From contig CAMDKS010000018.1 of assembly GCA_945900755.1 (NCBI GenBank), positions 1,201 to 65,200 on the forward strand: 64,000 nt of DNA. Reading direction: 5' to 3'. This document shows positions 1-64,000 of the stretch, piece by piece. Under the pieces are notes generated by a model. It was given only the letters and a program-made list of their open reading frames with translations, searched no databases and had not been told where the DNA came from. Each line of letters starts with the position of its first letter. Position 1 is the stretch's first letter. The translations under genes and the position numbers were made by a program. Origin of the DNA: Bdellovibrio sp. ZAP7. Lineage in GTDB: Bacteria; Bdellovibrionota_B; Oligoflexia; Oligoflexales; RGVZ01.

Positions 1-438
1 TTTTAGAATTTCTTGAAATGGAATTTCACGCACATTGTGATCGATGCCAAGGGAGAATCCAAGGTCTCCCGTAATTGAATCAGTCGTCATGCTGGGGCGG
101 ATAGATTTAATCGCCTTAGTTAAATTGGAAATAAATGCACCGGTCGGATTTAGCATTGACATGGAATGTTCAAAGGCAACTCTGACTCGGTGATTGAAGT
201 CATTCATAGAGCTGGCTCCTAGGAAATCCACAACTAGGACAAGGGCCTTTGGCTCGGCTTTTACAAAATCCTCTATGACAACGCTTCGGACTACGGAGGT
301 TTTGCCCATATTTCGTTTGCCGAAATATACAAGATGACCCCCGTCCAGCGCTGTTTTCAATAACTGCTGTTGGTCTGATTTGAGGTTGCAGATTTCATTT
401 CTCGGTAAAACAACATCAAATAGAAATCGATTTAACAT
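1..438 (-). CDS. P-loop (AAA-type) ATPase, N-terminal 146 aa; the gene continues beyond the left edge
   Basis: My own reverse-strand translation from the ATG at 438 gives MLNRFLFDVVLPRNEICNLKSDQQQLLKTALDGGHLVYFGKRNMGKTSVV... GKRNMGKTS fits a Walker A loop (GxxxxGKT/S). The frame stays open to position 1. It is absent from the ORF track because it is truncated. Confidence 0.6.
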   Translation of the reverse strand, partial: MLNRFLFDVVLPRNEICNLKSDQQQLLKTALDGGHLVYFGKRNMGKTSVVRSVVIEDFVKAEPKALVLVVDFLGASSMNDFNHRVRVAFEHSMSMLNPTGAFISNLTKAIKSIRPSMTTDSITGDLGFSLGIDHNVREIPFQEILK

Positions 439-700
439 GGGCATTTGTCAAAATACTCCAAAGGTGAAATGAAACTTATTTTATATTATAACAAAATGCG
501 TCTTAAACGCAACGTCTTACACGCTGCGATAGAGTCGCAGCGATATATGTACCCAACAAGATCGCAGAGACGCCTGCGATTTTCGGCGTAACCCCGCAGT
601 TAGCTGACCGGATTTGGACCGGCACTTTCCCAAAACTGGCGGTGGTCTAAAACCATGTTGACCATTGCTTGACCATCGGCCCCATTTCCCACCGCACCAC

Positions 701-736
701 AAAAAGAAACGGCCCTGATTTTATCAATCAGAACCG
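701..736 (-). terminator. Rho-independent terminator, probably the ancestral terminator of the tRNA-fMet gene
   Basis: On the minus strand, 10 nt after the tRNA fragment at 747-793: CGGUUCUGAUU-GAUAA-AAUCAGGGCCG (11-bp stem including two G.U pairs) followed by UUUCUUUUU. Confidence 0.6.
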
Positions 737-746
737 GGACTTATGT

Positions 747-793
747 TGGTAGCGGGGGTAGGACTTGAACCTACGGTCTTCGGGTTATGAGCC
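747..793 (-). repeat. Distal att repeat: exact 47-nt copy of the 3' end of tRNA-fMet
   Basis: TGGTAGCGGGGGTAGGACTTGAACCTACGGTCTTCGGGTTATGAGCC is identical to 33669-33715 and 10234-10280, in the same orientation. Confidence 0.9.
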
Positions 794-917
794 TAAAAAA
801 GGCGTTTGAAAAACATTATTAGAAACAGGGCGTTACCGGCATAGTGCTTTTGTTTCAGTAAGTTATCAGTCAAGCAGCGTAAAGCAAAGTAAAGATATTT
901 GAAGCGTTGCTAACATG

Positions 918-938
918 GTTACGGCCAAATGACGGCCA
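918..938 (+). repeat. 21-bp direct repeat, left copy (possible integrase or Xis arm-type site)
   Basis: GTTACGGCCAAATGACGGCCA has an exact second copy at 10145-10165. It contains ACGGCCA twice, spaced by 4 nt. Confidence 0.8.
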
Positions 939-1002
939 TTTCTTTCAGTTGCTAATACCAACTATAGTTGGTACAATCACAAAGACACATGGAGTGGTAC
1001 CG

Positions 1003-1197
1003 ATGCCAATGAGCGGCAAAGACATGTTAAAACTTTTCCTTAAAGACGGATGGCAGGTGCTTCGGCAAAAAGGCAGCCATGTCGCTATCGGCAAGGACGG
1101 CCAAGTCGAAACGATCCCTATGCACCGCGAACTGGCCAAGGGCACCGAGCACGGACTCCTGAAACGCTTAAAGAAGAAAGAGGGCCAAACCAAGTGA
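1003..1197 (+). CDS. hicA: HicA-family toxin (mRNA interferase)
   Basis: MPMSGKDMLKLFLKDGWQVLRQKGSHVAIGKDGQVETIPMH... has HicA size and the QKGSH core. GGAG lies 9 nt upstream of the ATG at 1003. The stop overlaps the hicB start (GTGA). Confidence 0.8.
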   Translation: MPMSGKDMLKLFLKDGWQVLRQKGSHVAIGKDGQVETIPMHRELAKGTEHGLLKRLKKKEGQTK

Positions 1198-1625
1198 AAT
1201 ACCATTTTAAATACTCTAAAGAAGGACCGGTCTTTTGGGCAAAATGTGTCGAGCTCGACGGCTGTTTCACTCAAGGCAAGACCTTGGACGAGCTAAAGGA
1301 AAATATGCACGAAGCTCTAAACCTTCACTTGGATGAGCCGGCGAATAGTAAGACAGCGTTTGCACCGCCCAAGAAATCTGTGAAGGGCCGCAATATTGTC
1401 GCAGTTTCCGTTGACCCTAAGATCGCGTTTGCTCTTAATTTGAGACATCTCCGTGCTGCTCGCGGTTTTACTCAAAAGGAGACTGCAAAACGGCTTGGGT
1501 TAAAAAACCTTTTTAGCTACCAGCGTCTGGAATCATCCAAAACTGCAAACCCTGAGCTTATGACCTTGGCTAAGATCAAAGAGTTGTTCCCTGAGTTTGA
1601 TTTGGATGAGGTTGTCGGACTCTAA
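1194..1625 (+). CDS. hicB: HicB-family antitoxin with C-terminal XRE-type HTH
   Basis: VKYHFKYSKEGPVFWAKCVELDGCFTQGKTLDELKENMHEALNLHL is a HicB-like N-terminal fold signature. RGFTQKETAKRLGLKNLFSYQRLE is an HTH. The GTG start at 1194 is coupled to hicA. The longer track ORF (from 1050) overlaps hicA out of frame. Confidence 0.75.
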   Translation: MKYHFKYSKEGPVFWAKCVELDGCFTQGKTLDELKENMHEALNLHLDEPANSKTAFAPPKKSVKGRNIVAVSVDPKIAFALNLRHLRAARGFTQKETAKRLGLKNLFSYQRLESSKTANPELMTLAKIKELFPEFDLDEVVGL

Positions 1626-1897
1626 GAATATCGACAGCTCGAAATTGAGAAATGCCTTTGAATTTTGTCTCTTCAGGGAAAGAGATCCCTTTAACTCAAC
1701 TTAACTAATAGTCCTGGAAAGATACCGGAGCTATAGAGGGGCCACTACTGACTCAATCGAAAATTCGACCATCTATCGGCCAATGGATATGATTTGGCGG
1801 AGGCGCTTTTTTTATGCCAAGACGGTGTTCCGAGACCAGATACCTCAGGTTGAACTTTAAATTTTTCTTAATCCAATTTCAGCCGATGCTTAGCCAC

Positions 1898-3187
1898 TTA
1901 ATATTCTTCATAGCAATACTTTGCCCCGTCATTAGCCGACTTCGGAGGGTTAAAGCTTATGACTCCTCCCCATACAATCAAACAGGAACCTGTCCACACG
2001 GCACTGTGCTCATATCGAGCAGCTGGGGCGCCCTCAATCGCCATTGGTTGCCATTGGTCTGTTGAAGGATCATATTCCGCACCATCATTGAAAGGGGTAA
2101 AGGGCGCACCACCTCCCCAAACAACCATTTTTTTACCGGTCCAAATAACAGTTGCTCCTCGTCGTTTTAGAGGTGCACGAATATTACTCATGGTTGTCCA
2201 ACTATCGGTCTTAGGATCGTATATACCACCGCTTGCCTTATCGTCTTTGCAGGAATCCGTCTCCCAGCAACCATCCCAAACTATCATCTTGGTTCCAGTC
2301 CACACGGCATAATGCTCTCGCCTGGGTGTCGGTGCGTTGACAGTCGTTGTCGGCTGCCATTTATCCTCGATCGGGTCGTAACCCCCCCCTTTATTTGTTG
2401 GATCTACTGAATCTTCAGGATCTCCTCCCCACACAATCATTTTTGAACCAGTCCAAATCAGCGAGTGATCGTCGGCATACTTTGGAGCGTTGACGGCAGA
2501 AAAAGCCTTCCATGTATTAGTTTTAATATCGTAGGCGTGATGTTTCTTTTGATTTGTGCTTCCTCCACCACCAAAGACCAGTATAGACGATCCAGTAAAT
2601 ACCGACGGGCTGTAAGAAGTATAAGCAACGCCAACGCTTGTATTTACTTCTGACCACAGATTTAATGCTGCATTCCAGAGTCCAGATTTTGAAGGTTCAT
2701 TACCAAATACAAAAAGCTTCTCGCCTAACCAGTGGGCCATCGTGTTGTTAAATTCGCCCGCAGGTGCTGACTTGCTTTGCATGAATTCCCATTTATTGGT
2801 TTTTACATTGTAAATAGCGCCCAATCCCGCAGCACTAATAACACCACCAGATGCCCTCCCTCCCCAAACAATCATTTTATCACCTGAAAAAAAAGCTTTA
2901 TGACGATGCCTGGCTGACGGAGACCCTGCGTCAGAAATGCTGGACCATTTTCCAGCCTTATGCACGACAACGTTGGGAGGATCCGATTCACCGACAGGTC
3001 CCACCGGGCCGGTTGTGGGAGTGACAGTATCAGAGATTCCGTCATTATTTTCATTTGTTTTGGAGGTTGACGATTGAGGAATTGCATCACCGCCGTCCTT
3101 TTTTGTGGTAGCTCGGGTATCTGCAGAATCAGAACTGCAGGCATTAAATCCTGTCATTGTCAGTAATGCTATGACGTATACTTGCAT
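1898..3187 (-). CDS. Kelch-repeat (beta-propeller) lipoprotein
   Basis: The N-terminus MQVYVIALLTMTGFNAC has a signal peptide plus a lipobox-like Cys. There are at least 6 repeats of the pattern ...MIVWGG... / ...W..., typical of Kelch blades. Confidence 0.7.
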   Translation of the reverse strand: MQVYVIALLTMTGFNACSSDSADTRATTKKDGGDAIPQSSTSKTNENNDGISDTVTPTTGPVGPVGESDPPNVVVHKAGKWSSISDAGSPSARHRHKAFFSGDKMIVWGGRASGGVISAAGLGAIYNVKTNKWEFMQSKSAPAGEFNNTMAHWLGEKLFVFGNEPSKSGLWNAALNLWSEVNTSVGVAYTSYSPSVFTGSSILVFGGGGSTNQKKHHAYDIKTNTWKAFSAVNAPKYADDHSLIWTGSKMIVWGGDPEDSVDPTNKGGGYDPIEDKWQPTTTVNAPTPRREHYAVWTGTKMIVWDGCWETDSCKDDKASGGIYDPKTDSWTTMSNIRAPLKRRGATVIWTGKKMVVWGGGAPFTPFNDGAEYDPSTDQWQPMAIEGAPAARYEHSAVWTGSCLIVWGGVISFNPPKSANDGAKYCYEEY

Positions 3188-3737
3188 GAAAATTCCCCCG
3201 TAATCGTTTTCTATGGCGCAACATCACACACATTGGGCATTAGTCAGCCATGTAGATTCTGCATCGGTTAAAGGAGCAAAAAACTTAAGAGAAATTTTAA
3301 TTGATTGTAATTTCAACAATAATTTCGGAGCATTATAGTCCTGGCCACCTAGGGTCCGAGCGAGTCAAGACATCACGACTGTTACCCTACGGGGTCTAAC
3401 TCATAGCATTGATAGGATTAGTGTAATTAAGGCATTGATGGGACAGCCTGAGTCAGGAATATATTTAAAAAGGTCCGGACATTGGCGATAGCCATTCAAC
3501 AAAGCATCTACGAAACTCCGCAAAACCTCAGAACTAAGGAAATTTAAGCAAATTTGTGAAATTAAGCTCAAATGCCTCGCACCTGCCAAGAAGCGTAGAC
3601 GTCGTCACATCCTGCTTCCCAGCACATAACTGATATAACGTCCATTTTTCAAATGAAGCATTCGAAACCAAACAACAAGAGCTCTTAAAAATAGTGGGAC
3701 AACTCAGACTTTTTTGAACAATTCATTTGAGAAATTA

Positions 3738-4094
3738 TTACTCTAATGATTTTGGGCTCAATGATTCCAAATTATAGGCGAGTACAATTGGCTTTGGCTC
3801 GTAATCATTTCGCTCCTTTTCATTCCAACCGCACATGTGTTTGAGACAGAGCGTCAGCATCTGATTGTCACCTTTGAGGGCCTTGTCCATTGCTGCCCTA
3901 ATCAATTCATGACGGCACGAGACCATATTTCGGTTCCGAAAGGCGATAAAAGTGAGTCCCCAACGCTTTTCAATAGATCTTTCTATGGTATCCTCGGACA
4001 CTTTGAAGAAAGCCGCTGTGTCGGCTAGAGTTGGCTTCATTCTCATAAGTTCAGACAACTGAACATCATCTATTTTAATTTGAGGACGAGCCAT
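3738..4094 (-). CDS. HTH protein resembling phage small-terminase or DNA-packaging HTH proteins
   Basis: Start chosen at the ATG at 4094, which has GAGGT upstream. The N-terminal HTH-like stretch is LADTAAFFKVSEDTIERSIEKRWG. C-terminal KGDNQMLTLCLKHMCGWNEK resembles the ...LK...GW.(D/E)K motif I associate with TerS-like proteins. The assignment is from memory. Confidence 0.45.
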   Translation of the reverse strand: MARPQIKIDDVQLSELMRMKPTLADTAAFFKVSEDTIERSIEKRWGLTFIAFRNRNMVSCRHELIRAAMDKALKGDNQMLTLCLKHMCGWNEKERNDYEPKPIVLAYNLESLSPKSLE

Positions 4095-4126
4095 TTTAAC
4101 CTCTACACGGTGTGTCTGATAAGATT

Positions 4127-5344
4127 TTACCATAGTTGAGGTGTGTTCAAAACTCGATCCTGCAACATTATCCATTGTCGATCATGCCGGTTGGCCGCGA
4201 GATCATTTATGGTTTTTTCCAGTCGCATTTTTGGCGAAACCTCCATGGGCTCGTACCAAGGCCGAAAACATATGTCTGACGATTGTTGACACCGATGCGC
4301 AACTGATTTCTGGAGAGATTTCATCATAGCCATGAGCTTTAAGAATCCAGAGCCTTGCTTCAATGATTGACCAGCAATATCCAAATATGACTCTGCGAGG
4401 ACCTCCAAAAGGTGCAAGGCATCCGTCCTGCGCTGGTACCAAAAAGTGTGTTTGGTTTCTTTTTTTTGAAACTGAGAATAAATTGTGTAACCGATTATGT
4501 CTAGCAGGCTTAGACGCCAGCGTCTTTTAGAAGGCCGTGGCTTAAAGCAAATTCCGATTTTTGTCTCCATTCCATCCTTAAATGAGGTCGCATACCCGAG
4601 CCGAGAGTATCGCACCTTTTTTGGCCGCCCATTTTGCTTAACTTCAGCTAGATCTGGTAACCAGCCAGGGCATTTTACTGTCGCAATATATTTATCATTA
4701 ACCTCAACATAGAATTGGCTAAACACCGAAGGATAACTCACGGTAGAAAATGGCCCGTTTTTATTTATCATCCAACCAATATAACTCTCTGCAAGTATGC
4801 TCGGAGTAAGCCATCTCATGTGGCCGAAGCGAACAGCCACATCAGTTATAGATGCTAAAAATGTTTTTACCGAACGCTCAGCATTTACTCGCCGATCCTC
4901 AGATGTGCACGACTCATTTAACAAAGATTTAAATTTCATTCCGACAAGAAACCTTAAGTGTTGGATCAAGCCTATACTTGGGGTGCGATCAATTTCTGAC
5001 TCCCAACTTTTATCTCTTTCATAAGTAAAAGTCGTTATCTTGACTTCCGAAGCTAAGGCAGTCGTCAATGCTGTACCATACAACCGAAAAGCGGAATTTA
5101 AACAGCGAGCGTTGTGGTTCATTGCATTGTCTGCTGCCTCCCTTCCATTGCTTTGCTCATTTAAATGGAAGACGTCTTCATTGACCTTCTCGATAATTTT
5201 GCTATCACATTTACCCGTTAAAAAACCCTTGAGGTCGGACTGAATAGGCAATTCAGTAACTAAGCTGAGGCAGACTCTCATGCAATTCTCTGAATTTACT
5301 AATGAATCTGAGAAACCCCCTGGTACCTTCGCCCGTCCAACCAT
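4127..5344 (-). CDS. Hypothetical protein (405 aa), no recognisable family
   Basis: Long ORF. The internal ATG at 5344 is preceded by AGGAGG (5349-5354) and leaves room for a divergent promoter toward 5414. It lies upstream of, and is co-oriented with, 3738-4094. Confidence 0.55.
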   Translation of the reverse strand: MVGRAKVPGGFSDSLVNSENCMRVCLSLVTELPIQSDLKGFLTGKCDSKIIEKVNEDVFHLNEQSNGREAADNAMNHNARCLNSAFRLYGTALTTALASEVKITTFTYERDKSWESEIDRTPSIGLIQHLRFLVGMKFKSLLNESCTSEDRRVNAERSVKTFLASITDVAVRFGHMRWLTPSILAESYIGWMINKNGPFSTVSYPSVFSQFYVEVNDKYIATVKCPGWLPDLAEVKQNGRPKKVRYSRLGYATSFKDGMETKIGICFKPRPSKRRWRLSLLDIIGYTIYSQFQKKETKHTFWYQRRTDALHLLEVLAESYLDIAGQSLKQGSGFLKLMAMMKSLQKSVAHRCQQSSDICFRPWYEPMEVSPKMRLEKTINDLAANRHDRQWIMLQDRVLNTPQLW

Positions 5345-5413
5345 GAATCCTCCTAACATTGGTACTTTCCACGCAGAGCAACAGAGGTAACACATCCAGC
5401 ATGGGAGTCCAAA

Positions 5414-5641
5414 ATGAAATCAATAAAAGTAGGCGATAGTTCATGTGTAGCTGAACTTGTAAAGAAGGCCCTCATCAAGGCAGGTAGCAAACGTTTTTTA
5501 AGCAAATGCATAGGGGTCACTCGGAGATCAATCTCAAATTGGCTTAGTGGCGAATGCGACATGAAACGAGCGAACTGGCAGGCGTTGCTTAAATATGCCG
5601 AGAGTCCCTCCAGCAATGAAAAAGGAACTCGCCGGAAATGA
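5414..5641 (+). CDS. Small Cro/CI-like HTH regulator
   Basis: RFLSKCIGVTRRSISNWLSGE is an HTH pattern. It is divergent from the 5344 operon and is the first gene of the replication/integration operon. Confidence 0.55.
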   Translation: MKSIKVGDSSCVAELVKKALIKAGSKRFLSKCIGVTRRSISNWLSGECDMKRANWQALLKYAESPSSNEKGTRRK

Positions 5642-5793
5642 GAGCTACCTTGATTTATCAACATTCATCCGACGACACGTCCTAAAGCCTGATTGGGCAT
5701 CGTCGATTTTGACCCAAAAAATCACAAGTGCCATGTTCTCTTCTTTGGAAGGGAATGGACTCTTATTGCTAAAAATCCCCCGGAGGAAATGAG

Positions 5794-6654
5794 ATGAATG
5801 TCGAAGTCGTAAAAAGAAAGCCTGTTGTAACAGATTATGCCACTCACTACGCTGAGATAGGCTGGCCAGTCCTTACCGTTGCAGGCATCACCGCAGATTT
5901 AAAATGTACATGCGGCAATGACAATTGCAAGGCGGCTGGTAAGCACCCAATGCTTGCAGACTGGCCGAATAAAAGCTCAATGGACCTTGAGGTCATCCGC
6001 AATTACTTTGCAAATCATGGAGACCTCAATGTCGGTATTTGCACGGGCCAGCGCTCTCGGCTAGTGGTTCTAGATGTTGACGCTAGAAGCGGTGGGCTTG
6101 AAACCCTTGAAGAGTGCCTACAACTTTACGGTGATCTACCTCTAACCCCAATGGTACATACAGGCGGAGGGGGTAATCACTATTATTTTAAATGTCCTCT
6201 AGGCGGCTTGCCCTCAAGAATATCTCTGCTACCGGGCATTGACCTAAAGTGTGAAGGAGGATACGTCGTCGCGCCTCCAAGTCGCCATTTGTCAGGCAAG
6301 GAATATGTTTGGGACACGTTTCAAGACATTGAATCCATACCTATGGCGCCTCTTCCGGATTGGTTGCAACACCTAATAGTTCGATCTGCCCAGATTCAAA
6401 CTGATTCAAAAGTCGATTGGCAAAAATTCATAGACACCCGCGTGCAGGAGGGTGGTCGAAACAGCAACCTTGCAAAGCTCACTGGACACCTCTTGAGACG
6501 CTGGGTTGACCCCTATGTCTGTCTAAAGATTGTCTACGCCTGGAATTGCCTGTGGTGCGATCCACCCCTCGATTTTCAAGAGGTACTCGGAATAGTAAAC
6601 AGCATCTCACGCATACAGCTCACCCAATTGACTCAAGGAGCAGGAAATGCCTAG
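5794..6654 (+). CDS. Bifunctional DNA primase/polymerase (Prim-Pol) with PriCT-like C-terminus
   Basis: AGKHPM, LVVLDVDARSGG, TGGGGNHYYF and GIDLKCEGGYVVAPPSRHLSGKEYVW are Prim-Pol signatures. EGGRNSNLAKLTGHLL...PPLDFQEVLGIVNSI is PriCT-like. A GGAGG RBS is present. Confidence 0.85.
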   Translation: MNVEVVKRKPVVTDYATHYAEIGWPVLTVAGITADLKCTCGNDNCKAAGKHPMLADWPNKSSMDLEVIRNYFANHGDLNVGICTGQRSRLVVLDVDARSGGLETLEECLQLYGDLPLTPMVHTGGGGNHYYFKCPLGGLPSRISLLPGIDLKCEGGYVVAPPSRHLSGKEYVWDTFQDIESIPMAPLPDWLQHLIVRSAQIQTDSKVDWQKFIDTRVQEGGRNSNLAKLTGHLLRRWVDPYVCLKIVYAWNCLWCDPPLDFQEVLGIVNSISRIQLTQLTQGAGNA

Positions 6655-8281
6655 TCACCAAAACTTGGAAAAGTTGCGCCAAGCCCAAGCAACGAAACTG
6701 TCGATTGAGGGTTCAAACCAGGTTGCTACCCAAGCGAAGATTATCTGGACAGAGCCCCCAGGCGATTTACCTCCACCCTTGCCGTCAGCACCATCAATGA
6801 TTCCTGACATGATCCCGGTGCCCCTCAGAGCATGGCTACAGGACAACGCAGAGAGAATGCAGGTAAGCCTTGAATTTGTAGCCGCACCGGCAATTGTCGC
6901 TTTGAGTATCCTTATAGGTCGTAGGCTTGGTATCCGACCAAAGGCTTGGGATGATTGGACTGTAACCCCTAACCTTTGGGGACTGATTGTTGCGAGACCA
7001 GGTTATATGAAGTCGCCCGCTCTTAAAGCTGCTTTAAAGCCATTTGATCGCCTAGTAGCGCAAGCTCTTAAGCAACGCGAAAATGGTGCAAATGAACGAA
7101 TTGCAAAGATCAACGGAGCCGAGGCCGCCATAGAGGGTGTAAGGGCAAAGATAAAATCAGACGCAAAAAAGGGCGAGTCTGATCACTCAATAAATGAAGT
7201 GCAATTAATGGAACTATGCGGAACGTTGCGAGATCTAAAAAAGGAATCTGCCATCTATTATACTAACGATGCCACGATAGAGAAGCTCGTAATGCTCCTG
7301 GAAGGGCGACCCTCAGGTATGCTGGTTCTTCGAGATGAGATTGCCGCATGGCTCAAGATGCTCGACAAACCGGGGCATGAAGCTGACCGAGCATTCAACC
7401 TTGAATCTTGGAACGGTGACGGACGACATATTGTACATCGGGTGAGCAGAGAATCAAATCACGTCGAAGGCCTTTGCTTGAGCATCCTTGGAGGGATTCA
7501 GCCTGGACGCCTGTCTGAGTACATTCAATCGGCGGTCTCCATGGGGTCGGGCGACGATGGTCTGATCCAACGATTTCAACTAGCAGTTTTTCCTGATGAA
7601 TCACCACACTGGGAGAATGTCGACCGATACGCCAACAAAGCTGCAAAGAACGAAGCTTTCGCAATATTTCAGGCACTGGACGTTTTGGATTTCGCCAGTG
7701 CGGCCAGAGAATCAGAAGACGGAAATCCCTATGTCCACTTTGATTTACAAGGTCAAGAATTGTTCAATGCATGGTTGTCTGATTTGGAGAAGCGATTAAG
7801 GTCTCAGAAGTCTTCATTCCCAGCATTTGAAAGCCATCTGGCAAAATATCGGAGCTTGTTACCGAGTATTGCGCTCATTTTTCAAGCCATAGACTTTGCT
7901 GGCGGGGTTACTGATACTTTATCCCCAAATCAATCTTCAGTTGGACGGGCCATTGATTGGTGCGATTTCTTAGAAGCACACGCAAAGAAGATCTATTCAA
8001 TAGTTCTCAACCCAACACACCAAGCCATCCGCTTGCTTGCTGATAAAATTAGGGACGGTCACATTCGAGATGGAATGACTGTTAGGGAGCTCTATAGACA
8101 TCACTGGCGCGGTCTCGATACTCAGGAGAAAGTTGAGCCAGCGTTAATCGATCTTGAAAAGCTAAACTGGCTCAAAGTCACTGAATCACGGGGTCGTCTC
8201 GGACGAGCGACTGAAATCATCAAACTCAATCCAGCTCTTATAGAACTACCTGTTCGAGTGAAGGGGGAGAGGAATGACTAA
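6647..8281 (+). CDS. DUF3987 (YfjI-like) protein, the usual partner of Prim-Pol in integrative elements
   Basis: ARPGYMKSPALK and LSILGGIQPGRL motifs, size 544 aa, and an 8-nt overlap with the Prim-Pol gene. Confidence 0.75.
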   Translation: MPSHQNLEKLRQAQATKLSIEGSNQVATQAKIIWTEPPGDLPPPLPSAPSMIPDMIPVPLRAWLQDNAERMQVSLEFVAAPAIVALSILIGRRLGIRPKAWDDWTVTPNLWGLIVARPGYMKSPALKAALKPFDRLVAQALKQRENGANERIAKINGAEAAIEGVRAKIKSDAKKGESDHSINEVQLMELCGTLRDLKKESAIYYTNDATIEKLVMLLEGRPSGMLVLRDEIAAWLKMLDKPGHEADRAFNLESWNGDGRHIVHRVSRESNHVEGLCLSILGGIQPGRLSEYIQSAVSMGSGDDGLIQRFQLAVFPDESPHWENVDRYANKAAKNEAFAIFQALDVLDFASAARESEDGNPYVHFDLQGQELFNAWLSDLEKRLRSQKSSFPAFESHLAKYRSLLPSIALIFQAIDFAGGVTDTLSPNQSSVGRAIDWCDFLEAHAKKIYSIVLNPTHQAIRLLADKIRDGHIRDGMTVRELYRHHWRGLDTQEKVEPALIDLEKLNWLKVTESRGRLGRATEIIKLNPALIELPVRVKGERND

Positions 8282-8855
8282 CTTCAAACCTCAGAATATT
8301 GCACTGTATGAGAATCCTAGCCCTGAATTTGGCACTTCTGGCACCACCCAGTATAGGGATGCCCCAGAAAATACTTCTCAGGCCGACCGGAAAATGGACT
8401 TAATCGCCACGCTGCCTGCTGGTGATGTCTTTAGTTACTTTGAAAATCACATTAGGATACATGTGCCAATCATTCAGGGTATGACTTCAGTATTAGAGTA
8501 TCAGAAGAGGCCACTGTCAATTGATGATTTATGTGCCCGAGTAATTAATAGAATGGGCGGATGCCGAGACTTTTGCAAAAGACATTCTTTGGCTGACTCG
8601 TCAAAGGTACTTGAAGAGGCCATCGAAATTGGACGAAAACTCATCCCATACAAAATGAATCATTTATACGTCGAAGATGAGCTGCCAATTTTAAAGGGTC
8701 ACAAAACTTGGACGCAGTCGACTAGACTACCTTTAGTGAGTTTTTCTCGAGCAAGTGCCATAGGCGAGGTGACAGAAGTGCCAAATCAGGCCTTCAATCG
8801 TGATCACTCAACTTCAAACCTCAAAACTGGAGGATTGCAAGATGAACCTCAATGA
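8274..8855 (+). CDS. Hypothetical protein (193 aa)
   Basis: ATGA overlap with the upstream gene (8278-8281) suggests translational coupling. No recognisable motif. Confidence 0.5.
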   Translation: MTNFKPQNIALYENPSPEFGTSGTTQYRDAPENTSQADRKMDLIATLPAGDVFSYFENHIRIHVPIIQGMTSVLEYQKRPLSIDDLCARVINRMGGCRDFCKRHSLADSSKVLEEAIEIGRKLIPYKMNHLYVEDELPILKGHKTWTQSTRLPLVSFSRASAIGEVTEVPNQAFNRDHSTSNLKTGGLQDEPQ

Positions 8856-9054
8856 TAAATACGACTCCGTTGTACTAACCCTCGACGAAACCGCCGCCCT
8901 CCTCCGAATCAGTCGTCCCACGCTGTTCGAGCTAATCCAGCGAAAACTCATACCTTGTCGGCGGGTTGGCCGGCAGTGGCGGTTTTGTAAAGTTGATGTT
9001 ATAGCTTGGCTCGCCGGTAACGACCTTGTTTCGCGAACAAGGGGTAGGAAATGA
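8842..9054 (+). CDS. Excisionase/AlpA-like (MerR-superfamily) HTH protein
   Basis: LTLDETAALLRISRPTLFELIQRKLIPCRRVGRQWRFCKVDVIAWL is a classic excisionase-family HTH. A GGAGG RBS precedes the ATG at 8842. The stop overlaps the integrase start (ATGA). Confidence 0.75.
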   Translation: MNLNDKYDSVVLTLDETAALLRISRPTLFELIQRKLIPCRRVGRQWRFCKVDVIAWLAGNDLVSRTRGRK

Positions 9055-10199
9055 GTGTTAGACGCGAGAAGCGGCAGGACCCTGCGACAGGCAAAGTTGC
9101 AGAATTTTGGCGAGTAGACATTGATATTGAATTACCAAATGGCAAGAGACGGCGGGTTCGCAAAGTTTCTCCGATTCAGACCCGCAGGGGTGCTGAAGAA
9201 TACGAACGAGAATTGCGTCGGTCTCTTGTCTCTGGTGATTTCAAGAAAAAGGAGGTGGTGATACCCAATTTTGAAAGTTTTGCGAATGAATTTATAAACA
9301 GTCACGCTCTTGCCCACAACAAGCCAAGTGAGATCAAAGGAAAGCAACTTATGCTCCGCAACCATCTACTCCCAGAGTTTGGAAAACTTAAACTCACGGA
9401 AATTGACGGGCTAAAGATTGCCAAGTTTAAAGCCTCGCAAAGGGAGAAGTGCCTGAACAACAAAACGATCAACAATCATTTAATTCTTCTACGGACGATT
9501 TTAGGCAAAGCTGTCGAATGGTCGCACCTGGAAAAAATCCCGAGGGTAGAAAAGTTACCAACGGCGATTCCAAAAATTGATTTTTTGTCGTTTGACGAGG
9601 CCTCGCGCTTAGAACACGCCGCGACCCAAGAGACCCTTTGGAAGTCTCTGGTGCCAGTGGCACTACACACCGGGTTAAGGCTGGGAGAGTTATTGGCGTT
9701 GAGGTGGGAAGATTGTGATTTCGTGGCAAGAAAGCTACGAGTGTCGAGATCGGATTGGCAGGGTTACGTTGGCACCCCAAAAAGTGGCAAGGAAAGAATC
9801 GTGGCAATGAACGAACGAGTGATGACCGCACTCAAAGCTGATCGACATTTGAGGGGGGAATTGGTTTGGCCCAAGTCTGACGGCTCGGCTGCAAACAAAG
9901 ACGACTTCAAGGCCATGATTGAGCGAGTTTGCCGACGAGCTGGGCTTCGGAAAATTGGCTGGCACACGTTAAGGCATACGTTTGCAAGTCATTTGGCAAT
10001 GCGCGGGGTTCCGCTCCGGGCAATCCAAGAGCTTCTGGGTCACGCCTCGATCACAACTTCAATGAGGTATGCTCACTTGTCGCCGGATTGTGGGGCCAGA
10101 GCCGTTGACGCTCTGATGGCTCCGACGCCTGAGTCGTTTGTAGAGTTACGGCCAAATGACGGCCAAATAAAAAAACCGAAGTTTGCGGCTTCGGTTTGA
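9051..10199 (+). CDS. Tyrosine integrase of island A
   Basis: GLRLGELLALRWEDCD (R), HTLRHTFASHL (HxxR), and LLGHASITTSMRYAHL (H, Y). It ends 35 nt before the att repeat at 10234. Confidence 0.9.
   Translation: MSVRREKRQDPATGKVAEFWRVDIDIELPNGKRRRVRKVSPIQTRRGAEEYERELRRSLVSGDFKKKEVVIPNFESFANEFINSHALAHNKPSEIKGKQLMLRNHLLPEFGKLKLTEIDGLKIAKFKASQREKCLNNKTINNHLILLRTILGKAVEWSHLEKIPRVEKLPTAIPKIDFLSFDEASRLEHAATQETLWKSLVPVALHTGLRLGELLALRWEDCDFVARKLRVSRSDWQGYVGTPKSGKERIVAMNERVMTALKADRHLRGELVWPKSDGSAANKDDFKAMIERVCRRAGLRKIGWHTLRHTFASHLAMRGVPLRAIQELLGHASITTSMRYAHLSPDCGARAVDALMAPTPESFVELRPNDGQIKKPKFAASV
10145..10165 (+). repeat. 21-bp direct repeat, right copy
   Basis: An exact copy of 918-938, located inside the 3' end of the integrase gene, 69 nt from the att repeat. 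Confidence 0.8.
10173..10197 (+). terminator. Hairpin at the integrase 3' end (weak terminator candidate)
   Basis: AAACCGAAG-TTTGCGG-CTTCGGTTT has a 9-bp stem and overlaps the stop codon. There is no long U tract after it. Confidence 0.35.
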
Positions 10200-10233
10200 A
10201 TTGATGGAACCTACTGATTCCTTTATATAAAAT

Positions 10234-10286
10234 TGGTAGCGGGGGTAGGACTTGAACCTACGGTCTTCGGGTTATGAGCCCGACGA
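10234..10286 (-). repeat. Middle att repeat: exact 53-nt copy of the tRNA-fMet 3' end
   Basis: Identical to 33669-33721. Degenerate similarity to the rest of the tRNA and its upstream flank continues to about 10325. Confidence 0.9.
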
Positions 10287-10675
10287 TGAGCCAATGCGCA
10301 CCCTTTGTAGCGTAAAGAGGCCATTTTGGGCAATAGAAATCGCTATTAACCTAGATATCGGCTGGAAAACTCAACTCAGCATTTAGACCGATAATATTTG
10401 AAGAAATGATGAGCCCCAGGCGACCTTGCAAACACTCGATGAATGCCTTACGATTGCCCTAAGGAACAGCCAGGAATCCCTTATAGCGACAGCAAACGCT
10501 GCCACGACCCTGTCCAACCCCAATATTGTCATCGCCGGCGACAATGCTCGGGGGGCGGCGTTTGGGGCGCCTGGTAGTGGCCTGGGGGGCGATGCTGGCG
10601 GATAGGCCGGGGGGAAAGAACAAGTGGCCTGACTTAGTTCGCCAAAATTTTGGGTAATTCTTGGAGTTAGATTTT

Positions 10676-11812
10676 ATGATCGCAGAGTCATCAATTAAGA
10701 ACATGAATCCAGCGCTTCGGCTCCGGAAAAGAATTTCCGTCTCGTTGTTGATTTTCGCCGCAATTGGCCTGATTGGGTGTTGGTTTTGGGGGATTCATGG
10801 TGGCGGTGCCGCGCAGCAGATCCTCGAGCATGCGTTCGAAGGGGCGCTGGTTGGGGGGCTTTGTGACTGGTTCGCCGTTAAAAAAACTTACAGCGCTATT
10901 AAAAGTAATCATAGTGCCGTTGCGGAAGGAATTGGAACCTATATCAAACAAGAGATACTCAACGCGGGAAACATTCGTGTAAAGCTAACGGCGATGCTTG
11001 ATAGTCCAGACGTGATGTCGGCCTTTCGGCAACGAACGATTAGTAAATTGGAGTCCAGGGATCAAATCGCCCAAGCACTTTCGGACCAGTGGCGCCCCCG
11101 AAGACTGGATGTATATTCCTGGCTGGCCTCGTTGGATTTGACCGACTCTGGTTATGATCAATTAAATGAGATTTTGTCTGACAAAATTGTGGTCGCGACC
11201 GCTAAAAATTGCCTCATAAAAGCAATCAAAGAAAGTGTCGAGTCTGACGCGTTTATGAAGTTGGAGGATCATCTTCGAGAACAACTATTGAATATAGTTG
11301 TAGATCTTGCGGCGAAAGCATTCTACACGAATCGCAAGAGATATTTCACGCACTTCGCGGGACAGATGGCGGACGGTACGATAGACCAGAAGACGGCCGA
11401 TTTACTTCTCAGCGCGTTTTCTCATTTTAAGAGTGAGTACCTAAAAACTTGGAACCATCTCACGATAAAAGACCGCCAGGTGGCGGTGGAACACCTTGTT
11501 GATCCGCTAGTGGGCCAACTAATAAAGGCCATCGCCACGGTTGTTTACGGCGAGACCGAGAAAATACAAGCGGCGTCCACTCTTCGCGCGTTCGCTCCCG
11601 CCCGCCTGGCAGTCGAGTGGATAGTTGATCATTTAGCCGACGATCAGATGGACGTCGTCGCGAAGGCTGTGGTCGATACCCTCAAAAAAATTGACTCTGG
11701 AGAATTCGCGAAAACGTTCGAGTCACACACTCGCCTATACCTGGAGCTGATCCGGATCAACGGCACGGGCCTGGGCTTCTTGCTGGGCGGGTTACTGGGG
11801 TTCCTTCTTTAG
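10676..11812 (+). CDS. DUF445-family membrane protein
   Basis: GGLCDWFAV near the N-terminus and C-terminal IRINGTGLGFLLGGLLGFLL match the DUF445 pattern as I remember it. The ATG at 10676 is preferred, with GGAG 9 nt upstream. Confidence 0.6.
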   Translation: MIAESSIKNMNPALRLRKRISVSLLIFAAIGLIGCWFWGIHGGGAAQQILEHAFEGALVGGLCDWFAVKKTYSAIKSNHSAVAEGIGTYIKQEILNAGNIRVKLTAMLDSPDVMSAFRQRTISKLESRDQIAQALSDQWRPRRLDVYSWLASLDLTDSGYDQLNEILSDKIVVATAKNCLIKAIKESVESDAFMKLEDHLREQLLNIVVDLAAKAFYTNRKRYFTHFAGQMADGTIDQKTADLLLSAFSHFKSEYLKTWNHLTIKDRQVAVEHLVDPLVGQLIKAIATVVYGETEKIQAASTLRAFAPARLAVEWIVDHLADDQMDVVAKAVVDTLKKIDSGEFAKTFESHTRLYLELIRINGTGLGFLLGGLLGFLL

Positions 11813-12125
11813 TTACATTTTCGTCCCATTTTCTTGGTTTGAACCCTTACGATTCGACCTCGTCTTTTGAATTTTGTGACAATGATCGGATCCTAGTTTC
11901 TCTGCCTCAATGAAATTTTGAGGCAGAGCCCTCATGCGCCTCTCTTTGGGATAGACGAATACCGTCGAGAGTGACAGCTTTCGAAGCGCCGCCAACATCA
12001 CTCGCCGGTTCAAGCTGATTGCAGTAGCAATTGGAGTTTTTTGAGATACTCAACCATAGAACGGCTCATACCAGAGCGGGATAAAATCGTAAATGAATTC
12101 CGCAGCATTGATTATTGCGGAGCTA

Positions 12126-12848
12126 CTACTGCAGCAAATCGCGTCTAAAGTCATCAAAGGAAGTCCAGCCGAGCAGCCTCAGAATCTCGTCGGACATACT
12201 GACCTTTTGTTCGGGCACAAAGTATTTCTCGATATCGGCCGTGTAGTGCCAGTGGAGCTGTTCCTGAATGTTCGCGATAAATATTATCTTATACTTGTTC
12301 AGCTCCTTGACAGCGTTTCCCGGCTCGTCCGAGTAATGATTTATCTGGTGTCGTCCATACCAAAGCAGGCACTTCACCGGAACGGACTTCATGTCATTGT
12401 CGAGATAGTCACGTTGGTACTTTGGTGGGAAGCCATAGACTGGCCGGCCACCCGCCGCAATATCTAATATCGCCTTGGCGCCGCTGATTTCGCGCAAGAT
12501 CTGGTAGGCAGTGTTCAGAATTGCATCCGTGTCCACAAGTAGGGCTCGCTTCTTTTCCTTAAAAGCTAGCTCTATCGACCCGTATTTCGATTCTAGGTCC
12601 TTTAGCTCCTGTTCAAGGCCTGCCTGCTTCGAGCCAAAATCATGCCAAGCTTCCTTCTTGCCGCTATAATGTTTGTCCTGACCATACGCATGCTCGTTGA
12701 ATCCAACGTCATATTCTTGATCCATGATTCGGTCACGAAGGTCCCAGTAAAGGGTTACTGTAGCTTTCATGTGCTCAAACTTGGCCACGATAGCTGGCTT
12801 AACAGCGAGAATTGCGCTCTCCGCATTACTCAACAGATCACCTCTCAT
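12126..12848 (-). CDS. Hypothetical 240-aa cytoplasmic protein, coupled to the pore-loop membrane protein
   Basis: ATGA overlap with the upstream gene at 12845-12848. There is a coiled-coil-like central part. One Rx4H string (RHQINH, 12336-12353) is present. No family recognised. Confidence 0.6.
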   Translation of the reverse strand: MRGDLLSNAESAILAVKPAIVAKFEHMKATVTLYWDLRDRIMDQEYDVGFNEHAYGQDKHYSGKKEAWHDFGSKQAGLEQELKDLESKYGSIELAFKEKKRALLVDTDAILNTAYQILREISGAKAILDIAAGGRPVYGFPPKYQRDYLDNDMKSVPVKCLLWYGRHQINHYSDEPGNAVKELNKYKIIFIANIQEQLHWHYTADIEKYFVPEQKVSMSDEILRLLGWTSFDDFRRDLLQ

Positions 12849-14044
12849 TTTGGGTCTCCCGTCTTTCCTAAACTCCCCAGCACTACAGACACGATAATGA
12901 TACTAACGACGATCTGTAACGTCATGGCCAACTTTGCTTGCAGGCTTCTCGCGACGGTCCTTCCATCTCCGAGGGTCGCAAATGAACAGAAGCTCAGGTA
13001 CAAGCCATTCACGAGCGCAGACGAATACATGGTCAAGTAGTCAGTCAGGAGCCGCAGGGATGGCTTTGTTATGCCGTCCGTCACCTGGGCGCCATCAGTC
13101 AAATCCCACTCCTCGTCATATTCACCAAGAGCCTTCTTCATTTCTGCTTGAAGGAATTTCTCAGCGTTCTGTAAGCGTGTCGAGCGTACCAACCACTTCT
13201 CCGTGGCATATCCGGGGATTCTTACGTTTGCCTTTTCCTCAACGAGCGAGGCCTCCGTGGGCTTCAGATTTCCGCCGTTAAGACGCTCGATTTCTGAAGC
13301 CAAGAATAGTCTGCGCGGAGCGTAGTACTCTGTATCGGGAACCCCGGCCAGGTCGATGGCATGCGCCTGCACCATCTTTCGCACGAATGCTTTGGTTTCA
13401 TCAGCAAGAAACTTGGCGTAAGCGTCCGGAGAGGTCTCTACAAAGCGCTCCCTTAGTTGTTTGGCAGCTTCGCTGGCATTGAACCCTATCGTGCGCCTTC
13501 GTTCTACTAATTCGCTAACTCGCTCAAGGGACTCGATCTCCTTTAGCGCGTCCACTTGTTTGACGCTTCGCTCCAATTTCGACGGGTGCTGCTCTGGATC
13601 AAAGTGCCCGCCCAGCGCCATTAGATAGGCGTAAACGATTCCGAAGCCAAAGCAGGTAAGCAGAATCCACCGAATTGCTGCCCCAATGATGCGCGACTCC
13701 TGCCGAAGAAACGTTAAAAATATTTTGGCCTGTGACAGCAAGCCAATAATCGTCAGGGCGATGAATAGATTGAATGTCTCAAACCCCATCATCCGACTGA
13801 ATCCGTATTCAAACTGATACCCAGAAATTAAGTCTGTGAAGGACATTCCAGTGTCGCTGGATGAAGTAATGTAGACCCAGGCCGTTCGCAGCAAGAACCA
13901 CTGAGTCCTGTCGAAGTAGAAATAGAATGCCGTCATGACTAAGAGTGCAAATCGAAACCTATATGCGATAGCAACCAGCCTTTTCAAGCCGGCTCTGAGT
14001 TTCGGAGCGGCCCATCTGCACAGATGGAAGATTCTCGATCCCAA
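12845..14044 (-). CDS. Multi-TM protein with a C-terminal NaK/K-channel-like pore loop (TLGDG)
   Basis: Hydrophobic helices lie at about aa 22-45, 88-110 and 118-146. A soluble region of about 200 aa follows. Then comes LYLSFCSFATLGDG (filter-like, nt 12962-12976), followed by the TM helix LAMTLQIVVSIIIVSVVLGSLG. Confidence 0.6.
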   Translation of the reverse strand: MGSRIFHLCRWAAPKLRAGLKRLVAIAYRFRFALLVMTAFYFYFDRTQWFLLRTAWVYITSSSDTGMSFTDLISGYQFEYGFSRMMGFETFNLFIALTIIGLLSQAKIFLTFLRQESRIIGAAIRWILLTCFGFGIVYAYLMALGGHFDPEQHPSKLERSVKQVDALKEIESLERVSELVERRRTIGFNASEAAKQLRERFVETSPDAYAKFLADETKAFVRKMVQAHAIDLAGVPDTEYYAPRRLFLASEIERLNGGNLKPTEASLVEEKANVRIPGYATEKWLVRSTRLQNAEKFLQAEMKKALGEYDEEWDLTDGAQVTDGITKPSLRLLTDYLTMYSSALVNGLYLSFCSFATLGDGRTVARSLQAKLAMTLQIVVSIIIVSVVLGSLGKTGDPK

Positions 14045-14161
14045 AGTCTTTCCTCTTTTCGACAGTGCTTCGCAGGACGGCCCTTGCAGACACGGTCCAT
14101 CAACCCTATTTCTCCCTGAGTCCCGCCGACAGCCCGGCTAAGAGGTTAGTCCAAGGACACG

Positions 14162-14458
14162 TTGGAGCGACGAGCCAAGGAATCCGACGAGCTTAGCATG
14201 GCGATTTCATCCGGTCGATCCAAAGCGGCTGCTGCGGTCTGTGAGACGGCCTTCAACATGGCAACTTCGGGCGCCCATCCGGCCATGACAATGTTTTGGT
14301 TAAAGACAAGGCAAGGCTGGAGAGAGATGGGTAATGAACCTGCACAGGGCGGGGCAGGTACAAAGACAATTTACTCTACAACGTTTACTTCCGACGGAAA
14401 TTTGATCCAGCAAATCATGCGTGAGGAGCTTGGATGTAGCTCCCCTGAGACTCAATGA
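14162..14458 (+). pseudogene. Remnant of a small-terminase-like HTH gene (N-terminal HTH missing)
   Basis: SGAHPAMTMFWLKTRQGWRE parallels KGDNQMLTLCLKHMCGWNEK in the island A protein at 3738-4094. There is an in-frame stop at 14147-14149, only a TTG start, and no HTH part. Confidence 0.45.
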
Positions 14459-14668
14459 ACCCGGAAAACTGCCTGATTGAGGCAGGACGGCCAGAGTCCT
14501 CTGAGACATTGCAAATTATGGACTCGCCTATAGTGTTGATTTCATATTGAAAATTGGCACAATCATCATATTTTCCTTATGCCTTCCAAAAATGTGCCGA
14601 TAGTTCGCGCAATGGCGTCGATGTGATCCAAAACCATTGACAGTTAATCGAGCGGGGAGGCGAACTCA

Positions 14669-15778
14669 ATGAATCAGGTCTTTTTGTCACTTGTCGGAGG
14701 GTGTCTGTTTTTTAACGGATGTGTAGGGACTCTTAATCATCGTAAATTAAGTGACGATGTGTACGTATTTGATGTGGCAGGCACCTCCAAGGAAAGAGCT
14801 GAGCGGCAGTTTAATATTGAAGGCCGTTACTATTGCCCGAAAGAATTTGATATTGAAAATATTGAAAGCAAGAACAATCTATACACGGCGACTATTCGCT
14901 GCTTCGATCAAATTGAAAACAAAGCGGCTGAGGATCTAATCACGGCTAAATTTAATGCAAGAGAAAAGGATCGCTTGGAAAGCGACTCTAATGCCGCCGA
15001 TCATTTCAACAGTATTAAAAAAGAATGTGCCCTCTGCGTCTCGACAAAAATTGTTAGTAGTAAATGCGAGGAAGTAGCGCAAGAGGTGCTTCGTGGCAGC
15101 TTTGACGATGAAAAATTAACAGACAACGCTTATTTGATTGTGGGTAAAATCTGTCTATCCGAGTCATCTAAAAACTATTTGAATCACTGTAAAACGGCCA
15201 GCATGCATTATCGCGACTCCGACGACCCAAAAGACAAACAACTGGCGATTAAATACTATCGAAAAGGCTGTGAGGCTAATGACGGAGAATCCTGTACAGG
15301 CGCATACCTGCTTTCCTCTTCAGTCGATAAAAAATTGGCCGCTAATATCTTCAAAAAAGTTGTTGAGATTGTTTCTAAAGAGTGTGCGAGTGACTACAAA
15401 GATTCTTGCGCCGATCTAGAAAAAATTTCAAACGAATGCGACCCTAGACTCACTCTTTGTAAGGATATTCGTCTGGAAGTAGCAAAAAATAATAGGAATA
15501 ACGACGAAAAGCGCCTCGCAGAAAAACAGCGCCAAGACGAAGTGCTACGAAATGAGGAGGATCGTGCTGAAGAGAAGTCTGCCCGCAACCGTCAAATTGA
15601 ACTGCAGCAGGAACAGTTGAATGCTCAAGAACGGGCTGCTAATGCCGCCGCTTGGCGGGACCTCGGCAACACACTACAAAAGAACCTGACACCACCTCCT
15701 ACACCGGCTCCGACGCAGTTTAATTGTTCGACCAATTCTATCGGTTCTTACAGTTCCACAAATTGTTATGGGCACTAA
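14669..15778 (+). CDS. Cys-rich Sel1-like-repeat lipoprotein with a C-terminal charged coiled coil
   Basis: MNQVFLSLVGGCLFFNGC has a signal peptide and lipobox. AIKYYRKGCEANDGESCTGAYLL is an Sel1/Hcp-like repeat. The tail is rich in E, R and Q. A GGAGG RBS is present. Confidence 0.65.
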   Translation: MNQVFLSLVGGCLFFNGCVGTLNHRKLSDDVYVFDVAGTSKERAERQFNIEGRYYCPKEFDIENIESKNNLYTATIRCFDQIENKAAEDLITAKFNAREKDRLESDSNAADHFNSIKKECALCVSTKIVSSKCEEVAQEVLRGSFDDEKLTDNAYLIVGKICLSESSKNYLNHCKTASMHYRDSDDPKDKQLAIKYYRKGCEANDGESCTGAYLLSSSVDKKLAANIFKKVVEIVSKECASDYKDSCADLEKISNECDPRLTLCKDIRLEVAKNNRNNDEKRLAEKQRQDEVLRNEEDRAEEKSARNRQIELQQEQLNAQERAANAAAWRDLGNTLQKNLTPPPTPAPTQFNCSTNSIGSYSSTNCYGH

Positions 15779-16419
15779 ATTTTGATGGTTATGTCGCGTC
15801 AGAGAATGGGACTCTAAATTTTGAAGCCAAAGCATCGGACTTCTGGCAGCTACCTACGTTAATACTGTAGCGTGTGAAGGCGTCAAGGTTGAGCTCTATG
15901 CCTGACATTGCGAGTTATCGGATACTTCGGAGGTATTGTTCAATTGCCAATGATACTAATTTCATATCAATAGTCCGATTGGGACAATTGATTTGGCCTG
16001 ACTATTCTAACTAATGGTTTCGTATAGCAACTTTCCGAGCAAAGCCTACAAAAAGCATCCCAAAGCAAATTAAACGAGGGTTTAGGTTCTGCCGCCGACT
16101 GTTACAATAATGAATCCAGATGCCGACGTAACATCCGAGCGACCATTTGCAGACGATGATTTAGACCGAACCGACTCAATCAGTAATAGAATACCTACTA
16201 CGCCGGATGAATTTCGCATACTTGAGACCTGCAATGACTTGGGCACTAATGATCTAATTCTCTTGCATTCTCCTTGCGCCCTTGCCTACGAATTAGTAGG
16301 ATTCAGAATATTTTGAAAAGCATGCGGAGCCGAGCCGCAAGGTTCGAGGATATTGGCCCGTTTTTACCTTCTTAAAGAATCGTAACGATTATTTTTTGAA
16401 CTGAAAGAGATCTTTATAA

Positions 16420-19400
16420 ATGCAATCGATCAACTGCTATATCCCACGGAAAACTGTTCTCGATGGCTCTGAGGATTTCGTCGTCAATCTTTCGGCCCTC
16501 ACGGATCTGACCGAGGCTGACGCGGCAGAGTTCCTTGATGCCAATGTCCTCACGTCCGGCATGGAAGATTTGGTCATGCAGTCTTTTGATCGACTGAGTG
16601 GCGGGCAAAGCAGGGGCATCTTCAAGCTCTCCGAGTCCATGGGTGGCGGCAAAACCCAAAGCATGATCGTTGTTGGGTTGTTGGCGCGCTTTCCTAGCCT
16701 TGCTTCTCCATTGTCTTTCAAGAAGCAGCCCAAATCGGTGAGACCCGATAAGGTAATCGCATTTTCGGGACGTGCCACGGACGAGAATGTTTGGGTATCA
16801 ATTGGCAAGCAGCTCGGTGCCAATTTCCAGGCTGACTCTGCGCCATCCGAGAAGCAGTGGGCGAATCTGTTTGCTGAAAAGAGTATTCTCATTCTTCTTG
16901 ACGAATTAGCATTTTACTTAGTTCATGCGGCTTCTAGAGGGACAAAGGAGCAGGGCGAGCGATTTTCGACTCTTACCGCTCTTGCACTTACAAATCTGTT
17001 TGGGGCCATTCGAGACTATAAGGAAGCTGGGCGAGTAGCAGTCGTCGTAGCTGACCTTCAGAAAGACTGGGACCAAGGTCACGAAGATCTCGCTCGCATC
17101 ATGAGATCAAACGGTTCCCTTGGAGGCACAATTCAGAGTGCTGACAATGAGATGAGTAAAGGCGCAATTTCGATCTCGCCGGTCGACAACACGAAGGACG
17201 AACTTTATGCAATCCTTCGGAAAAGGCTTTTTAAAGAAACCAGAATTACTCCCCAGGAAAAAATGGCCGTCATCGACGCTTATTTTGGCGAACTTCAAAT
17301 TGCGAAAAAGGCCGGGCTAATCGAACGGGCACTACCGACGATCCGCGAAGAACTTGAAGTCTCTTATCCGTTCCACTTTTCAACAAAGCACCTCATTGAA
17401 ACATTCAATGACAACCCTGGTTTTCAGAAAACTCGTGATGTCATACGCCTTATGGCGGCTATCGTGCGATCAATTTGGGGAAAGGGTCCGCAAGAGGTTG
17501 AGCGGCACAATCTCATATCACTTGCATCTCCAGATTTAAATGTCGCGATAGTTTCCTCCCGCTTTAAAGAGATAAAGCGATCCCTGGAGGGGGCACTGCA
17601 AACGGACATTGCTAATGCCGGGACATCCTATGCGGAAAGCTTGGATGCAGGAACAAATGGACTTTCGACCATAATTGCAAAATGGATTTACGCAGCATCA
17701 CTGTCAGACACACGTCCTCGAGGGCTATCAAAAGAAGAGGTTGCTGAATACCTCGCTGCACCTGGGGTTGATCTTTCCGGTCTCGGGCATGGCCTAGACG
17801 AACTTTACCGGACTTGTTGGTACATCGATCAGCTCCGCAGTGGTAAGTATTTCTTCAATAAGACTAAAAATCTTAACGCCCAATTAAACACCTATGTCAA
17901 AACTTGCTCCGACTCTGATCGGGATTCGGTCATCGACAACAAGTTGAAAGAGATGTTCGATCCGAGAGAGAAGCGCTGCTATCAACGCATCTTCATTCAC
18001 GCCGATCTCACGAGGGTGACGCTAGAGCGAGACAAAACAACCCTTGTCATTTGTGGCCATGAGGCGCCCTATCAGGATTTTTTCGACCGCGAAAAATACA
18101 AGAATCGTGTTGTGTTCCTGACCTTAGTCGATCCGGCCGGACTCGTTCGTATTCGTAACCATGCGAGGCGTTATTGGGCGATTGAGCAGGTTCTGAAAGA
18201 CATGAGCAGGGATGATGCTCAATATGAAAAAGCAAAGGGTGAAAGAACAACCATTCAGTCCGATTTGTTTTTGACAATTCGATCAATTTACGCCCGATTG
18301 CTATATCCACTAGGAGACCCGGCCACGGGCGAATCAAAACTTAACGCTGAGAACTTGCTCGACACCTATTTGGACCCGAATTCTGGCCAATCCATAAAAT
18401 ACGATGGCAAGGATAACTCAACAAAAGGGGAGCTTGTTATCGAGGCTACGCTTCAATCACTTCACAAGTTTCTGGTAATTGCAGCTGCGGCAGGCGCAGA
18501 TAAAGTCAAACCCTATAGGTCCCTTCGCACTCGTGTCGAACAGTTTCTGTTTCCTTTATCTGGAAGGGTGGCCTGGGATCAGCTTGTTGATGCGGCGGCG
18601 AGCAAAGGAATTATGGTCTGGGCGGAGCCAGGAACATTGGACCGAATGAAGGATGTTCTTTTGACTGCTGGTGAGTGGCGCGACCAAGCGGGTCAAGTCC
18701 TTAAGCCTCCTTTCGAGGAGGTTACTGCGGTAAGCATCGAATATACTCGCGACACAAAGACGGGCCAAATTACAACTACGGACATTAGGCTTTTCCATGC
18801 CGATTCACTCTGGGTCAGTGAGGATTCAGGTACTCCCCGTAAGATTGCGCACATTGAAGCATTCGCTTCTAACGCAATGGTCCTAGTATTTCAGGCGCGG
18901 GACTCCACCGCAAAGAATAAGGAGGGGAAGCCCTATCGGGTCGAGAACCACATTGATTTCAAGCATGATTTTCTTCCCAGCACGACCGCCGGCAGTAGGA
19001 TTTTAAAAATCGGAGTAGTTCCCCCGGATGCCAAGGCTAAGTGGACTTCCGACGGTACTGATCCAGCTAATAACGGCACTCCGTACGCAAGCGCTGGAGT
19101 CGAAGTTAGGGACGGCGCTTGTGTGAAAGTCTATGCCGAGAAAGCCTCAGTTCATAAAGAGATCAGCATTTTAGTCCCTACAAAAGGGACGGAGACTGGC
19201 TCCGGTAGCAGTGGATTCTCCCCAATTGCGCATGACAAACCCACCACCTTGGCAGGGAGAGCCCTTAAGGAGCTGGGTCTAGCCTCGCGATTAAATGTGC
19301 ACACGTTCTTAAGCCACCTACCCACTGCATGCATATTTACTGGAGCAAGGGCGAAAGTCCTTAAAGCTGAGTCGGACAACCGCGTTTATGTTTCTTGGGA

Positions 19401-19581
19401 CAGCAAGGCGCGGATCACTGCCGACCGGTTGCTCAAAGCATTTCAATATTTAGATAGTGAGCTACCCGATGCTGAGTGGGAGCTAGATGCTGCTTCGATT
19501 ATTTTTGCCTCTGGGAAAGATCTTATTGAGTGGCAATCTAAACAGTCAATTGGAATCGCACAGGAGTTAATTACGCAATGA
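16420..19581 (+). CDS. DUF499-type large P-loop ATPase (defence operon gene 1)
   Basis: 1053 aa. The Walker A motif SESMGGGKTQS is at nt 16639-16656, and ILILLDELAFY is Walker B-like. Size and N-terminal layout match DUF499-type ATPases as I remember them. Confidence 0.8.
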   Translation: MQSINCYIPRKTVLDGSEDFVVNLSALTDLTEADAAEFLDANVLTSGMEDLVMQSFDRLSGGQSRGIFKLSESMGGGKTQSMIVVGLLARFPSLASPLSFKKQPKSVRPDKVIAFSGRATDENVWVSIGKQLGANFQADSAPSEKQWANLFAEKSILILLDELAFYLVHAASRGTKEQGERFSTLTALALTNLFGAIRDYKEAGRVAVVVADLQKDWDQGHEDLARIMRSNGSLGGTIQSADNEMSKGAISISPVDNTKDELYAILRKRLFKETRITPQEKMAVIDAYFGELQIAKKAGLIERALPTIREELEVSYPFHFSTKHLIETFNDNPGFQKTRDVIRLMAAIVRSIWGKGPQEVERHNLISLASPDLNVAIVSSRFKEIKRSLEGALQTDIANAGTSYAESLDAGTNGLSTIIAKWIYAASLSDTRPRGLSKEEVAEYLAAPGVDLSGLGHGLDELYRTCWYIDQLRSGKYFFNKTKNLNAQLNTYVKTCSDSDRDSVIDNKLKEMFDPREKRCYQRIFIHADLTRVTLERDKTTLVICGHEAPYQDFFDREKYKNRVVFLTLVDPAGLVRIRNHARRYWAIEQVLKDMSRDDAQYEKAKGERTTIQSDLFLTIRSIYARLLYPLGDPATGESKLNAENLLDTYLDPNSGQSIKYDGKDNSTKGELVIEATLQSLHKFLVIAAAAGADKVKPYRSLRTRVEQFLFPLSGRVAWDQLVDAAASKGIMVWAEPGTLDRMKDVLLTAGEWRDQAGQVLKPPFEEVTAVSIEYTRDTKTGQITTTDIRLFHADSLWVSEDSGTPRKIAHIEAFASNAMVLVFQARDSTAKNKEGKPYRVENHIDFKHDFLPSTTAGSRILKIGVVPPDAKAKWTSDGTDPANNGTPYASAGVEVRDGACVKVYAEKASVHKEISILVPTKGTETGSGSSGFSPIAHDKPTTLAGRALKELGLASRLNVHTFLSHLPTACIFTGARAKVLKAESDNRVYVSWDSKARITADRLLKAFQYLDSELPDAEWELDAASIIFASGKDLIEWQSKQSIGIAQELITQ

Positions 19582-20276
19582 AAGACCAGCGAGACTCTCA
19601 GCCGACTTTCGGCATTGTTGACTTCGAAGCGGAACACGGACTGTTTCAAATCAGCCCAGATGCAGATGGAATCTGTACTCTTATTCTTGTTACTCATACT
19701 GAACGTGGTTATCCGAGGCGCGAGCTTGCCACGATCTCTAGAGGAGTATGGAACGAAATTTCAAATGCAGTATCGAACGAATTGCTTCGTGGAATGACCT
19801 CAGCTGAAAAAGGGGCGAAGCTTCCATCATTTCGACCAGGCACAATCGCCGTAGGTGCACTTATTACTCGAGAGTTGGCAGTTTTGCTTTGGTCACTTAT
19901 GGAGGACAGTGAGGGTACGCATCCTGATGCCCTACTTTCGGGGTGGCGGCAGCTTGCCAGGGAGGAACGCTGGTGGCTTTATGCTCGAGCAAGCAATACA
20001 TCGCAACGTCAGGGGCAGGGTTGGCGACGTGCGCTTTTTTTTGCCTTAAATGATCCAGCTGAGACGCGTAGTGCTCCTCGAATTTCTGAGAACAATGATC
20101 AGCTTCAAGGGGCGGTGCTAACCACTGACGGCGAGATGCGACGAGAAAACACCATGGCAAAGACTCAACGAGAGGTACCCAGCACTTCGACGCACGCAGA
20201 TAAGGCTAAGGAGTCGATGGCTAAAGGAGATCGAAAACTCGGTAGTCATGCGCAAGACACCACCACGATAAGATAG
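19578..20276 (+). CDS. Small DUF3780-like protein (defence operon gene 2)
   Basis: ATGA overlap with gene 1. FGIVDFEAEHGLFQI and LAREERWWLY...GWRRALFFAL resemble the DUF3780 pattern (recollection only). The C-terminal 70 aa look disordered. Confidence 0.6.
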   Translation: MKDQRDSQPTFGIVDFEAEHGLFQISPDADGICTLILVTHTERGYPRRELATISRGVWNEISNAVSNELLRGMTSAEKGAKLPSFRPGTIAVGALITRELAVLLWSLMEDSEGTHPDALLSGWRQLAREERWWLYARASNTSQRQGQGWRRALFFALNDPAETRSAPRISENNDQLQGAVLTTDGEMRRENTMAKTQREVPSTSTHADKAKESMAKGDRKLGSHAQDTTTIR

Positions 20277-20290
20277 CGAGTGTCTGCCCC

Positions 20291-23287
20291 ATGTCTACAA
20301 AGCGGTTGTCCTTACTTGAAGTCCAGTTCCCTATCGCTCAGCTTTCGTTGGAGAGCCAGCTCGAACGTGATGCCCGTACTGGCAAAATACTCAATTCGCT
20401 TGGGAAATGGTGGGGCACAAAGCCAATCGTGCTGACACGGGCGATTATACTCGCTTCGCTCTTTGAAGCATCTGATGATAACGCTCGCTGGCCCGAAGAT
20501 CTCCGGATTTTCTTTAAACTTATGTGTTTTGACAATTCTGGTATGTGGAAGCGTAGAAATTCGGATTTCTCTGAGATTTCCGCAAAAATTCCACACTCAA
20601 AATTTGTTTCGCTTTGCTTCCCGTTCGCAAACGCAGATGAAGCCGACCTCTTTCGTGACCAGAATAGCTGGGCGCTTCGCATGAGTCCTGAAAATCTCAA
20701 AAGGAAAGAGACCCTACAGAAGCGGATCTTTTACACTTTAGATCATGCGGTTCAGCGTCGCTACTGCCGTCGGGTCGAGGAAATCGACGGTCCTCCAGAG
20801 GAGAGTTGGGCTGAGATCAACGAATACTGCGGAACCAATTGTGACTCTCTCCAAGGCTGGGTCGAGCAGATTTCGCAGCGCCGCTACGGGAGGAAGCTGC
20901 GAGTTGGCGATGCGTTCTCCGGCATGGGGTCAATTCCTTTCGCAGCTGCTGAACTTGGGTGCGATGTCTATGCGTCAGATCTCAATCCGGTCGCTTCACT
21001 TCTGACTTGGGGGGCACTTAATGTAATCGCCGGTCCCAAGGAGTTTCACGCAAAGGTTTCCGCTGCCCAAGAAAACCTATTTAGGGACATGGATGATTGG
21101 TATCGCAGTGGGAAACTTGAGACTAGCGCCGAAGGTTGGCGAGCGACCCTACACTTTTATTGCGTCGAGATAATGGTCCCAGAGTGGGATGGTTGGCGTA
21201 TTCCCATTTTGCGTACCTGTCAGATTTTAAAGTCAGCCAAACAAATATGGGTAGAGCTTATCCCAAACGAAGCTGAGAAGTGCTTCGACTTCAGGATTAA
21301 TCATGGCGGTTCTGGCTTCGAGGCGGCTTTGCCAGGAACCAAAGAAGGACCTGATATTGTTTGTCCGCAAGCCCTATGGGACATCCTCCATCATCGGGAA
21401 ATGACTGATAATGCCTCGCGGCGGATTAGTCTCAACACTCTTATCGAAAATCATGGTGGGTTGCGGCTCTGGGAAAAGACCGACTGCGTTCCACGAGCTG
21501 GTGATTTTTATCTCGAAAGGCTCTACTGCATTCGCTGGGAAAATGATGACGGCAAGACAGTATTTAGGGAACCGCATGCCCATGACATACGTATTGAAGC
21601 TGAAGTAACAAGCCAAGTGCAGACTCAATTACCAGACTGGCAAAATGCCGGCTGGGTCCCTGATTGGCGCATTCAGGATGGTCAAAAGACACGAGAGCTA
21701 ATCAGGACAAGGGGTTGGACGTTTTGGCACCACCTGTTTACCCCCAGACAGCTTCTTATGGCGGCGGAGTATTCGAGGCGGATATCGGAGGTACCTAAAG
21801 ATGTCCGTCCGGCTTTGATTCTCTCTCTAGGTCAAATTATCAACTACAGTGCCCGTCTTTGTCGCTGGGATTCCAGCGGCAACAGTGCGAAAGAGGTTTT
21901 TTACAACCAGGCATTTAACACTCTATTTAATTTCTTGGGGCGGGACTGGTCCATGATGGACAATCCAGCTAACTCTTCGCATTTCTCTCGACCGTCATTG
22001 GGAAAAGTTACATCGGGCCTAAAGGATGCTCGTAAAGTTGAATCTGATTGCGATATTTGGATAACAGACCCGCCATATGCGGATGCGGTAAATTATGAGG
22101 AACTCTCGGAGTTTTTCCTGGCTTGGTATAAGCCGCACCTTCAAGAATGTTTTCCTCATTGGCATACAGATTCAATGCGCGACACGGCAGTAAAGGGGAA
22201 CGATGCACCGTTCCGTGTGTCGATGGCAGAATGTTACTCGAAGCTTGCGGCCAAGACGCCTCCCGATGGCCTGCAAGTGTTGATGTTCACGCACAAAGAT
22301 ACTGATGTGTGGGAGGATCTGGCACTTATCATGTGGGCAGCTGGATTACAGGTTAAGCAGGTATGGAGTATTGTGACCGAAACTGGGGCTGGTGCAATCA
22401 AAAAGGGCAATCATGTACAAGCTACCTATAACATGGTCCTACGGAAGCGGCCCACTGATGCCCCTATGGGTTTCGTAGATCTTGTTATTCCCCAGATAAA
22501 TAGCCGAGTCAGGGAGGTTATAACTCACATGCGAGATAGCCAGGTTCAAGCTGGTGCAGTCTCTTGCGGCTACACTGATACCGATTACCTCCTAGCCGCT
22601 CAAGCAGTGGCTGCAGAAGTTGTCACCGGTTTTTCCAGTATAGATGGCATTGACCTCGAAGAAGAGCTGCGAACGCCAAATAGGCTGCGGGACAATTCGG
22701 TACTTCGGGCCATGATGAACCAGGCCAAACGCACTGCTGTAGATTTTCTCGTTCCGTTAGGATTGGAAGAGCACCTGCGCAGGTCTCCGGATGCAACTAG
22801 TGCGTACCAGTTTTGGAGGTCCCTCTCGCCGGAAGAGAAATTCCTTCTTAAATCGCTCGAACTGGAGTCCGGTGGATTGAAAAAGATCGGCACGTTCCAA
22901 GATCTTGGCCGAGCCTATGGAATTGCTGATTACGATGCGCTACTTGGGCAAGTTATCGCCAACGACGCGCGAACTAAACTTCCATCCGAATTCCCTCGAC
23001 CCGATCTAACACGTTGGGCCGAAGTTCCAGCGAATGAGCGTGACCAATTCGCGCATAGTGTGACCCGCCACCTCTACCACGCTCTTCAGCTTCTTGAGGA
23101 AGGGGCAGATCCCGAGCGTGCACTGAAGCATCTCATCGACAGCACCAACTTTTGGGCCGATCGACATAGCAGGCACTTAGTCATCCTTAGCTACCTATAT
23201 CAAACCACGGAAGCAATAGCCGCATGGGCCAGTGTTCGACCCCATATCCAGACCCTTCGCCTAGCAGTGGAGAATCATCGTGCTTGA
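20291..23287 (+). CDS. DUF1156-type DNA methyltransferase, DPPY class (N6-adenine or N4-cytosine)
   Basis: N-terminal FPIAQLSLESQLER...LGKWWGTKPIVLTRAIIL is DUF1156-like. The SAM loop is GDAFSGMGSIPFAAAELG...ASDLNPVA. The catalytic motif ITDPPYADAV has DPPY at nt 22067-22078. Confidence 0.85.
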   Translation: MSTKRLSLLEVQFPIAQLSLESQLERDARTGKILNSLGKWWGTKPIVLTRAIILASLFEASDDNARWPEDLRIFFKLMCFDNSGMWKRRNSDFSEISAKIPHSKFVSLCFPFANADEADLFRDQNSWALRMSPENLKRKETLQKRIFYTLDHAVQRRYCRRVEEIDGPPEESWAEINEYCGTNCDSLQGWVEQISQRRYGRKLRVGDAFSGMGSIPFAAAELGCDVYASDLNPVASLLTWGALNVIAGPKEFHAKVSAAQENLFRDMDDWYRSGKLETSAEGWRATLHFYCVEIMVPEWDGWRIPILRTCQILKSAKQIWVELIPNEAEKCFDFRINHGGSGFEAALPGTKEGPDIVCPQALWDILHHREMTDNASRRISLNTLIENHGGLRLWEKTDCVPRAGDFYLERLYCIRWENDDGKTVFREPHAHDIRIEAEVTSQVQTQLPDWQNAGWVPDWRIQDGQKTRELIRTRGWTFWHHLFTPRQLLMAAEYSRRISEVPKDVRPALILSLGQIINYSARLCRWDSSGNSAKEVFYNQAFNTLFNFLGRDWSMMDNPANSSHFSRPSLGKVTSGLKDARKVESDCDIWITDPPYADAVNYEELSEFFLAWYKPHLQECFPHWHTDSMRDTAVKGNDAPFRVSMAECYSKLAAKTPPDGLQVLMFTHKDTDVWEDLALIMWAAGLQVKQVWSIVTETGAGAIKKGNHVQATYNMVLRKRPTDAPMGFVDLVIPQINSRVREVITHMRDSQVQAGAVSCGYTDTDYLLAAQAVAAEVVTGFSSIDGIDLEEELRTPNRLRDNSVLRAMMNQAKRTAVDFLVPLGLEEHLRRSPDATSAYQFWRSLSPEEKFLLKSLELESGGLKKIGTFQDLGRAYGIADYDALLGQVIANDARTKLPSEFPRPDLTRWAEVPANERDQFAHSVTRHLYHALQLLEEGADPERALKHLIDSTNFWADRHSRHLVILSYLYQTTEAIAAWASVRPHIQTLRLAVENHRA

Positions 23288-23305
23288 ATCAAGGAATCAT
23301 GAGGC

Positions 23306-26047
23306 ATGACATTAAACCGGTTCAGCTCTCGCCTAGGCAGCTTGTATAAATCGTTCCTGTTGGAGCGGCTGAATGGTGCGACCTCTTATGATCGGATAGC
23401 GGGATATTTTCAGTCAAGCTTGTTGGGACTTGCTGCTCGCGAACTAAAGGCAATCAAACGAGTCAGGATTGTTTGCAACACTGATGTCAATCCGGCGGAT
23501 GTGCATGCGGTGCGTCAAGCCATTGGTCCTCGTCGAGAGGAACTTACAGATGCTCTCCTTCACATGATTTGGAATAGCGGCGATTTCCCACATTTGGTTG
23601 ACGTCTATGGAGAGAAAGCGAAGGAGCGGTTGCGCATACTTCAAGAGCTGGTCACGCCAGATCTAGCCAATGGTCGGAGCTTTGAAATTCGAATTGTTCC
23701 CGACTGTGAATTTGGCTTCCTGCATGGGAAAGCTGGTGTACTGCACTATCCCGACGGACGGGCCACTTCCTTTATTGGCAGTGCCAATGATAGCGAACGA
23801 GCCTGGTCAAAAAATTACGAGTTAGTTTGGGAGGATGCGGGAAAAGACAGCGTAAAATGGGTGCAGGACGAATTTGAGGCTCTCTGGAGCTGCGGCTTTC
23901 CGATCAATGAATTTATTGTAAAGCAAATCGGTCGCCTTGGTCAGCGGACAATTATTGAACACATAGGCGATTGGAAAAAGAAACCCGAAGTCGGCCCTGT
24001 ACTTGCTGAAGTCCCAGCATGCACTGAGCTGTTTGGGTTTTGGGATCATCAAAAATATTTCATCAAGAAGGCTTTTGATGAACATCGTCTCTATAGCGGT
24101 CTCGCCGGAAGGGGGGCTCGGTACCTGTTAGCTGATGGAGTCGGGTTGGGTAAGACTCTCCAGATGGGTGGTTTGGCGAAACTGATCGGAACACTCGATG
24201 ACGAACCGATACTGGTTATAGCACCTAAAGCGGTAGTTTCTCAGTGGCAAGATGAATTGCTGGGTATGCTGGCATTGCCTAGTGCTCTTTGGACCGGTCA
24301 AGGATGGCTAACCGAACGTGATGAGTTTCATCCAGCTACAGAGAGTTCGGTGACGAACTGTCCGCGAAAAATTGCCATTGTTCCTACTTCGGCAGTTCTG
24401 AGTGCGGGCCGGAGTCGATATAACGGGGCATTGTCTGCGGAGTTGCTCAAACAGCATTTTAGTTGTGTGCTTTGGGATGAGGCACACAAAATTCGCCGCT
24501 ACAATGTCCGGGAACCTCAAGTGTGGCAGCAGGCCCAGATGAACTTGCTTTATGAATGGGGCATGCAACTTGCTGCACGCACTAAAACCATGATTCTGGC
24601 GACGGCGACACCAGTGCAGTTACATCCCATAGAGCTTTGGGATTTGCTGGCGGTTCTCAATGTAAATAATCCGCAGGTGCTCGGTGAACGCCACAGTCGA
24701 TGGCGTGATGTGTCCCAGCCGGCAATCTTCGATATTCTTGCAGGTCGCGTAGTTTTGGATGGTGCCTACGATAAGTGGGAATACTGGAAAGATCCCGTGC
24801 CACGTGAACAGAACAATGAGGTGTTTGGCCATGTGCGCAACTCCCTGGGTTTAGGTGAGACAGACGAAGTAGCCACGAATGCTGACTTTGATCGTATTGA
24901 TCCCTTGGACCAAGAAGATATGGGGCGGATCAATCTTCGGGATTTGAACCCTTTCACACTTCGAGTTATCAAACGTTCCCGTAAACGTCTCGAGCAGGAA
25001 GGGAAACTGGTCCGCATTGAGATGGTGCCTGTAGGCGATAACCGCCCAGTCGTGTCAACCCATAGCGTCCGCCAGGCTTTGGAGTTGGCGGAACTGTTTT
25101 CGAAGGAGCTTCATAAACGCACCCCGGCAAGTGGTTTTATCAAAACCATGCTTCAAAGGCGTGTTGGAAGCTCGGTCCTTGCTGGGTTTAATACTGCCGT
25201 TCGGATGCTAGCCGAGCGTGAAGTTCAAGATGAAGACGGAATGGCCGAGGATGGCGACACAATTTATCCGCTGACGGGTAGTGAACGAGAAATTCTAGAG
25301 CGACTACGTGATCACCTGAATCGACAGCTTAAGACCGAGGGTGATCCGAAATTTGATAGAGTCCTCGAGATCCTTGAGTCTGAGTTCGATCGATCAAAGT
25401 GGCTCGATCGCGGAGTCCTCATTTTTTCCCAGTACTTTGACTCTGCATATGCGCTCTGTGAATTTTTGGCGCCGAAAATTGCAATTCCTATTGGGCTCTA
25501 CGCTAATTCGTCGTCCTCGAAGCTATTCGATGAAGGCAAGGTTCAGTCCGTCGATCGGGATATCCTGAAGGAAAAGGTTAAGGTCGGAGCACTAAAGATT
25601 CTTGTTGGTACAGATGCTGCCAGCACCGGCTTAAACTTGCAGGGGTTGGGTGGGCTTATCAACTTAGACCTTCCATGGAATCCAACCACACTCGAACAGC
25701 GGAAAGGTCGAGTGCAACGTGGCACCATTGCAAAGCGCATCCCGTTCTGCAATTTGCGCTATGACGAAGGTGTTGAACAAAGGCTCTTCAATGTCCTAAC
25801 GGGTCGTATCAGAGAGATCACAGACATCTTTGGCACAATTCCGGATTTCATAACGGATAAATGGGTAAGCGGGATGTTGGAGAATCGTTCTTTGAGTGAA
25901 AACGATCTAGTTAAAATGGTGACTGGCGAAGCGGGTAGCCCATTCACAGTTAAGGAAACTTACGAATACTTGGATGAATCATGGGAAAGCACTGCGGAGG
26001 TATTGAACTCTAAGGAAGCTGCCAGAGTCTTCCTAGAGAAATGGTAA
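23306..26047 (+). CDS. PLD-family (single HKD) nuclease domain fused to an SNF2/DEAH helicase
   Basis: HGKAGVLHYPDGRATSFIGSANDS is an HxK...GSxN motif, starting at about nt 23723. Helicase motifs are LADGVGLGKTLQ (I), VLWDEAHKIRR (II), LATATPVQ (III) and LEQRKGRVQRG (VI). Confidence 0.85.
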   Translation: MTLNRFSSRLGSLYKSFLLERLNGATSYDRIAGYFQSSLLGLAARELKAIKRVRIVCNTDVNPADVHAVRQAIGPRREELTDALLHMIWNSGDFPHLVDVYGEKAKERLRILQELVTPDLANGRSFEIRIVPDCEFGFLHGKAGVLHYPDGRATSFIGSANDSERAWSKNYELVWEDAGKDSVKWVQDEFEALWSCGFPINEFIVKQIGRLGQRTIIEHIGDWKKKPEVGPVLAEVPACTELFGFWDHQKYFIKKAFDEHRLYSGLAGRGARYLLADGVGLGKTLQMGGLAKLIGTLDDEPILVIAPKAVVSQWQDELLGMLALPSALWTGQGWLTERDEFHPATESSVTNCPRKIAIVPTSAVLSAGRSRYNGALSAELLKQHFSCVLWDEAHKIRRYNVREPQVWQQAQMNLLYEWGMQLAARTKTMILATATPVQLHPIELWDLLAVLNVNNPQVLGERHSRWRDVSQPAIFDILAGRVVLDGAYDKWEYWKDPVPREQNNEVFGHVRNSLGLGETDEVATNADFDRIDPLDQEDMGRINLRDLNPFTLRVIKRSRKRLEQEGKLVRIEMVPVGDNRPVVSTHSVRQALELAELFSKELHKRTPASGFIKTMLQRRVGSSVLAGFNTAVRMLAEREVQDEDGMAEDGDTIYPLTGSEREILERLRDHLNRQLKTEGDPKFDRVLEILESEFDRSKWLDRGVLIFSQYFDSAYALCEFLAPKIAIPIGLYANSSSSKLFDEGKVQSVDRDILKEKVKVGALKILVGTDAASTGLNLQGLGGLINLDLPWNPTTLEQRKGRVQRGTIAKRIPFCNLRYDEGVEQRLFNVLTGRIREITDIFGTIPDFITDKWVSGMLENRSLSENDLVKMVTGEAGSPFTVKETYEYLDESWESTAEVLNSKEAARVFLEKW

Positions 26048-26207
26048 GATTTTTTCATTGTCCAAAAATTGGTCTGCTTTTCAGTGAAATTTGTGGCCTA
26101 CTAGGAACGAAACACGCTGTGAAAAAAATTCAAATCTATTTTGCCATTTTCATTCAATTGTCAGGGAGCCATGTTCAACAACAGTTAGGCATCCTCGACC
26201 ATTACTA

Positions 26208-26420
26208 TCATTGAAACACCTCCTGCAATGCCGCTAACACTAAGGCGTGAATACTTTTTGCCCCCGTTTCCTCAACCCTCACCTTGATTTTTTCATAGAG
26301 CTCCGGGCTGACCCTTATTGTCAGCATGTGGCTTTGCGCCTTCTCTTTTGGCGCCATTCGCGCCCGAAGTCTCTCATTAAGGACCTTTTTGGGAACTAGG
26401 GGTTTGTTGGTAGGTTTCAT
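26208..26420 (-). CDS. Ribbon-helix-helix (CopG/Arc-like) DNA-binding protein
   Basis: 70 aa. HMLTIRVSPELYEKIKVRVEETGAKSIHALVLAALQEVF is an RHH beta-alpha-alpha pattern. It is divergent from the 26526 ORF. Confidence 0.65.
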   Translation of the reverse strand: MKPTNKPLVPKKVLNERLRARMAPKEKAQSHMLTIRVSPELYEKIKVRVEETGAKSIHALVLAALQEVFQ

Positions 26421-26524
26421 TCAATCCTCCTTGATTGCTGGGACAATTTAGCGGCCCCAAAGCCATTATACCGCAAATACAGCCCAAGCACCCAATTTTA
26501 TAAGTACATTTTAAAATACAAAAG

Positions 26525-26549
26525 AATGAGTACAAAAATTGTACTCATT
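26525..26549. promoter_or_regulatory. Perfect 10-bp-arm palindrome, probably an operator
   Basis: AATGAGTACA-AAAAT-TGTACTCATT. Extra GTACA/ATACA half-sites lie at 26504-26508 and 26516-20. It sits between the divergent RHH gene and the KOW-motif gene. Confidence 0.55.
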
Positions 26550-27560
26550 TTACTTGACCGACTGCTGGGCAAAGAATATACAGAGCCACCCCCGCGCCGC
26601 CGAGTGGAGAAAGGAGGCATCGTTGACGGCCAAATTCAACAGAACTTAATCACTTTAACTTTCAAAGGAAGAATGAAAATGAATGCAAATAATGAATCAC
26701 AAAATGAGGCGCGCATGAAAATTGGGCCAATTTTCTTTAGCTTTAATGAAGTGTTGACTCGAATAGTCAACGAGGTGCGCAATTCGAACCGAATACAGTC
26801 CCTATACAAAGTGTTGTCTCAATCAGTAGAAAATCAATGCTTCGAAGAGATAGAAGGGGCATTGACTGGCGACAAGCGGCCACGTATTTGTTCGGCATCG
26901 GAGGCCGAGTGGGGACTTGTTTATATCACCGACGGGCCGCTTAAAGGTCGCATGGCGTATTATGACGATGATGACAAAAAGAACGCTATTGTTACTCTTC
27001 GAGATCCAACTTTGTCACAAGATTACCGCACAGTCGCGCAAAAACTTTTAGTGGGACTCCCGAATTATCAAAACGACTGGTCAATTTGTATGAACGGGAT
27101 ATGCAGTTGTGTCGAGCCACTTGCTCCCCCGTTTGATATTGATCCTTCTCAGTTTAAAATTTCGACTGAAGGCGCGCCACTCGAGCGAGTTGGGATTCTT
27201 ATCAACGCCGTCGAAAAATCTATTGCGAACGAAATAGCAAAGACTGGTGCCAAGAAAAAAAGTAAAGTGCTTTTCAGTCCGGCTGTCAGAGAGCTCATAG
27301 AAGACGATGTTAAGAGGGCGATTGCTGATTTGCCGCGCATTAGACTTCCAAGAAAAGGTGAGATTGCGATTGTTACAACTGGAAAATTTGTTGGGACGGT
27401 TGGCGTCGTCGAGCCGACATCACAAGAGACGCTAGATAAGGTGGTCATATGCATGAAGCCCAGAACTAAAACTAAGATTACGGTAGATCAGTTCGATGTA
27501 AAGTTATTTCCGATGTCTCGAGTAGACTTTGACGAAATGTCGTCCCATCTTGTCATTTGA
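26526..27560 (+). CDS. Hypothetical protein with two KOW/SH3-like motifs
   Basis: GLVYITDGPLKGRMAYY and GEIAIVTTGKFVGTVGVVE fit the KOW pattern G.V.I..G...G..G.V. The annotated ATG lies inside the palindrome. The ATG at 26679, with AAGGAAG 8 nt upstream, is a likelier start. Confidence 0.55.
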   Translation: MSTKIVLILLDRLLGKEYTEPPPRRRVEKGGIVDGQIQQNLITLTFKGRMKMNANNESQNEARMKIGPIFFSFNEVLTRIVNEVRNSNRIQSLYKVLSQSVENQCFEEIEGALTGDKRPRICSASEAEWGLVYITDGPLKGRMAYYDDDDKKNAIVTLRDPTLSQDYRTVAQKLLVGLPNYQNDWSICMNGICSCVEPLAPPFDIDPSQFKISTEGAPLERVGILINAVEKSIANEIAKTGAKKKSKVLFSPAVRELIEDDVKRAIADLPRIRLPRKGEIAIVTTGKFVGTVGVVEPTSQETLDKVVICMKPRTKTKITVDQFDVKLFPMSRVDFDEMSSHLVI

Positions 27561-27610
27561 GAATGGTCTAAAAGACCATCCAATCCAGCCCAGATCAGTT
27601 TAGAAAACTC

Positions 27611-27645
27611 AAGTAGGCTCGTTTAACATCTAAACGAGCCTACTT
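27611..27645. terminator. Bidirectional hairpin between convergent genes
   Basis: AAGTAGGCTCGTTTA-ACATC-TAAACGAGCCTACTT has a perfect 15-bp stem. It lies between the stops at 27560 (+) and 27654 (-). Confidence 0.65.
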
Positions 27646-27653
27646 CAATCTCC

Positions 27654-29702
27654 CTACTTGACTCCTTTAGCCACGACTTGAAGCTTTTCACCGCTAGAGC
27701 TAGCTACAGACTTGCTATTTTTTCGCTTAAAATCGTTTGAATTAGATTCGTAATATGGCGCCCAGTAGTTATCAAAATGATCTTTTGCCTCCAAATGTGC
27801 GTAGGCCTTCATAACAGTAGTAATAGTATCGTGGAGAACGGCTGCGGCTATTTGGAACCCATTGGGATTGTTTTTAATCCAATCTGTTGCAATAATGTGT
27901 CTAAATCCATGAGGTCCGAAACCATTAGTATAATCATACAGATACTTTCTAGTGAGCTCGGTTACCGAGCCTGAGATTGATAACACTCCCGCAGACGGCC
28001 CGACAAATAATCGAGTAGAATTTTTAGCCCCACCGAGGTACTTGCGGTGATCGAGGTAATTGGTAATTATTCGCTCATCGGGGATCGCAACTATCACGTC
28101 ATACGGTTTGTGCTGTGCTCCTTTGGTGTTTTTGAAATCATCCGCTTCAAAGCGAACCCGCCACTGATCTCCAATTTTGTAAAGGTTTGGCTTAGCACCC
28201 AGACATGTCATGATTTCGTAGTTTTTTTTACGCAGTGGGTTGCACGAGAGCATGTAAATCAGTAGCCTGTCTCTGTATAGAATGGCCTGCTCACGCTTGG
28301 TAAGAGACTTCGACTGTTTATGTTCCATCATCGCATCATAATTTTGCTGAAATATGAATATCGCTTGCAATGGATGCTGCATTATCAAAACGTTGTCAAT
28401 TGGCTCTAGGGTTCTAGATTTTTTGCACCTCTCAGCAGCCTTTTTATACTTACGGCACATTTGGTTTGTTTTAGCGCACCGCTCGAACCATCCTGTCGCC
28501 GCTTCTCCGTTTGCATAGGGAGTCGACTTAAACTCCGCTTCATGCTGAGTCAAATAGCCCGTATGTTCGCGCGTTAACGATGCCGCGAAAACAGGTAAAA
28601 CTTTATCTCCTGTGGAGTTGAAACCTCGGCGTTTTTGCTTCCATTCAACGTAGCCTTTGATGAGGTCTGCTCGCACCAAAAGTCCCAATGAAATGTCGGC
28701 TTCCGTGAAATCCTTTTTATGACAACTGAGTAGGTAGCCAAAAAAACCAGAAATAGTACTCACGTTCATCTGTTCACTTGCTCCGCGTTCCTCCCCGCGT
28801 CGTTTTGACCATTGGCCTCGATCAGACCTTAAAAGGTCGTCCAACACAGGCGAAGTTTTGTACTCCACATATGCCAGCCATTCAGCCTTCAAGCGATCGG
28901 ACCATTTATCGGACGGGAACACTTCAGAACTGTCAATCATTGCTTTCGACACATGACCAAAAACGGTTTTTTGAGTGGGCCGAGCCCTTCGGCCAAGAAG
29001 CATTCTAGTTCGCTCCAGACGTCCTGACAAAGTCCCGATTGGCACTTCGAACAGCTCCTCAAGCACTTCAAAATCAACCTCGCTTGATAGTGTCGGCAGC
29101 CTGCCCTTCGCCCACTCTGGAAAAGTTACGCTCGGGTGCCTGACTCCGGCGCCTACACAAGCTGACGTAAATTGAACCTTGTCGGCGGATCGAGTCCTTC
29201 CTAGGCGGGTCATCTTTATGGCGTAAATTTGCGCGAATGCCTCTGAAAAATCGGCAGGAAGGGTAGAAATATTCAAGACACTTGACTCCGTCAGAGATGT
29301 TGCACCCGTCATAGCCAACCACAACTTTGCCAATTTTCTTAACTGCGAGGCCGCGTTAGCGATTGTGCTATTGCTTGCTGGACTTGGAATTGCTTTGTAA
29401 TACGCCACAAAAGCCTTGATATCATTTATCACTGCTGCCGCTGCAAAATCATCACCGACTGGTGAATCCATCGTTTTTGGAGCACCAGCGCCTTTATAAA
29501 AGAACCACATTTTTAAGGCACCTCGGCCAGGCGTGTTTTGACGTGGGTCGGAGGTGACATATGCACTTAACAGCTCCCCATAGGTCGGCGGAATCAATTT
29601 AGCTGACAAGTCTCTGGCCGTGTTTTCGGCATTAAAATTCGTAATGAGCCTAGTGGCCTTTTGGGAACGAGTGCCGAGGTGGACCTTTTTGAATTTAAGC
29701 AT
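27654..29702 (-). CDS. Large (682 aa) tyrosine recombinase with an N-terminal extension of about 450 aa of unknown function
   Basis: The C-terminal catalytic set is NPLRKKNY (R), GPHGFRHIIATDW (HxxR) and LHDTITTVMKAYAHL (H, Y). There is an 8-nt overlap with the upstream wHTH gene. Confidence 0.8.
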   Translation of the reverse strand: MLKFKKVHLGTRSQKATRLITNFNAENTARDLSAKLIPPTYGELLSAYVTSDPRQNTPGRGALKMWFFYKGAGAPKTMDSPVGDDFAAAAVINDIKAFVAYYKAIPSPASNSTIANAASQLRKLAKLWLAMTGATSLTESSVLNISTLPADFSEAFAQIYAIKMTRLGRTRSADKVQFTSACVGAGVRHPSVTFPEWAKGRLPTLSSEVDFEVLEELFEVPIGTLSGRLERTRMLLGRRARPTQKTVFGHVSKAMIDSSEVFPSDKWSDRLKAEWLAYVEYKTSPVLDDLLRSDRGQWSKRRGEERGASEQMNVSTISGFFGYLLSCHKKDFTEADISLGLLVRADLIKGYVEWKQKRRGFNSTGDKVLPVFAASLTREHTGYLTQHEAEFKSTPYANGEAATGWFERCAKTNQMCRKYKKAAERCKKSRTLEPIDNVLIMQHPLQAIFIFQQNYDAMMEHKQSKSLTKREQAILYRDRLLIYMLSCNPLRKKNYEIMTCLGAKPNLYKIGDQWRVRFEADDFKNTKGAQHKPYDVIVAIPDERIITNYLDHRKYLGGAKNSTRLFVGPSAGVLSISGSVTELTRKYLYDYTNGFGPHGFRHIIATDWIKNNPNGFQIAAAVLHDTITTVMKAYAHLEAKDHFDNYWAPYYESNSNDFKRKNSKSVASSSGEKLQVVAKGVK

Positions 29703-30102
29703 GACTCGTCCTCCCTCTGCGGCGCAGGCACTCCAGACCGATCGGGGTAATCACTAGTTCACCCTCCTCAGTGCGTGAGACAAGACGTTTTCGGATGAGT
29801 GCCGCGATAGCGCTATGAGTCGCAGTTAGTGAGCGCCCAAGGACTGTCGCTATGGACCTCAGGGCAGGCGGGCATCCATTTTTGATGGTCAGGTTCCTTA
29901 ATGCGACTAGTGCAACCCGCTGAGCAGACGTCGGCGCCCGCAGGATTGGCGCTGATGGTTTTCGCCTGCGTAGGACAGCTCGGACGGCCTCGTGCGGCAA
30001 ATTTAGTTGGATTGCGAGAAGCCTGCTGGTCGGTACAAATCGAGACCGCTGAATTGCCTCTTCAATAAGCATCTTTGTTTTTTGTTCTATAGTTTGGGTC
30101 AT
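29695..30102 (-). CDS. LexA-N-terminal-like winged-HTH DNA-binding protein
   Basis: TSAQRVALVALRNLTIKNGCPPALRSIATVLGRSLTATHSAIAALIRKRLVSR...ITPIG resembles the LexA DNA-binding domain. The ATG at 30102 with GAGGA upstream is preferred over the track start at 30135. Confidence 0.65.
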   Translation of the reverse strand: MTQTIEQKTKMLIEEAIQRSRFVPTSRLLAIQLNLPHEAVRAVLRRRKPSAPILRAPTSAQRVALVALRNLTIKNGCPPALRSIATVLGRSLTATHSAIAALIRKRLVSRTEEGELVITPIGLECLRRRGRTSHA

Positions 30103-30135
30103 AAATTCCTCGTAAAAGTAATGGGTTATTAGCAT

Positions 30136-30362
30136 GAAAAGTAAATGATTGAAAGTACATAATAAAAACAGTATGTTAAATTAATTAATTTTAGTTTAAT
30201 GTTGGTCTTTTTAACGGTAGTTACATATATAATCTTTATTTTTACTTTTTATCAAAATATTAGTATTTTTTTAATCAATAAAATCAATAGATTACATATA
30301 GATTGAAAATTCGTTAGAAACTTTTGTAAATATTTAAAATACTTAAAAAGTAAAGGTATTTT
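30136..30362. other. Extremely AT-rich tract of about 230 bp (promoter, curved DNA or origin-like)
   Basis: Nearly all A/T by eye, against mid-GC surroundings. Short repeats are AATCAATA x2 and TTACATATA x2. It lies immediately upstream of the wHTH-recombinase operon. Confidence 0.5.
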
Positions 30363-30562
30363 CTGGGCCCCCAACGGCCGTAAAAGGCCAATATGCGATT
30401 TTTAAAAACGGCACTGCTCGTCGCTCCGGCACACTGGTTCGCCGCCCCGAGGCTGCGATGACCCCTATGTCCGGACCCTGTTATTGCTTCGCCCACAATG
30501 GCGAAATTCAAATATGCAGGCACTCCGCCCGGCCTGACGGCATTATGTGAATTACAGTCCAT
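30314..30562 (-). CDS. Small hypothetical protein (82 aa), doubtful
   Basis: A strong GAAGGAG lies 7 nt before the ATG at 30562. There is no recognisable family, and the C-terminus runs into the AT-rich tract. Confidence 0.3.
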   Translation of the reverse strand: MDCNSHNAVRPGGVPAYLNFAIVGEAITGSGHRGHRSLGAANQCAGATSSAVFKNRILAFYGRWGPRKYLYFLSILNIYKSF

Positions 30563-30612
30563 GTTTGACTCCTTCATGCGGCCACTTCGTGCCGCTTTAG
30601 TTAAATATCGGA

Positions 30613-30951
30613 CTAAATAACGACCAAAAGTCCAAGAACATAAAAAAAGAAAGGGGGATTTTGGAGACCCAAAACAGGCCGGTGGCCCCCAAGAAATAGG
30701 GTATCGTCTATGTGGGCATTGCGACTGGCTGCCATTTCCTGGGCCATCTTGGCCACAAGGACTCGACCGTTGATGCGAACAACGAAGTTTGCCAATATCG
30801 GACGATCATTTTGATAAAGATGGTATTTTTTGGCGAGGTAACGTTCGCCCCGTCGGACACCGGACGAGTCACGAAAGGTCCACCTGACAACGGGCAGACC
30901 TTTATCACGGGAAATAAACCAAAGTCCTGAATTCTGGGATGCGTGGAACAT
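30613..30951 (-). pseudogene. Truncated integrase (N-terminal fragment of about 85 aa), paralog of 32209-33456
   Basis: SQNSGLWFISRDKGLPVVRWTFRDSSGVRRGERYLAKKYHLYQNDRP compares with SQKSGLWFISRDKSLPVVRRTFRDSSGVRRGERYPVKKYRHYQNDRP in the intact gene. Similarity stops after AHID. The DNA at 30799-31054 is colinear with 33304-33559. Confidence 0.8.
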
Positions 30952-31241
30952 AAAAAAGTCTCCAAATGTTTGGGCGATTATTCGCCTTACATTGGAAACA
31001 TCGTCGGATTTACCCCTAGGACCGCTTTCATCTCTGAATATTTCAGAAATGTAATCTTTGGGACGTCCAAAACAGTAAACAATTAGTTCGGGTTTTGTGG
31101 TCTAGCATGTGGCCAAGCCGCGATTGGGATAGACTCATTCGCCATTTAACGACCTAGTTGAAATCCACTTCCTTAGTCAATTCGAAGTGTCACGTGGTAG
31201 AATGGTCGCTAACAACATCACATTTAATAGGAGTCTATATT

Positions 31242-32159
31242 ATGTCGCTACCGGCATTCCAAAAATTTTTACGGCCAGTTCTTGAGGTCATTGCGGAGCA
31301 TAGTCCGATGGATTCCGCGCGACAAAAGATACCAGTAATTATCGCCTCCAAGATGCGATTCAGTGATGAGGAAAAGGCGGAAATTCTTCCTAGTGGTGGG
31401 TCCAGGCTGCGGAGTCGATGTGGTTGGGCATTGACGTACCTCACAAAAGCCGGCCTGTTAGAGTATCAAAGTCGAGGTAGAGTTGCTATCACATCAAAGG
31501 GTGGCGAATATCTTAAAGACAATCAGGGCGACATCACGGTCGCAGATCTTAATAAATTCGAAACCTTCAGGGATTTTAGTCAAGTTGAATCTGGAGGATC
31601 CCCGAATGTGGAAAACGCCAATGCAGCTGAAATAGCCACAACGCAACATGATCCCGAAACACGCGTTGAGCTTGCGATGAAGGAAATAAAGGCCCGTACT
31701 GTCACTGAACTTTTGGAACTGCTTAGTCAAGTTGATCCAAGGTTCTTTGAACGCGTGATTCTTGATCTCATGATCGCCATGGGTTACGGAAGCAATACAG
31801 GAGGCATGGAGCATACTGGCCGTTCTGGTGATTTCGGCATCGACGGTATTATCCACATGGACAAGTTGCGACTTGACAAGATCTATCTTCAAGCTAAACG
31901 TTGGCAAGGTCCCATTGGCCGTCCCGACGTTCAAGGCTTTTATGGCGCCCTTGCGGGGAAGCGCGCTATGAAGGGAGTCATCATGACCACATCGTATTTC
32001 ACCCAAGAAGCCAAAGACTTTGCAGATACTGTTTCAAATTCTCTGATTTTGGTGGATGGCAAAGCACTGGCAGGACTGATGATTGACCATTCTGTGGGGG
32101 TGTCTAAAAGAAAAATATTTGCCCTGGCTGAAATTGATCATGACTATTTTGACGAATAA
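31242..32159 (+). CDS. mrr: Mrr-family type IV (modification-dependent) restriction endonuclease
   Basis: The Mrr N-terminal wHTH pattern is LPAFQKFLRPVLEVIAEH...RSRCGWALTYLTKAGLLE. The catalytic part is FERVILDLMIAMGYG...GDFGIDGII...IYLQAKRW. An AGGAG RBS precedes the ATG at 31242. Confidence 0.85.
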   Translation: MSLPAFQKFLRPVLEVIAEHSPMDSARQKIPVIIASKMRFSDEEKAEILPSGGSRLRSRCGWALTYLTKAGLLEYQSRGRVAITSKGGEYLKDNQGDITVADLNKFETFRDFSQVESGGSPNVENANAAEIATTQHDPETRVELAMKEIKARTVTELLELLSQVDPRFFERVILDLMIAMGYGSNTGGMEHTGRSGDFGIDGIIHMDKLRLDKIYLQAKRWQGPIGRPDVQGFYGALAGKRAMKGVIMTTSYFTQEAKDFADTVSNSLILVDGKALAGLMIDHSVGVSKRKIFALAEIDHDYFDE

Positions 32160-32208
32160 TCGCGGCGAGAGAAAATCGCATCTCTCCTGTCAATCCTGCC
32201 CACCAAAA

Positions 32209-33456
32209 TCACTTTTTCTTGGGCTTAAACTTCACAGATCCGAGTCCCCTCGCATCCTTAATATAATGCTTAAAAGTTGTGGCACTGGTCGCATGGCCGG
32301 CCGCCTGCCTGACGTCCTCCAACGGATACGTCTTCAGCATCTCTGTAATAAAAGTGCACCGCAAATCCTTGAGTGTGTAGTGCCCACCATTTAGCTCCTG
32401 CTCAAAAAGCGATGCCGTCAACGTCGTAAATTTATCGGTCAACGTATCTGGGTGCATTAACCAAGTCGGAATGGTCTGAATCAGGTCGTAAAGTTCTTCT
32501 GGGGTAAGCACCCAGTTCGGCACTTTTCTCGCATCCCGATCCTTAACGGGGCCGTATTGGTTGGCCCGGCCATTGACGCCGTAGGTGACTAGCTGTTGTT
32601 GTACAGAGACGTGGTCGGTAAAAATAAAGTCGGGGGTTAGGCCCAGCGTTTCATTGCGCCGAAGTCCCATTGCATATGTCAGGGCAATGAGCGGCCACCA
32701 AGGATAGATATAATTAGGAGTCTCTGCTTGGCCGGGACCAACTCTTTTCAGCTCGTTCATTAGAATGGTCATGTGCTGAGGCAGAATATACTTCTCGTTG
32801 TCATTACCGAGTAGTGCTCTCTTAGCTTCGTGATGCTTAAGTACGGGATCGTTTTTACGAAATGGTAGAATTCGAATCGGAGGCACTTCCTCTGGCCGCA
32901 TTTCATGGAGAAACAAAAGAAATTCGTTCATCTCGTAGACAATTTGTAGAAGAACCTTCTTAGCGACCAGGCGCCCCTCCCTAAACAGCCGCAGATTTTC
33001 GGAAAGATGGATATCAGCCGGGTCGTTGAGGAGGGCTCTTTTCCATACGTCTTTTTGTCTTTGCCATTCCAGGACGTCTGGCTTTCCGAGCTTTACAATA
33101 AAGAATGATAGGCCATATGATTTAAGATAATGAAACGCCGTCTGACGCTCTTTGGCGCCGGGCAAACGCAGGCAGATCCTATCTCGGAAGTATAGATCTA
33201 GAAGATCCTCGTCGATATGAGCCTGGCGGTAAGCTGCCTTTTCCTGAGCCTGCTCCGCTTCGAGGTCTCGGCCATTTAGACGGGCTACGAATTTTTCAAG
33301 TTCGGGACGATCATTTTGATAATGACGGTATTTTTTGACTGGATAGCGTTCGCCCCGTCGGACACCGGACGAGTCACGAAAGGTCCGCCTAACAACCGGC
33401 AGGCTTTTATCACGGGAAATAAACCAAAGTCCTGATTTCTGGGATGCGGGGCACAT
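32209..33456 (-). CDS. Tyrosine integrase of island B
   Basis: GLRRNETLGL (R), LKDLRCTFITEML (xxR) and AAGHATSATTFKHYI (H, Y). It is adjacent to the intact tRNA. GGAG lies 8 nt before the ATG. Confidence 0.85.
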   Translation of the reverse strand: MCPASQKSGLWFISRDKSLPVVRRTFRDSSGVRRGERYPVKKYRHYQNDRPELEKFVARLNGRDLEAEQAQEKAAYRQAHIDEDLLDLYFRDRICLRLPGAKERQTAFHYLKSYGLSFFIVKLGKPDVLEWQRQKDVWKRALLNDPADIHLSENLRLFREGRLVAKKVLLQIVYEMNEFLLFLHEMRPEEVPPIRILPFRKNDPVLKHHEAKRALLGNDNEKYILPQHMTILMNELKRVGPGQAETPNYIYPWWPLIALTYAMGLRRNETLGLTPDFIFTDHVSVQQQLVTYGVNGRANQYGPVKDRDARKVPNWVLTPEELYDLIQTIPTWLMHPDTLTDKFTTLTASLFEQELNGGHYTLKDLRCTFITEMLKTYPLEDVRQAAGHATSATTFKHYIKDARGLGSVKFKPKKK

Positions 33457-33628
33457 AAAAAAGTCTCCAAATGTTGGGGCGATTATTCGCCTTACATTGG
33501 AAACATCGTCAGTTTTACCCTTGGGACCGCGTTCATCTCTGAATATTTCAGAAATGTAACAAAAAAGTATCTACCCCTAACCAAAAGTTGCGGTAGCCTG
33601 CTACCGCAAAAGTGTCGCTTCTGCTACC

Positions 33629-33658
33629 AAAAAAGGGTTAGACTTTTGGTCTAACCCC
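33629..33658 (-). terminator. Island-borne rho-independent terminator directly after the reconstituted tRNA
   Basis: On the minus strand, GGGTTAGAC-CAAAA-GTCTAACCC is followed by TTTTTT, 10 nt after the tRNA CCA end. A second 9-bp-stem hairpin (TTGCGGTAG/CTACCGCAA) is at 33588-33609. Confidence 0.7.
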
Positions 33659-33668
33659 TTGAATTTAT

Positions 33669-33744
33669 TGGTAGCGGGGGTAGGACTTGAACCTACGGTC
33701 TTCGGGTTATGAGCCCGACGAGATGCCAACTTCTCCACCCCGCG
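33669..33744 (-). tRNA. Initiator tRNA-fMet (anticodon CAT), CCA encoded
   Basis: The reverse complement is CGCGGGGTGGAGAAGTTGGCATCTCGTCGGGCTCATAACCCGAAGACCGTAGGTTCAAGTCCTACCCCCGCTACCA. It has a 5' C opposite A, a GGG/CCC anticodon stem and a CAT anticodon, as in the E. coli initiator tRNA. Confidence 0.92.
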
Positions 33745-33794
33745 ACAGGGAGCCTTCTTTGTAGACGCGAAGGGGAGAAGTGTCAACGCTTTAT

Positions 33795-36149
33795 TTAATC
33801 TTTCATGAGGTTCAGGGCGGATCCAGCCTTGAACCATTGAATTTGCTCGGCATTGTAGCTGTGCTTCGCCTCAAATCTGTCTTTTGTGCCGTCTGAATGC
33901 TCAATTTCGACGTTAAAGTTTTTTCCTGGGGCGAACGACGCGATGCCGAGGACAGAGAGCTTATCGCCTTCTCTGACTTTCTCGTAGTCGGCATTGTTGG
34001 CAAACGTGAGGGCTAGGCCTCCTTGTTTTTTGAGGTTTGTTTCGTGGATGCGAGCGAAACTTTTTACGATGACGGCACTTACTCCTAGGAAGCGTGGACA
34101 CATGGCGGCGTGTTCGCGGCTAGAGCCTTCACCGTAGTTTTCATCTCCGACCACGACCCAGCGGACTCCCCTTTTTTTGTAGTCACGAGCCACTTCGGCG
34201 ACCGTTTTAACTTCGCCGTTGAAGGCATTTTTGGTTTTTCCGATATCTTTTTCTAGGAAGGCATTGGTAGCGCCAAGAAACATATTCTCAGAAATTTTAT
34301 CGAGGTGACCACGGAAGGCCAGCCATTTACCAGCGGGAGAAATATGATCGGTTGTGGTCTTGCCTTTTGTTTTGAGGAGAAGTTGGTGTCCTAAGAAATC
34401 CTTGCCGTCACCGGCCAGAAAGGGCGCTAGGAGTTGAAGACGAGGGCTTTTGGGGCTAACGACCACTTTTAATTTCGTGCCGTCTTCTGCAGGTTCAGCG
34501 AAGCCGTCCGTGCCTTTTACAAATCCAGACATTGGTAATTCTGCGCCCATGGGGGCACGGAGGCGAATTTTTTTGCCGTCTTTATTTGTGAGGTGATCGG
34601 TATAAGGATTAAAGCTTAGACTTCCGGAGATCGCGTAGGCTACGACCATTTCAGGAGAGCTAATAAAGCCTAAGGTTTCTGCGTTACCGTCGTTTCTAGC
34701 GCGGAAATTTCGATTAAAACTAGTGACGATAGAGTTCGGTGTGCCGTCTTTCATGTCGTCACGTTTCCACTGACCGATGCAGGGACCGCAGGCGTTGGCG
34801 AGGACCACCGCACCGAAATCTTCGAATACTTTGAGAAGACCGTCACGCTTCATCGTGTTGAAGATTTGATCGGAGCCTGGAGAAACTAAAAGCTGCGTTT
34901 TTAGTTTCAGACCTTGCTCGACTGCATATTTTACAATACTTGCCGCGCGAGAAATATCTTCGTAAGAGCTGTTGGTGCAGCTGCCGATAAGGCACGCAGA
35001 AATTCTATCGTGGTAGCCTTTAGCCTTCGCCTCAGCGCCGAGTTGAGAGACCGCACGCACGAGATCTGGCGTGTGAGGTCCCACGATTTGTGGCTCGAGC
35101 TCAGAAAGGTTGATTTCTATGACTTCGTCATAGTATTTCTCAGGATTTTTTTCGCATTCGGCATCTGCATGAAGATGCTCTGAGTATTGATCTGCGAGGT
35201 CTGCGAGGTCACTGCGCTCAGTGGTACGAAGATAAGTGCCCATGCGTTCATCGTAAGGGAACACACTGCAGGTGGCACCGAGCTCTGCTCCCATGTTGGT
35301 GATCGTTGCTTTGCCGGTACAAGAAATAGATTTCACGCCAGGACCAAAATATTCTACAATTTTATTGGTGCCGCCTTTAACGGTAAGCTTGCCACAGATC
35401 GCCAAGATCAAATCTTTAGGGGCCGTCCAGCTGGAGAGGGAGCCCGTTAGTTTGATGCCGATCATTTTAGGGTTTAAAAGCTCCCAAGCCATGCCGGCCA
35501 TGACGTCAACGGCATCCGCACCACCAACTCCGATCGCACACATGCCCAGTCCACCGGCGTTCGGTGTATGGGAATCGGTGCCGATCATGAGGCCGCCAGG
35601 AAACGCATAATTTTCAAGGACAACTTGGTGAATAATACCCGAACCCGGTTTCCAAAAACCAATGCCATATTTTTTACAGGCTGACGTCAAGAAATCGTAA
35701 ACTTCTTCGTTATCGTTATTAGCGACTTTCATGTCAAAGTTGGAACCCTTGCGAGCAACAATCAAGTGATCACAATGGACGGAAGAGGGTACCGCCACTT
35801 TTTTCTTGCCCGATTGAATAAATTGCAAGATCGCCATCTGAGCGGTCGCATCTTGCATGGCAACGCGGTCTGGGCGAAGCATGATGAAGCTTTTTCCTCG
35901 CTCAAACGACTTCAGTTCTGATTCAGAATCTAAATGAGAGAAAAGAATTTTCTCGCCAAGGGTCAATGCACGCCCTAATGTTTTGCGGTAGCGATCAAAT
36001 TTTCCTTGGAGGCTAGCGTAATGTTTTGCGACGACTTCAGCGCGGGTGGCGCATACACTTATTTTGGTTTTAGTTGCGCTTTTTTTAGCAGGTGCCTTTT
36101 TAGCAGGTGCCTTTTTAGGAGATGCTTTTTTGGGAGATTTCTTAGCCAT
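33795..36149 (-). CDS. Aconitate hydratase (mitochondrial-type, about 784 aa) with a Lys/Ala/Pro-rich N-terminal tail
   Basis: IGTDSHTPNAGGLG, NACGPCIGQW and SFNRNFRARNDGN are aconitase Fe-S ligand motifs. The ATG at 36149 (MAKKSPKK...) is the only in-frame start upstream of the conserved TLGEKILFSHLD region. Confidence 0.9.
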   Translation of the reverse strand: MAKKSPKKASPKKAPAKKAPAKKSATKTKISVCATRAEVVAKHYASLQGKFDRYRKTLGRALTLGEKILFSHLDSESELKSFERGKSFIMLRPDRVAMQDATAQMAILQFIQSGKKKVAVPSSVHCDHLIVARKGSNFDMKVANNDNEEVYDFLTSACKKYGIGFWKPGSGIIHQVVLENYAFPGGLMIGTDSHTPNAGGLGMCAIGVGGADAVDVMAGMAWELLNPKMIGIKLTGSLSSWTAPKDLILAICGKLTVKGGTNKIVEYFGPGVKSISCTGKATITNMGAELGATCSVFPYDERMGTYLRTTERSDLADLADQYSEHLHADAECEKNPEKYYDEVIEINLSELEPQIVGPHTPDLVRAVSQLGAEAKAKGYHDRISACLIGSCTNSSYEDISRAASIVKYAVEQGLKLKTQLLVSPGSDQIFNTMKRDGLLKVFEDFGAVVLANACGPCIGQWKRDDMKDGTPNSIVTSFNRNFRARNDGNAETLGFISSPEMVVAYAISGSLSFNPYTDHLTNKDGKKIRLRAPMGAELPMSGFVKGTDGFAEPAEDGTKLKVVVSPKSPRLQLLAPFLAGDGKDFLGHQLLLKTKGKTTTDHISPAGKWLAFRGHLDKISENMFLGATNAFLEKDIGKTKNAFNGEVKTVAEVARDYKKRGVRWVVVGDENYGEGSSREHAAMCPRFLGVSAVIVKSFARIHETNLKKQGGLALTFANNADYEKVREGDKLSVLGIASFAPGKNFNVEIEHSDGTKDRFEAKHSYNAEQIQWFKAGSALNLMKD

Positions 36150-36300
36150 TGGTTGAGGTCCTTTCTCAAGTTTCAGATACTCTAAGAGTGCCACAACCCA
36201 CGAAAAATTCAAATGTTCTTGGCAAAAAAAAGCTAGGCAAAAAATGCTGCCCAGCAATTATTATTATTGGTTACTACCTCCGCACTTGGTGGAAGGACGT

Positions 36301-36750
36301 CTACACTTTGTACTTATCGGCAAGAACATTCAATTTGGTAACAAGCTCCGTGAGTTCGTCTCCCTCCCGCAGGGTGAGGCGACGCGGAGGCTTACCATCA
36401 ACCATCTCATCGACAAAACGGTTAATGGAAACCAAGGGGCCGTAAATTTTGTGGGTATAATGTACAGCAATATAGAAAGTGACGCCGATAAACGCCAAAA
36501 TGATCGAACCGATGAATATTAACGGCGTCGATAATTTCCCCATCGTGAGGGAAGCGTCATTTCCAGTCAGCGTGAAATAAGTCTTAATTGCGATAAAAAT
36601 GTCCGACAGCACCCAATACGTAACACCGGCGATCGCGGCGGAAAATATGAGGTTTACAATAACAAACATCAATCCCAGCTTGATTTGGAAGTAAGGTTCG
36701 ACAAGCTTTGAGGCCACTCCGCCCCGACGCCCTGCTATTTTTATTGCCAT
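36301..36750 (-). CDS. Small 2-TM protein with a HAMP-like C-terminus
   Basis: Two hydrophobic helices are followed by YGPLVSINRFVDEMVDGKPPRRLTLREGDELTELVTKLNVLA (HAMP-like). The ATG at 36750 has GGAGG upstream. Confidence 0.6.
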   Translation of the reverse strand: MAIKIAGRRGGVASKLVEPYFQIKLGLMFVIVNLIFSAAIAGVTYWVLSDIFIAIKTYFTLTGNDASLTMGKLSTPLIFIGSIILAFIGVTFYIAVHYTHKIYGPLVSINRFVDEMVDGKPPRRLTLREGDELTELVTKLNVLADKYKV

Positions 36751-36878
36751 AATAAGCGACCTCCATCCCACGACTCAACATTCCATTGCCGCACAAATCG
36801 AAACGAATCACAATTCATGATTATTAGTAGTGTAACAAGCTCACGCTCGGTTACATAGGGAGAATTTAAAACAGGCCG

Positions 36879-37604
36879 TTATTTAGGTCTAGGCAGCATG
36901 CCTAAAAAAACAGCCGCAGCTGGCGCAGCTGTTCTAGCTCTAAGAATCCATGGTCCTAGGCGCACGTCCAAAAACCCAGAATCCCGGGCGGCCTTTTCTT
37001 CTTTTGGAGTCAATCCTTTTTCCCCGCCTATCAGGGTCACCGCACCCACCAGGTCTGTGACCTTAGAGGATATTGTTTGTAAATCTTGAGTGGCATCAGG
37101 AGTCAGCATCCATTTATGGGAGTAAGCGGCTACGAGTAAAAGCGCCTCTGGCAAGCTTTCCACGGCCTCGATGGGCACAAACCATGCTCTTTTTGACTGT
37201 TTAATAGCCGAACGCATCAGCCTCTGCCACCGCTCGGCGGCCCCTTCATTAAGCCTAAAATGCGGCGTGTCCTCTTGCCTGAAAACAATAATCCGATCGG
37301 CCCCGAGTTCAATGAGAGGGGAGACGAGATCATCGACGTCACCAGGCTTTAATGCACCGAGCATGACACACCTTGACACGGGATCTTTCGCGGTAAATTT
37401 TCCGGTCACCTGAATCATGGATGCTTTTGATTTTGATTCAACGGTCATTGGACCTTGGCCAACATTTCCTTGGCCGTCCATCACTTCGATCTGAGCACCA
37501 TCAACTAGTCGCAACACTTTAAGCGCGTGAACGACTTCGTCTTCGTTTAAACGCCATTGACCGGATGAGGTCTGCTCGCCAAAAAAACGGTATAAATGTG
37601 CCAA
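36879..37604 (-). CDS. rsmE: 16S rRNA (uracil1498-N3)-methyltransferase RsmE
   Basis: Size 241 aa. The N-terminal PUA-like part is HALKVLRL..G..IEV.DG. C-terminal LIGGEKGLTPKEE...LGPWILRARTA is a SPOUT knot motif. It lies downstream of prmA, as in many bacteria. Confidence 0.8.
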   Translation of the reverse strand: MAHLYRFFGEQTSSGQWRLNEDEVVHALKVLRLVDGAQIEVMDGQGNVGQGPMTVESKSKASMIQVTGKFTAKDPVSRCVMLGALKPGDVDDLVSPLIELGADRIIVFRQEDTPHFRLNEGAAERWQRLMRSAIKQSKRAWFVPIEAVESLPEALLLVAAYSHKWMLTPDATQDLQTISSKVTDLVGAVTLIGGEKGLTPKEEKAARDSGFLDVRLGPWILRARTAAPAAAVFLGMLPRPK

Positions 37605-37617
37605 CTGTTTGCTCCCG

Positions 37618-38643
37618 TTAGTTCTTGATAAAAGTAAGACAGGCCCAGCCCTCTTGCTCGCCTTTGTCGACTAGTCTCAGCCCTTCACGGGCGGCGAGTT
37701 CCGCCATCTCGTCGCCATCCTCGACGAGCACTCCTGAAAGAATAAGAATACCGCCTTTGGTGGTAATGACGGCTAGTTCAGCAATGATTTTTTGCAAGAC
37801 GACATACAATATATTGGCCACCACAACATCAAACGGAGGCTTAAACTCAGGCTTCCCCTCGACCCCCCGCACCGGAGAACTCCCCTGCCAAAGTGGCAAC
37901 GCAATATGATTCATCTTAGCATTATTCTCGGCCGCCATCACGGCGTCAGGATCGATATCGCTTGCCGCCACAGATTTAAACCCAAGCTTATGGGCTCCGA
38001 GGGCCAATATTCCTGTACCAGTTCCAACGTCCATGCACCGCCAGTTTTTAATGGACGCACCCGAGATTAATAATTTTTCAAGGCGGCGCAACACCACTTG
38101 CGTCGTGGCGTGTTGTCCCGTACCGAAGGCCATCGCAGGTTCTACAACAATCGGAATTTTATTGGCGGGAATATTTTTATCGTCCCAAGGAGGGTAAATA
38201 TAAAATTTCTCCGTCTCAATGGGTTTGAAACTTTCTTTCCAACCTTCTAACCACTCCTTGGTTTCCATTGAGTTAATCACTAACTCTATTTCGTCAGGGA
38301 AATCTCGCGAAATTTGATTTTTAAGATCTTCCAGCAATTCTCTACTGTATTTATAAATCGAAAGCGGAAGAAGGTCTCCTCCTAGCTCCTCGTAGAAATC
38401 TCTTTGACTAGGGCCCGTGTACTCATTATCAATGTCGAGGCCGTCCATAACCCCCTCGACAAACTCTTCGATCCCGTGGCCTGCTAACCAATCCATTAAG
38501 CGAACTTTAGTTTGCCTCGCTTTTTTCATCGCTAATTGTTCAGTACGCTCTTTACTGGCCGCATCTTGATGTGGACTGGATGATGGAGTAGAAGCCAACA
38601 TAAATGACAAACGAAGTTCAAACGTAAACTGAGGGTACGCCAT
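37618..38643 (-). CDS. prmA: Ribosomal protein L11 methyltransferase PrmA
   Basis: WLEGWKESFKP, FGTGQHATTQ and MDVGTGTGILALGAHKLG are PrmA signatures. Confidence 0.85.
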   Translation of the reverse strand: MAYPQFTFELRLSFMLASTPSSSPHQDAASKERTEQLAMKKARQTKVRLMDWLAGHGIEEFVEGVMDGLDIDNEYTGPSQRDFYEELGGDLLPLSIYKYSRELLEDLKNQISRDFPDEIELVINSMETKEWLEGWKESFKPIETEKFYIYPPWDDKNIPANKIPIVVEPAMAFGTGQHATTQVVLRRLEKLLISGASIKNWRCMDVGTGTGILALGAHKLGFKSVAASDIDPDAVMAAENNAKMNHIALPLWQGSSPVRGVEGKPEFKPPFDVVVANILYVVLQKIIAELAVITTKGGILILSGVLVEDGDEMAELAAREGLRLVDKGEQEGWACLTFIKN

Positions 38644-38693
38644 TCTATAGATTCCTTAGGGGGTGTTGAAGCCGATTCATTCGATCATCTACT

Positions 38694-40499
38694 CTAGGGC
38701 CGCATCAACGCCAACGGCCCGAAAGGAGACAGAGTATATTCAGGGGTGGAGAAATAGCTTGTTTTTGACAATATATCATCTATCTTTAATCGAATTTTCG
38801 CACCTTCAGTCACTTTAGTGGCACCGATCAGGGCCTCCGCATATAATCCTGCTAGCCGTGTCCAGCCAGGATGCCTTGCGAACACACTAGCCAACGAGAG
38901 GGCGACCTCATTATACTTAGCCGCAACCTTGACTTGTGACCGCTTGGCTTCGGCCATCCTATATTCGGAAATGGCGATAGTCACCCAATCTGCACTTTCA
39001 GCATTGGAAAGGCGCGGGAGTTTCTCGGCCACCTTTTTCCCCTCGTTCAATTGGCCAGACCGAGTCAAGGCAAGCAAATATCCGGTCTCTGCTTCCCAGC
39101 TAGGGTGTGCCTTGAGCGATGCTTTAAAGGATGCCACGGCACGCACACTGTCCTCTGAACTTTTTGAATTAAGGTATATGGATCCCAGCAACTGGTGACC
39201 AATATAGTCCATCTGATTTTGAGAAACCATTTTGGTCAAGCGCTCCAACGCCAGTTTTTTGTCTCCATTTAAAAGCAACGCTCGAACATAAATATTGGCA
39301 GCAGCATCACGCAGCCCTGGGTCTAAGCGGTTATCCGTTTGCGTCAACTCAAAAGAACTAGCATATTTTAAAACAGGTTTCGCCAGTCCTAAGCGAAGTA
39401 GACTTTTACTTAGCATTAAGTGCGCTACGGGGTCCAGTGCGAGACCGCCTCCCATTTTGCCCAGATCTACGTTTAATTTAGTGATGGCCGCGCCTCTAGC
39501 CACGTCACCGCCCGTGGAGCTGCGGTTTGACAGTCTATTCGCTACATCCAATGCACGCCATTTTGCGACCAAATATGAACTTGGCTCCAAAGATGGAATC
39601 ATTTTGATCATTGTATTCATTTCTTCTTGTTGATTACCCAGTAAGAGTGCTTTAAAGCGCGCATCAAAGAGCATTTGTTTAAGGGTTTTTTCTCCAGGAA
39701 TGAGTGCTATGGCCTCGTGAAATAATTGCTCGGAAACATGTCCAGACAAAGACGAAGACTTAGCAAAAATAAGCATCGCCCTAATTCGTGGCAGCACGGC
39801 CTCGTTGGCGCTCAAATCTAATGTCGCTAAAGGTCGTAACAGCCCTTTCATCCCTCGGTAGGATAAATACCAAGCTCGAACACTGCACGCATAATTTACG
39901 GCCCACTTCGAGCATTTGTCTGCGCTAAAAACTTCGACCGCAGGCCATGCACCCGCTTGAACATTTAAATACTGAGAGTCCATGGGCGTTTCCATCGGAG
40001 CTATAGCGTGGCCTTTTCCATTTATTTTGTTGGCCCGTTGATTGATTAATGGGGCATTAGTGCGCCGAAAATTCTTGGACTGGTTAGACCACGAAGGCAT
40101 ATATTCCGCCAAATTAATTTGTAGGTATTGCGACCCAAAGGCCTGAACCTGGGTCCGCACGCCTGCCGAGTAATTCCAGGATGCCACTATAGTTATAACC
40201 ACGCAGGCAGCGGTTGAAACGACTTGAAATAGAAAATTCTGGGCCAGTGAGCTTTTCTTTTCGATGGTGCGATTTTTAAAAAATGTTTCAATATCATCTT
40301 CTGGAGAACCAGTTAGTGGCTCTGGAGCCTTTTGCGTTTCAACGCCGCTACTCGCAGCACCTACAGGACCGATGACCACTTGAACGGGACGTAGCGACAT
40401 CGTCAAAGGCAGCTCCGGGCCTTCGCCAACCTCAAAGTTAGAGCCAAGACCTGCGGGCTCGTCACTGGAATTTGGTTTTATTTTTTTGGCCGGTGCCAC
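38694..40499 (-). CDS. Membrane-anchored TPR-like repeat protein (601 aa)
   Basis: One TM helix is present (FLFQVVSTAACVVITIVASW). The remainder is helical-repeat-like with A/L/Y-rich 34-aa periodicity. Confidence 0.6.
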   Translation of the reverse strand: MAPAKKIKPNSSDEPAGLGSNFEVGEGPELPLTMSLRPVQVVIGPVGAASSGVETQKAPEPLTGSPEDDIETFFKNRTIEKKSSLAQNFLFQVVSTAACVVITIVASWNYSAGVRTQVQAFGSQYLQINLAEYMPSWSNQSKNFRRTNAPLINQRANKINGKGHAIAPMETPMDSQYLNVQAGAWPAVEVFSADKCSKWAVNYACSVRAWYLSYRGMKGLLRPLATLDLSANEAVLPRIRAMLIFAKSSSLSGHVSEQLFHEAIALIPGEKTLKQMLFDARFKALLLGNQQEEMNTMIKMIPSLEPSSYLVAKWRALDVANRLSNRSSTGGDVARGAAITKLNVDLGKMGGGLALDPVAHLMLSKSLLRLGLAKPVLKYASSFELTQTDNRLDPGLRDAAANIYVRALLLNGDKKLALERLTKMVSQNQMDYIGHQLLGSIYLNSKSSEDSVRAVASFKASLKAHPSWEAETGYLLALTRSGQLNEGKKVAEKLPRLSNAESADWVTIAISEYRMAEAKRSQVKVAAKYNEVALSLASVFARHPGWTRLAGLYAEALIGATKVTEGAKIRLKIDDILSKTSYFSTPEYTLSPFGPLALMRP

Positions 40500-40754
40500 T
40501 AGTTACTTTCCTTTATTCAATTTTTTGAGTCACTTCCACGCCCCCACGTATCGGATCATAGGCAAAAACACCTGAATGAGGCGTGCTCCAAGACGTCTGA
40601 ATCTCCAATAACCAGTTGATTTAATAGGATTATATATTTCAACCTCTCAGCCAAACCCCCGAACAAACCTGTCAGAAAACAGACCCTAGAAAAAAGGAAT
40701 GGAATTTGGTACATCCCCTGCACAAGTGAACCACTGTTTTTAGGAGCAAAAAAG

Positions 40755-41279
40755 ATGGCTATTTTAGAATTTCGTGGCGAGACCATTACCGATCCATCTT
40801 CGATCCAAACTGTTTTGGCGTCCCACAGCATTCCGTACGAATGTTGGGGCGTGCGATCAATGACTAATGATTCTGTAGAGGGAGTGCTCGCCACTTATGC
40901 AGACGACATTGCGCGATTAAAATCTCTGCACTCCTATGTAACAGAAGACGTCATTGCCCTTGATCCAGCCACACCAAATTTGGATGGACTACTCGCTAAA
41001 TTTTCCCCCGAGCATCACCACACTGACGACGAGGTAAGGTTTACTGTCGCGGGGGAGGGTGTTTTTGAAATTAACGTTACCGAAAATGAACGCGTAAAAT
41101 TTACAGCACAGCCAGGAGACTTAATCGTAGTGCCTGCTTGGCGCCGTCATTTGTTCTACCTTACGGGTCAAAAAACAATTCGCTGCATTCGTTTATTTAA
41201 GGATAAAACAGGATGGGAAGCGCACTATCCATATTCGCAGGCAGGCACAATTGAGCGCTCGTTACATTACTCAGTTTGA
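40755..41279 (+). CDS. mtnD: Acireductone dioxygenase (ARD, methionine salvage)
   Basis: EHHHTDDEVRFTVAGEGVF and IRLFKDKTGWEAHY align with EHTHGEDEVRFFVEGAGLF and IRIFDNPEGWIAQF of Klebsiella ARD (from memory). Confidence 0.8.
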   Translation: MAILEFRGETITDPSSIQTVLASHSIPYECWGVRSMTNDSVEGVLATYADDIARLKSLHSYVTEDVIALDPATPNLDGLLAKFSPEHHHTDDEVRFTVAGEGVFEINVTENERVKFTAQPGDLIVVPAWRRHLFYLTGQKTIRCIRLFKDKTGWEAHYPYSQAGTIERSLHYSV

Positions 41280-41540
41280 TTAAATGAGTGACAATTTTTT
41301 GCTTAATTTTTAGTACCGTTTTTTTTATTTTTTTTGATTCAGACTATTGACAAGTACTCTCAATTCCCTGACAATGATTTTCCATTTCAATCATCCTTTA
41401 CAAATTCCACAAACAGTGAATTTAAGTGCGGGCTGGACGATGATTTACAGAGCTTTTTCAGAAGCTTTGTGAATTGGTTATGCACGGCCAATCAACATGT
41501 TATCAACAGGCAATGCACAGCCCAAGGAGCGCCCTAACCC

Positions 41541-42134
41541 ATGGTAAAGACAGCTGAATCAACACTCGCTCTAGACGGCCTCGACGATATCACCAACCAA
41601 TCAGCCCACAAGAGTTTTTTGGGTCGGGAGTTCCTGACGTGGCTTTGGTATTTCACCGAAAATGATGAGGGCCGATTTGAAATCGAATTAAGCTCTGGAG
41701 CTATAGGCACCGCACAAATTTGGCTCGATGACCGTATTGTCCTAACCTCAAAAACCGGCAGGTCGCACGAACATATTATTAAAGGCGGCGTCCCCAGCAC
41801 CAGCGACGAAGCTGCCATTTCTCTAAAGTCAGGCAAAGCCGTTAAAGAAATTAAAGTCGGCATCGACATAGACGGCACCGGCGTCTTCTTTGCCACTCTT
41901 GGCGGAGATGAACTGGCGCCAAAAGGTCTGAAGCTTCCTGACCCAATAGACACATCCGATCAAACCGTTCTCGAACAGCGACTTGAGTACGTGGCCGTAT
42001 TTACGATTGCACTCGACACCTTGTTTGGACGATTTATGGATGAACGAACGGGCAAGCTGTGGGATACTACAAGTATAAAATCTATAAGAAATTGGATCCA
42101 AACTCGAAACAATGATGCAACGACCATTCATTAA
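41541..42134 (+). CDS. Hypothetical protein (197 aa), possibly RdgC-like
   Basis: An ORF with AAGGAG upstream. The GREFLTWLWYF motif reminds me of RdgC-like proteins, but I cannot verify this. Confidence 0.5.
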   Translation: MVKTAESTLALDGLDDITNQSAHKSFLGREFLTWLWYFTENDEGRFEIELSSGAIGTAQIWLDDRIVLTSKTGRSHEHIIKGGVPSTSDEAAISLKSGKAVKEIKVGIDIDGTGVFFATLGGDELAPKGLKLPDPIDTSDQTVLEQRLEYVAVFTIALDTLFGRFMDERTGKLWDTTSIKSIRNWIQTRNNDATTIH

Positions 42135-43449
42135 GATGATTTTAGACCGCAGTCGCTGGCCCTTGTGGCTCCAGCAGGGCGTGCATTGCGGCACTATTTA
42201 CCTGCACGACAGTAAGCGCGCGGATCTGACCAAGCAAGCCTCGGCCATGGCCTACGTCACCCTGTTTTCCTTGGTGCCAAGTTTAGCTGCGATTTTTACC
42301 TTGTTAGGACTGTTTTTGCCAATTTTTGGCGACAACGCAAATGTCATGAATGAAGGTCGGCAGTTTCTTTTTAAATACCTGGCCAACGGATCCGGATCGA
42401 CCGTCGTCGATTACCTTGAGTCGTTTATGGCAGGACTTAATTTTAAAAAAATTGGAATGACTGCCTTTGTTGGCCTACTGGTTACTCTTGTGGTTTTGCT
42501 TCGCCAAATTGAGGAGGCTTTGAATCGCATCTGGATGGTGCACCAGGCTCGCCCGATGCTCACTCGTTTTGTGTATTTTTGGCTTTTCATGACACTTGGT
42601 ATGTTTTCACTGAGTGTTATTTTAGGTTTAAGCTCCGGTTACTCCGTGACCGCATTCATTACCAAAAAGACTCTTGCCGTAGCCGATAAAGCAGACGACA
42701 TTTTTATTCTATCAGCCGCATTTAATTGGGCGTTTACCTGTGGCTTATTTTTCTTAGCTTACAAAGTGATACCCAATTGTGACGTCACCAATAAGGCGGC
42801 ACGTGGCGGTGCGCTTTTGGGGGGCACACTTTTCTACTTCATCAGTAAATTTTACACGCTTTATGTAACTAGTTTTGCAAGTTATAAAAGCGTTTACGGC
42901 ACACTGGCCGCACTTCCTATATTCTTAATGTGGATTTACGTTTGCTGGGTCATTTTACTTGCCGGCGCTCTGTTTGCCTGGAGATGGCAAAAGGGCTGGC
43001 CTCCACTCAATGAAGACAAAACCCTAGAGTCTGCGACCACACCGCTGGATGAACACAGAAACCGAGAGCTCCGTGGTCTCCTGCCGCCCATCATTCTCGT
43101 ATCGATTTATGATCAATTTAGAGCCGGAAATAGCATGACTGTTAGCGAGTTGGTAACACAGCTAGATCTACCCCATGTTTGGGTCAATGAAGCGGTCGAA
43201 CTCCTTCGAGATCTTGGCTTGATTGCTTTTGCCAAGCTAGCCAATTCTGAAGCTGAAAGCATTCTTCCGACCCGGCCTGCGGATCAATTATCCATTAAAA
43301 AAACCTCTGACGAGTTTGACCTGCCTCTATCAAGTTGGCTCGCCACTTGGCCCGCTGGAAATTCCCAACGCCTAAAAGTTGTAACCGAACGATTGAAAGA
43401 TGCGGCCAAAAATACGGACGCCCGCACCTTTGAAACATTACTCAACTAA
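42112..43449 (+). CDS. YihY/BrkB-family membrane protein
   Basis: QASAMAYVTLFSLVPSLAAIFTL plus multiple TM helices and a C-terminal soluble extension. An alternative in-frame start is at 42136. Confidence 0.7.
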   Translation: MMQRPFIKMILDRSRWPLWLQQGVHCGTIYLHDSKRADLTKQASAMAYVTLFSLVPSLAAIFTLLGLFLPIFGDNANVMNEGRQFLFKYLANGSGSTVVDYLESFMAGLNFKKIGMTAFVGLLVTLVVLLRQIEEALNRIWMVHQARPMLTRFVYFWLFMTLGMFSLSVILGLSSGYSVTAFITKKTLAVADKADDIFILSAAFNWAFTCGLFFLAYKVIPNCDVTNKAARGGALLGGTLFYFISKFYTLYVTSFASYKSVYGTLAALPIFLMWIYVCWVILLAGALFAWRWQKGWPPLNEDKTLESATTPLDEHRNRELRGLLPPIILVSIYDQFRAGNSMTVSELVTQLDLPHVWVNEAVELLRDLGLIAFAKLANSEAESILPTRPADQLSIKKTSDEFDLPLSSWLATWPAGNSQRLKVVTERLKDAAKNTDARTFETLLN

Positions 43450-43479
43450 CACCCCGAGAATTGGTTTTTGAAGCAGAAG

Positions 43480-44940
43480 CTAGATGACAGCCTGCTGAAT
43501 TGACAGATGAAACTGGCTACCACGCCCGCTAGCACTCTCAGCTTTAATGTTGCCACCGTGCAGCTTCGCCATCGCTCTTGCCAAACTGAGGCCAATTCCA
43601 ACGCCGCCAGCAATGCGATTTCTGGCAGAATCAACTCGAAAAAAGGGATCAAAAATTTGCTCAAGCAGACCCTTTGGAATGCCCTCACCCTGATCGATGA
43701 CAGAAAATAGGACCGAGTCCCCTTTTTCTTTTTTGCAAGCCAGAGTCACGACGCCGTGTTCTGGAGAATGCTTAATCGCATTTGAAAGCAAATTTCCAAT
43801 GGCCAACGACAAGTAATTCTCAGCCGCGATAAAGGAAACAGGTGCTTCAGCCCCCAGAACCTTAACTTGTATTTGCTTGTTTTTGCCGAGCAGGGAAGCC
43901 TTCACCGCAACACCTTCAAGAAATTCCGCGGTGGTCACCACGGTTTTCACGTTTGGAAGGGCCCCAGCCTCAGCACGCGCCAATAGCAGTAAATCATCGA
44001 CCGTACAACCCATCGACAACGACTCTTTTTGAATGGTCTCTAACGCCGAGCGATACTCCTCGGGCGAGCGAATCCTTCGCAAGGCAAGCTCTGCTTCTCC
44101 CCTAATAGCAGTCAACGGAGTACGAAGCTCATGAGACACATCACTATTAAACCGCCGTTGGCGTTCAAACGCATCCTCAAGGCGTGCTAGCATTCGATTA
44201 AACGTATCTGCAAGGTCGTGCAGTTCATCGTGGACCTGCGGCACTTCGAGACGATGCGAAAGATCTGAGCCAGATAACTGATCGGCAGCCCGTCGCATGC
44301 CAACTACAGGCGCCAAAGCGCGTCTAGCCATGATATATCCAGCCATCACGCACACACATAAAATAGCCGGAAACGCTAAATAAAAAACACTGCGCAGCTG
44401 ACTAAGGGTGGCCCATGTGGCATCAAGCGGAGTGCCCACCTGAACAAGGGATCCCGTGAAAAGGCCACTGACGATCACCGGCATCGTGAGTTGACGAAAG
44501 GGAGCTTTGTCTGGTCGGTCCCACGACTCAAACGTCGAGGCACCCTGCTCAGCTCGCGCCATTGCGATCTTTGAAACAGGCAGTGGCACGTCATCACGAG
44601 TCGAGCGATTACGGACATTTCCACTTAAATCCACCACCCGAGCGTAGGCGTTTACCTCTCGTTCCCCACTAAAATTCTGCAAGAATTGATCAAGTCCACC
44701 TTTGACCAAGCCCTCCGATGACTTGGAGGCACGCATGGACTCCGCCGATACGAGCAAGGCTCCGTCTACAGATTTCAAAAGATCTCGACGCACCATGTTA
44801 TAGATTCCAAAACCAACCATCGGCAAAAGAATCGCCATTAGGATGGCGTGGCCAGCAGCAATGCGCACACTAATAGGCAGCCTTGCATATAGATGCCAAT
44901 TATTTTTTTGCAGAATTTTTTTAAATTTTAATAACGGCAT
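43480..44940 (-). CDS. Sensor histidine kinase (2 TM, HAMP, HisKA, HATPase)
   Basis: FNSDVSHELRTPLTAI is the H-box. LLSNAIKHSP is the N-box. DQGEGIP and GGVGIGLSLA are the G-boxes. Confidence 0.85.
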   Translation of the reverse strand: MPLLKFKKILQKNNWHLYARLPISVRIAAGHAILMAILLPMVGFGIYNMVRRDLLKSVDGALLVSAESMRASKSSEGLVKGGLDQFLQNFSGEREVNAYARVVDLSGNVRNRSTRDDVPLPVSKIAMARAEQGASTFESWDRPDKAPFRQLTMPVIVSGLFTGSLVQVGTPLDATWATLSQLRSVFYLAFPAILCVCVMAGYIMARRALAPVVGMRRAADQLSGSDLSHRLEVPQVHDELHDLADTFNRMLARLEDAFERQRRFNSDVSHELRTPLTAIRGEAELALRRIRSPEEYRSALETIQKESLSMGCTVDDLLLLARAEAGALPNVKTVVTTAEFLEGVAVKASLLGKNKQIQVKVLGAEAPVSFIAAENYLSLAIGNLLSNAIKHSPEHGVVTLACKKEKGDSVLFSVIDQGEGIPKGLLEQIFDPFFRVDSARNRIAGGVGIGLSLARAMAKLHGGNIKAESASGRGSQFHLSIQQAVI

Positions 44941-44979
44941 ATTGGCACATATTTCTCATATTGCATTTATACTGGAGGC

Positions 44980-45654
44980 TCAGGGTTGATCGAGCATGTA
45001 TCCATGCCCACGAACGGTTTTTAACATCGGAATGTCAAATCCCTTATCTATCTTAGCCCGCAAGTACCCGACGTAAACGTCGACAACATTACTGTTTTGC
45101 TCAAAACCCATATCCCATACGTGCTCGCTCAACTCACTACGAGACACCACTTTGCCAGCATTACGCGCCATGTATTCAATCAACGCATATTCTTTACTGG
45201 TCAATTCAATGATTTGACCCGCTCGCGAAACTTCTCGACGGGCTGGGTCTATTTTTAAATGACCGACTTCAAGAATGGCTCCGGAAAAATCAGCGGTACG
45301 GCGACGAAGCAACGATCGGGCTCGCGCCAACAACTCATCAAGACTGAATGGTTTAGTCAAGTAATCGTCAGCCCCACCGTCAAGAGCCGAAACTTTATCC
45401 TTCACTTCGTCTCTAGCTGTGAGCATAAGCACAGGTGACAATATTCCGGTGGCTCGCAACGACTTTAGTACGTCAAAGCCATCTTTGCGCGGAAGCATGA
45501 CGTCCAAAATAATGAGATCATAGGGATTCTCCGAGGCAAGCCATTCGCCCTCAATCCCGTCGTGGGCTAAATCCACGGCATAACTCTCTTCGCGAAGGGC
45601 CCGCTGCAGTAAATTTGCGATAACCATATCATCTTCAACAACTAAAATTCTCAT
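44980..45654 (-). CDS. OmpR-family response regulator
   Basis: MRILVVEDD..., DLIILDVMLPRKDG and KPF form the receiver domain. C-terminal YVGYLRAKID...TVRGHGY is the winged helix. Confidence 0.85.
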   Translation of the reverse strand: MRILVVEDDMVIANLLQRALREESYAVDLAHDGIEGEWLASENPYDLIILDVMLPRKDGFDVLKSLRATGILSPVLMLTARDEVKDKVSALDGGADDYLTKPFSLDELLARARSLLRRRTADFSGAILEVGHLKIDPARREVSRAGQIIELTSKEYALIEYMARNAGKVVSRSELSEHVWDMGFEQNSNVVDVYVGYLRAKIDKGFDIPMLKTVRGHGYMLDQP

Positions 45655-45771
45655 AGTCACATCCTTCCCCAATTCGGCATTGTCGGCTCAACGCTATAAA
45701 CTCTAAAATGGGTCTCGTTGCCCGGATTATAGTCTACCCTAACCAAGATGAGAAGCAGATTAGTGCAATAT

Positions 45772-46278
45772 TTAATCAGATCTGGCTGCTTCGACACTTT
45801 CCCCATAAATCTGGTAACTTGCAGTACCAAATTGATGGGTTTGGCTAGTGACTCTAAGGACACCTTGCACCATAACTGGCCCAAAAAGGGTTTTTGCAGA
45901 GGCTCCAACCATTCGAACATACAACATTTGGTTGGACGGCGGGGGCGGGGCATGCACGCACGCTTGTGGGCTTGGAACCAACAAAAATTCCATGACTTCC
46001 GACCGATTATCTTCAAGCGGCACCATAAATCCCAAACTTCTTATTTTTTTTCCATCTAATGCTTGAAGGGCTGGGGGCACCCTGTTTGTAGCGAGGTCCA
46101 GTTGGCGGTAAGCACCCCAATCGACTGTGGTGTATGCACTCTCGTCTTTTTTACCCATTTTAGAGGTCCCATATATTGGCACCAAAATGAGTGGCAACAA
46201 AAGCCCAAGCCCAATGACCAGTTTCTTTTTCATCGACCAGGCGTCAGGATCTCTCAGTAAATTGTCATTTTCAGACAC
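45772..46278 (-). CDS. DUF3299-like periplasmic protein, last gene of the ABC operon
   Basis: A signal/TM segment is followed by GFMVPLEDNRSEVMEFLLVPSPQACVHAPPPPSNQMLYV, the DUF3299 pattern as I recall it. Confidence 0.6.
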   Translation of the reverse strand: MSENDNLLRDPDAWSMKKKLVIGLGLLLPLILVPIYGTSKMGKKDESAYTTVDWGAYRQLDLATNRVPPALQALDGKKIRSLGFMVPLEDNRSEVMEFLLVPSPQACVHAPPPPSNQMLYVRMVGASAKTLFGPVMVQGVLRVTSQTHQFGTASYQIYGESVEAARSD

Positions 46279-46302
46279 AAGACCTTCTTTCTATTCGTTC
46301 GC

Positions 46303-47670
46303 TCAAAATCTTGTGGCAAGTCCTTCGCGCATAGCGGAGCGATAGGCCTTAAACGATGCAAGCACGCCAACGAGACACCCGACCGCGAGCATGCTAGCCG
46401 CAAACACGATGTCCATCGTACTCACCCCTGAAATTGGAAAACTAATGGAGAACTTTTTTTCAATCCAAGGACTTAGTAAATATAGCCCTGCATACATGAC
46501 CCCGGCCCCCGTCCCAATGCCGCCCAGCACAAGGCCGACCGCCTCTCCAGCCAACATCGCAAAAATCGCGCCCGGACCCGCTCCCACGGCGCGAAGTACC
46601 GTCATCTCACGTTGACGCTGCCCACTGATAATATACAACGAAACGAAAAGCCCCAAGATCCCTGCCACCACGACGCAAAAACTCACTAGGGACATGGCCG
46701 TCTCAAAGATCGACAAATTCTTCCACAGCTCTGCCATCGCCATCCCGGGCAAAATGGCCAGCAACGCATCCCCATCCCAAGTGTTCAAGGTACGTTGCAA
46801 ATTAAGGGATTCCATTCGATTTTTGGCCCCAAGAAAAAAACCACTCACTGACGTCGCAACAAGTTTGCCGCCTTGCTCCTTGAAACTCCCATGGTCCTCA
46901 TGGTGACCTTCCTCATGGTGACCTTCCTCATGGTGACCCTCCTCATGGTGACCCTCCTCATGGTGACCTTCCTCATGGTGACCTTCCTCATGGTGACCTT
47001 CCTCATGGTGGGCTTCTACGCCAATCTCGCGGTGTATTTCACCCAAGCCTCCAAGCGTGACGAACACCGATTTATCGAGCGGAGTTCCCGTCACTTCGAG
47101 AATACCAGTCACCGTAAATGGATGATCCTCGTGCTTCACAAATCCATCTCCGTCTTCAGTATGGCCATGGCTCAATACAATTTTGTCACCAAGGTTAAGG
47201 CGTTGCTTCTCGCCTACTGAAGCCCCAACCACAACATCACTGTCGCCCGAAAACACCTGCCCCACCCGATACGCGATCGACCGTCCATCGCGGTATTTGT
47301 AGTGGATAAAAAATTCTGGGGTTGTGCCTACCACAGAGGCCCCGCGATACCCATCTCCCAAGCTAAAGGGAACCACCCAGTCGACCTCTGGCTGTGCTTT
47401 TGCAAAATCTAGGGCTTTCATGGATATGTTATGAGTGGGAGATCCGACATGAAAAACAGAGAAAAGCAAAAGGGACAACGTACCACTTCTAGGCCCCACG
47501 ATTAAGTCGACTTTGCTAATAGCGCCGCCGAACGCGTCTCTGGTAGCCTCGCGGATTTTATCCACGCCCACAAACAAAGCAACACTCATTGAAATGGATA
47601 AAATGGTTAGTACTGTAGGAATACGCCTATGCCACAGGGAGCGAAGGGCAAGAACCACGATGGGACTCAT
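46303..47670 (-). CDS. FtsX/MacB-type ABC permease with a His/Glu-rich periplasmic insert
   Basis: An N-terminal TM, a large periplasmic domain and 3 C-terminal TMs (FtsX layout). It overlaps the ATPase gene by 4 nt. The (HHEEG)x7 insert is described separately. Confidence 0.8.
   Translation of the reverse strand: MSPIVVLALRSLWHRRIPTVLTILSISMSVALFVGVDKIREATRDAFGGAISKVDLIVGPRSGTLSLLLFSVFHVGSPTHNISMKALDFAKAQPEVDWVVPFSLGDGYRGASVVGTTPEFFIHYKYRDGRSIAYRVGQVFSGDSDVVVGASVGEKQRLNLGDKIVLSHGHTEDGDGFVKHEDHPFTVTGILEVTGTPLDKSVFVTLGGLGEIHREIGVEAHHEEGHHEEGHHEEGHHEEGHHEEGHHEEGHHEEGHHEDHGSFKEQGGKLVATSVSGFFLGAKNRMESLNLQRTLNTWDGDALLAILPGMAMAELWKNLSIFETAMSLVSFCVVVAGILGLFVSLYIISGQRQREMTVLRAVGAGPGAIFAMLAGEAVGLVLGGIGTGAGVMYAGLYLLSPWIEKKFSISFPISGVSTMDIVFAASMLAVGCLVGVLASFKAYRSAMREGLATRF
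46896..47010 (-). repeat. In-frame 15-bp tandem repeat (about 7.5 units) encoding (HHEEG)n
   Basis: CCTCATGGTGACC(T/C)T is repeated head to tail. It translates on the minus strand to HHEEGHHEEG...HHEDHG. Confidence 0.9.
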
Positions 47671-48365
47671 ACTTGGCCTCCAGTCACAGGTGCTTTCGCT
47701 TTGTTAACAGATGAGAGCGCCAGCGAGCGATCAAACTGAGACGCGATCGTACGATCATGGCTCACAAACAATATGGAACTGCCCTCGCGCTTTGCCTGCG
47801 CAAACAAAACATTTAAAAAACCCGTTCGAGCATCTTCGTCCAAAGCCGATGTCGGCTCATCGGCAATGATGATACCAGGGCTTCCAATCAGAGCTCTCGC
47901 CGCAGCCACGCGCTGTTGCTGACCAATGCTCAAATCTGCAATGTTCTGCCCAACCGTGTCACGAACACCCAGCTGCTCTAGTAAAAATAAGGCTTCTTTA
48001 TCGGCCGTCTGAAACCCTGCGGAAATTCGTCGCCCAAATTTACAAGGCAGCGTCACATTGTCGACCACACTAAGATAAGAAACCAAATTAAAGACCTGAA
48101 ATATGAATCCGATTTCTTGAGCCCGAAATCGATCGCGCGCTCCGTTTCCCATTTTAGAAATCACCTGACCAAGCACCGACACGTCACCACTATTAGGAAG
48201 AAAGAGACCCCCGATTAAGCCAAGCAACGTTGTTTTGCCTGAGCCACTAGGTCCAAACATGAAGACTTTCTCTCCCGCTTCCATGCTCATGGCTGGTATT
48301 GAAATGACGTTTGCGGATTTAGAATTGTATCTAAATTCTACTGCGTTTAGTGCTAGGGATTGCAT
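47667..48365 (-). CDS. ABC transporter ATP-binding protein (MacB/LolD-like)
   Basis: GPSGSGKTTLL is Walker A. LSIGQQQRVAAARAL is the signature motif. IIIADEPTSALD is Walker B. Confidence 0.9.
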   Translation of the reverse strand: MQSLALNAVEFRYNSKSANVISIPAMSMEAGEKVFMFGPSGSGKTTLLGLIGGLFLPNSGDVSVLGQVISKMGNGARDRFRAQEIGFIFQVFNLVSYLSVVDNVTLPCKFGRRISAGFQTADKEALFLLEQLGVRDTVGQNIADLSIGQQQRVAAARALIGSPGIIIADEPTSALDEDARTGFLNVLFAQAKREGSSILFVSHDRTIASQFDRSLALSSVNKAKAPVTGGQV

Positions 48366-48675
48366 ATTTTACACTCACAAAAATAACGATTCTAACCGTG
48401 AAAATCTCTTCGCAAGACTACGCCACTGACAGCAAAGGGAAAGTAAAATATTCTCAGCGGCCATCGCGCTCTCCGCTAAAATCGCCATAATCAATTGATA
48501 TTACAGATAATAAACGTGGCTGTTGGGTGATTCATGCCATCCCTCGGGCCACAGTCTAATAGTTGGCGACCTAGGTCAGGGCTTTGACGGGCTGACATGC
48601 CCGTCGCCAACATTCCGCCACCCAATCGGCAAAAAAATCACCGAAAACAGTAAAGAAATTGCCGCTCGGAAACAT

Positions 48676-48690
48676 TGGCACGGCAATTGC
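48676..48690 (+). promoter_or_regulatory. Sigma-54 (-24/-12) promoter
   Basis: TGGCACGGCAATTGC is a perfect match to TGGCAC-N5-TTGC. It lies 63 nt upstream of the ATG at 48753. Confidence 0.7.
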
Positions 48691-48752
48691 TTCACTAACC
48701 CTGGATTCATATCATTGCCAGAATTTCGACACCACGAACCAAGGATGGTCCC

Positions 48753-51101
48753 ATGAAGTGGAGTTCTACATTAGTCAGCTGCCTTTTGCTCAGCGCACTT
48801 TCGCTAGCTAAGCCGCTTCACGCCAAGCCAGAGGGCGAGGGAGCTGTTTTTTCACAAATTATTTTACCGTTTCCAGCAGAACGCCCATTCACCTACGAAT
48901 GGATGAAGTCGACCAACACCCTTGTTCTGCGCTTTCCAAAGAGCAGTCCCGCAGAACTCGACGCCATTAACAATTATGATGAGAAGTTAGTTCGCCGTGT
49001 TTTGGTAAAAGACCAAGGGGCTGAAGGCTCAGAAATTCAACTCGTTCTGAAAAATAAAAATGTACGCGCCGTGGTCACATCCCTTAATGACCCATTTCGA
49101 ATCACGATCGATCTTTTTGACAAAACCTATACCGAGTCAAAAGATCCCGAAAGCGGTCTACCCCTAACCAGCGGACGCATGGGAACTGAAATACTAAATC
49201 CCGACGGTGAACTTTGGCATTCAGCCGCCGCACCAGACTCCGCAAAAGCCGCTGCCAACAAACCGGATGAAAAGGGAGGCTCAAAACGCCGCCTCCTTCA
49301 AGCCATGCCTGACGAAATCGATTCTCCGAATGACCTTAAAGCCGCCATCGCCAAAATTGATCCTGGTCTCGGAAAAGGTTGGGCCACATACCCTCCGTAC
49401 ATCTACCGCATGCAGCTAGCACCCTATGAGGGACGAGAAGCACCGTCTGGTGACCTATCTCCCCTACAAATTAAAGCCGTCTCAACCTCAACTGCGATGG
49501 CCGACTATGCCGCCAAACTATTTGACTTCGGTCACGAGGGGCGAGCCCTTGCTGCTTATCAACAGGTATTGCACCACGAGCCCGGTGTTTTTGAACGCGA
49601 TGCCCTACACCTCTGGAAGTTTGCCGAAACTCACCTCGGACAAGGAAACTTAACCCTCGCTCAAGGTTATTACCAAACCCTGATTGAAAAACACCCTGAC
49701 AACGTCATGGCCAGATTTTCTCGTCTTCGAAAAATTGATGTCCTAGCCCTCAAAGCCATTGCAGACGACGACAAACCTCGTCTCCTAGCACTCGCAAAGG
49801 AAATGTCTTCCATCCCAACACGCGATAATGCAGAACTCTTGGCCATGATCGCCATCCGCAACGTCTGGTGGAATGACGCGGCCATCGATCAAAAAACCCG
49901 CAATGTAATTCCCACCTGCACGGAAGAGGCTCAGGTCACGCTAACCAAGCTAGCACCCCGGATTGAGAATCCAAAAACGGCGTATCTCGCTTCAGTCCTA
50001 GTCGCCACTCGCCTAACGAGCAAAAATACGGCCTGGCAGAACAACTACGCCAATTGGCTAAGTACGTTCTTCACTCGCTACAAGGGAACGCAAAATTCGG
50101 GCGAACGGGACAATCTATCAAAGGCCGCAAAGACTCGCATCGCAGAGCAAATTCAAGCTCTATTCATTGAAGGAAGATTCACTGACGTCACAGCCCTCTA
50201 TGAGCAGCTGCCGGCCGAAATGAAATCGATTGCAAAAGACCCTACGACTAGCTGGCAACTTGCGGAAAGCTACCGAAGCATTGGCCAGCAGGCACAAGCC
50301 ATCCAGTTTTATTCCGGCGCAAGCAAGGCCAATGGTGCCGTCGACAAATTTAAATCAAACTTTTGGTTGGCCACACTCGCCAGCAAGCGAACCGTTGAAC
50401 TGAAGGCGGAAAGCGGCAACCAAGCCACCATACGCTCTCTAGAGTCTGACGCGAAACACGGAGACGTGGCGATGTCTGATATTTGGCGCAAATTAAAGGC
50501 CGACGAAAAATCTGTTTTAATGACAGCCCTCGGTTCAGCTATGCAAGACGTCGCAGCCTCGGAAGCGAGACTCCGCACACCGCCCAAAATTATTTTGGAG
50601 CAGTACAAATCGGCACTCTCCGCAAACACCCCAAAGATCACCGGCACCTCGGGCACCTCAAATACCGATTGGCTCGGCAACTTTAGCCCATCTGGATCGA
50701 CCGTAAAACTACTAGATGATCTTGGCAAGAAATTTGCAGAGTTAGGATTGCCAGCTGAAAGAAGACAAACCATTCAGTTAATGAAGTTTTTGAAACCAGA
50801 GCACTTGGCACAAGACAAGGAAGCGGCAAAACTCTGGGCCTCAGAATTGACCAAATTAGCTGAAGAGCATCGCAAGGCCGACGAATTTCTTGAAGCAGGA
50901 GAACTCTACACACTGGTGGGAGACTCCACAGCGGTGGCAGAGGGGCGAGCTGAAAACCTCTACAAAGGAGGCCTACTACTCTTTCGAGCGGGCAAGAAAC
51001 AGGATGCCATAAAGGCCCTGGAAAAGGCAAAAGGAGATACAACCAACTTATTCTACTCGAAACTAGCGACCGAAAGACTTGATCAAGTAAATACCAAATA
51101 G
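48753..51101 (+). CDS. Secreted TPR-repeat protein (782 aa)
   Basis: The signal peptide is MKWSSTLVSCLLLSALSLAKPLHA. Several TPR-like units are present (AAYQQVLHHEP..., YYQTLIEKHPDN..., AIKALEKA). Confidence 0.7.
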   Translation: MKWSSTLVSCLLLSALSLAKPLHAKPEGEGAVFSQIILPFPAERPFTYEWMKSTNTLVLRFPKSSPAELDAINNYDEKLVRRVLVKDQGAEGSEIQLVLKNKNVRAVVTSLNDPFRITIDLFDKTYTESKDPESGLPLTSGRMGTEILNPDGELWHSAAAPDSAKAAANKPDEKGGSKRRLLQAMPDEIDSPNDLKAAIAKIDPGLGKGWATYPPYIYRMQLAPYEGREAPSGDLSPLQIKAVSTSTAMADYAAKLFDFGHEGRALAAYQQVLHHEPGVFERDALHLWKFAETHLGQGNLTLAQGYYQTLIEKHPDNVMARFSRLRKIDVLALKAIADDDKPRLLALAKEMSSIPTRDNAELLAMIAIRNVWWNDAAIDQKTRNVIPTCTEEAQVTLTKLAPRIENPKTAYLASVLVATRLTSKNTAWQNNYANWLSTFFTRYKGTQNSGERDNLSKAAKTRIAEQIQALFIEGRFTDVTALYEQLPAEMKSIAKDPTTSWQLAESYRSIGQQAQAIQFYSGASKANGAVDKFKSNFWLATLASKRTVELKAESGNQATIRSLESDAKHGDVAMSDIWRKLKADEKSVLMTALGSAMQDVAASEARLRTPPKIILEQYKSALSANTPKITGTSGTSNTDWLGNFSPSGSTVKLLDDLGKKFAELGLPAERRQTIQLMKFLKPEHLAQDKEAAKLWASELTKLAEEHRKADEFLEAGELYTLVGDSTAVAEGRAENLYKGGLLLFRAGKKQDAIKALEKAKGDTTNLFYSKLATERLDQVNTK

Positions 51102-51214
51102 ACGGCCTTCCGAGCATGAATCAAACGAAACAAGAAAACGAATACGGTGACAAAAGAATTGCAAAGTGAAGAAGCAAAGTGAAGAAGCAAATTAAACCCC
51201 GAGGAGAAACGATC

Positions 51215-52297
51215 ATGACCACGAATGCAAGTACAAACAGCGCACACGCCTTCCCGCCTTCACCAGTACGCGAAGACTATGTTTCTTACGCTCAAAATGC
51301 TACCGCGCAAACGGCAAGATCTACCACGGCCAAATATTTTTTAGCCGTTGATGACAAAATGCTACGAATTCAAGACGTCATCGAACAGATCGCCAATGCA
51401 AACGTTCCCGTACTAGTCACCGGCGAAAGCGGCGTGGGCAAAGAAATCGTCGCCAAGGCGATTCACAAAGCCTCCAATCGCAGAGACCGTCCTTTTGTTG
51501 CCATTAATTGCGCAGCCCTTCCTCCAGCCCTTCTGGAAGCCGAGCTTTTTGGTTATGAAAAAGGTGCCTTCACAGGAGCGCATCAGCGCCATGCTGGCAA
51601 ATTTGAACAAGCACAATTTGGTACACTACTACTAGACGAAGTCACGGAGATGGAGCCTGCCCTCCAAGCAAAACTTCTTCGCGTCCTACAAGAAAAAGAA
51701 ATTGAGCGCATCGGCGGCTCTGGGCCCGTGCCCGTTGACGTACGCATCGTCGCAACATCCAACCGCAATCTTGCCGCGGCCGTTGAGTCGGGCCAGTTTC
51801 GACAAGACCTTTACTACCGACTTCACGTCATCAACATCGAAGTCCCTGCGCTTCGCGATCGCCCTCGTGATATCGAACTCCTTGCAAACCATTTTTTAGC
51901 CCTCTACAGCGACCAGTTCAACAAACCGCTATTGAATTTCGCCCCTGACGCAGTCAATAAGCTAATGACGTACCGCTGGCCAGGCAACGTGCGCGAGCTG
52001 AACAATGTCATTCAAAGAACGGCCCTACTCGCACACACCCAGATCATCACCGCTCGCGACATCCCTGTTGAAATTGGACAAGAAATAAGTTCCGATAAAT
52101 GGATCGCCGCCCTGCCAATCGGAAAATCACTGGCAGAAGTTGAAACGCAATTTATTTTGGAAACCCTAAAGTTTCATGAAGGCAACAGGACTCACGCATC
52201 ACGCACCCTTGAAATTTCTTTGAGAACACTGCGCAACAAAATTAATGAATTTACCGCCGTTGGTCTTCACGTGACTGCGGCAAGTGGAGGAAAGTAA
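51215..52297 (+). CDS. Sigma-54-dependent transcriptional activator (AAA+ plus Fis-type HTH, no receiver domain)
   Basis: GESGVGKEIVAKAIH, ELFGYEKGAFTGA (GAFTGA), RWPGNVRELNNV and a C-terminal HTH NRTHASRTLEISLRTLRNK. The ATG at 51215 has GAGGAG upstream. Confidence 0.85.
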   Translation: MTTNASTNSAHAFPPSPVREDYVSYAQNATAQTARSTTAKYFLAVDDKMLRIQDVIEQIANANVPVLVTGESGVGKEIVAKAIHKASNRRDRPFVAINCAALPPALLEAELFGYEKGAFTGAHQRHAGKFEQAQFGTLLLDEVTEMEPALQAKLLRVLQEKEIERIGGSGPVPVDVRIVATSNRNLAAAVESGQFRQDLYYRLHVINIEVPALRDRPRDIELLANHFLALYSDQFNKPLLNFAPDAVNKLMTYRWPGNVRELNNVIQRTALLAHTQIITARDIPVEIGQEISSDKWIAALPIGKSLAEVETQFILETLKFHEGNRTHASRTLEISLRTLRNKINEFTAVGLHVTAASGGK

Positions 52298-52716
52298 TGA
52301 GTAACATCATTGGCGGCATGTTCAATTTTTCCGATAAATTGCAGATGGAATCGCTAAATCAGCGTACCCGTCGTAATGAGGTCATTACTGCAAATATCGC
52401 GAACGCCGAGACACCAGGCTACCGAGCCTTCGGCTACGATTTTGAAAAACAGCTACAGGCAATCTCAGCCACCGATGCGACACCCATGAAAGTAAGTGAC
52501 CCACGTCACATCCGTAACGCGTACACAAAAGTCGACGGGTCCATTACACCCGACGTCTTCGTGAAGCCGACTGAGTCCGTTGACGAAGACGGAAACACGG
52601 TCGACATGGACGGCGAGATGGCTCAATTAGCTCAAAACCAGATTCTATTCAGGACAGCGGTCGAAACTCTCAATCGAAAAATTGGAACCTTAAAGTACGC
52701 CATTAGAGGAGGATGA
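52297..52716 (+). CDS. flgB: Flagellar basal-body rod protein FlgB
   Basis: RNEVITANIANAETPGYRA is the rod-protein N-terminal motif. Size 139 aa. The start overlaps the activator stop. Confidence 0.85.
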   Translation: MSNIIGGMFNFSDKLQMESLNQRTRRNEVITANIANAETPGYRAFGYDFEKQLQAISATDATPMKVSDPRHIRNAYTKVDGSITPDVFVKPTESVDEDGNTVDMDGEMAQLAQNQILFRTAVETLNRKIGTLKYAIRGG

Positions 52717-52721
52717 TATTT

Positions 52722-53159
52722 ATGGGATTCTTTAAAGCAATGGACATTAGTAGCACCGGCCTAAACGCTCAACGCCTTCGTATGAACACGTTAAGCGCCA
52801 ACCTTGCAAACGCCAACACCACGCGAACCGAAGAGGGCGGACCCTACAAACGCCGTGACGTTGTGTTTAGCGCCGCTCCGACGGGATCTCCTTTTGAAGA
52901 TTTTTTGAATGGCACCCACGGTGCACAGTTAAGCAAAGTTAAAGTCGTGGATATTCACGAAGACACAAATGAACCTCGTCTCGTGTTTGATCCTACCCAC
53001 CCAGATGCTAACGGCGAGGGCTATGTCGCCATGCCAAACATTCAGGTGATGACTGAAATGGTGAACATGATTACGGCGACTCGCGCCTATGAGGCCAACG
53101 CAACTGCCGTCAACGAGGCCAAGCAAATGGCCGTAAAATCCCTAGAAATTGGTCGATAA
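52722..53159 (+). CDS. flgC: Flagellar basal-body rod protein FlgC
   Basis: MDISSTGLNAQRLRMNTLSANLANANTTRT..GGPYKRR and C-terminal VNMITATRAYEANA. The ATG at 52722 follows GAGGAGG. Confidence 0.9.
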   Translation: MGFFKAMDISSTGLNAQRLRMNTLSANLANANTTRTEEGGPYKRRDVVFSAAPTGSPFEDFLNGTHGAQLSKVKVVDIHEDTNEPRLVFDPTHPDANGEGYVAMPNIQVMTEMVNMITATRAYEANATAVNEAKQMAVKSLEIGR

Positions 53160-53184
53160 TCGAATCACCTAGAAGGAGCCAAAC

Positions 53185-53520
53185 ATGAGCATTACATCAG
53201 CAAAAGGCGCGGCCATGGAAGTTCTCGCTCAAATGCGCGAAATCCAATCCGAAAGTCGCAAGCCGTCGGCCACCTCAATTTCGGATGGTGCAAAATCCGG
53301 AACTTCCTTTATGGACCACCTGAGCTCCAGCATTAATGAAGTAAATGAGATGCAGAAGAAATCTGATTCCATGTCTATGGATTTAGCCTCGGGCAAAAGT
53401 GAAAATCTCCACGAAACAATGATTGCTTCCACCCAAGCAGAACTCTCCTTCAATTTAATGGTTCAAATCAGGAACCGAGCCCTCGAAGCCTACCAAGAAG
53501 TCATGCGCATGCCCGTGTGA
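53185..53520 (+). CDS. fliE: Flagellar hook-basal body complex protein FliE
   Basis: 111 aa. The C-terminal ETMIASTQAELSFNLMVQIRNRALEAYQEVMRM is typical of FliE. Confidence 0.85.
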   Translation: MSITSAKGAAMEVLAQMREIQSESRKPSATSISDGAKSGTSFMDHLSSSINEVNEMQKKSDSMSMDLASGKSENLHETMIASTQAELSFNLMVQIRNRALEAYQEVMRMPV

Positions 53521-53568
53521 TTTTCTGTTCTAGTCCATGTCCCCGTTAATTAAGAATCGGAGTTCTCA

Positions 53569-55185
53569 GTGGAAAATGTCTTAGTCTTTATAAAGAAGTT
53601 TACCGGCCAAATGACAGGATTTTGGATGTCGCTTTCTGCCACGCGCAAGATAACGCTGGGTGGAGTCGTGGCCTTAATCGTAGGTGCGATGGCCAGTGTC
53701 TTTTTCATTTCGACAGAAAGCTCCTCAGAGTATATTTTTACTGACGTGTCTCCAGAGGATACCCAATCCATCCTTTCCGAATTCAAACGCATGAACATTA
53801 GCGACTACTCACTCGACCAAAAAGGAATAAAAGTTCCCAAGGCCATTGCCCCACAAATTAGGATGCAACTGGCTCAAGAGGGACTCCCAAGCCACGGCAT
53901 CGTAGGCTGGGAAAAATTCGACTCTCAAGATTTTACACGAACGGAATTTGAGCAAAATATCCACAAACTGAGAGCGATTCAGGGCGAGATTGCTCGGACA
54001 ATCATGTCTATCGAAGGGGTCTCCTCGGCCCGAGTCCACCTTGTTAACCCAAAACACAGCCTTTTTGTAGAAGAACAAAAAGAGCCCACGGCGGCTATTT
54101 GGATTAAGACAAAACGCGGAATGGTTTTAAATGACAGACAAATCAAGGGCATTCAAAATCTGGTCTTTCGCTCGGTTGAAGGACTCAAAGCTAATAATGT
54201 GACGATTATTGACCAAGAAGGAGTCATGCTCACCAAAATCGAGAGCGAAGATTTCTCTTCCAAAATGACAAAAGAAATGCAGACCTACAAAAGCTCTGTT
54301 GAAAAAGACCTCGAAAATAAAATCCGAACATTAGTTGGCCGTGTGGCGGGCCAAGATCGCGTTGAAGCTAAAGTTGACGTGTCAGTAGATTTTACGTTAG
54401 AGGAGCAAACGATCAGCGAAGTTGATCCTGAAAAAGTTGCGGTACTCTCTAAAAGCACAACCGGCGCTTCTATGGAAGGCAACGGCCTAAATCCGACAGG
54501 AATACCAGGCAGCAAATCTAATATTCCAGGCGAACAAGAGCAGCTCTCCCTCACGACCTCGAAAGCTCAAAACAAACAAGAAAGCGAACAAATCAATTAT
54601 GACGTCTCAAAAACTGTCGCCAAGAAAACCATGCCGATTGGTACGATTAAACGCATAAGTGCCGCCATCCTCGTCGACGGCAAACAAGATTTCCCCCTAG
54701 ATGGTTCAAAACCTGTATTTGACCCACGTTCGGCAGAGGAAATGAAACAAATTGACGAGATCATCAGGAAAGCCATTGGCTTCCAACAAGGTCGAGATGA
54801 AGTAACCGTTACTAACATGATGTTCCAAATGGATCCGACACAGTCTCAAGCGATCAACGAAGTGAAGAAAGACAACCGCGAATATATTTCGACGTTGGTG
54901 CTCTCAGCTGCCGTAGCGTTCGCCCTCGTACTCTTCTTCATGTTCATGGTTCGTCCATACTTCAGGTGGCTATCCTATGACCCAGAGCGACGTGCTGAAC
55001 AAACTCTGGCTGAAGAATATCGCCCTGAGCTTGATATGGGAGCCGGAAACAGCATTCAAATCAAAGAGGACGTTCCGTTCGAGAAGTTGGCCCCAAAAGA
55101 GCAAATTATGTACCTGGCTAAAAATGAACCTAAACGAACAACTGAGGCTTTGCGCATGTTGCTGAATCCTAATCAAGCGGGCTAG
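53569..55185 (+). CDS. fliF: Flagellar M-ring protein FliF
   Basis: An N-terminal TM, then SSARVHLVNPKHSLFVEEQKEPTAAIWIK (the YscJ/FliF motif), a C-terminal TM and a cytoplasmic tail. Confidence 0.9.
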   Translation: MENVLVFIKKFTGQMTGFWMSLSATRKITLGGVVALIVGAMASVFFISTESSSEYIFTDVSPEDTQSILSEFKRMNISDYSLDQKGIKVPKAIAPQIRMQLAQEGLPSHGIVGWEKFDSQDFTRTEFEQNIHKLRAIQGEIARTIMSIEGVSSARVHLVNPKHSLFVEEQKEPTAAIWIKTKRGMVLNDRQIKGIQNLVFRSVEGLKANNVTIIDQEGVMLTKIESEDFSSKMTKEMQTYKSSVEKDLENKIRTLVGRVAGQDRVEAKVDVSVDFTLEEQTISEVDPEKVAVLSKSTTGASMEGNGLNPTGIPGSKSNIPGEQEQLSLTTSKAQNKQESEQINYDVSKTVAKKTMPIGTIKRISAAILVDGKQDFPLDGSKPVFDPRSAEEMKQIDEIIRKAIGFQQGRDEVTVTNMMFQMDPTQSQAINEVKKDNREYISTLVLSAAVAFALVLFFMFMVRPYFRWLSYDPERRAEQTLAEEYRPELDMGAGNSIQIKEDVPFEKLAPKEQIMYLAKNEPKRTTEALRMLLNPNQAG

Positions 55186-55267
55186 CCATTGACCGACCTA
55201 AGGGTTACTCGAGAAAAAACAAAATGGCAGACCGTAGCCGTCAAAATGGAAATAGTGAGGATTACAA

Positions 55268-56560
55268 ATGGCGATTAATACAGACGGCCCCAAAAAGCAG
55301 GGTCGATTTCTAAAGAAAAATAGCAAATTGCTCGATTTCGTACAGATGGTGGATTTTAGCTTTGAAGAAATTTGTTCTCAGCCATTGGTTGGTTTTGACA
55401 ATAGCTCCAGCACAATTATTCATTCAAAATTCCATGACCCAAAAAAATTAGCCACCGTAGTCAAACCCCACGCAACTCTTGACAACGACATTTTTGATCC
55501 AAATCAACAGGCGCTCGGCATCATTTTTCCTGCCGATTTCACACAAGATTGGCACAACGAGCGCCTACAAGGCAAGAGGCGCGCCCTCGGTTTTGATGAA
55601 GAAGATGAAATTGATTTCGCGGCAGTGGCTCGAAATCGCGGGGCAGCCGTAGCTGCTGCGGCGGCGCCGGCTGCACCCTCAAAAAGTCCAGATCCAATTC
55701 CTGCTGTGCCCGTGGAGCTTGCTCCGACACCTGCGGCCGGAAATGTCCTCGCAGCTCAGCCTAGTGACATCTCAAGCGTGGGGGCACCCGAAACTGACGG
55801 TAAAGTTGTGGCCTTGAAGGAAGCGGATTTGGCCTCGGCCATTTCCAAAGAGTTTGCCACGACTCATGTGGACGCCAAAAATGTAAAGGCCAACAATTCT
55901 GCTCAAGATGCGTTAGCCAACGAAAATAATCTTTCTTTTACCCCACTGCCGACCACCAGCGGCTCAAATCCGATCGCAGCCGAAGACCTTGCCATCGAAT
56001 CGTGGAAAATGAAACAGGCCGCCGCCAAGCAAAACGAAGAGATGTTAAACGCTTTACGCGCAGAAGCCAGGTCCGAAGGTTTTCAGTCTGGGTTTCGTGA
56101 GGGAGAAGAAAAAGGACAAATGACTGGCCAGAAAAACGCCGCTCAAGTCTTCAGCAAAGTTGGGGATCTTTTGAACGAATTTGGAAATTTAAAGGGGCTC
56201 GTCCTTGAGAATGTCCAGAAAAATTTCTTCGAAGTTAGCCAAGCTATCGCCGAGTCTCTCCTCGCAAAAGAATTCAGCATTAATCCACAGGCCTACGCGA
56301 CGATGATTCAACGGGTGATCAAGGACACAACCTCACCCAATGAGTTTAAGGTCCGAATGCACCCTGAAACTTGGCAGAAAGTTCATGAACTTGCAGTGCC
56401 AGAGCTAGACAATCATCTCGTTAAGGATTCGACCATTCCAGTCGGAGAATTTCGAGTTGAAAGTGCGCTGACAGTCGTAGATGTGAGTGCCAAAAAACTC
56501 GTGACTCAACTTCTTGAATCGGCTGATATTAATCTTTTCACTGACAAGAAAACTGGCTAA
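55268..56560 (+). CDS. fliH: FliH-like flagellar export assembly protein with an N-terminal extension of about 240 aa
   Basis: The C-terminal 190 aa (RSEGFQSGFREGEEKG ... SINPQAYATMIQRVIKD ... VRMHPETWQKV) fit FliH. The N-terminal part is Ala/Pro-rich and unassignable. No FliG motifs are present. Confidence 0.65.
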   Translation: MAINTDGPKKQGRFLKKNSKLLDFVQMVDFSFEEICSQPLVGFDNSSSTIIHSKFHDPKKLATVVKPHATLDNDIFDPNQQALGIIFPADFTQDWHNERLQGKRRALGFDEEDEIDFAAVARNRGAAVAAAAAPAAPSKSPDPIPAVPVELAPTPAAGNVLAAQPSDISSVGAPETDGKVVALKEADLASAISKEFATTHVDAKNVKANNSAQDALANENNLSFTPLPTTSGSNPIAAEDLAIESWKMKQAAAKQNEEMLNALRAEARSEGFQSGFREGEEKGQMTGQKNAAQVFSKVGDLLNEFGNLKGLVLENVQKNFFEVSQAIAESLLAKEFSINPQAYATMIQRVIKDTTSPNEFKVRMHPETWQKVHELAVPELDNHLVKDSTIPVGEFRVESALTVVDVSAKKLVTQLLESADINLFTDKKTG

Positions 56561-56585
56561 ACCAAAATTCTTGCTCTGAGGCACT

Positions 56586-57956
56586 ATGTCAACAAACTCA
56601 ATCATTCGCACCTTTGACCGCAAGCAACTACGCGGCACCATGTCAAACATTGACTGGGATCCACAGGGACGCGTGTGCGACATTGTTGGGACGATCATCG
56701 AAGCCATTCTTCCAGGTGCTTCCATCGGCTCAATCGTGGCCATCACGGCACCTGTGGCTAGTGGACACATTCTGGCAGAAGTTGCAGGTTTCCGTAACGA
56801 GCGCGCCCTTTTAATACCATACTCCTCCGTTCAGGGAGTTGCCCCGGGCGCTTCTGTCAAGGGAATGAAGGTTCTCAATCAAATTCACGTTGGCGATCAC
56901 CTTCTAGGGCGGATTATTGATCCTATGATGCAGCCATTATTCGGTCCGCCGCTAGATGCTGGAGAGCGATGCGACATTGCCCCGCTTGAACGTGAATCCC
57001 CAAATCCGATGACTCGGCAACGCATTAATAAGCCGTTTGGCCTCGGCATCAGAGCAATCGACGGCTTGCTCACCTTTGGTGAAGGGCAGCGTCTTGGAAT
57101 TATGGCAGGCTCTGGAGTCGGAAAATCCGTGATGCTGGGCATGATGGCAAAACATTCGGACGCCGACATAAATGTTATTGGTCTCATTGGTGAGAGGGGA
57201 CGTGAGGTCCGAGAATTCATTGAACGGGATCTCGGTCCCGAAGGTCTGGCGCGAAGCATTGTCGTCGTTGTTACTGGCGACCAGTCTTCTCTCCTCAGAA
57301 TTCGTGCCGCAAAAGTGGTTACAGCGATTGCCGAACATTTCGCCTCGAAAAATAAAAAGGTCCTGCTGATGATGGACTCTCTCACACGAGTTGCGATGGC
57401 TCAGCGAGAAATTGGTTTAGCCGTGGGCGAACCCCCAACCACCAAAGGCTATCCGCCGTCCGTATTTTCTCTTCTTCCTAGGCTTTTGGAGCGTTGTGGC
57501 CCTCAGGCTGTCGGTTCAATCTCTGGACTTTATACCGTCTTAGTTGATGGCGACGATTTTAATGAGCCCATTGCTGATGCCGCTCGCGGTATTTTGGATG
57601 GACAAATCGTTTTGTCAAGGACCCTAGCGGCAAGACATCATTTCCCCGCCATCGAAGTCACGAATTCCATTAGTCGAGTTATGCATGACATTGTCGATCG
57701 TGAACACCAGGATACCGCTGCACACATTAAAATGCTCCTTGGAGTCTATCAAGAAAATTTTGATTACGTACAAATTGGCAGCTACCAAGCGGGCACTAAT
57801 CCGCCACTTGACGAAGCCATTCGACTCATGCCTGCCATTGAAAAATTCCTGAAGCAAGAGCGGTCTGAGCAGTCGACATACGCGGCATCACTTGCAAATC
57901 TTGCTGAACTAATTAATGGTCCGAACCGATTTGATCCCAATGAAACGCACGAATGA
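56586..57956 (+). CDS. fliI: Flagellum-specific ATPase FliI
   Basis: GSGVGKSVMLGMM is Walker A. VLLMMDSLTR is Walker B. The protein has F1-ATPase beta-like architecture. Confidence 0.92.
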   Translation: MSTNSIIRTFDRKQLRGTMSNIDWDPQGRVCDIVGTIIEAILPGASIGSIVAITAPVASGHILAEVAGFRNERALLIPYSSVQGVAPGASVKGMKVLNQIHVGDHLLGRIIDPMMQPLFGPPLDAGERCDIAPLERESPNPMTRQRINKPFGLGIRAIDGLLTFGEGQRLGIMAGSGVGKSVMLGMMAKHSDADINVIGLIGERGREVREFIERDLGPEGLARSIVVVVTGDQSSLLRIRAAKVVTAIAEHFASKNKKVLLMMDSLTRVAMAQREIGLAVGEPPTTKGYPPSVFSLLPRLLERCGPQAVGSISGLYTVLVDGDDFNEPIADAARGILDGQIVLSRTLAARHHFPAIEVTNSISRVMHDIVDREHQDTAAHIKMLLGVYQENFDYVQIGSYQAGTNPPLDEAIRLMPAIEKFLKQERSEQSTYAASLANLAELINGPNRFDPNETHE

Positions 57957-57985
57957 AATTGCACCACCAGCGAGGAATTAATTAG

Positions 57986-58435
57986 ATGCTTCAAATGGAA
58001 AAGAAATCACGGCGTCTCAATCCAGTCATCGAAGACCGCCAGGCGCAATTTGATCTCGAATCAGAAAAATTGACTGCCGTTAGGAAGAGGCGGATTGAAA
58101 TCGTCGCGGCAATGCGGGCTAAACAAAATGAGTATATGTCAGGCGTTACCCGCTTAAATGACGAACGCGGCACCGCGAATCGACTAATGTTAGAAGCTCT
58201 AGAAACTGGTCTCGACTCGGTCAAAAATCATTGGATGAAACTTTACCAAGGAGTCATTGAAATCGAAGCCCATGAAAAAGCCCAATTAGAACTTATGAGC
58301 AAGGCTCACCGCGAACTAGAGGCCATAAAAACACTTCAAGCAAAATACCAAGTTGAAATCACGAAAGAAGAAGCTCGCCGTGAGCAAAAAACCTTGGACG
58401 AGCACTCAATTGGAAAATTCGTTCGCCAGTCATAA
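57986..58435 (+). CDS. fliJ: FliJ-like flagellar export chaperone
   Basis: A 149-aa all-helical, coiled-coil protein directly after fliI. Assigned by position and composition only. Confidence 0.6.
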   Translation: MLQMEKKSRRLNPVIEDRQAQFDLESEKLTAVRKRRIEIVAAMRAKQNEYMSGVTRLNDERGTANRLMLEALETGLDSVKNHWMKLYQGVIEIEAHEKAQLELMSKAHRELEAIKTLQAKYQVEITKEEARREQKTLDEHSIGKFVRQS

Positions 58436-58451
58436 GCAAGGAGTACAGGCT

Positions 58452-59321
58452 ATGAAATCACAATCATTTTTGAAGTCCCTTCTGGCTGTGAAAGGTGTAT
58501 TAATTTGCTTAGCCCTCGGGCTACACCAAGGTTGGATACACCTGGGAGACCTCCCTCTTTTTGCAGAGGAAAAAGAGGCAAAACCTGATGCTAAGACTGA
58601 TGCTAAGACTGATGCTAAGACTGATGAGAAAAAAGGCGCCGACGCGGCTGCCGCCTCTGCCCCTGCCGCCGGAGACAAACCTGCTGTAGCGGACGCCGCA
58701 CCCCCGACCAAAGAAGAGACGGCCCGCCGTAGCTTTCTTTCTGACCTTTTTACACTACCCACACTTAGCGCTAAACAAGCCAAAAAAGATGAACTCGGAA
58801 AATACTTGGATCTTGCGGAGCGCAAACAACGACAAGTCGATGAACGCACCACTCAACTTTCTAAAAAAGAAGACCAACTAAAAATTCTCGAAAAGAGTAT
58901 CGACGATAAGCTTTTAAAAATTGATTCCGAGCGTCTTTTCATTGCAAAGACTTTACAACAAGAAAAAGATCTCAAGGGCGAAAGAGTCGATAAAGTGGCC
59001 GAACTTTTCGCAAAAATGGAGCCCAAAAAGGCCGCGGCTGCCTTCGACAAATTAGACAAAGACTTGGTCGTAGCACTTATTAAGAAGCTCAAACAAAAAC
59101 AAGTCACCACCATCCTAGAGAACATGAGTCCTGAAAAGAGTGTTGAGTTGACTGAATACTTTGCGCGAGTCAAGAGCGCAAAGGAATATGACATCTTGAA
59201 GGAATTGAACGAAAGTCTACGCAAGGAGTTTCAGGACTGTAAGGGAATGCCGACGGCCGATGCGTCCGATACTAAAGCAGCCCCGAAGGTCGAAACCCCT
59301 ACTACTCTCAAGGAGAAATAA
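58452..59321 (+). CDS. Flagellar-cluster protein with an MgtE-N/MotE-like C-terminal domain
   Basis: An AAGGAG RBS and the ATG at 58452. An N-terminal TM, a DAKT repeat, a coiled coil, then VAELFAKMEPKKAAAAFDKLDKDLVVALIKKLKQKQVTTILENMSPEKSVEL (MgtE_N-like). Confidence 0.6.
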   Translation: MKSQSFLKSLLAVKGVLICLALGLHQGWIHLGDLPLFAEEKEAKPDAKTDAKTDAKTDEKKGADAAAASAPAAGDKPAVADAAPPTKEETARRSFLSDLFTLPTLSAKQAKKDELGKYLDLAERKQRQVDERTTQLSKKEDQLKILEKSIDDKLLKIDSERLFIAKTLQQEKDLKGERVDKVAELFAKMEPKKAAAAFDKLDKDLVVALIKKLKQKQVTTILENMSPEKSVELTEYFARVKSAKEYDILKELNESLRKEFQDCKGMPTADASDTKAAPKVETPTTLKEK

Positions 59322-59324
59322 TTC

Positions 59325-59702
59325 ATGTGGACTTGGTGGCTAGCTGTCGGCTCAATACTGTCGGCAATTTCAATTGGAATTGGAGCCTTTGGGGCCCACG
59401 CACTTAAAGGCAGACTAACGCCTGACGACACGGCTATTTTTGAGACGGCTTCAAAATATCTGACCTCACAAAGCTTAGGAATAATTGTGGTCGCCTTATG
59501 CATGAGTCGCCTTGACAGCGTGGCTCTAAAAATTGCGGCCTATGCCATGACGTTTGGCATCTTAATCTTCTCTGGCTCATTGTACGCAATCATTGGGACC
59601 GGCCTACGTGGGCTTGGCGCCATTACGCCAATTGGCGGTGTGTTACTAATTGCCGCTTGGTTGTTAGTTGCCTTTGCGGCCATTAGCGCCCATTGGGCGT
59701 AG
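59325..59702 (+). CDS. DUF423-family small membrane protein
   Basis: ISIGIGAFGAHALKGRL and four TM helices, 125 aa. Confidence 0.7.
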   Translation: MWTWWLAVGSILSAISIGIGAFGAHALKGRLTPDDTAIFETASKYLTSQSLGIIVVALCMSRLDSVALKIAAYAMTFGILIFSGSLYAIIGTGLRGLGAITPIGGVLLIAAWLLVAFAAISAHWA

Positions 59703-60789
59703 CCGCACCTTGACTTAGAGTGGCTTGGTCGATGAAGATTCCGCCGAGAACTCCCTCTTTAACCGGAGACTCCCTAGGAAGCACGTAACCGCACCGGACG
59801 CCAGCCATCGCCTGCATCCAAGGCTCCTGAGACAATAATTTAAATTTCGCACGGCAATGGTCGCGAATGGTGGTCGCTGACCACTCCCCTGGAATTTGAA
59901 ACCGCAGCAGCAATGCCGCTCCTTGCCGAGAAAATAAACTTGCGGTGTACACCAGTTTATCGCCAGGAAATTTTGGCGCAAGCTCCTCAGCGAGAGGTTT
60001 TCCGCCCAATAGTTTATTACGTTCCGCGGCCACTTCTTTCGCAATGGGAAAAACGATAAATTTACCACCGTCTAACAATTTTTCTACCAAATCGAAATAG
60101 AGCCAAGCTGCGATGTCGTCGTGCTTTACGACCAACGCCTTTCCTTGGTCAAACCACATCGTGTAGTCCTTGCCAGTGTGTGTCCATTGCTGGACGTGCC
60201 AGGCGCCTATAAGCCATTTATCCTTCGTTGGAATCAATATGGCATAGACTCTCGTCACTTCTTCACGTCCGACGGCTTGAATCCAAACGCCTACTTGTAG
60301 AGGGTGCCCGTAGAGAGGATGGAGTAAAAAACCATCTTCTGGACAAGGGATGGCGGAGGTCTCACCACTTACATTATTCAGGGCGTACGCTCTCAAAAGT
60401 GACGCGTCCATTTTGGCGCCAGAAATCCTAGAGATGGATGACAATGCACCCTTTATTTGTGAGGTCGTGACTTTTATTTGGGGATGAAATAAGGGCTGAA
60501 GGGCTTTGTCATCCCCCAACTGAACGCCTTTAATAAGCGTTTGAAGGACTGCTGTTAAGCTAGGATCAACGTCGACAATGCCGGCTGGGTTTTTAGAAAT
60601 CAACTGACAGGCGTGGGGCGGTGTGCCTTCTGGAAATATTTTTTTTCTAATCTCTTCGCGAGGACTTTGGTCCTTGAGCGATGCAGGTACAATTTTCTCC
60701 GCCTCGGCGGTTAAAGAAAAACTCAAGGCAGCCACGGCACTCAAAACCCAATTTTGAGAGTATTTCAACAAATATTGGCGTGAGGACAT
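59683..60789 (-). CDS. Hypothetical secreted protein
   Basis: The ATG at 60789 overlaps the stop of the upstream gene by 1 nt (TAATG). The signal peptide is MSSRQYLLKYSQNWVLSAVAALSFSLTAEA. Confidence 0.6.
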   Translation of the reverse strand: MSSRQYLLKYSQNWVLSAVAALSFSLTAEAEKIVPASLKDQSPREEIRKKIFPEGTPPHACQLISKNPAGIVDVDPSLTAVLQTLIKGVQLGDDKALQPLFHPQIKVTTSQIKGALSSISRISGAKMDASLLRAYALNNVSGETSAIPCPEDGFLLHPLYGHPLQVGVWIQAVGREEVTRVYAILIPTKDKWLIGAWHVQQWTHTGKDYTMWFDQGKALVVKHDDIAAWLYFDLVEKLLDGGKFIVFPIAKEVAAERNKLLGGKPLAEELAPKFPGDKLVYTASLFSRQGAALLLRFQIPGEWSATTIRDHCRAKFKLLSQEPWMQAMAGVRCGYVLPRESPVKEGVLGGIFIDQATLSQGAATPNGR

Positions 60790-61166
60790 TAGTGCGTCCC
60801 CTTTGCGACACATGACCCACAACCTTTTTTGGCCAGCAAATCAACGGACTCCCACTGCCCAAATTCTTCATTGATCACCGACAATGCGTCGTCTAGAAAT
60901 TCGTATTCACAGGTAAACAACTCTTGCATCAACTGTGCTTCAATACAGTAAGCATTGTAGGTGTAGCGGTCCATCTCAAGATCATAGACCACGCTGACAC
61001 CCGCCTGCCGATCACGAAACTGCAGGATCGAATGGGCGAAGTTGTCTTCGGTGAGTTTCCATCCATTGCTTGGTGATGCGGCGTTTTCAAAGTCGTCCTC
61101 TGATTGATCCTCTGGAGAATCAAATGACGTAAAATTTGCAGCGGAATATAGATTTGAAGTACTCAT
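60789..61166 (-). CDS. Small acidic hypothetical protein (125 aa)
   Basis: An ORF coupled to the downstream gene. No recognisable motif. Confidence 0.5.
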   Translation of the reverse strand: MSTSNLYSAANFTSFDSPEDQSEDDFENAASPSNGWKLTEDNFAHSILQFRDRQAGVSVVYDLEMDRYTYNAYCIEAQLMQELFTCEYEFLDDALSVINEEFGQWESVDLLAKKGCGSCVAKGTH

Positions 61167-61227
61167 TTTATTTGACCACCGTTTTTATAATTCGTTCGTT
61201 TGCATTTTGTTCGAAAGTCACAGTTTG

Positions 61228-62112
61228 CTATTTAATCCTAAAAACCAGTTGCTCAGCAAACCTCACCAATTCATCACTCTTCAACCTCTGCGGTAATTTT
61301 TTTTGCGCTTCTGAAGTCATCGTTCGCGCCCTAGTTCGAATCTCATCTGCTGAAAAAAGAGACAAATAAGTCAGCTTCCCCTGTGCCTGATCTTTGCCGA
61401 CTGATTTTCCGGTCAAGCCAGCCTTGTCTATCACATCATCAATAGCCTGAAAGGCAAGCCCAATGCAAACTCCAAACTGCCTCATCGCCAAAATCTCCTC
61501 CCTACTGGCACCAGCACTGATGGCTCCCATGGCACAGGCCGCCCCCATCAAAGCTCCCGTTTTTCCTCGGTGAATTTGGTCTAGGGTGCCCGCATCACAG
61601 CTTCCCTTTCCCGTCCAAAACATGTCTAGATCTTGACCATAAACCATTCCTTGACCACCCGCCGCCACGGTCAACTCGCAAACCAGCTGAAGTCGATCAC
61701 CATCAGGAATCAACGAGGACTCGGGGTAGAAACTCTCGTCAGAGAGAATGCGCATGGCATCTGTTAGAATGGCATCACCGGCCAGCAAGGCTGTGGCTTC
61801 GTCAAAGGCTTTATGCAACGACGGCTTGCCACGACGCCAATCATCATTATCCATGCACGGCAAATCATCGTGCGCCAAACTATAAGCGTGAATCATTTCC
61901 ACGGCCGTGGCTGACGATAACGCTCGCCGTGGATCTTTTCCAAAAGCTTCACAGGTCAACATCGCCATCATGGCCCGTACTCGTTTACCGTCTCCTTCGA
62001 GACAGTAGCGGATGGCTTTGTGAAGTCTTGAATCGCGAATTGGCCACGCAGTGGAAATTAAACGCCGAAAGGTTAGATTAAATAAATCGAGATGTTGAAT
62101 CGGTTTAAGCAT
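61228..62112 (-). CDS. Polyprenyl (farnesyl/geranylgeranyl) diphosphate synthase
   Basis: LAHDDLPCMDNDDWRRG is the first DDxxD motif and FQAIDDVID is the second. Confidence 0.85.
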   Translation of the reverse strand: MLKPIQHLDLFNLTFRRLISTAWPIRDSRLHKAIRYCLEGDGKRVRAMMAMLTCEAFGKDPRRALSSATAVEMIHAYSLAHDDLPCMDNDDWRRGKPSLHKAFDEATALLAGDAILTDAMRILSDESFYPESSLIPDGDRLQLVCELTVAAGGQGMVYGQDLDMFWTGKGSCDAGTLDQIHRGKTGALMGAACAMGAISAGASREEILAMRQFGVCIGLAFQAIDDVIDKAGLTGKSVGKDQAQGKLTYLSLFSADEIRTRARTMTSEAQKKLPQRLKSDELVRFAEQLVFRIK

Positions 62113-62750
62113 TACGAAGTGGTCTCCGGACCATTAAAAATAACCATGCGATCCTTGGGTAACCTATTTTGCGCAAGCTCCCCGATGACCCACGGCAATA
62201 GGCTACACTCTGAGGCAAATACTTTTGCGGCTAAGCTTGCCACTGTCTCGCCAGCACTGACTGCCACTCGCGACTGAGCGATCACCTGACCCTCGTCATA
62301 CCGCGCATTCACGAAATGCACGCTCGCCCCTGATTCCTTCTCATGAGCTGCGAGTACTGCTTCGTGAACATAATGACCATGCATTCCCTTGCCGCCGTAC
62401 TTTGGCAAAAGGGCTGGATGAATATTAATAATTTGACCGGGCCAATCTGAATTGAGGGGCAACAGTTTTAGAAAGCCTGCCAACACCACCAAGTCAATCT
62501 TATGCTCCACCAGCCCGCGGTATAGGTTTTCACTGGCTCGTGCCTGATTTTTGGCCGAGAAATCTTCGACTAAAAGGGGCAACTGTGCGTTTTTTGCAAT
62601 AGCATTGGCGCCAATATTTGGTGACGAACTAAAGACTAAGGCTACGTCGTAAAATAGTTTTGATTGCTTCTCGATTAAATTTGCAAGGGAGCGTCCTCCT
62701 CCTGAAACACCAACGGCAATTTTCAATTTATTTTTAATATTTAGGCTCAT
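62112..62750 (-). CDS. purN: Phosphoribosylglycinamide formyltransferase PurN
   Basis: IAVGVSGGGRSLANL, IINIHPALLPKYGG and VHFVNARYDEG are PurN motifs. Confidence 0.85.
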   Translation of the reverse strand: MSLNIKNKLKIAVGVSGGGRSLANLIEKQSKLFYDVALVFSSSPNIGANAIAKNAQLPLLVEDFSAKNQARASENLYRGLVEHKIDLVVLAGFLKLLPLNSDWPGQIINIHPALLPKYGGKGMHGHYVHEAVLAAHEKESGASVHFVNARYDEGQVIAQSRVAVSAGETVASLAAKVFASECSLLPWVIGELAQNRLPKDRMVIFNGPETTS

Positions 62751-63772
62751 TGACCTGACCCGTGATTTTTTGCGGAGATCTCAAACGCGATATTAGTTTT
62801 TTCCTTTAAACCATTCCAAAACGAGGCTGCGTCCATGTCTTTGCCGCCAGAAGGCTTCAATCGCATGATCGACACCGTCCCTTGACCGCACTGCACGATG
62901 AGAGACCTTGATGGTTTATCAAAATGAATGGCTCCAAACGGCCCAGAGGCAGGAGCCATTAAATGCGGCCGCATTTCGGTGATACTAACTCGACGCTCTG
63001 CCAAAATGGTCCAAGATCCAGGCCACGGCTCAAACGCACGATAGCGATTCACAATAGTTTGCGCAGACTCGGACCAGTCGATAGCTCCCATGTCTTTGGT
63101 GATTTTTTTACAGAAGGTCGCTTTTGCGTCCTCCTGCGGCGTGCCGTTATACTCGAAATCGGTGGCCAGCTTTTTTAAGACACCAAGCAGCATGATGCCG
63201 CTTGCTTCAAATAATCGTGCAGTCAGCTGCCCGCTCGTCTCTGTCGATTCAATAGCAAAGTCTTTTTGTACAATAATATTTCCGGCATCTAGTGGCTTAA
63301 TGGTAAATAAAATTGTGACGGCTGTTGTTGTCAAGCCATCGAGCAAGGCTGCGGGCACGGGAGTGGCCCCGCGGTATTCGGGAAGTCTACTCGGATGAAT
63401 ATTGATGGTGCCAATTCTTGGAATCGCCAAGAAAGCGTCCGATAGTATTTGCCCATAGGCAGCGGTAATAATGATGTCAGGTTTTAGGGCCGCAAGGTCT
63501 GCAAGAAACTCGGGAGACCGAGCCTTCTCTGGCTGTAGACATTTTATTTGATGCGCCTTAGCAAACGTAGCAACGGGCGGATCTTCGAGCCGTCCACCTC
63601 TACCCGAGGGCCGAGCTGGTTGGCTCACAACTCCGACCAATTCAAGACCTAAGGATTCTTCTGTCGATGCGTCGACGGTCCTGTCCACCAATTTTGAGGC
63701 CGACGCACGCTCACAAAGAAGCCTCAAAGGGGCGACTACTTCAGCCGGCGAACCCATAAAAATTATACGCAT
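62747..63772 (-). CDS. fmt: Methionyl-tRNA formyltransferase
   Basis: MRIIFMGSPAEV, VVSQPARPSGRG, TINIHPSRLPEYRGATP and a C-terminal OB-like domain. The ATG at 63772 is preferred over the track start at 63796. Confidence 0.85.
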   Translation of the reverse strand: MRIIFMGSPAEVVAPLRLLCERASASKLVDRTVDASTEESLGLELVGVVSQPARPSGRGGRLEDPPVATFAKAHQIKCLQPEKARSPEFLADLAALKPDIIITAAYGQILSDAFLAIPRIGTINIHPSRLPEYRGATPVPAALLDGLTTTAVTILFTIKPLDAGNIIVQKDFAIESTETSGQLTARLFEASGIMLLGVLKKLATDFEYNGTPQEDAKATFCKKITKDMGAIDWSESAQTIVNRYRAFEPWPGSWTILAERRVSITEMRPHLMAPASGPFGAIHFDKPSRSLIVQCGQGTVSIMRLKPSGGKDMDAASFWNGLKEKTNIAFEISAKNHGSGQ

Positions 63773-63981
63773 GATTATCGTCCAAAAGGCGGGCACAGAT
63801 CGAAAAGGAGATCAATTTACAGGCAGACTATAGGCAACCGCTCTCGTCTGGTCAAGTGAACTCGTTATGTGCTAGGATTTCTGCGATCGAAATGACGATC
63901 AAAAAGACGACCGAATGGACGATTGAGCTGCCTATTTTCTGTCGCCTGCTCCCAGAAACAAAGTGCCGCAGGAGTTTAACT

Positions 63982-64000
63982 ATGTCAAAAGATTTAATAC
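63982..64000 (+). CDS. Start of an unidentified gene (MSKDLI...), truncated by the window edge
   Basis: AGGAG lies 7 nt upstream of the ATG at 63982. Only 6 codons are visible. Confidence 0.3.

Follow-up and report, generated by a model that had tools for sequence, protein, structure and literature searches.

The four-gene set at positions 16420-26047 of the window, the 64,000-nucleotide stretch of Bdellovibrio sp. ZAP7 contig CAMDKS010000018.1 analysed here, is that of MANTIS, an anti-phage system that already has a name and was characterised recently, and what is new is a distant member of it. The locus is very probably an intact, deep-branching MANTIS operon (earlier named Gao_RL and also classified as the Type-2 DUF499-centred BREX-related system, Type-2 BR) carried on an island at tRNA-Met of an uncultured bacterium. 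The initial annotation had described the four genes as a distinct, mechanistically uncharacterised defence system. Profile searches place them in an already characterised one, described as Gao_RL, as Type-2 BR (PMC12839542) and as MANTIS (10.64898/2026.09.23.753747), and the supposedly uncharacterised system belongs to a defence family that has been named and validated and that has had a described mechanism since September 2026. As Gao_RL/MANTIS is already named and characterised, the finding is an ordinary one. The defence function initially proposed holds, the gene set being that of Gao_RL/MANTIS.

Gene set, order and relatives

According to bioRxiv 10.64898/2026.09.23.753747, which cites Gao et al. 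(2020), Gao_RL (also Gao_29) was tested in its E. coli form and shown to defend. The remark in the initial annotation that the domain combination had been flagged in surveys is correct. Type-2 BR was delineated in January 2026 (NAR, PMC12839542) as a DUF499 ATPase, a standalone DUF3780 protein, a DUF1156 N6-methyltransferase and an HKD-Swi2/Snf2 helicase. The bioRxiv preprint of September 2026 equates Type-2 BR with Gao_RL/MANTIS and provides genetics, biochemistry and structures for the system of Pseudomonas aeruginosa AZPAE15024 (10.64898/2026.09.23.753747). This preprint is not peer-reviewed and by its own account did not reconstitute the nuclease activity of MtsD in vitro and leaves the role of MtsB unresolved.

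The ORF list of the window contains four intact, co-directional open reading frames:

16420-19581, + strand: mtsA, 1053 aa, DUF499 AAA+ ATPase
19578-20276, + strand: mtsB, 232 aa, standalone DUF3780 protein
20291-23287, + strand: mtsC, 998 aa, DUF1156-type N6-adenine DNA methyltransferase
23306-26047, + strand: mtsD, 913 aa, single-HKD (PLD-type) nuclease fused to an SF2/SNF2 helicase-like ATPase

The mtsA/mtsB junction is a 4-nt ATGA overlap (19578-19581), and gaps of 14 nt and 18 nt separate mtsB from mtsC and mtsC from mtsD, all as first annotated. Simple-sequence tracts and invertible repeats indicative of phase variation were not found within the operon. The PADLOC models DUF499, DUF3780, DUF1156_MTase and PLD_Helicase (PDLC02189-02193) match the four proteins nearly full length with E-values from 1e-16 to 2.5e-218. 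All four are also matched by the 'anti-phage-associated' families NF042961-NF042964 of NCBIfam, and the Pfam domains DUF499, DUF3780, DUF1156 and PLDc_2 plus SNF2-rel_dom plus Helicase_C all score above their gathering thresholds. The NCBIfam equivalog cut-offs, which are NCBI naming thresholds and not definitions of a family, were missed by all four proteins (525 versus 1200, 64.6 versus 200, 919.9 versus 1000 and 921.6 versus 1100 bits), the clade of the window copy being remote from the E. coli-like seeds.

The co-occurrence and synteny of the four families, to which the initial annotation had looked, are found across genomes: the order A-B-C-D is collinear in 29 of 43 related loci collected through MtsB alone, with contig ends cutting most of the others. 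Annotated copies of the four genes are present on an Acinetobacter baumannii plasmid, on an E. coli chromosome and in Desulfosarcina. In the A. baumannii and E. coli copies PGAP names the genes anti-phage, and the 4-nt A/B overlap recurs. Identity to the E. coli proteins is 26% (A), 28% (B), 34% (C) and 35% (D). The clade of the window copy occurs mainly in MAGs of Verrucomicrobiota, Planctomycetota, Desulfobacterota and some Proteobacteria. Identity within the clade is 44-79%, compared with only 26-35% to the forms of E. coli and A. baumannii, P. aeruginosa sequences lying outside the comparison. When E. coli genomes and plasmids were searched by megablast, the operon had no match, which rules out a known enterobacterial or plasmid copy. 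The exact window proteins are recorded in metagenome assemblies only. Given the 26-35% identity and the scores below the equivalog cut-offs, any mechanistic detail is transferred across a deep family split. So divergent an intact operon could be useful for comparing features that may be universal to MANTIS, including hemimethylation, MtsA/MtsB-dependent loading and inverted-site preference.

Conserved motifs and the variable region of MtsC

The domain calls and motif coordinates first annotated (MGGGKT, ILILLDE, ERWWL, FSGMGS, DPPY, HKD and DEAH) were confirmed throughout. MtsA carries a Walker A motif, MGGGKT, at 16639-16656 (K78) and a Walker B motif, ILILLDE, at aa 156-162 (16885-16905; D161/E162), with GGGKT and the DE of LLDE invariant in 34 of 34 homologues. 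It matches PDLC02192 at 3.5e-121 over profile positions 25-1021 of 1022, NF042962 at 3.9e-157, and Pfam DUF499 with 53 bits against a cut-off of 23. A sub-threshold hint of CHB_HEX_C_1 (E = 0.074) was observed in its tail at aa 862-909, where FnIII-like domains were considered.

MtsB matches Pfam PF12635 (7.7e-19; 68.6 bits against a cut-off of 27) and PDLC02191 (1e-16). Its ERWWL motif (aa 130-134) lies within EERWWLYA (aa 129-136), which is invariant in all 40 homologues examined, and the position of its gene between mtsA and mtsC makes it a standalone DUF3780 protein within the core locus, a Type-2-specific marker. The AlphaFold2 model has four strands and five to six helices, is confident over residues ~10-135 (pLDDT 88-96 for 10-130), and as a prediction matches the published four-strand, five-helix fold. 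The tail of ~70 aa (~160-232), already annotated as disordered, has low pLDDT and no secondary structure in the model. Foldseek comparison of the MtsB model with the PDB returned nothing with E < 0.1, in agreement with the papers and giving no functional clue. Sequence searches of one copy of the PDB returned no significant match for MtsA, MtsB or MtsC, and for MtsD only generic SNF2 proteins (RapA, DDM1), none of them a MANTIS structure.

MtsD matches PDLC02193 at 1.2e-192 over the full profile (1-905 of 905) and NF042964 at 5.8e-277, and contains the Pfam domains PLDc_2, SNF2-rel_dom and Helicase_C, with a single PLD/HKD domain. The nuclease residues are H140-G-K142 (23723-23731) and G158-S-A-N161 (GSAN; 23777-23788), followed by helicase motif I, GLGKT, at 24143-24157 (K283) and DEAH at aa 391-394 (24476-24487). 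HGK, GSxN, GxGKT and DExH are invariant in 29 of 29 homologues. The HKD spacing is non-canonical, with H147 at +5 instead of an aspartate and GSxN four residues more distant than in HxKx4Dx6GSxN. The initial suggestion that a single HKD must dimerise agrees with the MtsD dimer reported for MANTIS, which forms one PLD active site (10.64898/2026.09.23.753747).

MtsC matches PDLC02189 at 2.5e-218 and NF042963 at 2e-276. Motif I, FSGMGS, occupies aa 209-214 (20915-20932) and motif IV, DPPY, aa 593-596 (22067-22078), and both FxGxG and TDPPY are invariant in 34 of 34 homologues. Between them lies a variable insert (aa ~316-585) with the following core:

21776-22045, + strand: predicted TRD core of MtsC, aa ~496-585, from hypervariability

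In pairs of systems with 95-99% identical MtsA and MtsD, MtsC is only 75-82% identical, the segment at aa ~496-585 dropping to 17-50% identity compared with >90% in the C-terminal half. The position of this segment, flanked by motif I and DPPY, fits that of the central TRD in the preprint (10.64898/2026.09.23.753747), and diversification of MtsC in its central insert amid near-identical MtsA and MtsD matches the TRD-swap result in bioRxiv 10.64898/2026.09.23.753747. On the variability map, the likely specificity determinant of MtsC falls at aa ~496-585. The intact open reading frames and conserved catalytic residues together argue for selection on the full set of activities.

The tRNA-Met island and the upstream region

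A 23.4-kb integrative island at tRNA-Met, flanked by 55-bp direct repeats, carries the operon:

10232-10286, no strand assigned: attL-like direct repeat (tRNA remnant), left end of the island; Rfam partial tRNA at 10242-10303 (- strand)
31158-32159, + strand: Mrr-family type IV (modification-dependent) restriction enzyme, co-resident and outside the operon; Pfam Mrr_N 1.4e-20, Mrr_cat 8.4e-34; PADLOC mREase_IV 1.9e-79
32209-33456, - strand: divergent tyrosine integrase adjoining the tRNA; phrog_1 integrase 1.9e-10; Pfam Phage_integrase 3.5e-4, below cut-off
33667-33721, no strand assigned: attR-like direct repeat that overlaps tRNA-Met in its 3' part; all 55 bp are shared with 10232-10286
33669-33744, - strand: tRNA-Met (CAU), integration target of the island; ARAGORN, Rfam RF00005 62 bits

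Both ends of the island are placed at single-base precision, an aid to any cloning. The 3' end of tRNA-Met is repeated once more at 746-793 (48 bp). The tRNA-borne island and the neighbouring Mrr of the initial annotation are both retained, the former now sharpened to tRNA-Met with direct repeats. The further 'defence-like cargo' annotated there is not, as no other island gene matches PADLOC. Searches of ten neighbours with PADLOC, NCBIfam and PHROGs recognised only Mrr and integrase-like proteins, and no homologues of the neighbours of the window operon were found beside other MANTIS loci. An Mrr-type methyl-dependent nuclease adjoins MANTIS both here and in E. coli 13KWH46. This adjacency could reflect a functional pairing, in which unmarked DNA would fall to one system and DNA with foreign marks to the other.

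Upstream of the operon, a gap of 640 bp has no ORF with a Pfam match, no small ORF preceding mtsA is common to 34 loci, and a sigma-70-like promoter was not found. The window as a whole yielded no candidate for MtsR. The 13-bp palindrome AATCGTAACGATT (6+1+6) does exist at 16378-16390. The window contains 20 palindromes of this type where 15.6 would be expected, the density of arm-6 inverted repeats (spacers of 0-10 nt) is 0.38 per 100 bp, and the sequence is missing upstream of mtsA in 14 relatives. Its proposed role as an operator was therefore rejected, the palindrome being at chance level, unconserved and with no promoter-like site nearby.

Alternative readings, proposed mechanism and comparison with known systems

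The divergence of the window copy bears on how closely it follows the P. aeruginosa system. A MANTIS clade with a different site length or symmetry, no orientation preference, or regulation by the MtsB tail replacing MtsR, or else a locus that is silent or acts as a methyltransferase only, would fit the deep divergence, a disordered MtsB tail extending beyond the 195-aa E. coli and A. baumannii proteins, and the lack of MtsR and of a recognisable promoter. We nevertheless regard it as unlikely, as the architecture is identical to that of the characterised form, phase-variation repeats are lacking, and the four open reading frames are intact with every catalytic residue kept. It is likewise unlikely that this deep clade, with its non-canonical HKD spacing, long disordered MtsB tail and lack of MtsR, differs in site recognition, orientation logic or regulation.

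Assignment to a different DUF499-centred relative, either Type-1 BR/Hma (helicase-methylase-ATPase) or a reduced Type-3 BREX or DISARM, is highly improbable. Weaker PADLOC matches point in that direction (HmaA, HmaB and HmaC at 1e-22 to 1e-26, PglXI at 2.6e-13, BrxHI/II at 2e-27 and DrmD at 9e-28), but they are 100-190 orders of magnitude weaker than those to the MANTIS-type models and cover shared cores only. Both the standalone DUF3780 protein and the N-terminal HKD, which replaces TUDOR plus REase, count as Type-2 synapomorphies (PMC12839542). Based on Pfam and PADLOC, no match to PglZ was found among island ORFs of at least 110 aa, and none to DUF1998 or DrmA/DrmB among the island ORFs, which also lack BrxA, BrxB and BrxL. 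The initial view of the locus as BREX/DISARM-like, yet neither BREX, DISARM nor a classical type I/III R-M system in having no PglZ and no DUF1998, is consistent with these results. That the locus is a distinct, unnamed and mechanistically uncharacterised four-gene system is barely credible: the domain-only names of the PADLOC-DB v2 (2023) models, the scores below equivalog cut-offs and the 26-35% identity to the E. coli form would suit such a reading, but identical families in identical order are already Gao_RL, Type-2 BR and MANTIS, studied genetically, biochemically and structurally, and each of the four proteins matches its profiles over nearly the whole length.

For the preferred reading, an intact and deep-branching MANTIS operon, the published model is as follows. 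MtsA (AAA+) and MtsB load and activate MtsC, which hemimethylates asymmetric 6-bp sites. Restriction of unmodified DNA falls to MtsD, a dimer that joins an HKD nuclease to an SF2 motor and prefers inverted site pairs (10.64898/2026.09.23.753747). For the window itself, our analysis establishes the gene content and order, the intact reading frames, the conserved motifs and synteny, the hypervariable TRD and the structure of the island. We infer what the enzymes do, how long the site is, that it is hemimethylated and that its orientation matters by homology with the system of P. aeruginosa. MtsA (K78/E162) would load monomeric MtsC onto DNA, its ATP hydrolysis allowing turnover, and the small dimeric MtsB would stimulate methylation. 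MtsC would methylate a single adenine within a short asymmetric site, on one strand only, through its FSGMGS SAM loop and its DPPY catalytic motif. The central hypervariable TRD, with its predicted core at aa ~496-585, presumably sets the site. Hemimethylation would thereby mark self DNA. On incoming unmodified DNA, site-bound MtsABC may license MtsD, in which two single-HKD halves (H140/K142) would form one PLD-type active site driven by the SF2 motor (K283, DEAH 391), with the strongest restriction expected at inverted site pairs.

Compared with characterised MANTIS, the window operon shares the four families, the gene order and the translationally coupled A/B junction, the motifs (Walker A/B, FxGxG, DPPY, HxK...GSxN, GxGKT and DEAH), the hypervariable MtsC insert and carriage on a mobile island. 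It differs in lacking an upstream MtsR (Arc/CopG) or excisionase-type HTH gene, MtsR being an optional repressor present upstream of some MANTIS operons only and not a defining one. MtsB is 232 aa long, with an extra disordered tail of ~35-60 aa relative to the 195-aa E. coli and A. baumannii proteins, and MtsD has ~18-24 additional N-terminal residues relative to that of E. coli, judging by motif numbering (H140/K283 versus H121/K259).

Type-1 BR/Hma likewise combines a DUF499 AAA+ ATPase (HmaC), a DUF1156 N6-methyltransferase (HmaB) and a Swi2/Snf2-type helicase effector (HmaA), but has no DUF3780 protein, and its helicase bears an N-terminal TUDOR plus REase-type nuclease, not HKD (PMC12839542). 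BREX, especially Type 3 (BrxC, PglXI, BrxHII, PglZ, BrxA and BrxF), resembles the window system in its BrxC-related AAA+ ATPase and in a methyltransferase core like that of Type-3 PglXI. In contrast, the window has no PglZ, BrxA, BrxB or BrxL and encodes a dedicated HKD-helicase nuclease effector, and susceptibility to MANTIS depends on inverted sites (10.64898/2026.09.23.753747). With DISARM (DrmA, DrmB, DrmC, DrmD/E and DrmMI/MII) the window has in common an SNF2-type helicase (DrmD, 9e-28, C-terminal lobe), the PLD-type nuclease theme and a methyltransferase, whereas it lacks DrmB (DUF1998) and DrmA, fuses PLD to the helicase, and possesses the DUF499 ATPase and DUF3780. SauUSI also couples a dimeric PLD nuclease to an SF2 motor (10.64898/2026.09.23.753747), but works autonomously and is directed at methylated cytosine, whereas MtsD lacks a TRD and probably acts on unmethylated DNA, downstream of MtsABC. 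Type III and Type ISP enzymes share with MANTIS a preference for inverted site pairs (10.64898/2026.09.23.753747), although in MANTIS the orientation requirement is graded rather than absolute.

Family identity of the operon

The four-gene operon at 16420-26047, encoding the proteins MtsA to MtsD, is a new, divergent member of the known MANTIS family of defence systems. Its genes and motifs are:

16420-19581, + strand: mtsA (gene 1), 1053 aa; MGGGKT at 16639-16656 (+, K78) and ILILLDE at aa 156-162
19578-20276, + strand: mtsB (gene 2), 232 aa; ERWWL at aa 130-134
20291-23287, + strand: mtsC (gene 3), 998 aa; FSGMGS at aa 209-214 and DPPY at 22067-22078 (+)
23306-26047, + strand: mtsD (gene 4), 913 aa; HKD motif H140-x-K142 and DEAH at aa 391-394

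The initial annotation had placed all four ORFs exactly, with an ATGA overlap between mtsA and mtsB and remaining gaps of 14 and 18 nt, and every motif it reported was recovered in place. Each protein has a near-full-length match to a PADLOC model, namely PDLC02192 DUF499 for MtsA (3.5e-121), PDLC02191 DUF3780 for MtsB (1e-16), PDLC02189 DUF1156_MTase for MtsC (2.5e-218) and PDLC02193 PLD_Helicase for MtsD (1.2e-192). These four models are neighbours in the database, and their NCBIfam counterparts, the 'anti-phage-associated' families NF042961-NF042964, were also matched. The PADLOC models for Hma, PglXI, BrxH, DrmD and DpdE gave far weaker matches, confined to shared cores.

A DUF499 ATPase, a standalone DUF3780 protein, a DUF1156 N6-methyltransferase and an HKD-Swi2/Snf2 helicase constitute the Type-2 DUF499-centred BREX-related system, reported from 1120 taxa (PMC12839542; NAR, Jan 2026). 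This is the former Gao_RL/Gao_29 of Gao et al., Science 2020, since renamed MANTIS and composed of MtsA-D plus, optionally, MtsR (bioRxiv 10.64898/2026.09.23.753747, 24 Sept 2026). The initial annotation of a BREX-like but distinct system therefore holds for its parts and its distinctness, but not for the label 'uncharacterised', and the accompanying statement that no mechanistic description existed is outdated by the same preprint. MtsB is given there as 'DUF3870', probably a typo for DUF3780, the name used in Pfam (PF12635), PADLOC, NCBIfam and PMC12839542; the window MtsB is DUF3780, in agreement with Pfam and PMC12839542.

Walker A and B, EERWWLYA, FxGxG, TDPPY, HGK, GSxN, GxGKT and DExH are invariant across 29-40 homologues. 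MtsD carries a single PLD domain (Pfam PLDc_2, aa 19-194) with the signature HGK...GSAN (GSAN at G158-N161), which has no canonical aspartate at +5 and a spacer 4 residues longer than HxKx4Dx6GSxN. Despite this non-canonical spacing, HGK and GSxN are invariant in 29/29 homologues. A sub-threshold CHB_HEX_C_1 match (E = 0.074), an FN3-like beta-sandwich, covers MtsA aa 862-909 (~19003-19146); this candidate domain would fit the FnIII-like domains that about half of Type-2 DUF499 proteins are reported to carry ahead of their C-terminal RRM.

Tandem islands at tRNA-Met

Three direct repeats of the 3' part of a tRNA-Met gene delimit two islands, with the following features:

746-793, 10232-10286 and 33667-33721: direct repeats of the tRNA-Met 3' part, three copies
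~794-10231: island 2 (distal), ~9.4 kb
1050-1625: HicB-like/HTH protein, island 2
1898-3187: Kelch beta-propeller protein, island 2
5794-6654: Prim-Pol, island 2
6647-8281: DUF3987, island 2
9051-10199: tyrosine integrase, island 2
~10287-33666: island 1, 23.4 kb, containing the MANTIS operon
12126-14044, - strand: overlapping ORF pair (240 and 399 aa), island 1, unannotated
14669-15778, + strand: 369-aa Cys- and charge-rich protein, island 1, unannotated
27654-30135, - strand: wHTH/682-aa overlapping gene pair, island 1
31158-32159: Mrr, island 1
32209-33456: divergent integrase adjoining tRNA-Met, island 1
33669-33744, - strand: tRNA-Met

The copy at 33667-33721 is identical to that at 10232-10286 over 55 bp, a 48-bp core is common to all three, and Rfam detects a partial tRNA remnant at 10242-10303(-). 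The three repeats therefore indicate two tandem integrative elements at one tRNA-Met. In content, the replication module of island 2 is reminiscent of a satellite or a small integrative mobile element. Ordinary chromosome is represented by aconitase and the genes past it (RsmE, PrmA, histidine kinase, MacB, FliF, FliH).

Within island 1, a wHTH gene (146 aa; LexA_DNA_bind-like, phrog_3502) precedes the 682-aa gene, the sole recognisable part of whose product is a weak tyrosine-recombinase catalytic region (aa ~524-654); the island would thereby have two recombinase-like genes, this one of unusually large size. ORFs beyond these, the operon, Mrr and the integrase are unannotated: the 240-, 399- and 369-aa proteins have no PADLOC, NCBIfam or PHROGs match and no homologue near other MANTIS loci, and the 399-aa protein has a sub-threshold Ion_trans_2 ion-channel match at its C-terminus.

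Mrr is the only neighbour of the operon that PADLOC recognises as a defence gene, and no neighbour has a homologue beside other MANTIS loci. This methyl-dependent Mrr-family nuclease shares its island with an m6A-writing operon. In E. coli 13KWH46 (L048) the MANTIS copy is likewise on a tRNA-borne island (tRNA-Leu), with an Mrr_cat enzyme (12433-13422; Pfam 1.7e-23) directly 3', which shows no BLAST similarity to the window Mrr. With two instances, the adjacency could be coincidence; it poses a question of compatibility: Mrr would have to tolerate the MANTIS mark.

Synteny, specificity module and upstream region

Related loci were fetched via MtsB alone, giving 43 GTDB loci, 29 of them collinear (A-B-C-D), with contig ends cutting most others. 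PGAP-annotated copies from A. baumannii (conjugative plasmid), E. coli (chromosome) and Desulfosarcina (plasmid) have the same order, and MANTIS is present in 50/5,426 complete E. coli genomes. Several of the related loci (L002, L003, L007, L009, L018, L044) carry 0.7-1.9 kb insertions between mtsB and mtsC or mtsC and mtsD. In the Desulfosarcina BuS5 plasmid, mtsA is split into two ORFs (DUF499 and 'FN3 associated'), an 'ATP-binding protein' gene separates mtsC from mtsD, and mtsD is followed by a TIR-domain gene. The insertions and extra genes look like accessory or backup effectors such as those noted in PMC12839542. A Bryobacteraceae chromosome (L016) has mtsA and mtsB, mtsC only up to residue ~320 (10680-11603), and no mtsD within 10 kb, though the contig runs on; it is possibly a decayed or rearranged copy.

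In the pairs L011/L013 and L021/L024, MtsA and MtsD are 95-99% identical and MtsC only 75-82%. The differences concentrate at window MtsC aa ~316-585, between motif I and DPPY, with minimum identity (17-50%) at ~496-585. This pattern reproduces, in another clade, the evidence of the preprint for the central TRD as the diversifying determinant. An AlphaFold2 model of MtsB (41 sequences) is confident at residues 10-130 (pLDDT 88-96; four strands, five to six helices) and unstructured at ~160-232. Foldseek found no neighbour in the PDB, and no structural homologues are reported in PMC12839542 or bioRxiv 10.64898/2026.09.23.753747.

As judged from sequence, MtsR is absent, because the 640-bp gap 5' of mtsA has no ORF matching any family and no small ORF is conserved there among 34 loci; in place of MtsR, the E. 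coli copy carries an excisionase-type HTH gene of 38 aa. A 13-bp palindrome in this gap, initially suggested as an operator, is a 6+1+6 inverted repeat, of which the window holds 20 against 15.6 expected. At a density of 0.38 per 100 bp for arm-6 inverted repeats with 0-10 nt spacers, ~2.4 are expected in the gap, where the palindrome is the only one. At this chance-level count, with no conservation 5' of mtsA in 14 relatives and no sigma-70-like promoter detected nearby, the operator proposal is unsupported. Phase variation is suggested by neither simple repeats nor invertible segments.

Published mechanism and divergence of the window copy

In the published mechanism, the sites that MtsC hemimethylates are asymmetric and 6 bp long, CAACAC in P. 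aeruginosa AZPAE15024 being one example; methylation requires MtsB and both binding and hydrolysis of ATP by MtsA, whose role is to load MtsC onto DNA. Restriction requires all four proteins and is most efficient at inverted site pairs, and the MtsC TRD sets the specificity of both activities. MtsD, a structural relative of SauUSI, dimerises to form one PLD active site; the preprint's authors concede that they did not reconstitute this nuclease in vitro and do not settle what MtsB does (bioRxiv 10.64898/2026.09.23.753747). The earlier reasoning that a single HKD implies dimerisation was thus correct.

The window proteins share 26% (A), 28% (B), 34% (C) and 35% (D) identity with those of E. coli over nearly full lengths, and all four score below the NCBIfam curated equivalog cut-offs. 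The fetched loci form two groups by identity to the window, 44-79% and 19-36%, the former comprising Verrucomicrobiales, Akkermansiaceae, Roseibacillus, Planctomycetes, Desulfobacterota and some Beta- and Gammaproteobacteria. Given these identities, scores and groups, the general mechanism is transferred to the window locus by homology across a deep split, and site length, hemimethylation and orientation preference are inferred there. MtsD residue numbering (H122/K260 in P. aeruginosa according to the preprint, H121/K259 in E. coli, H140/K283 in the window) makes the P. aeruginosa system a probable member of the E. coli-like group. Exact window proteins have records in metagenome assemblies only. 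What the window copy offers is a distant representative of MANTIS whose TRD is mapped and whose island has exact boundaries.
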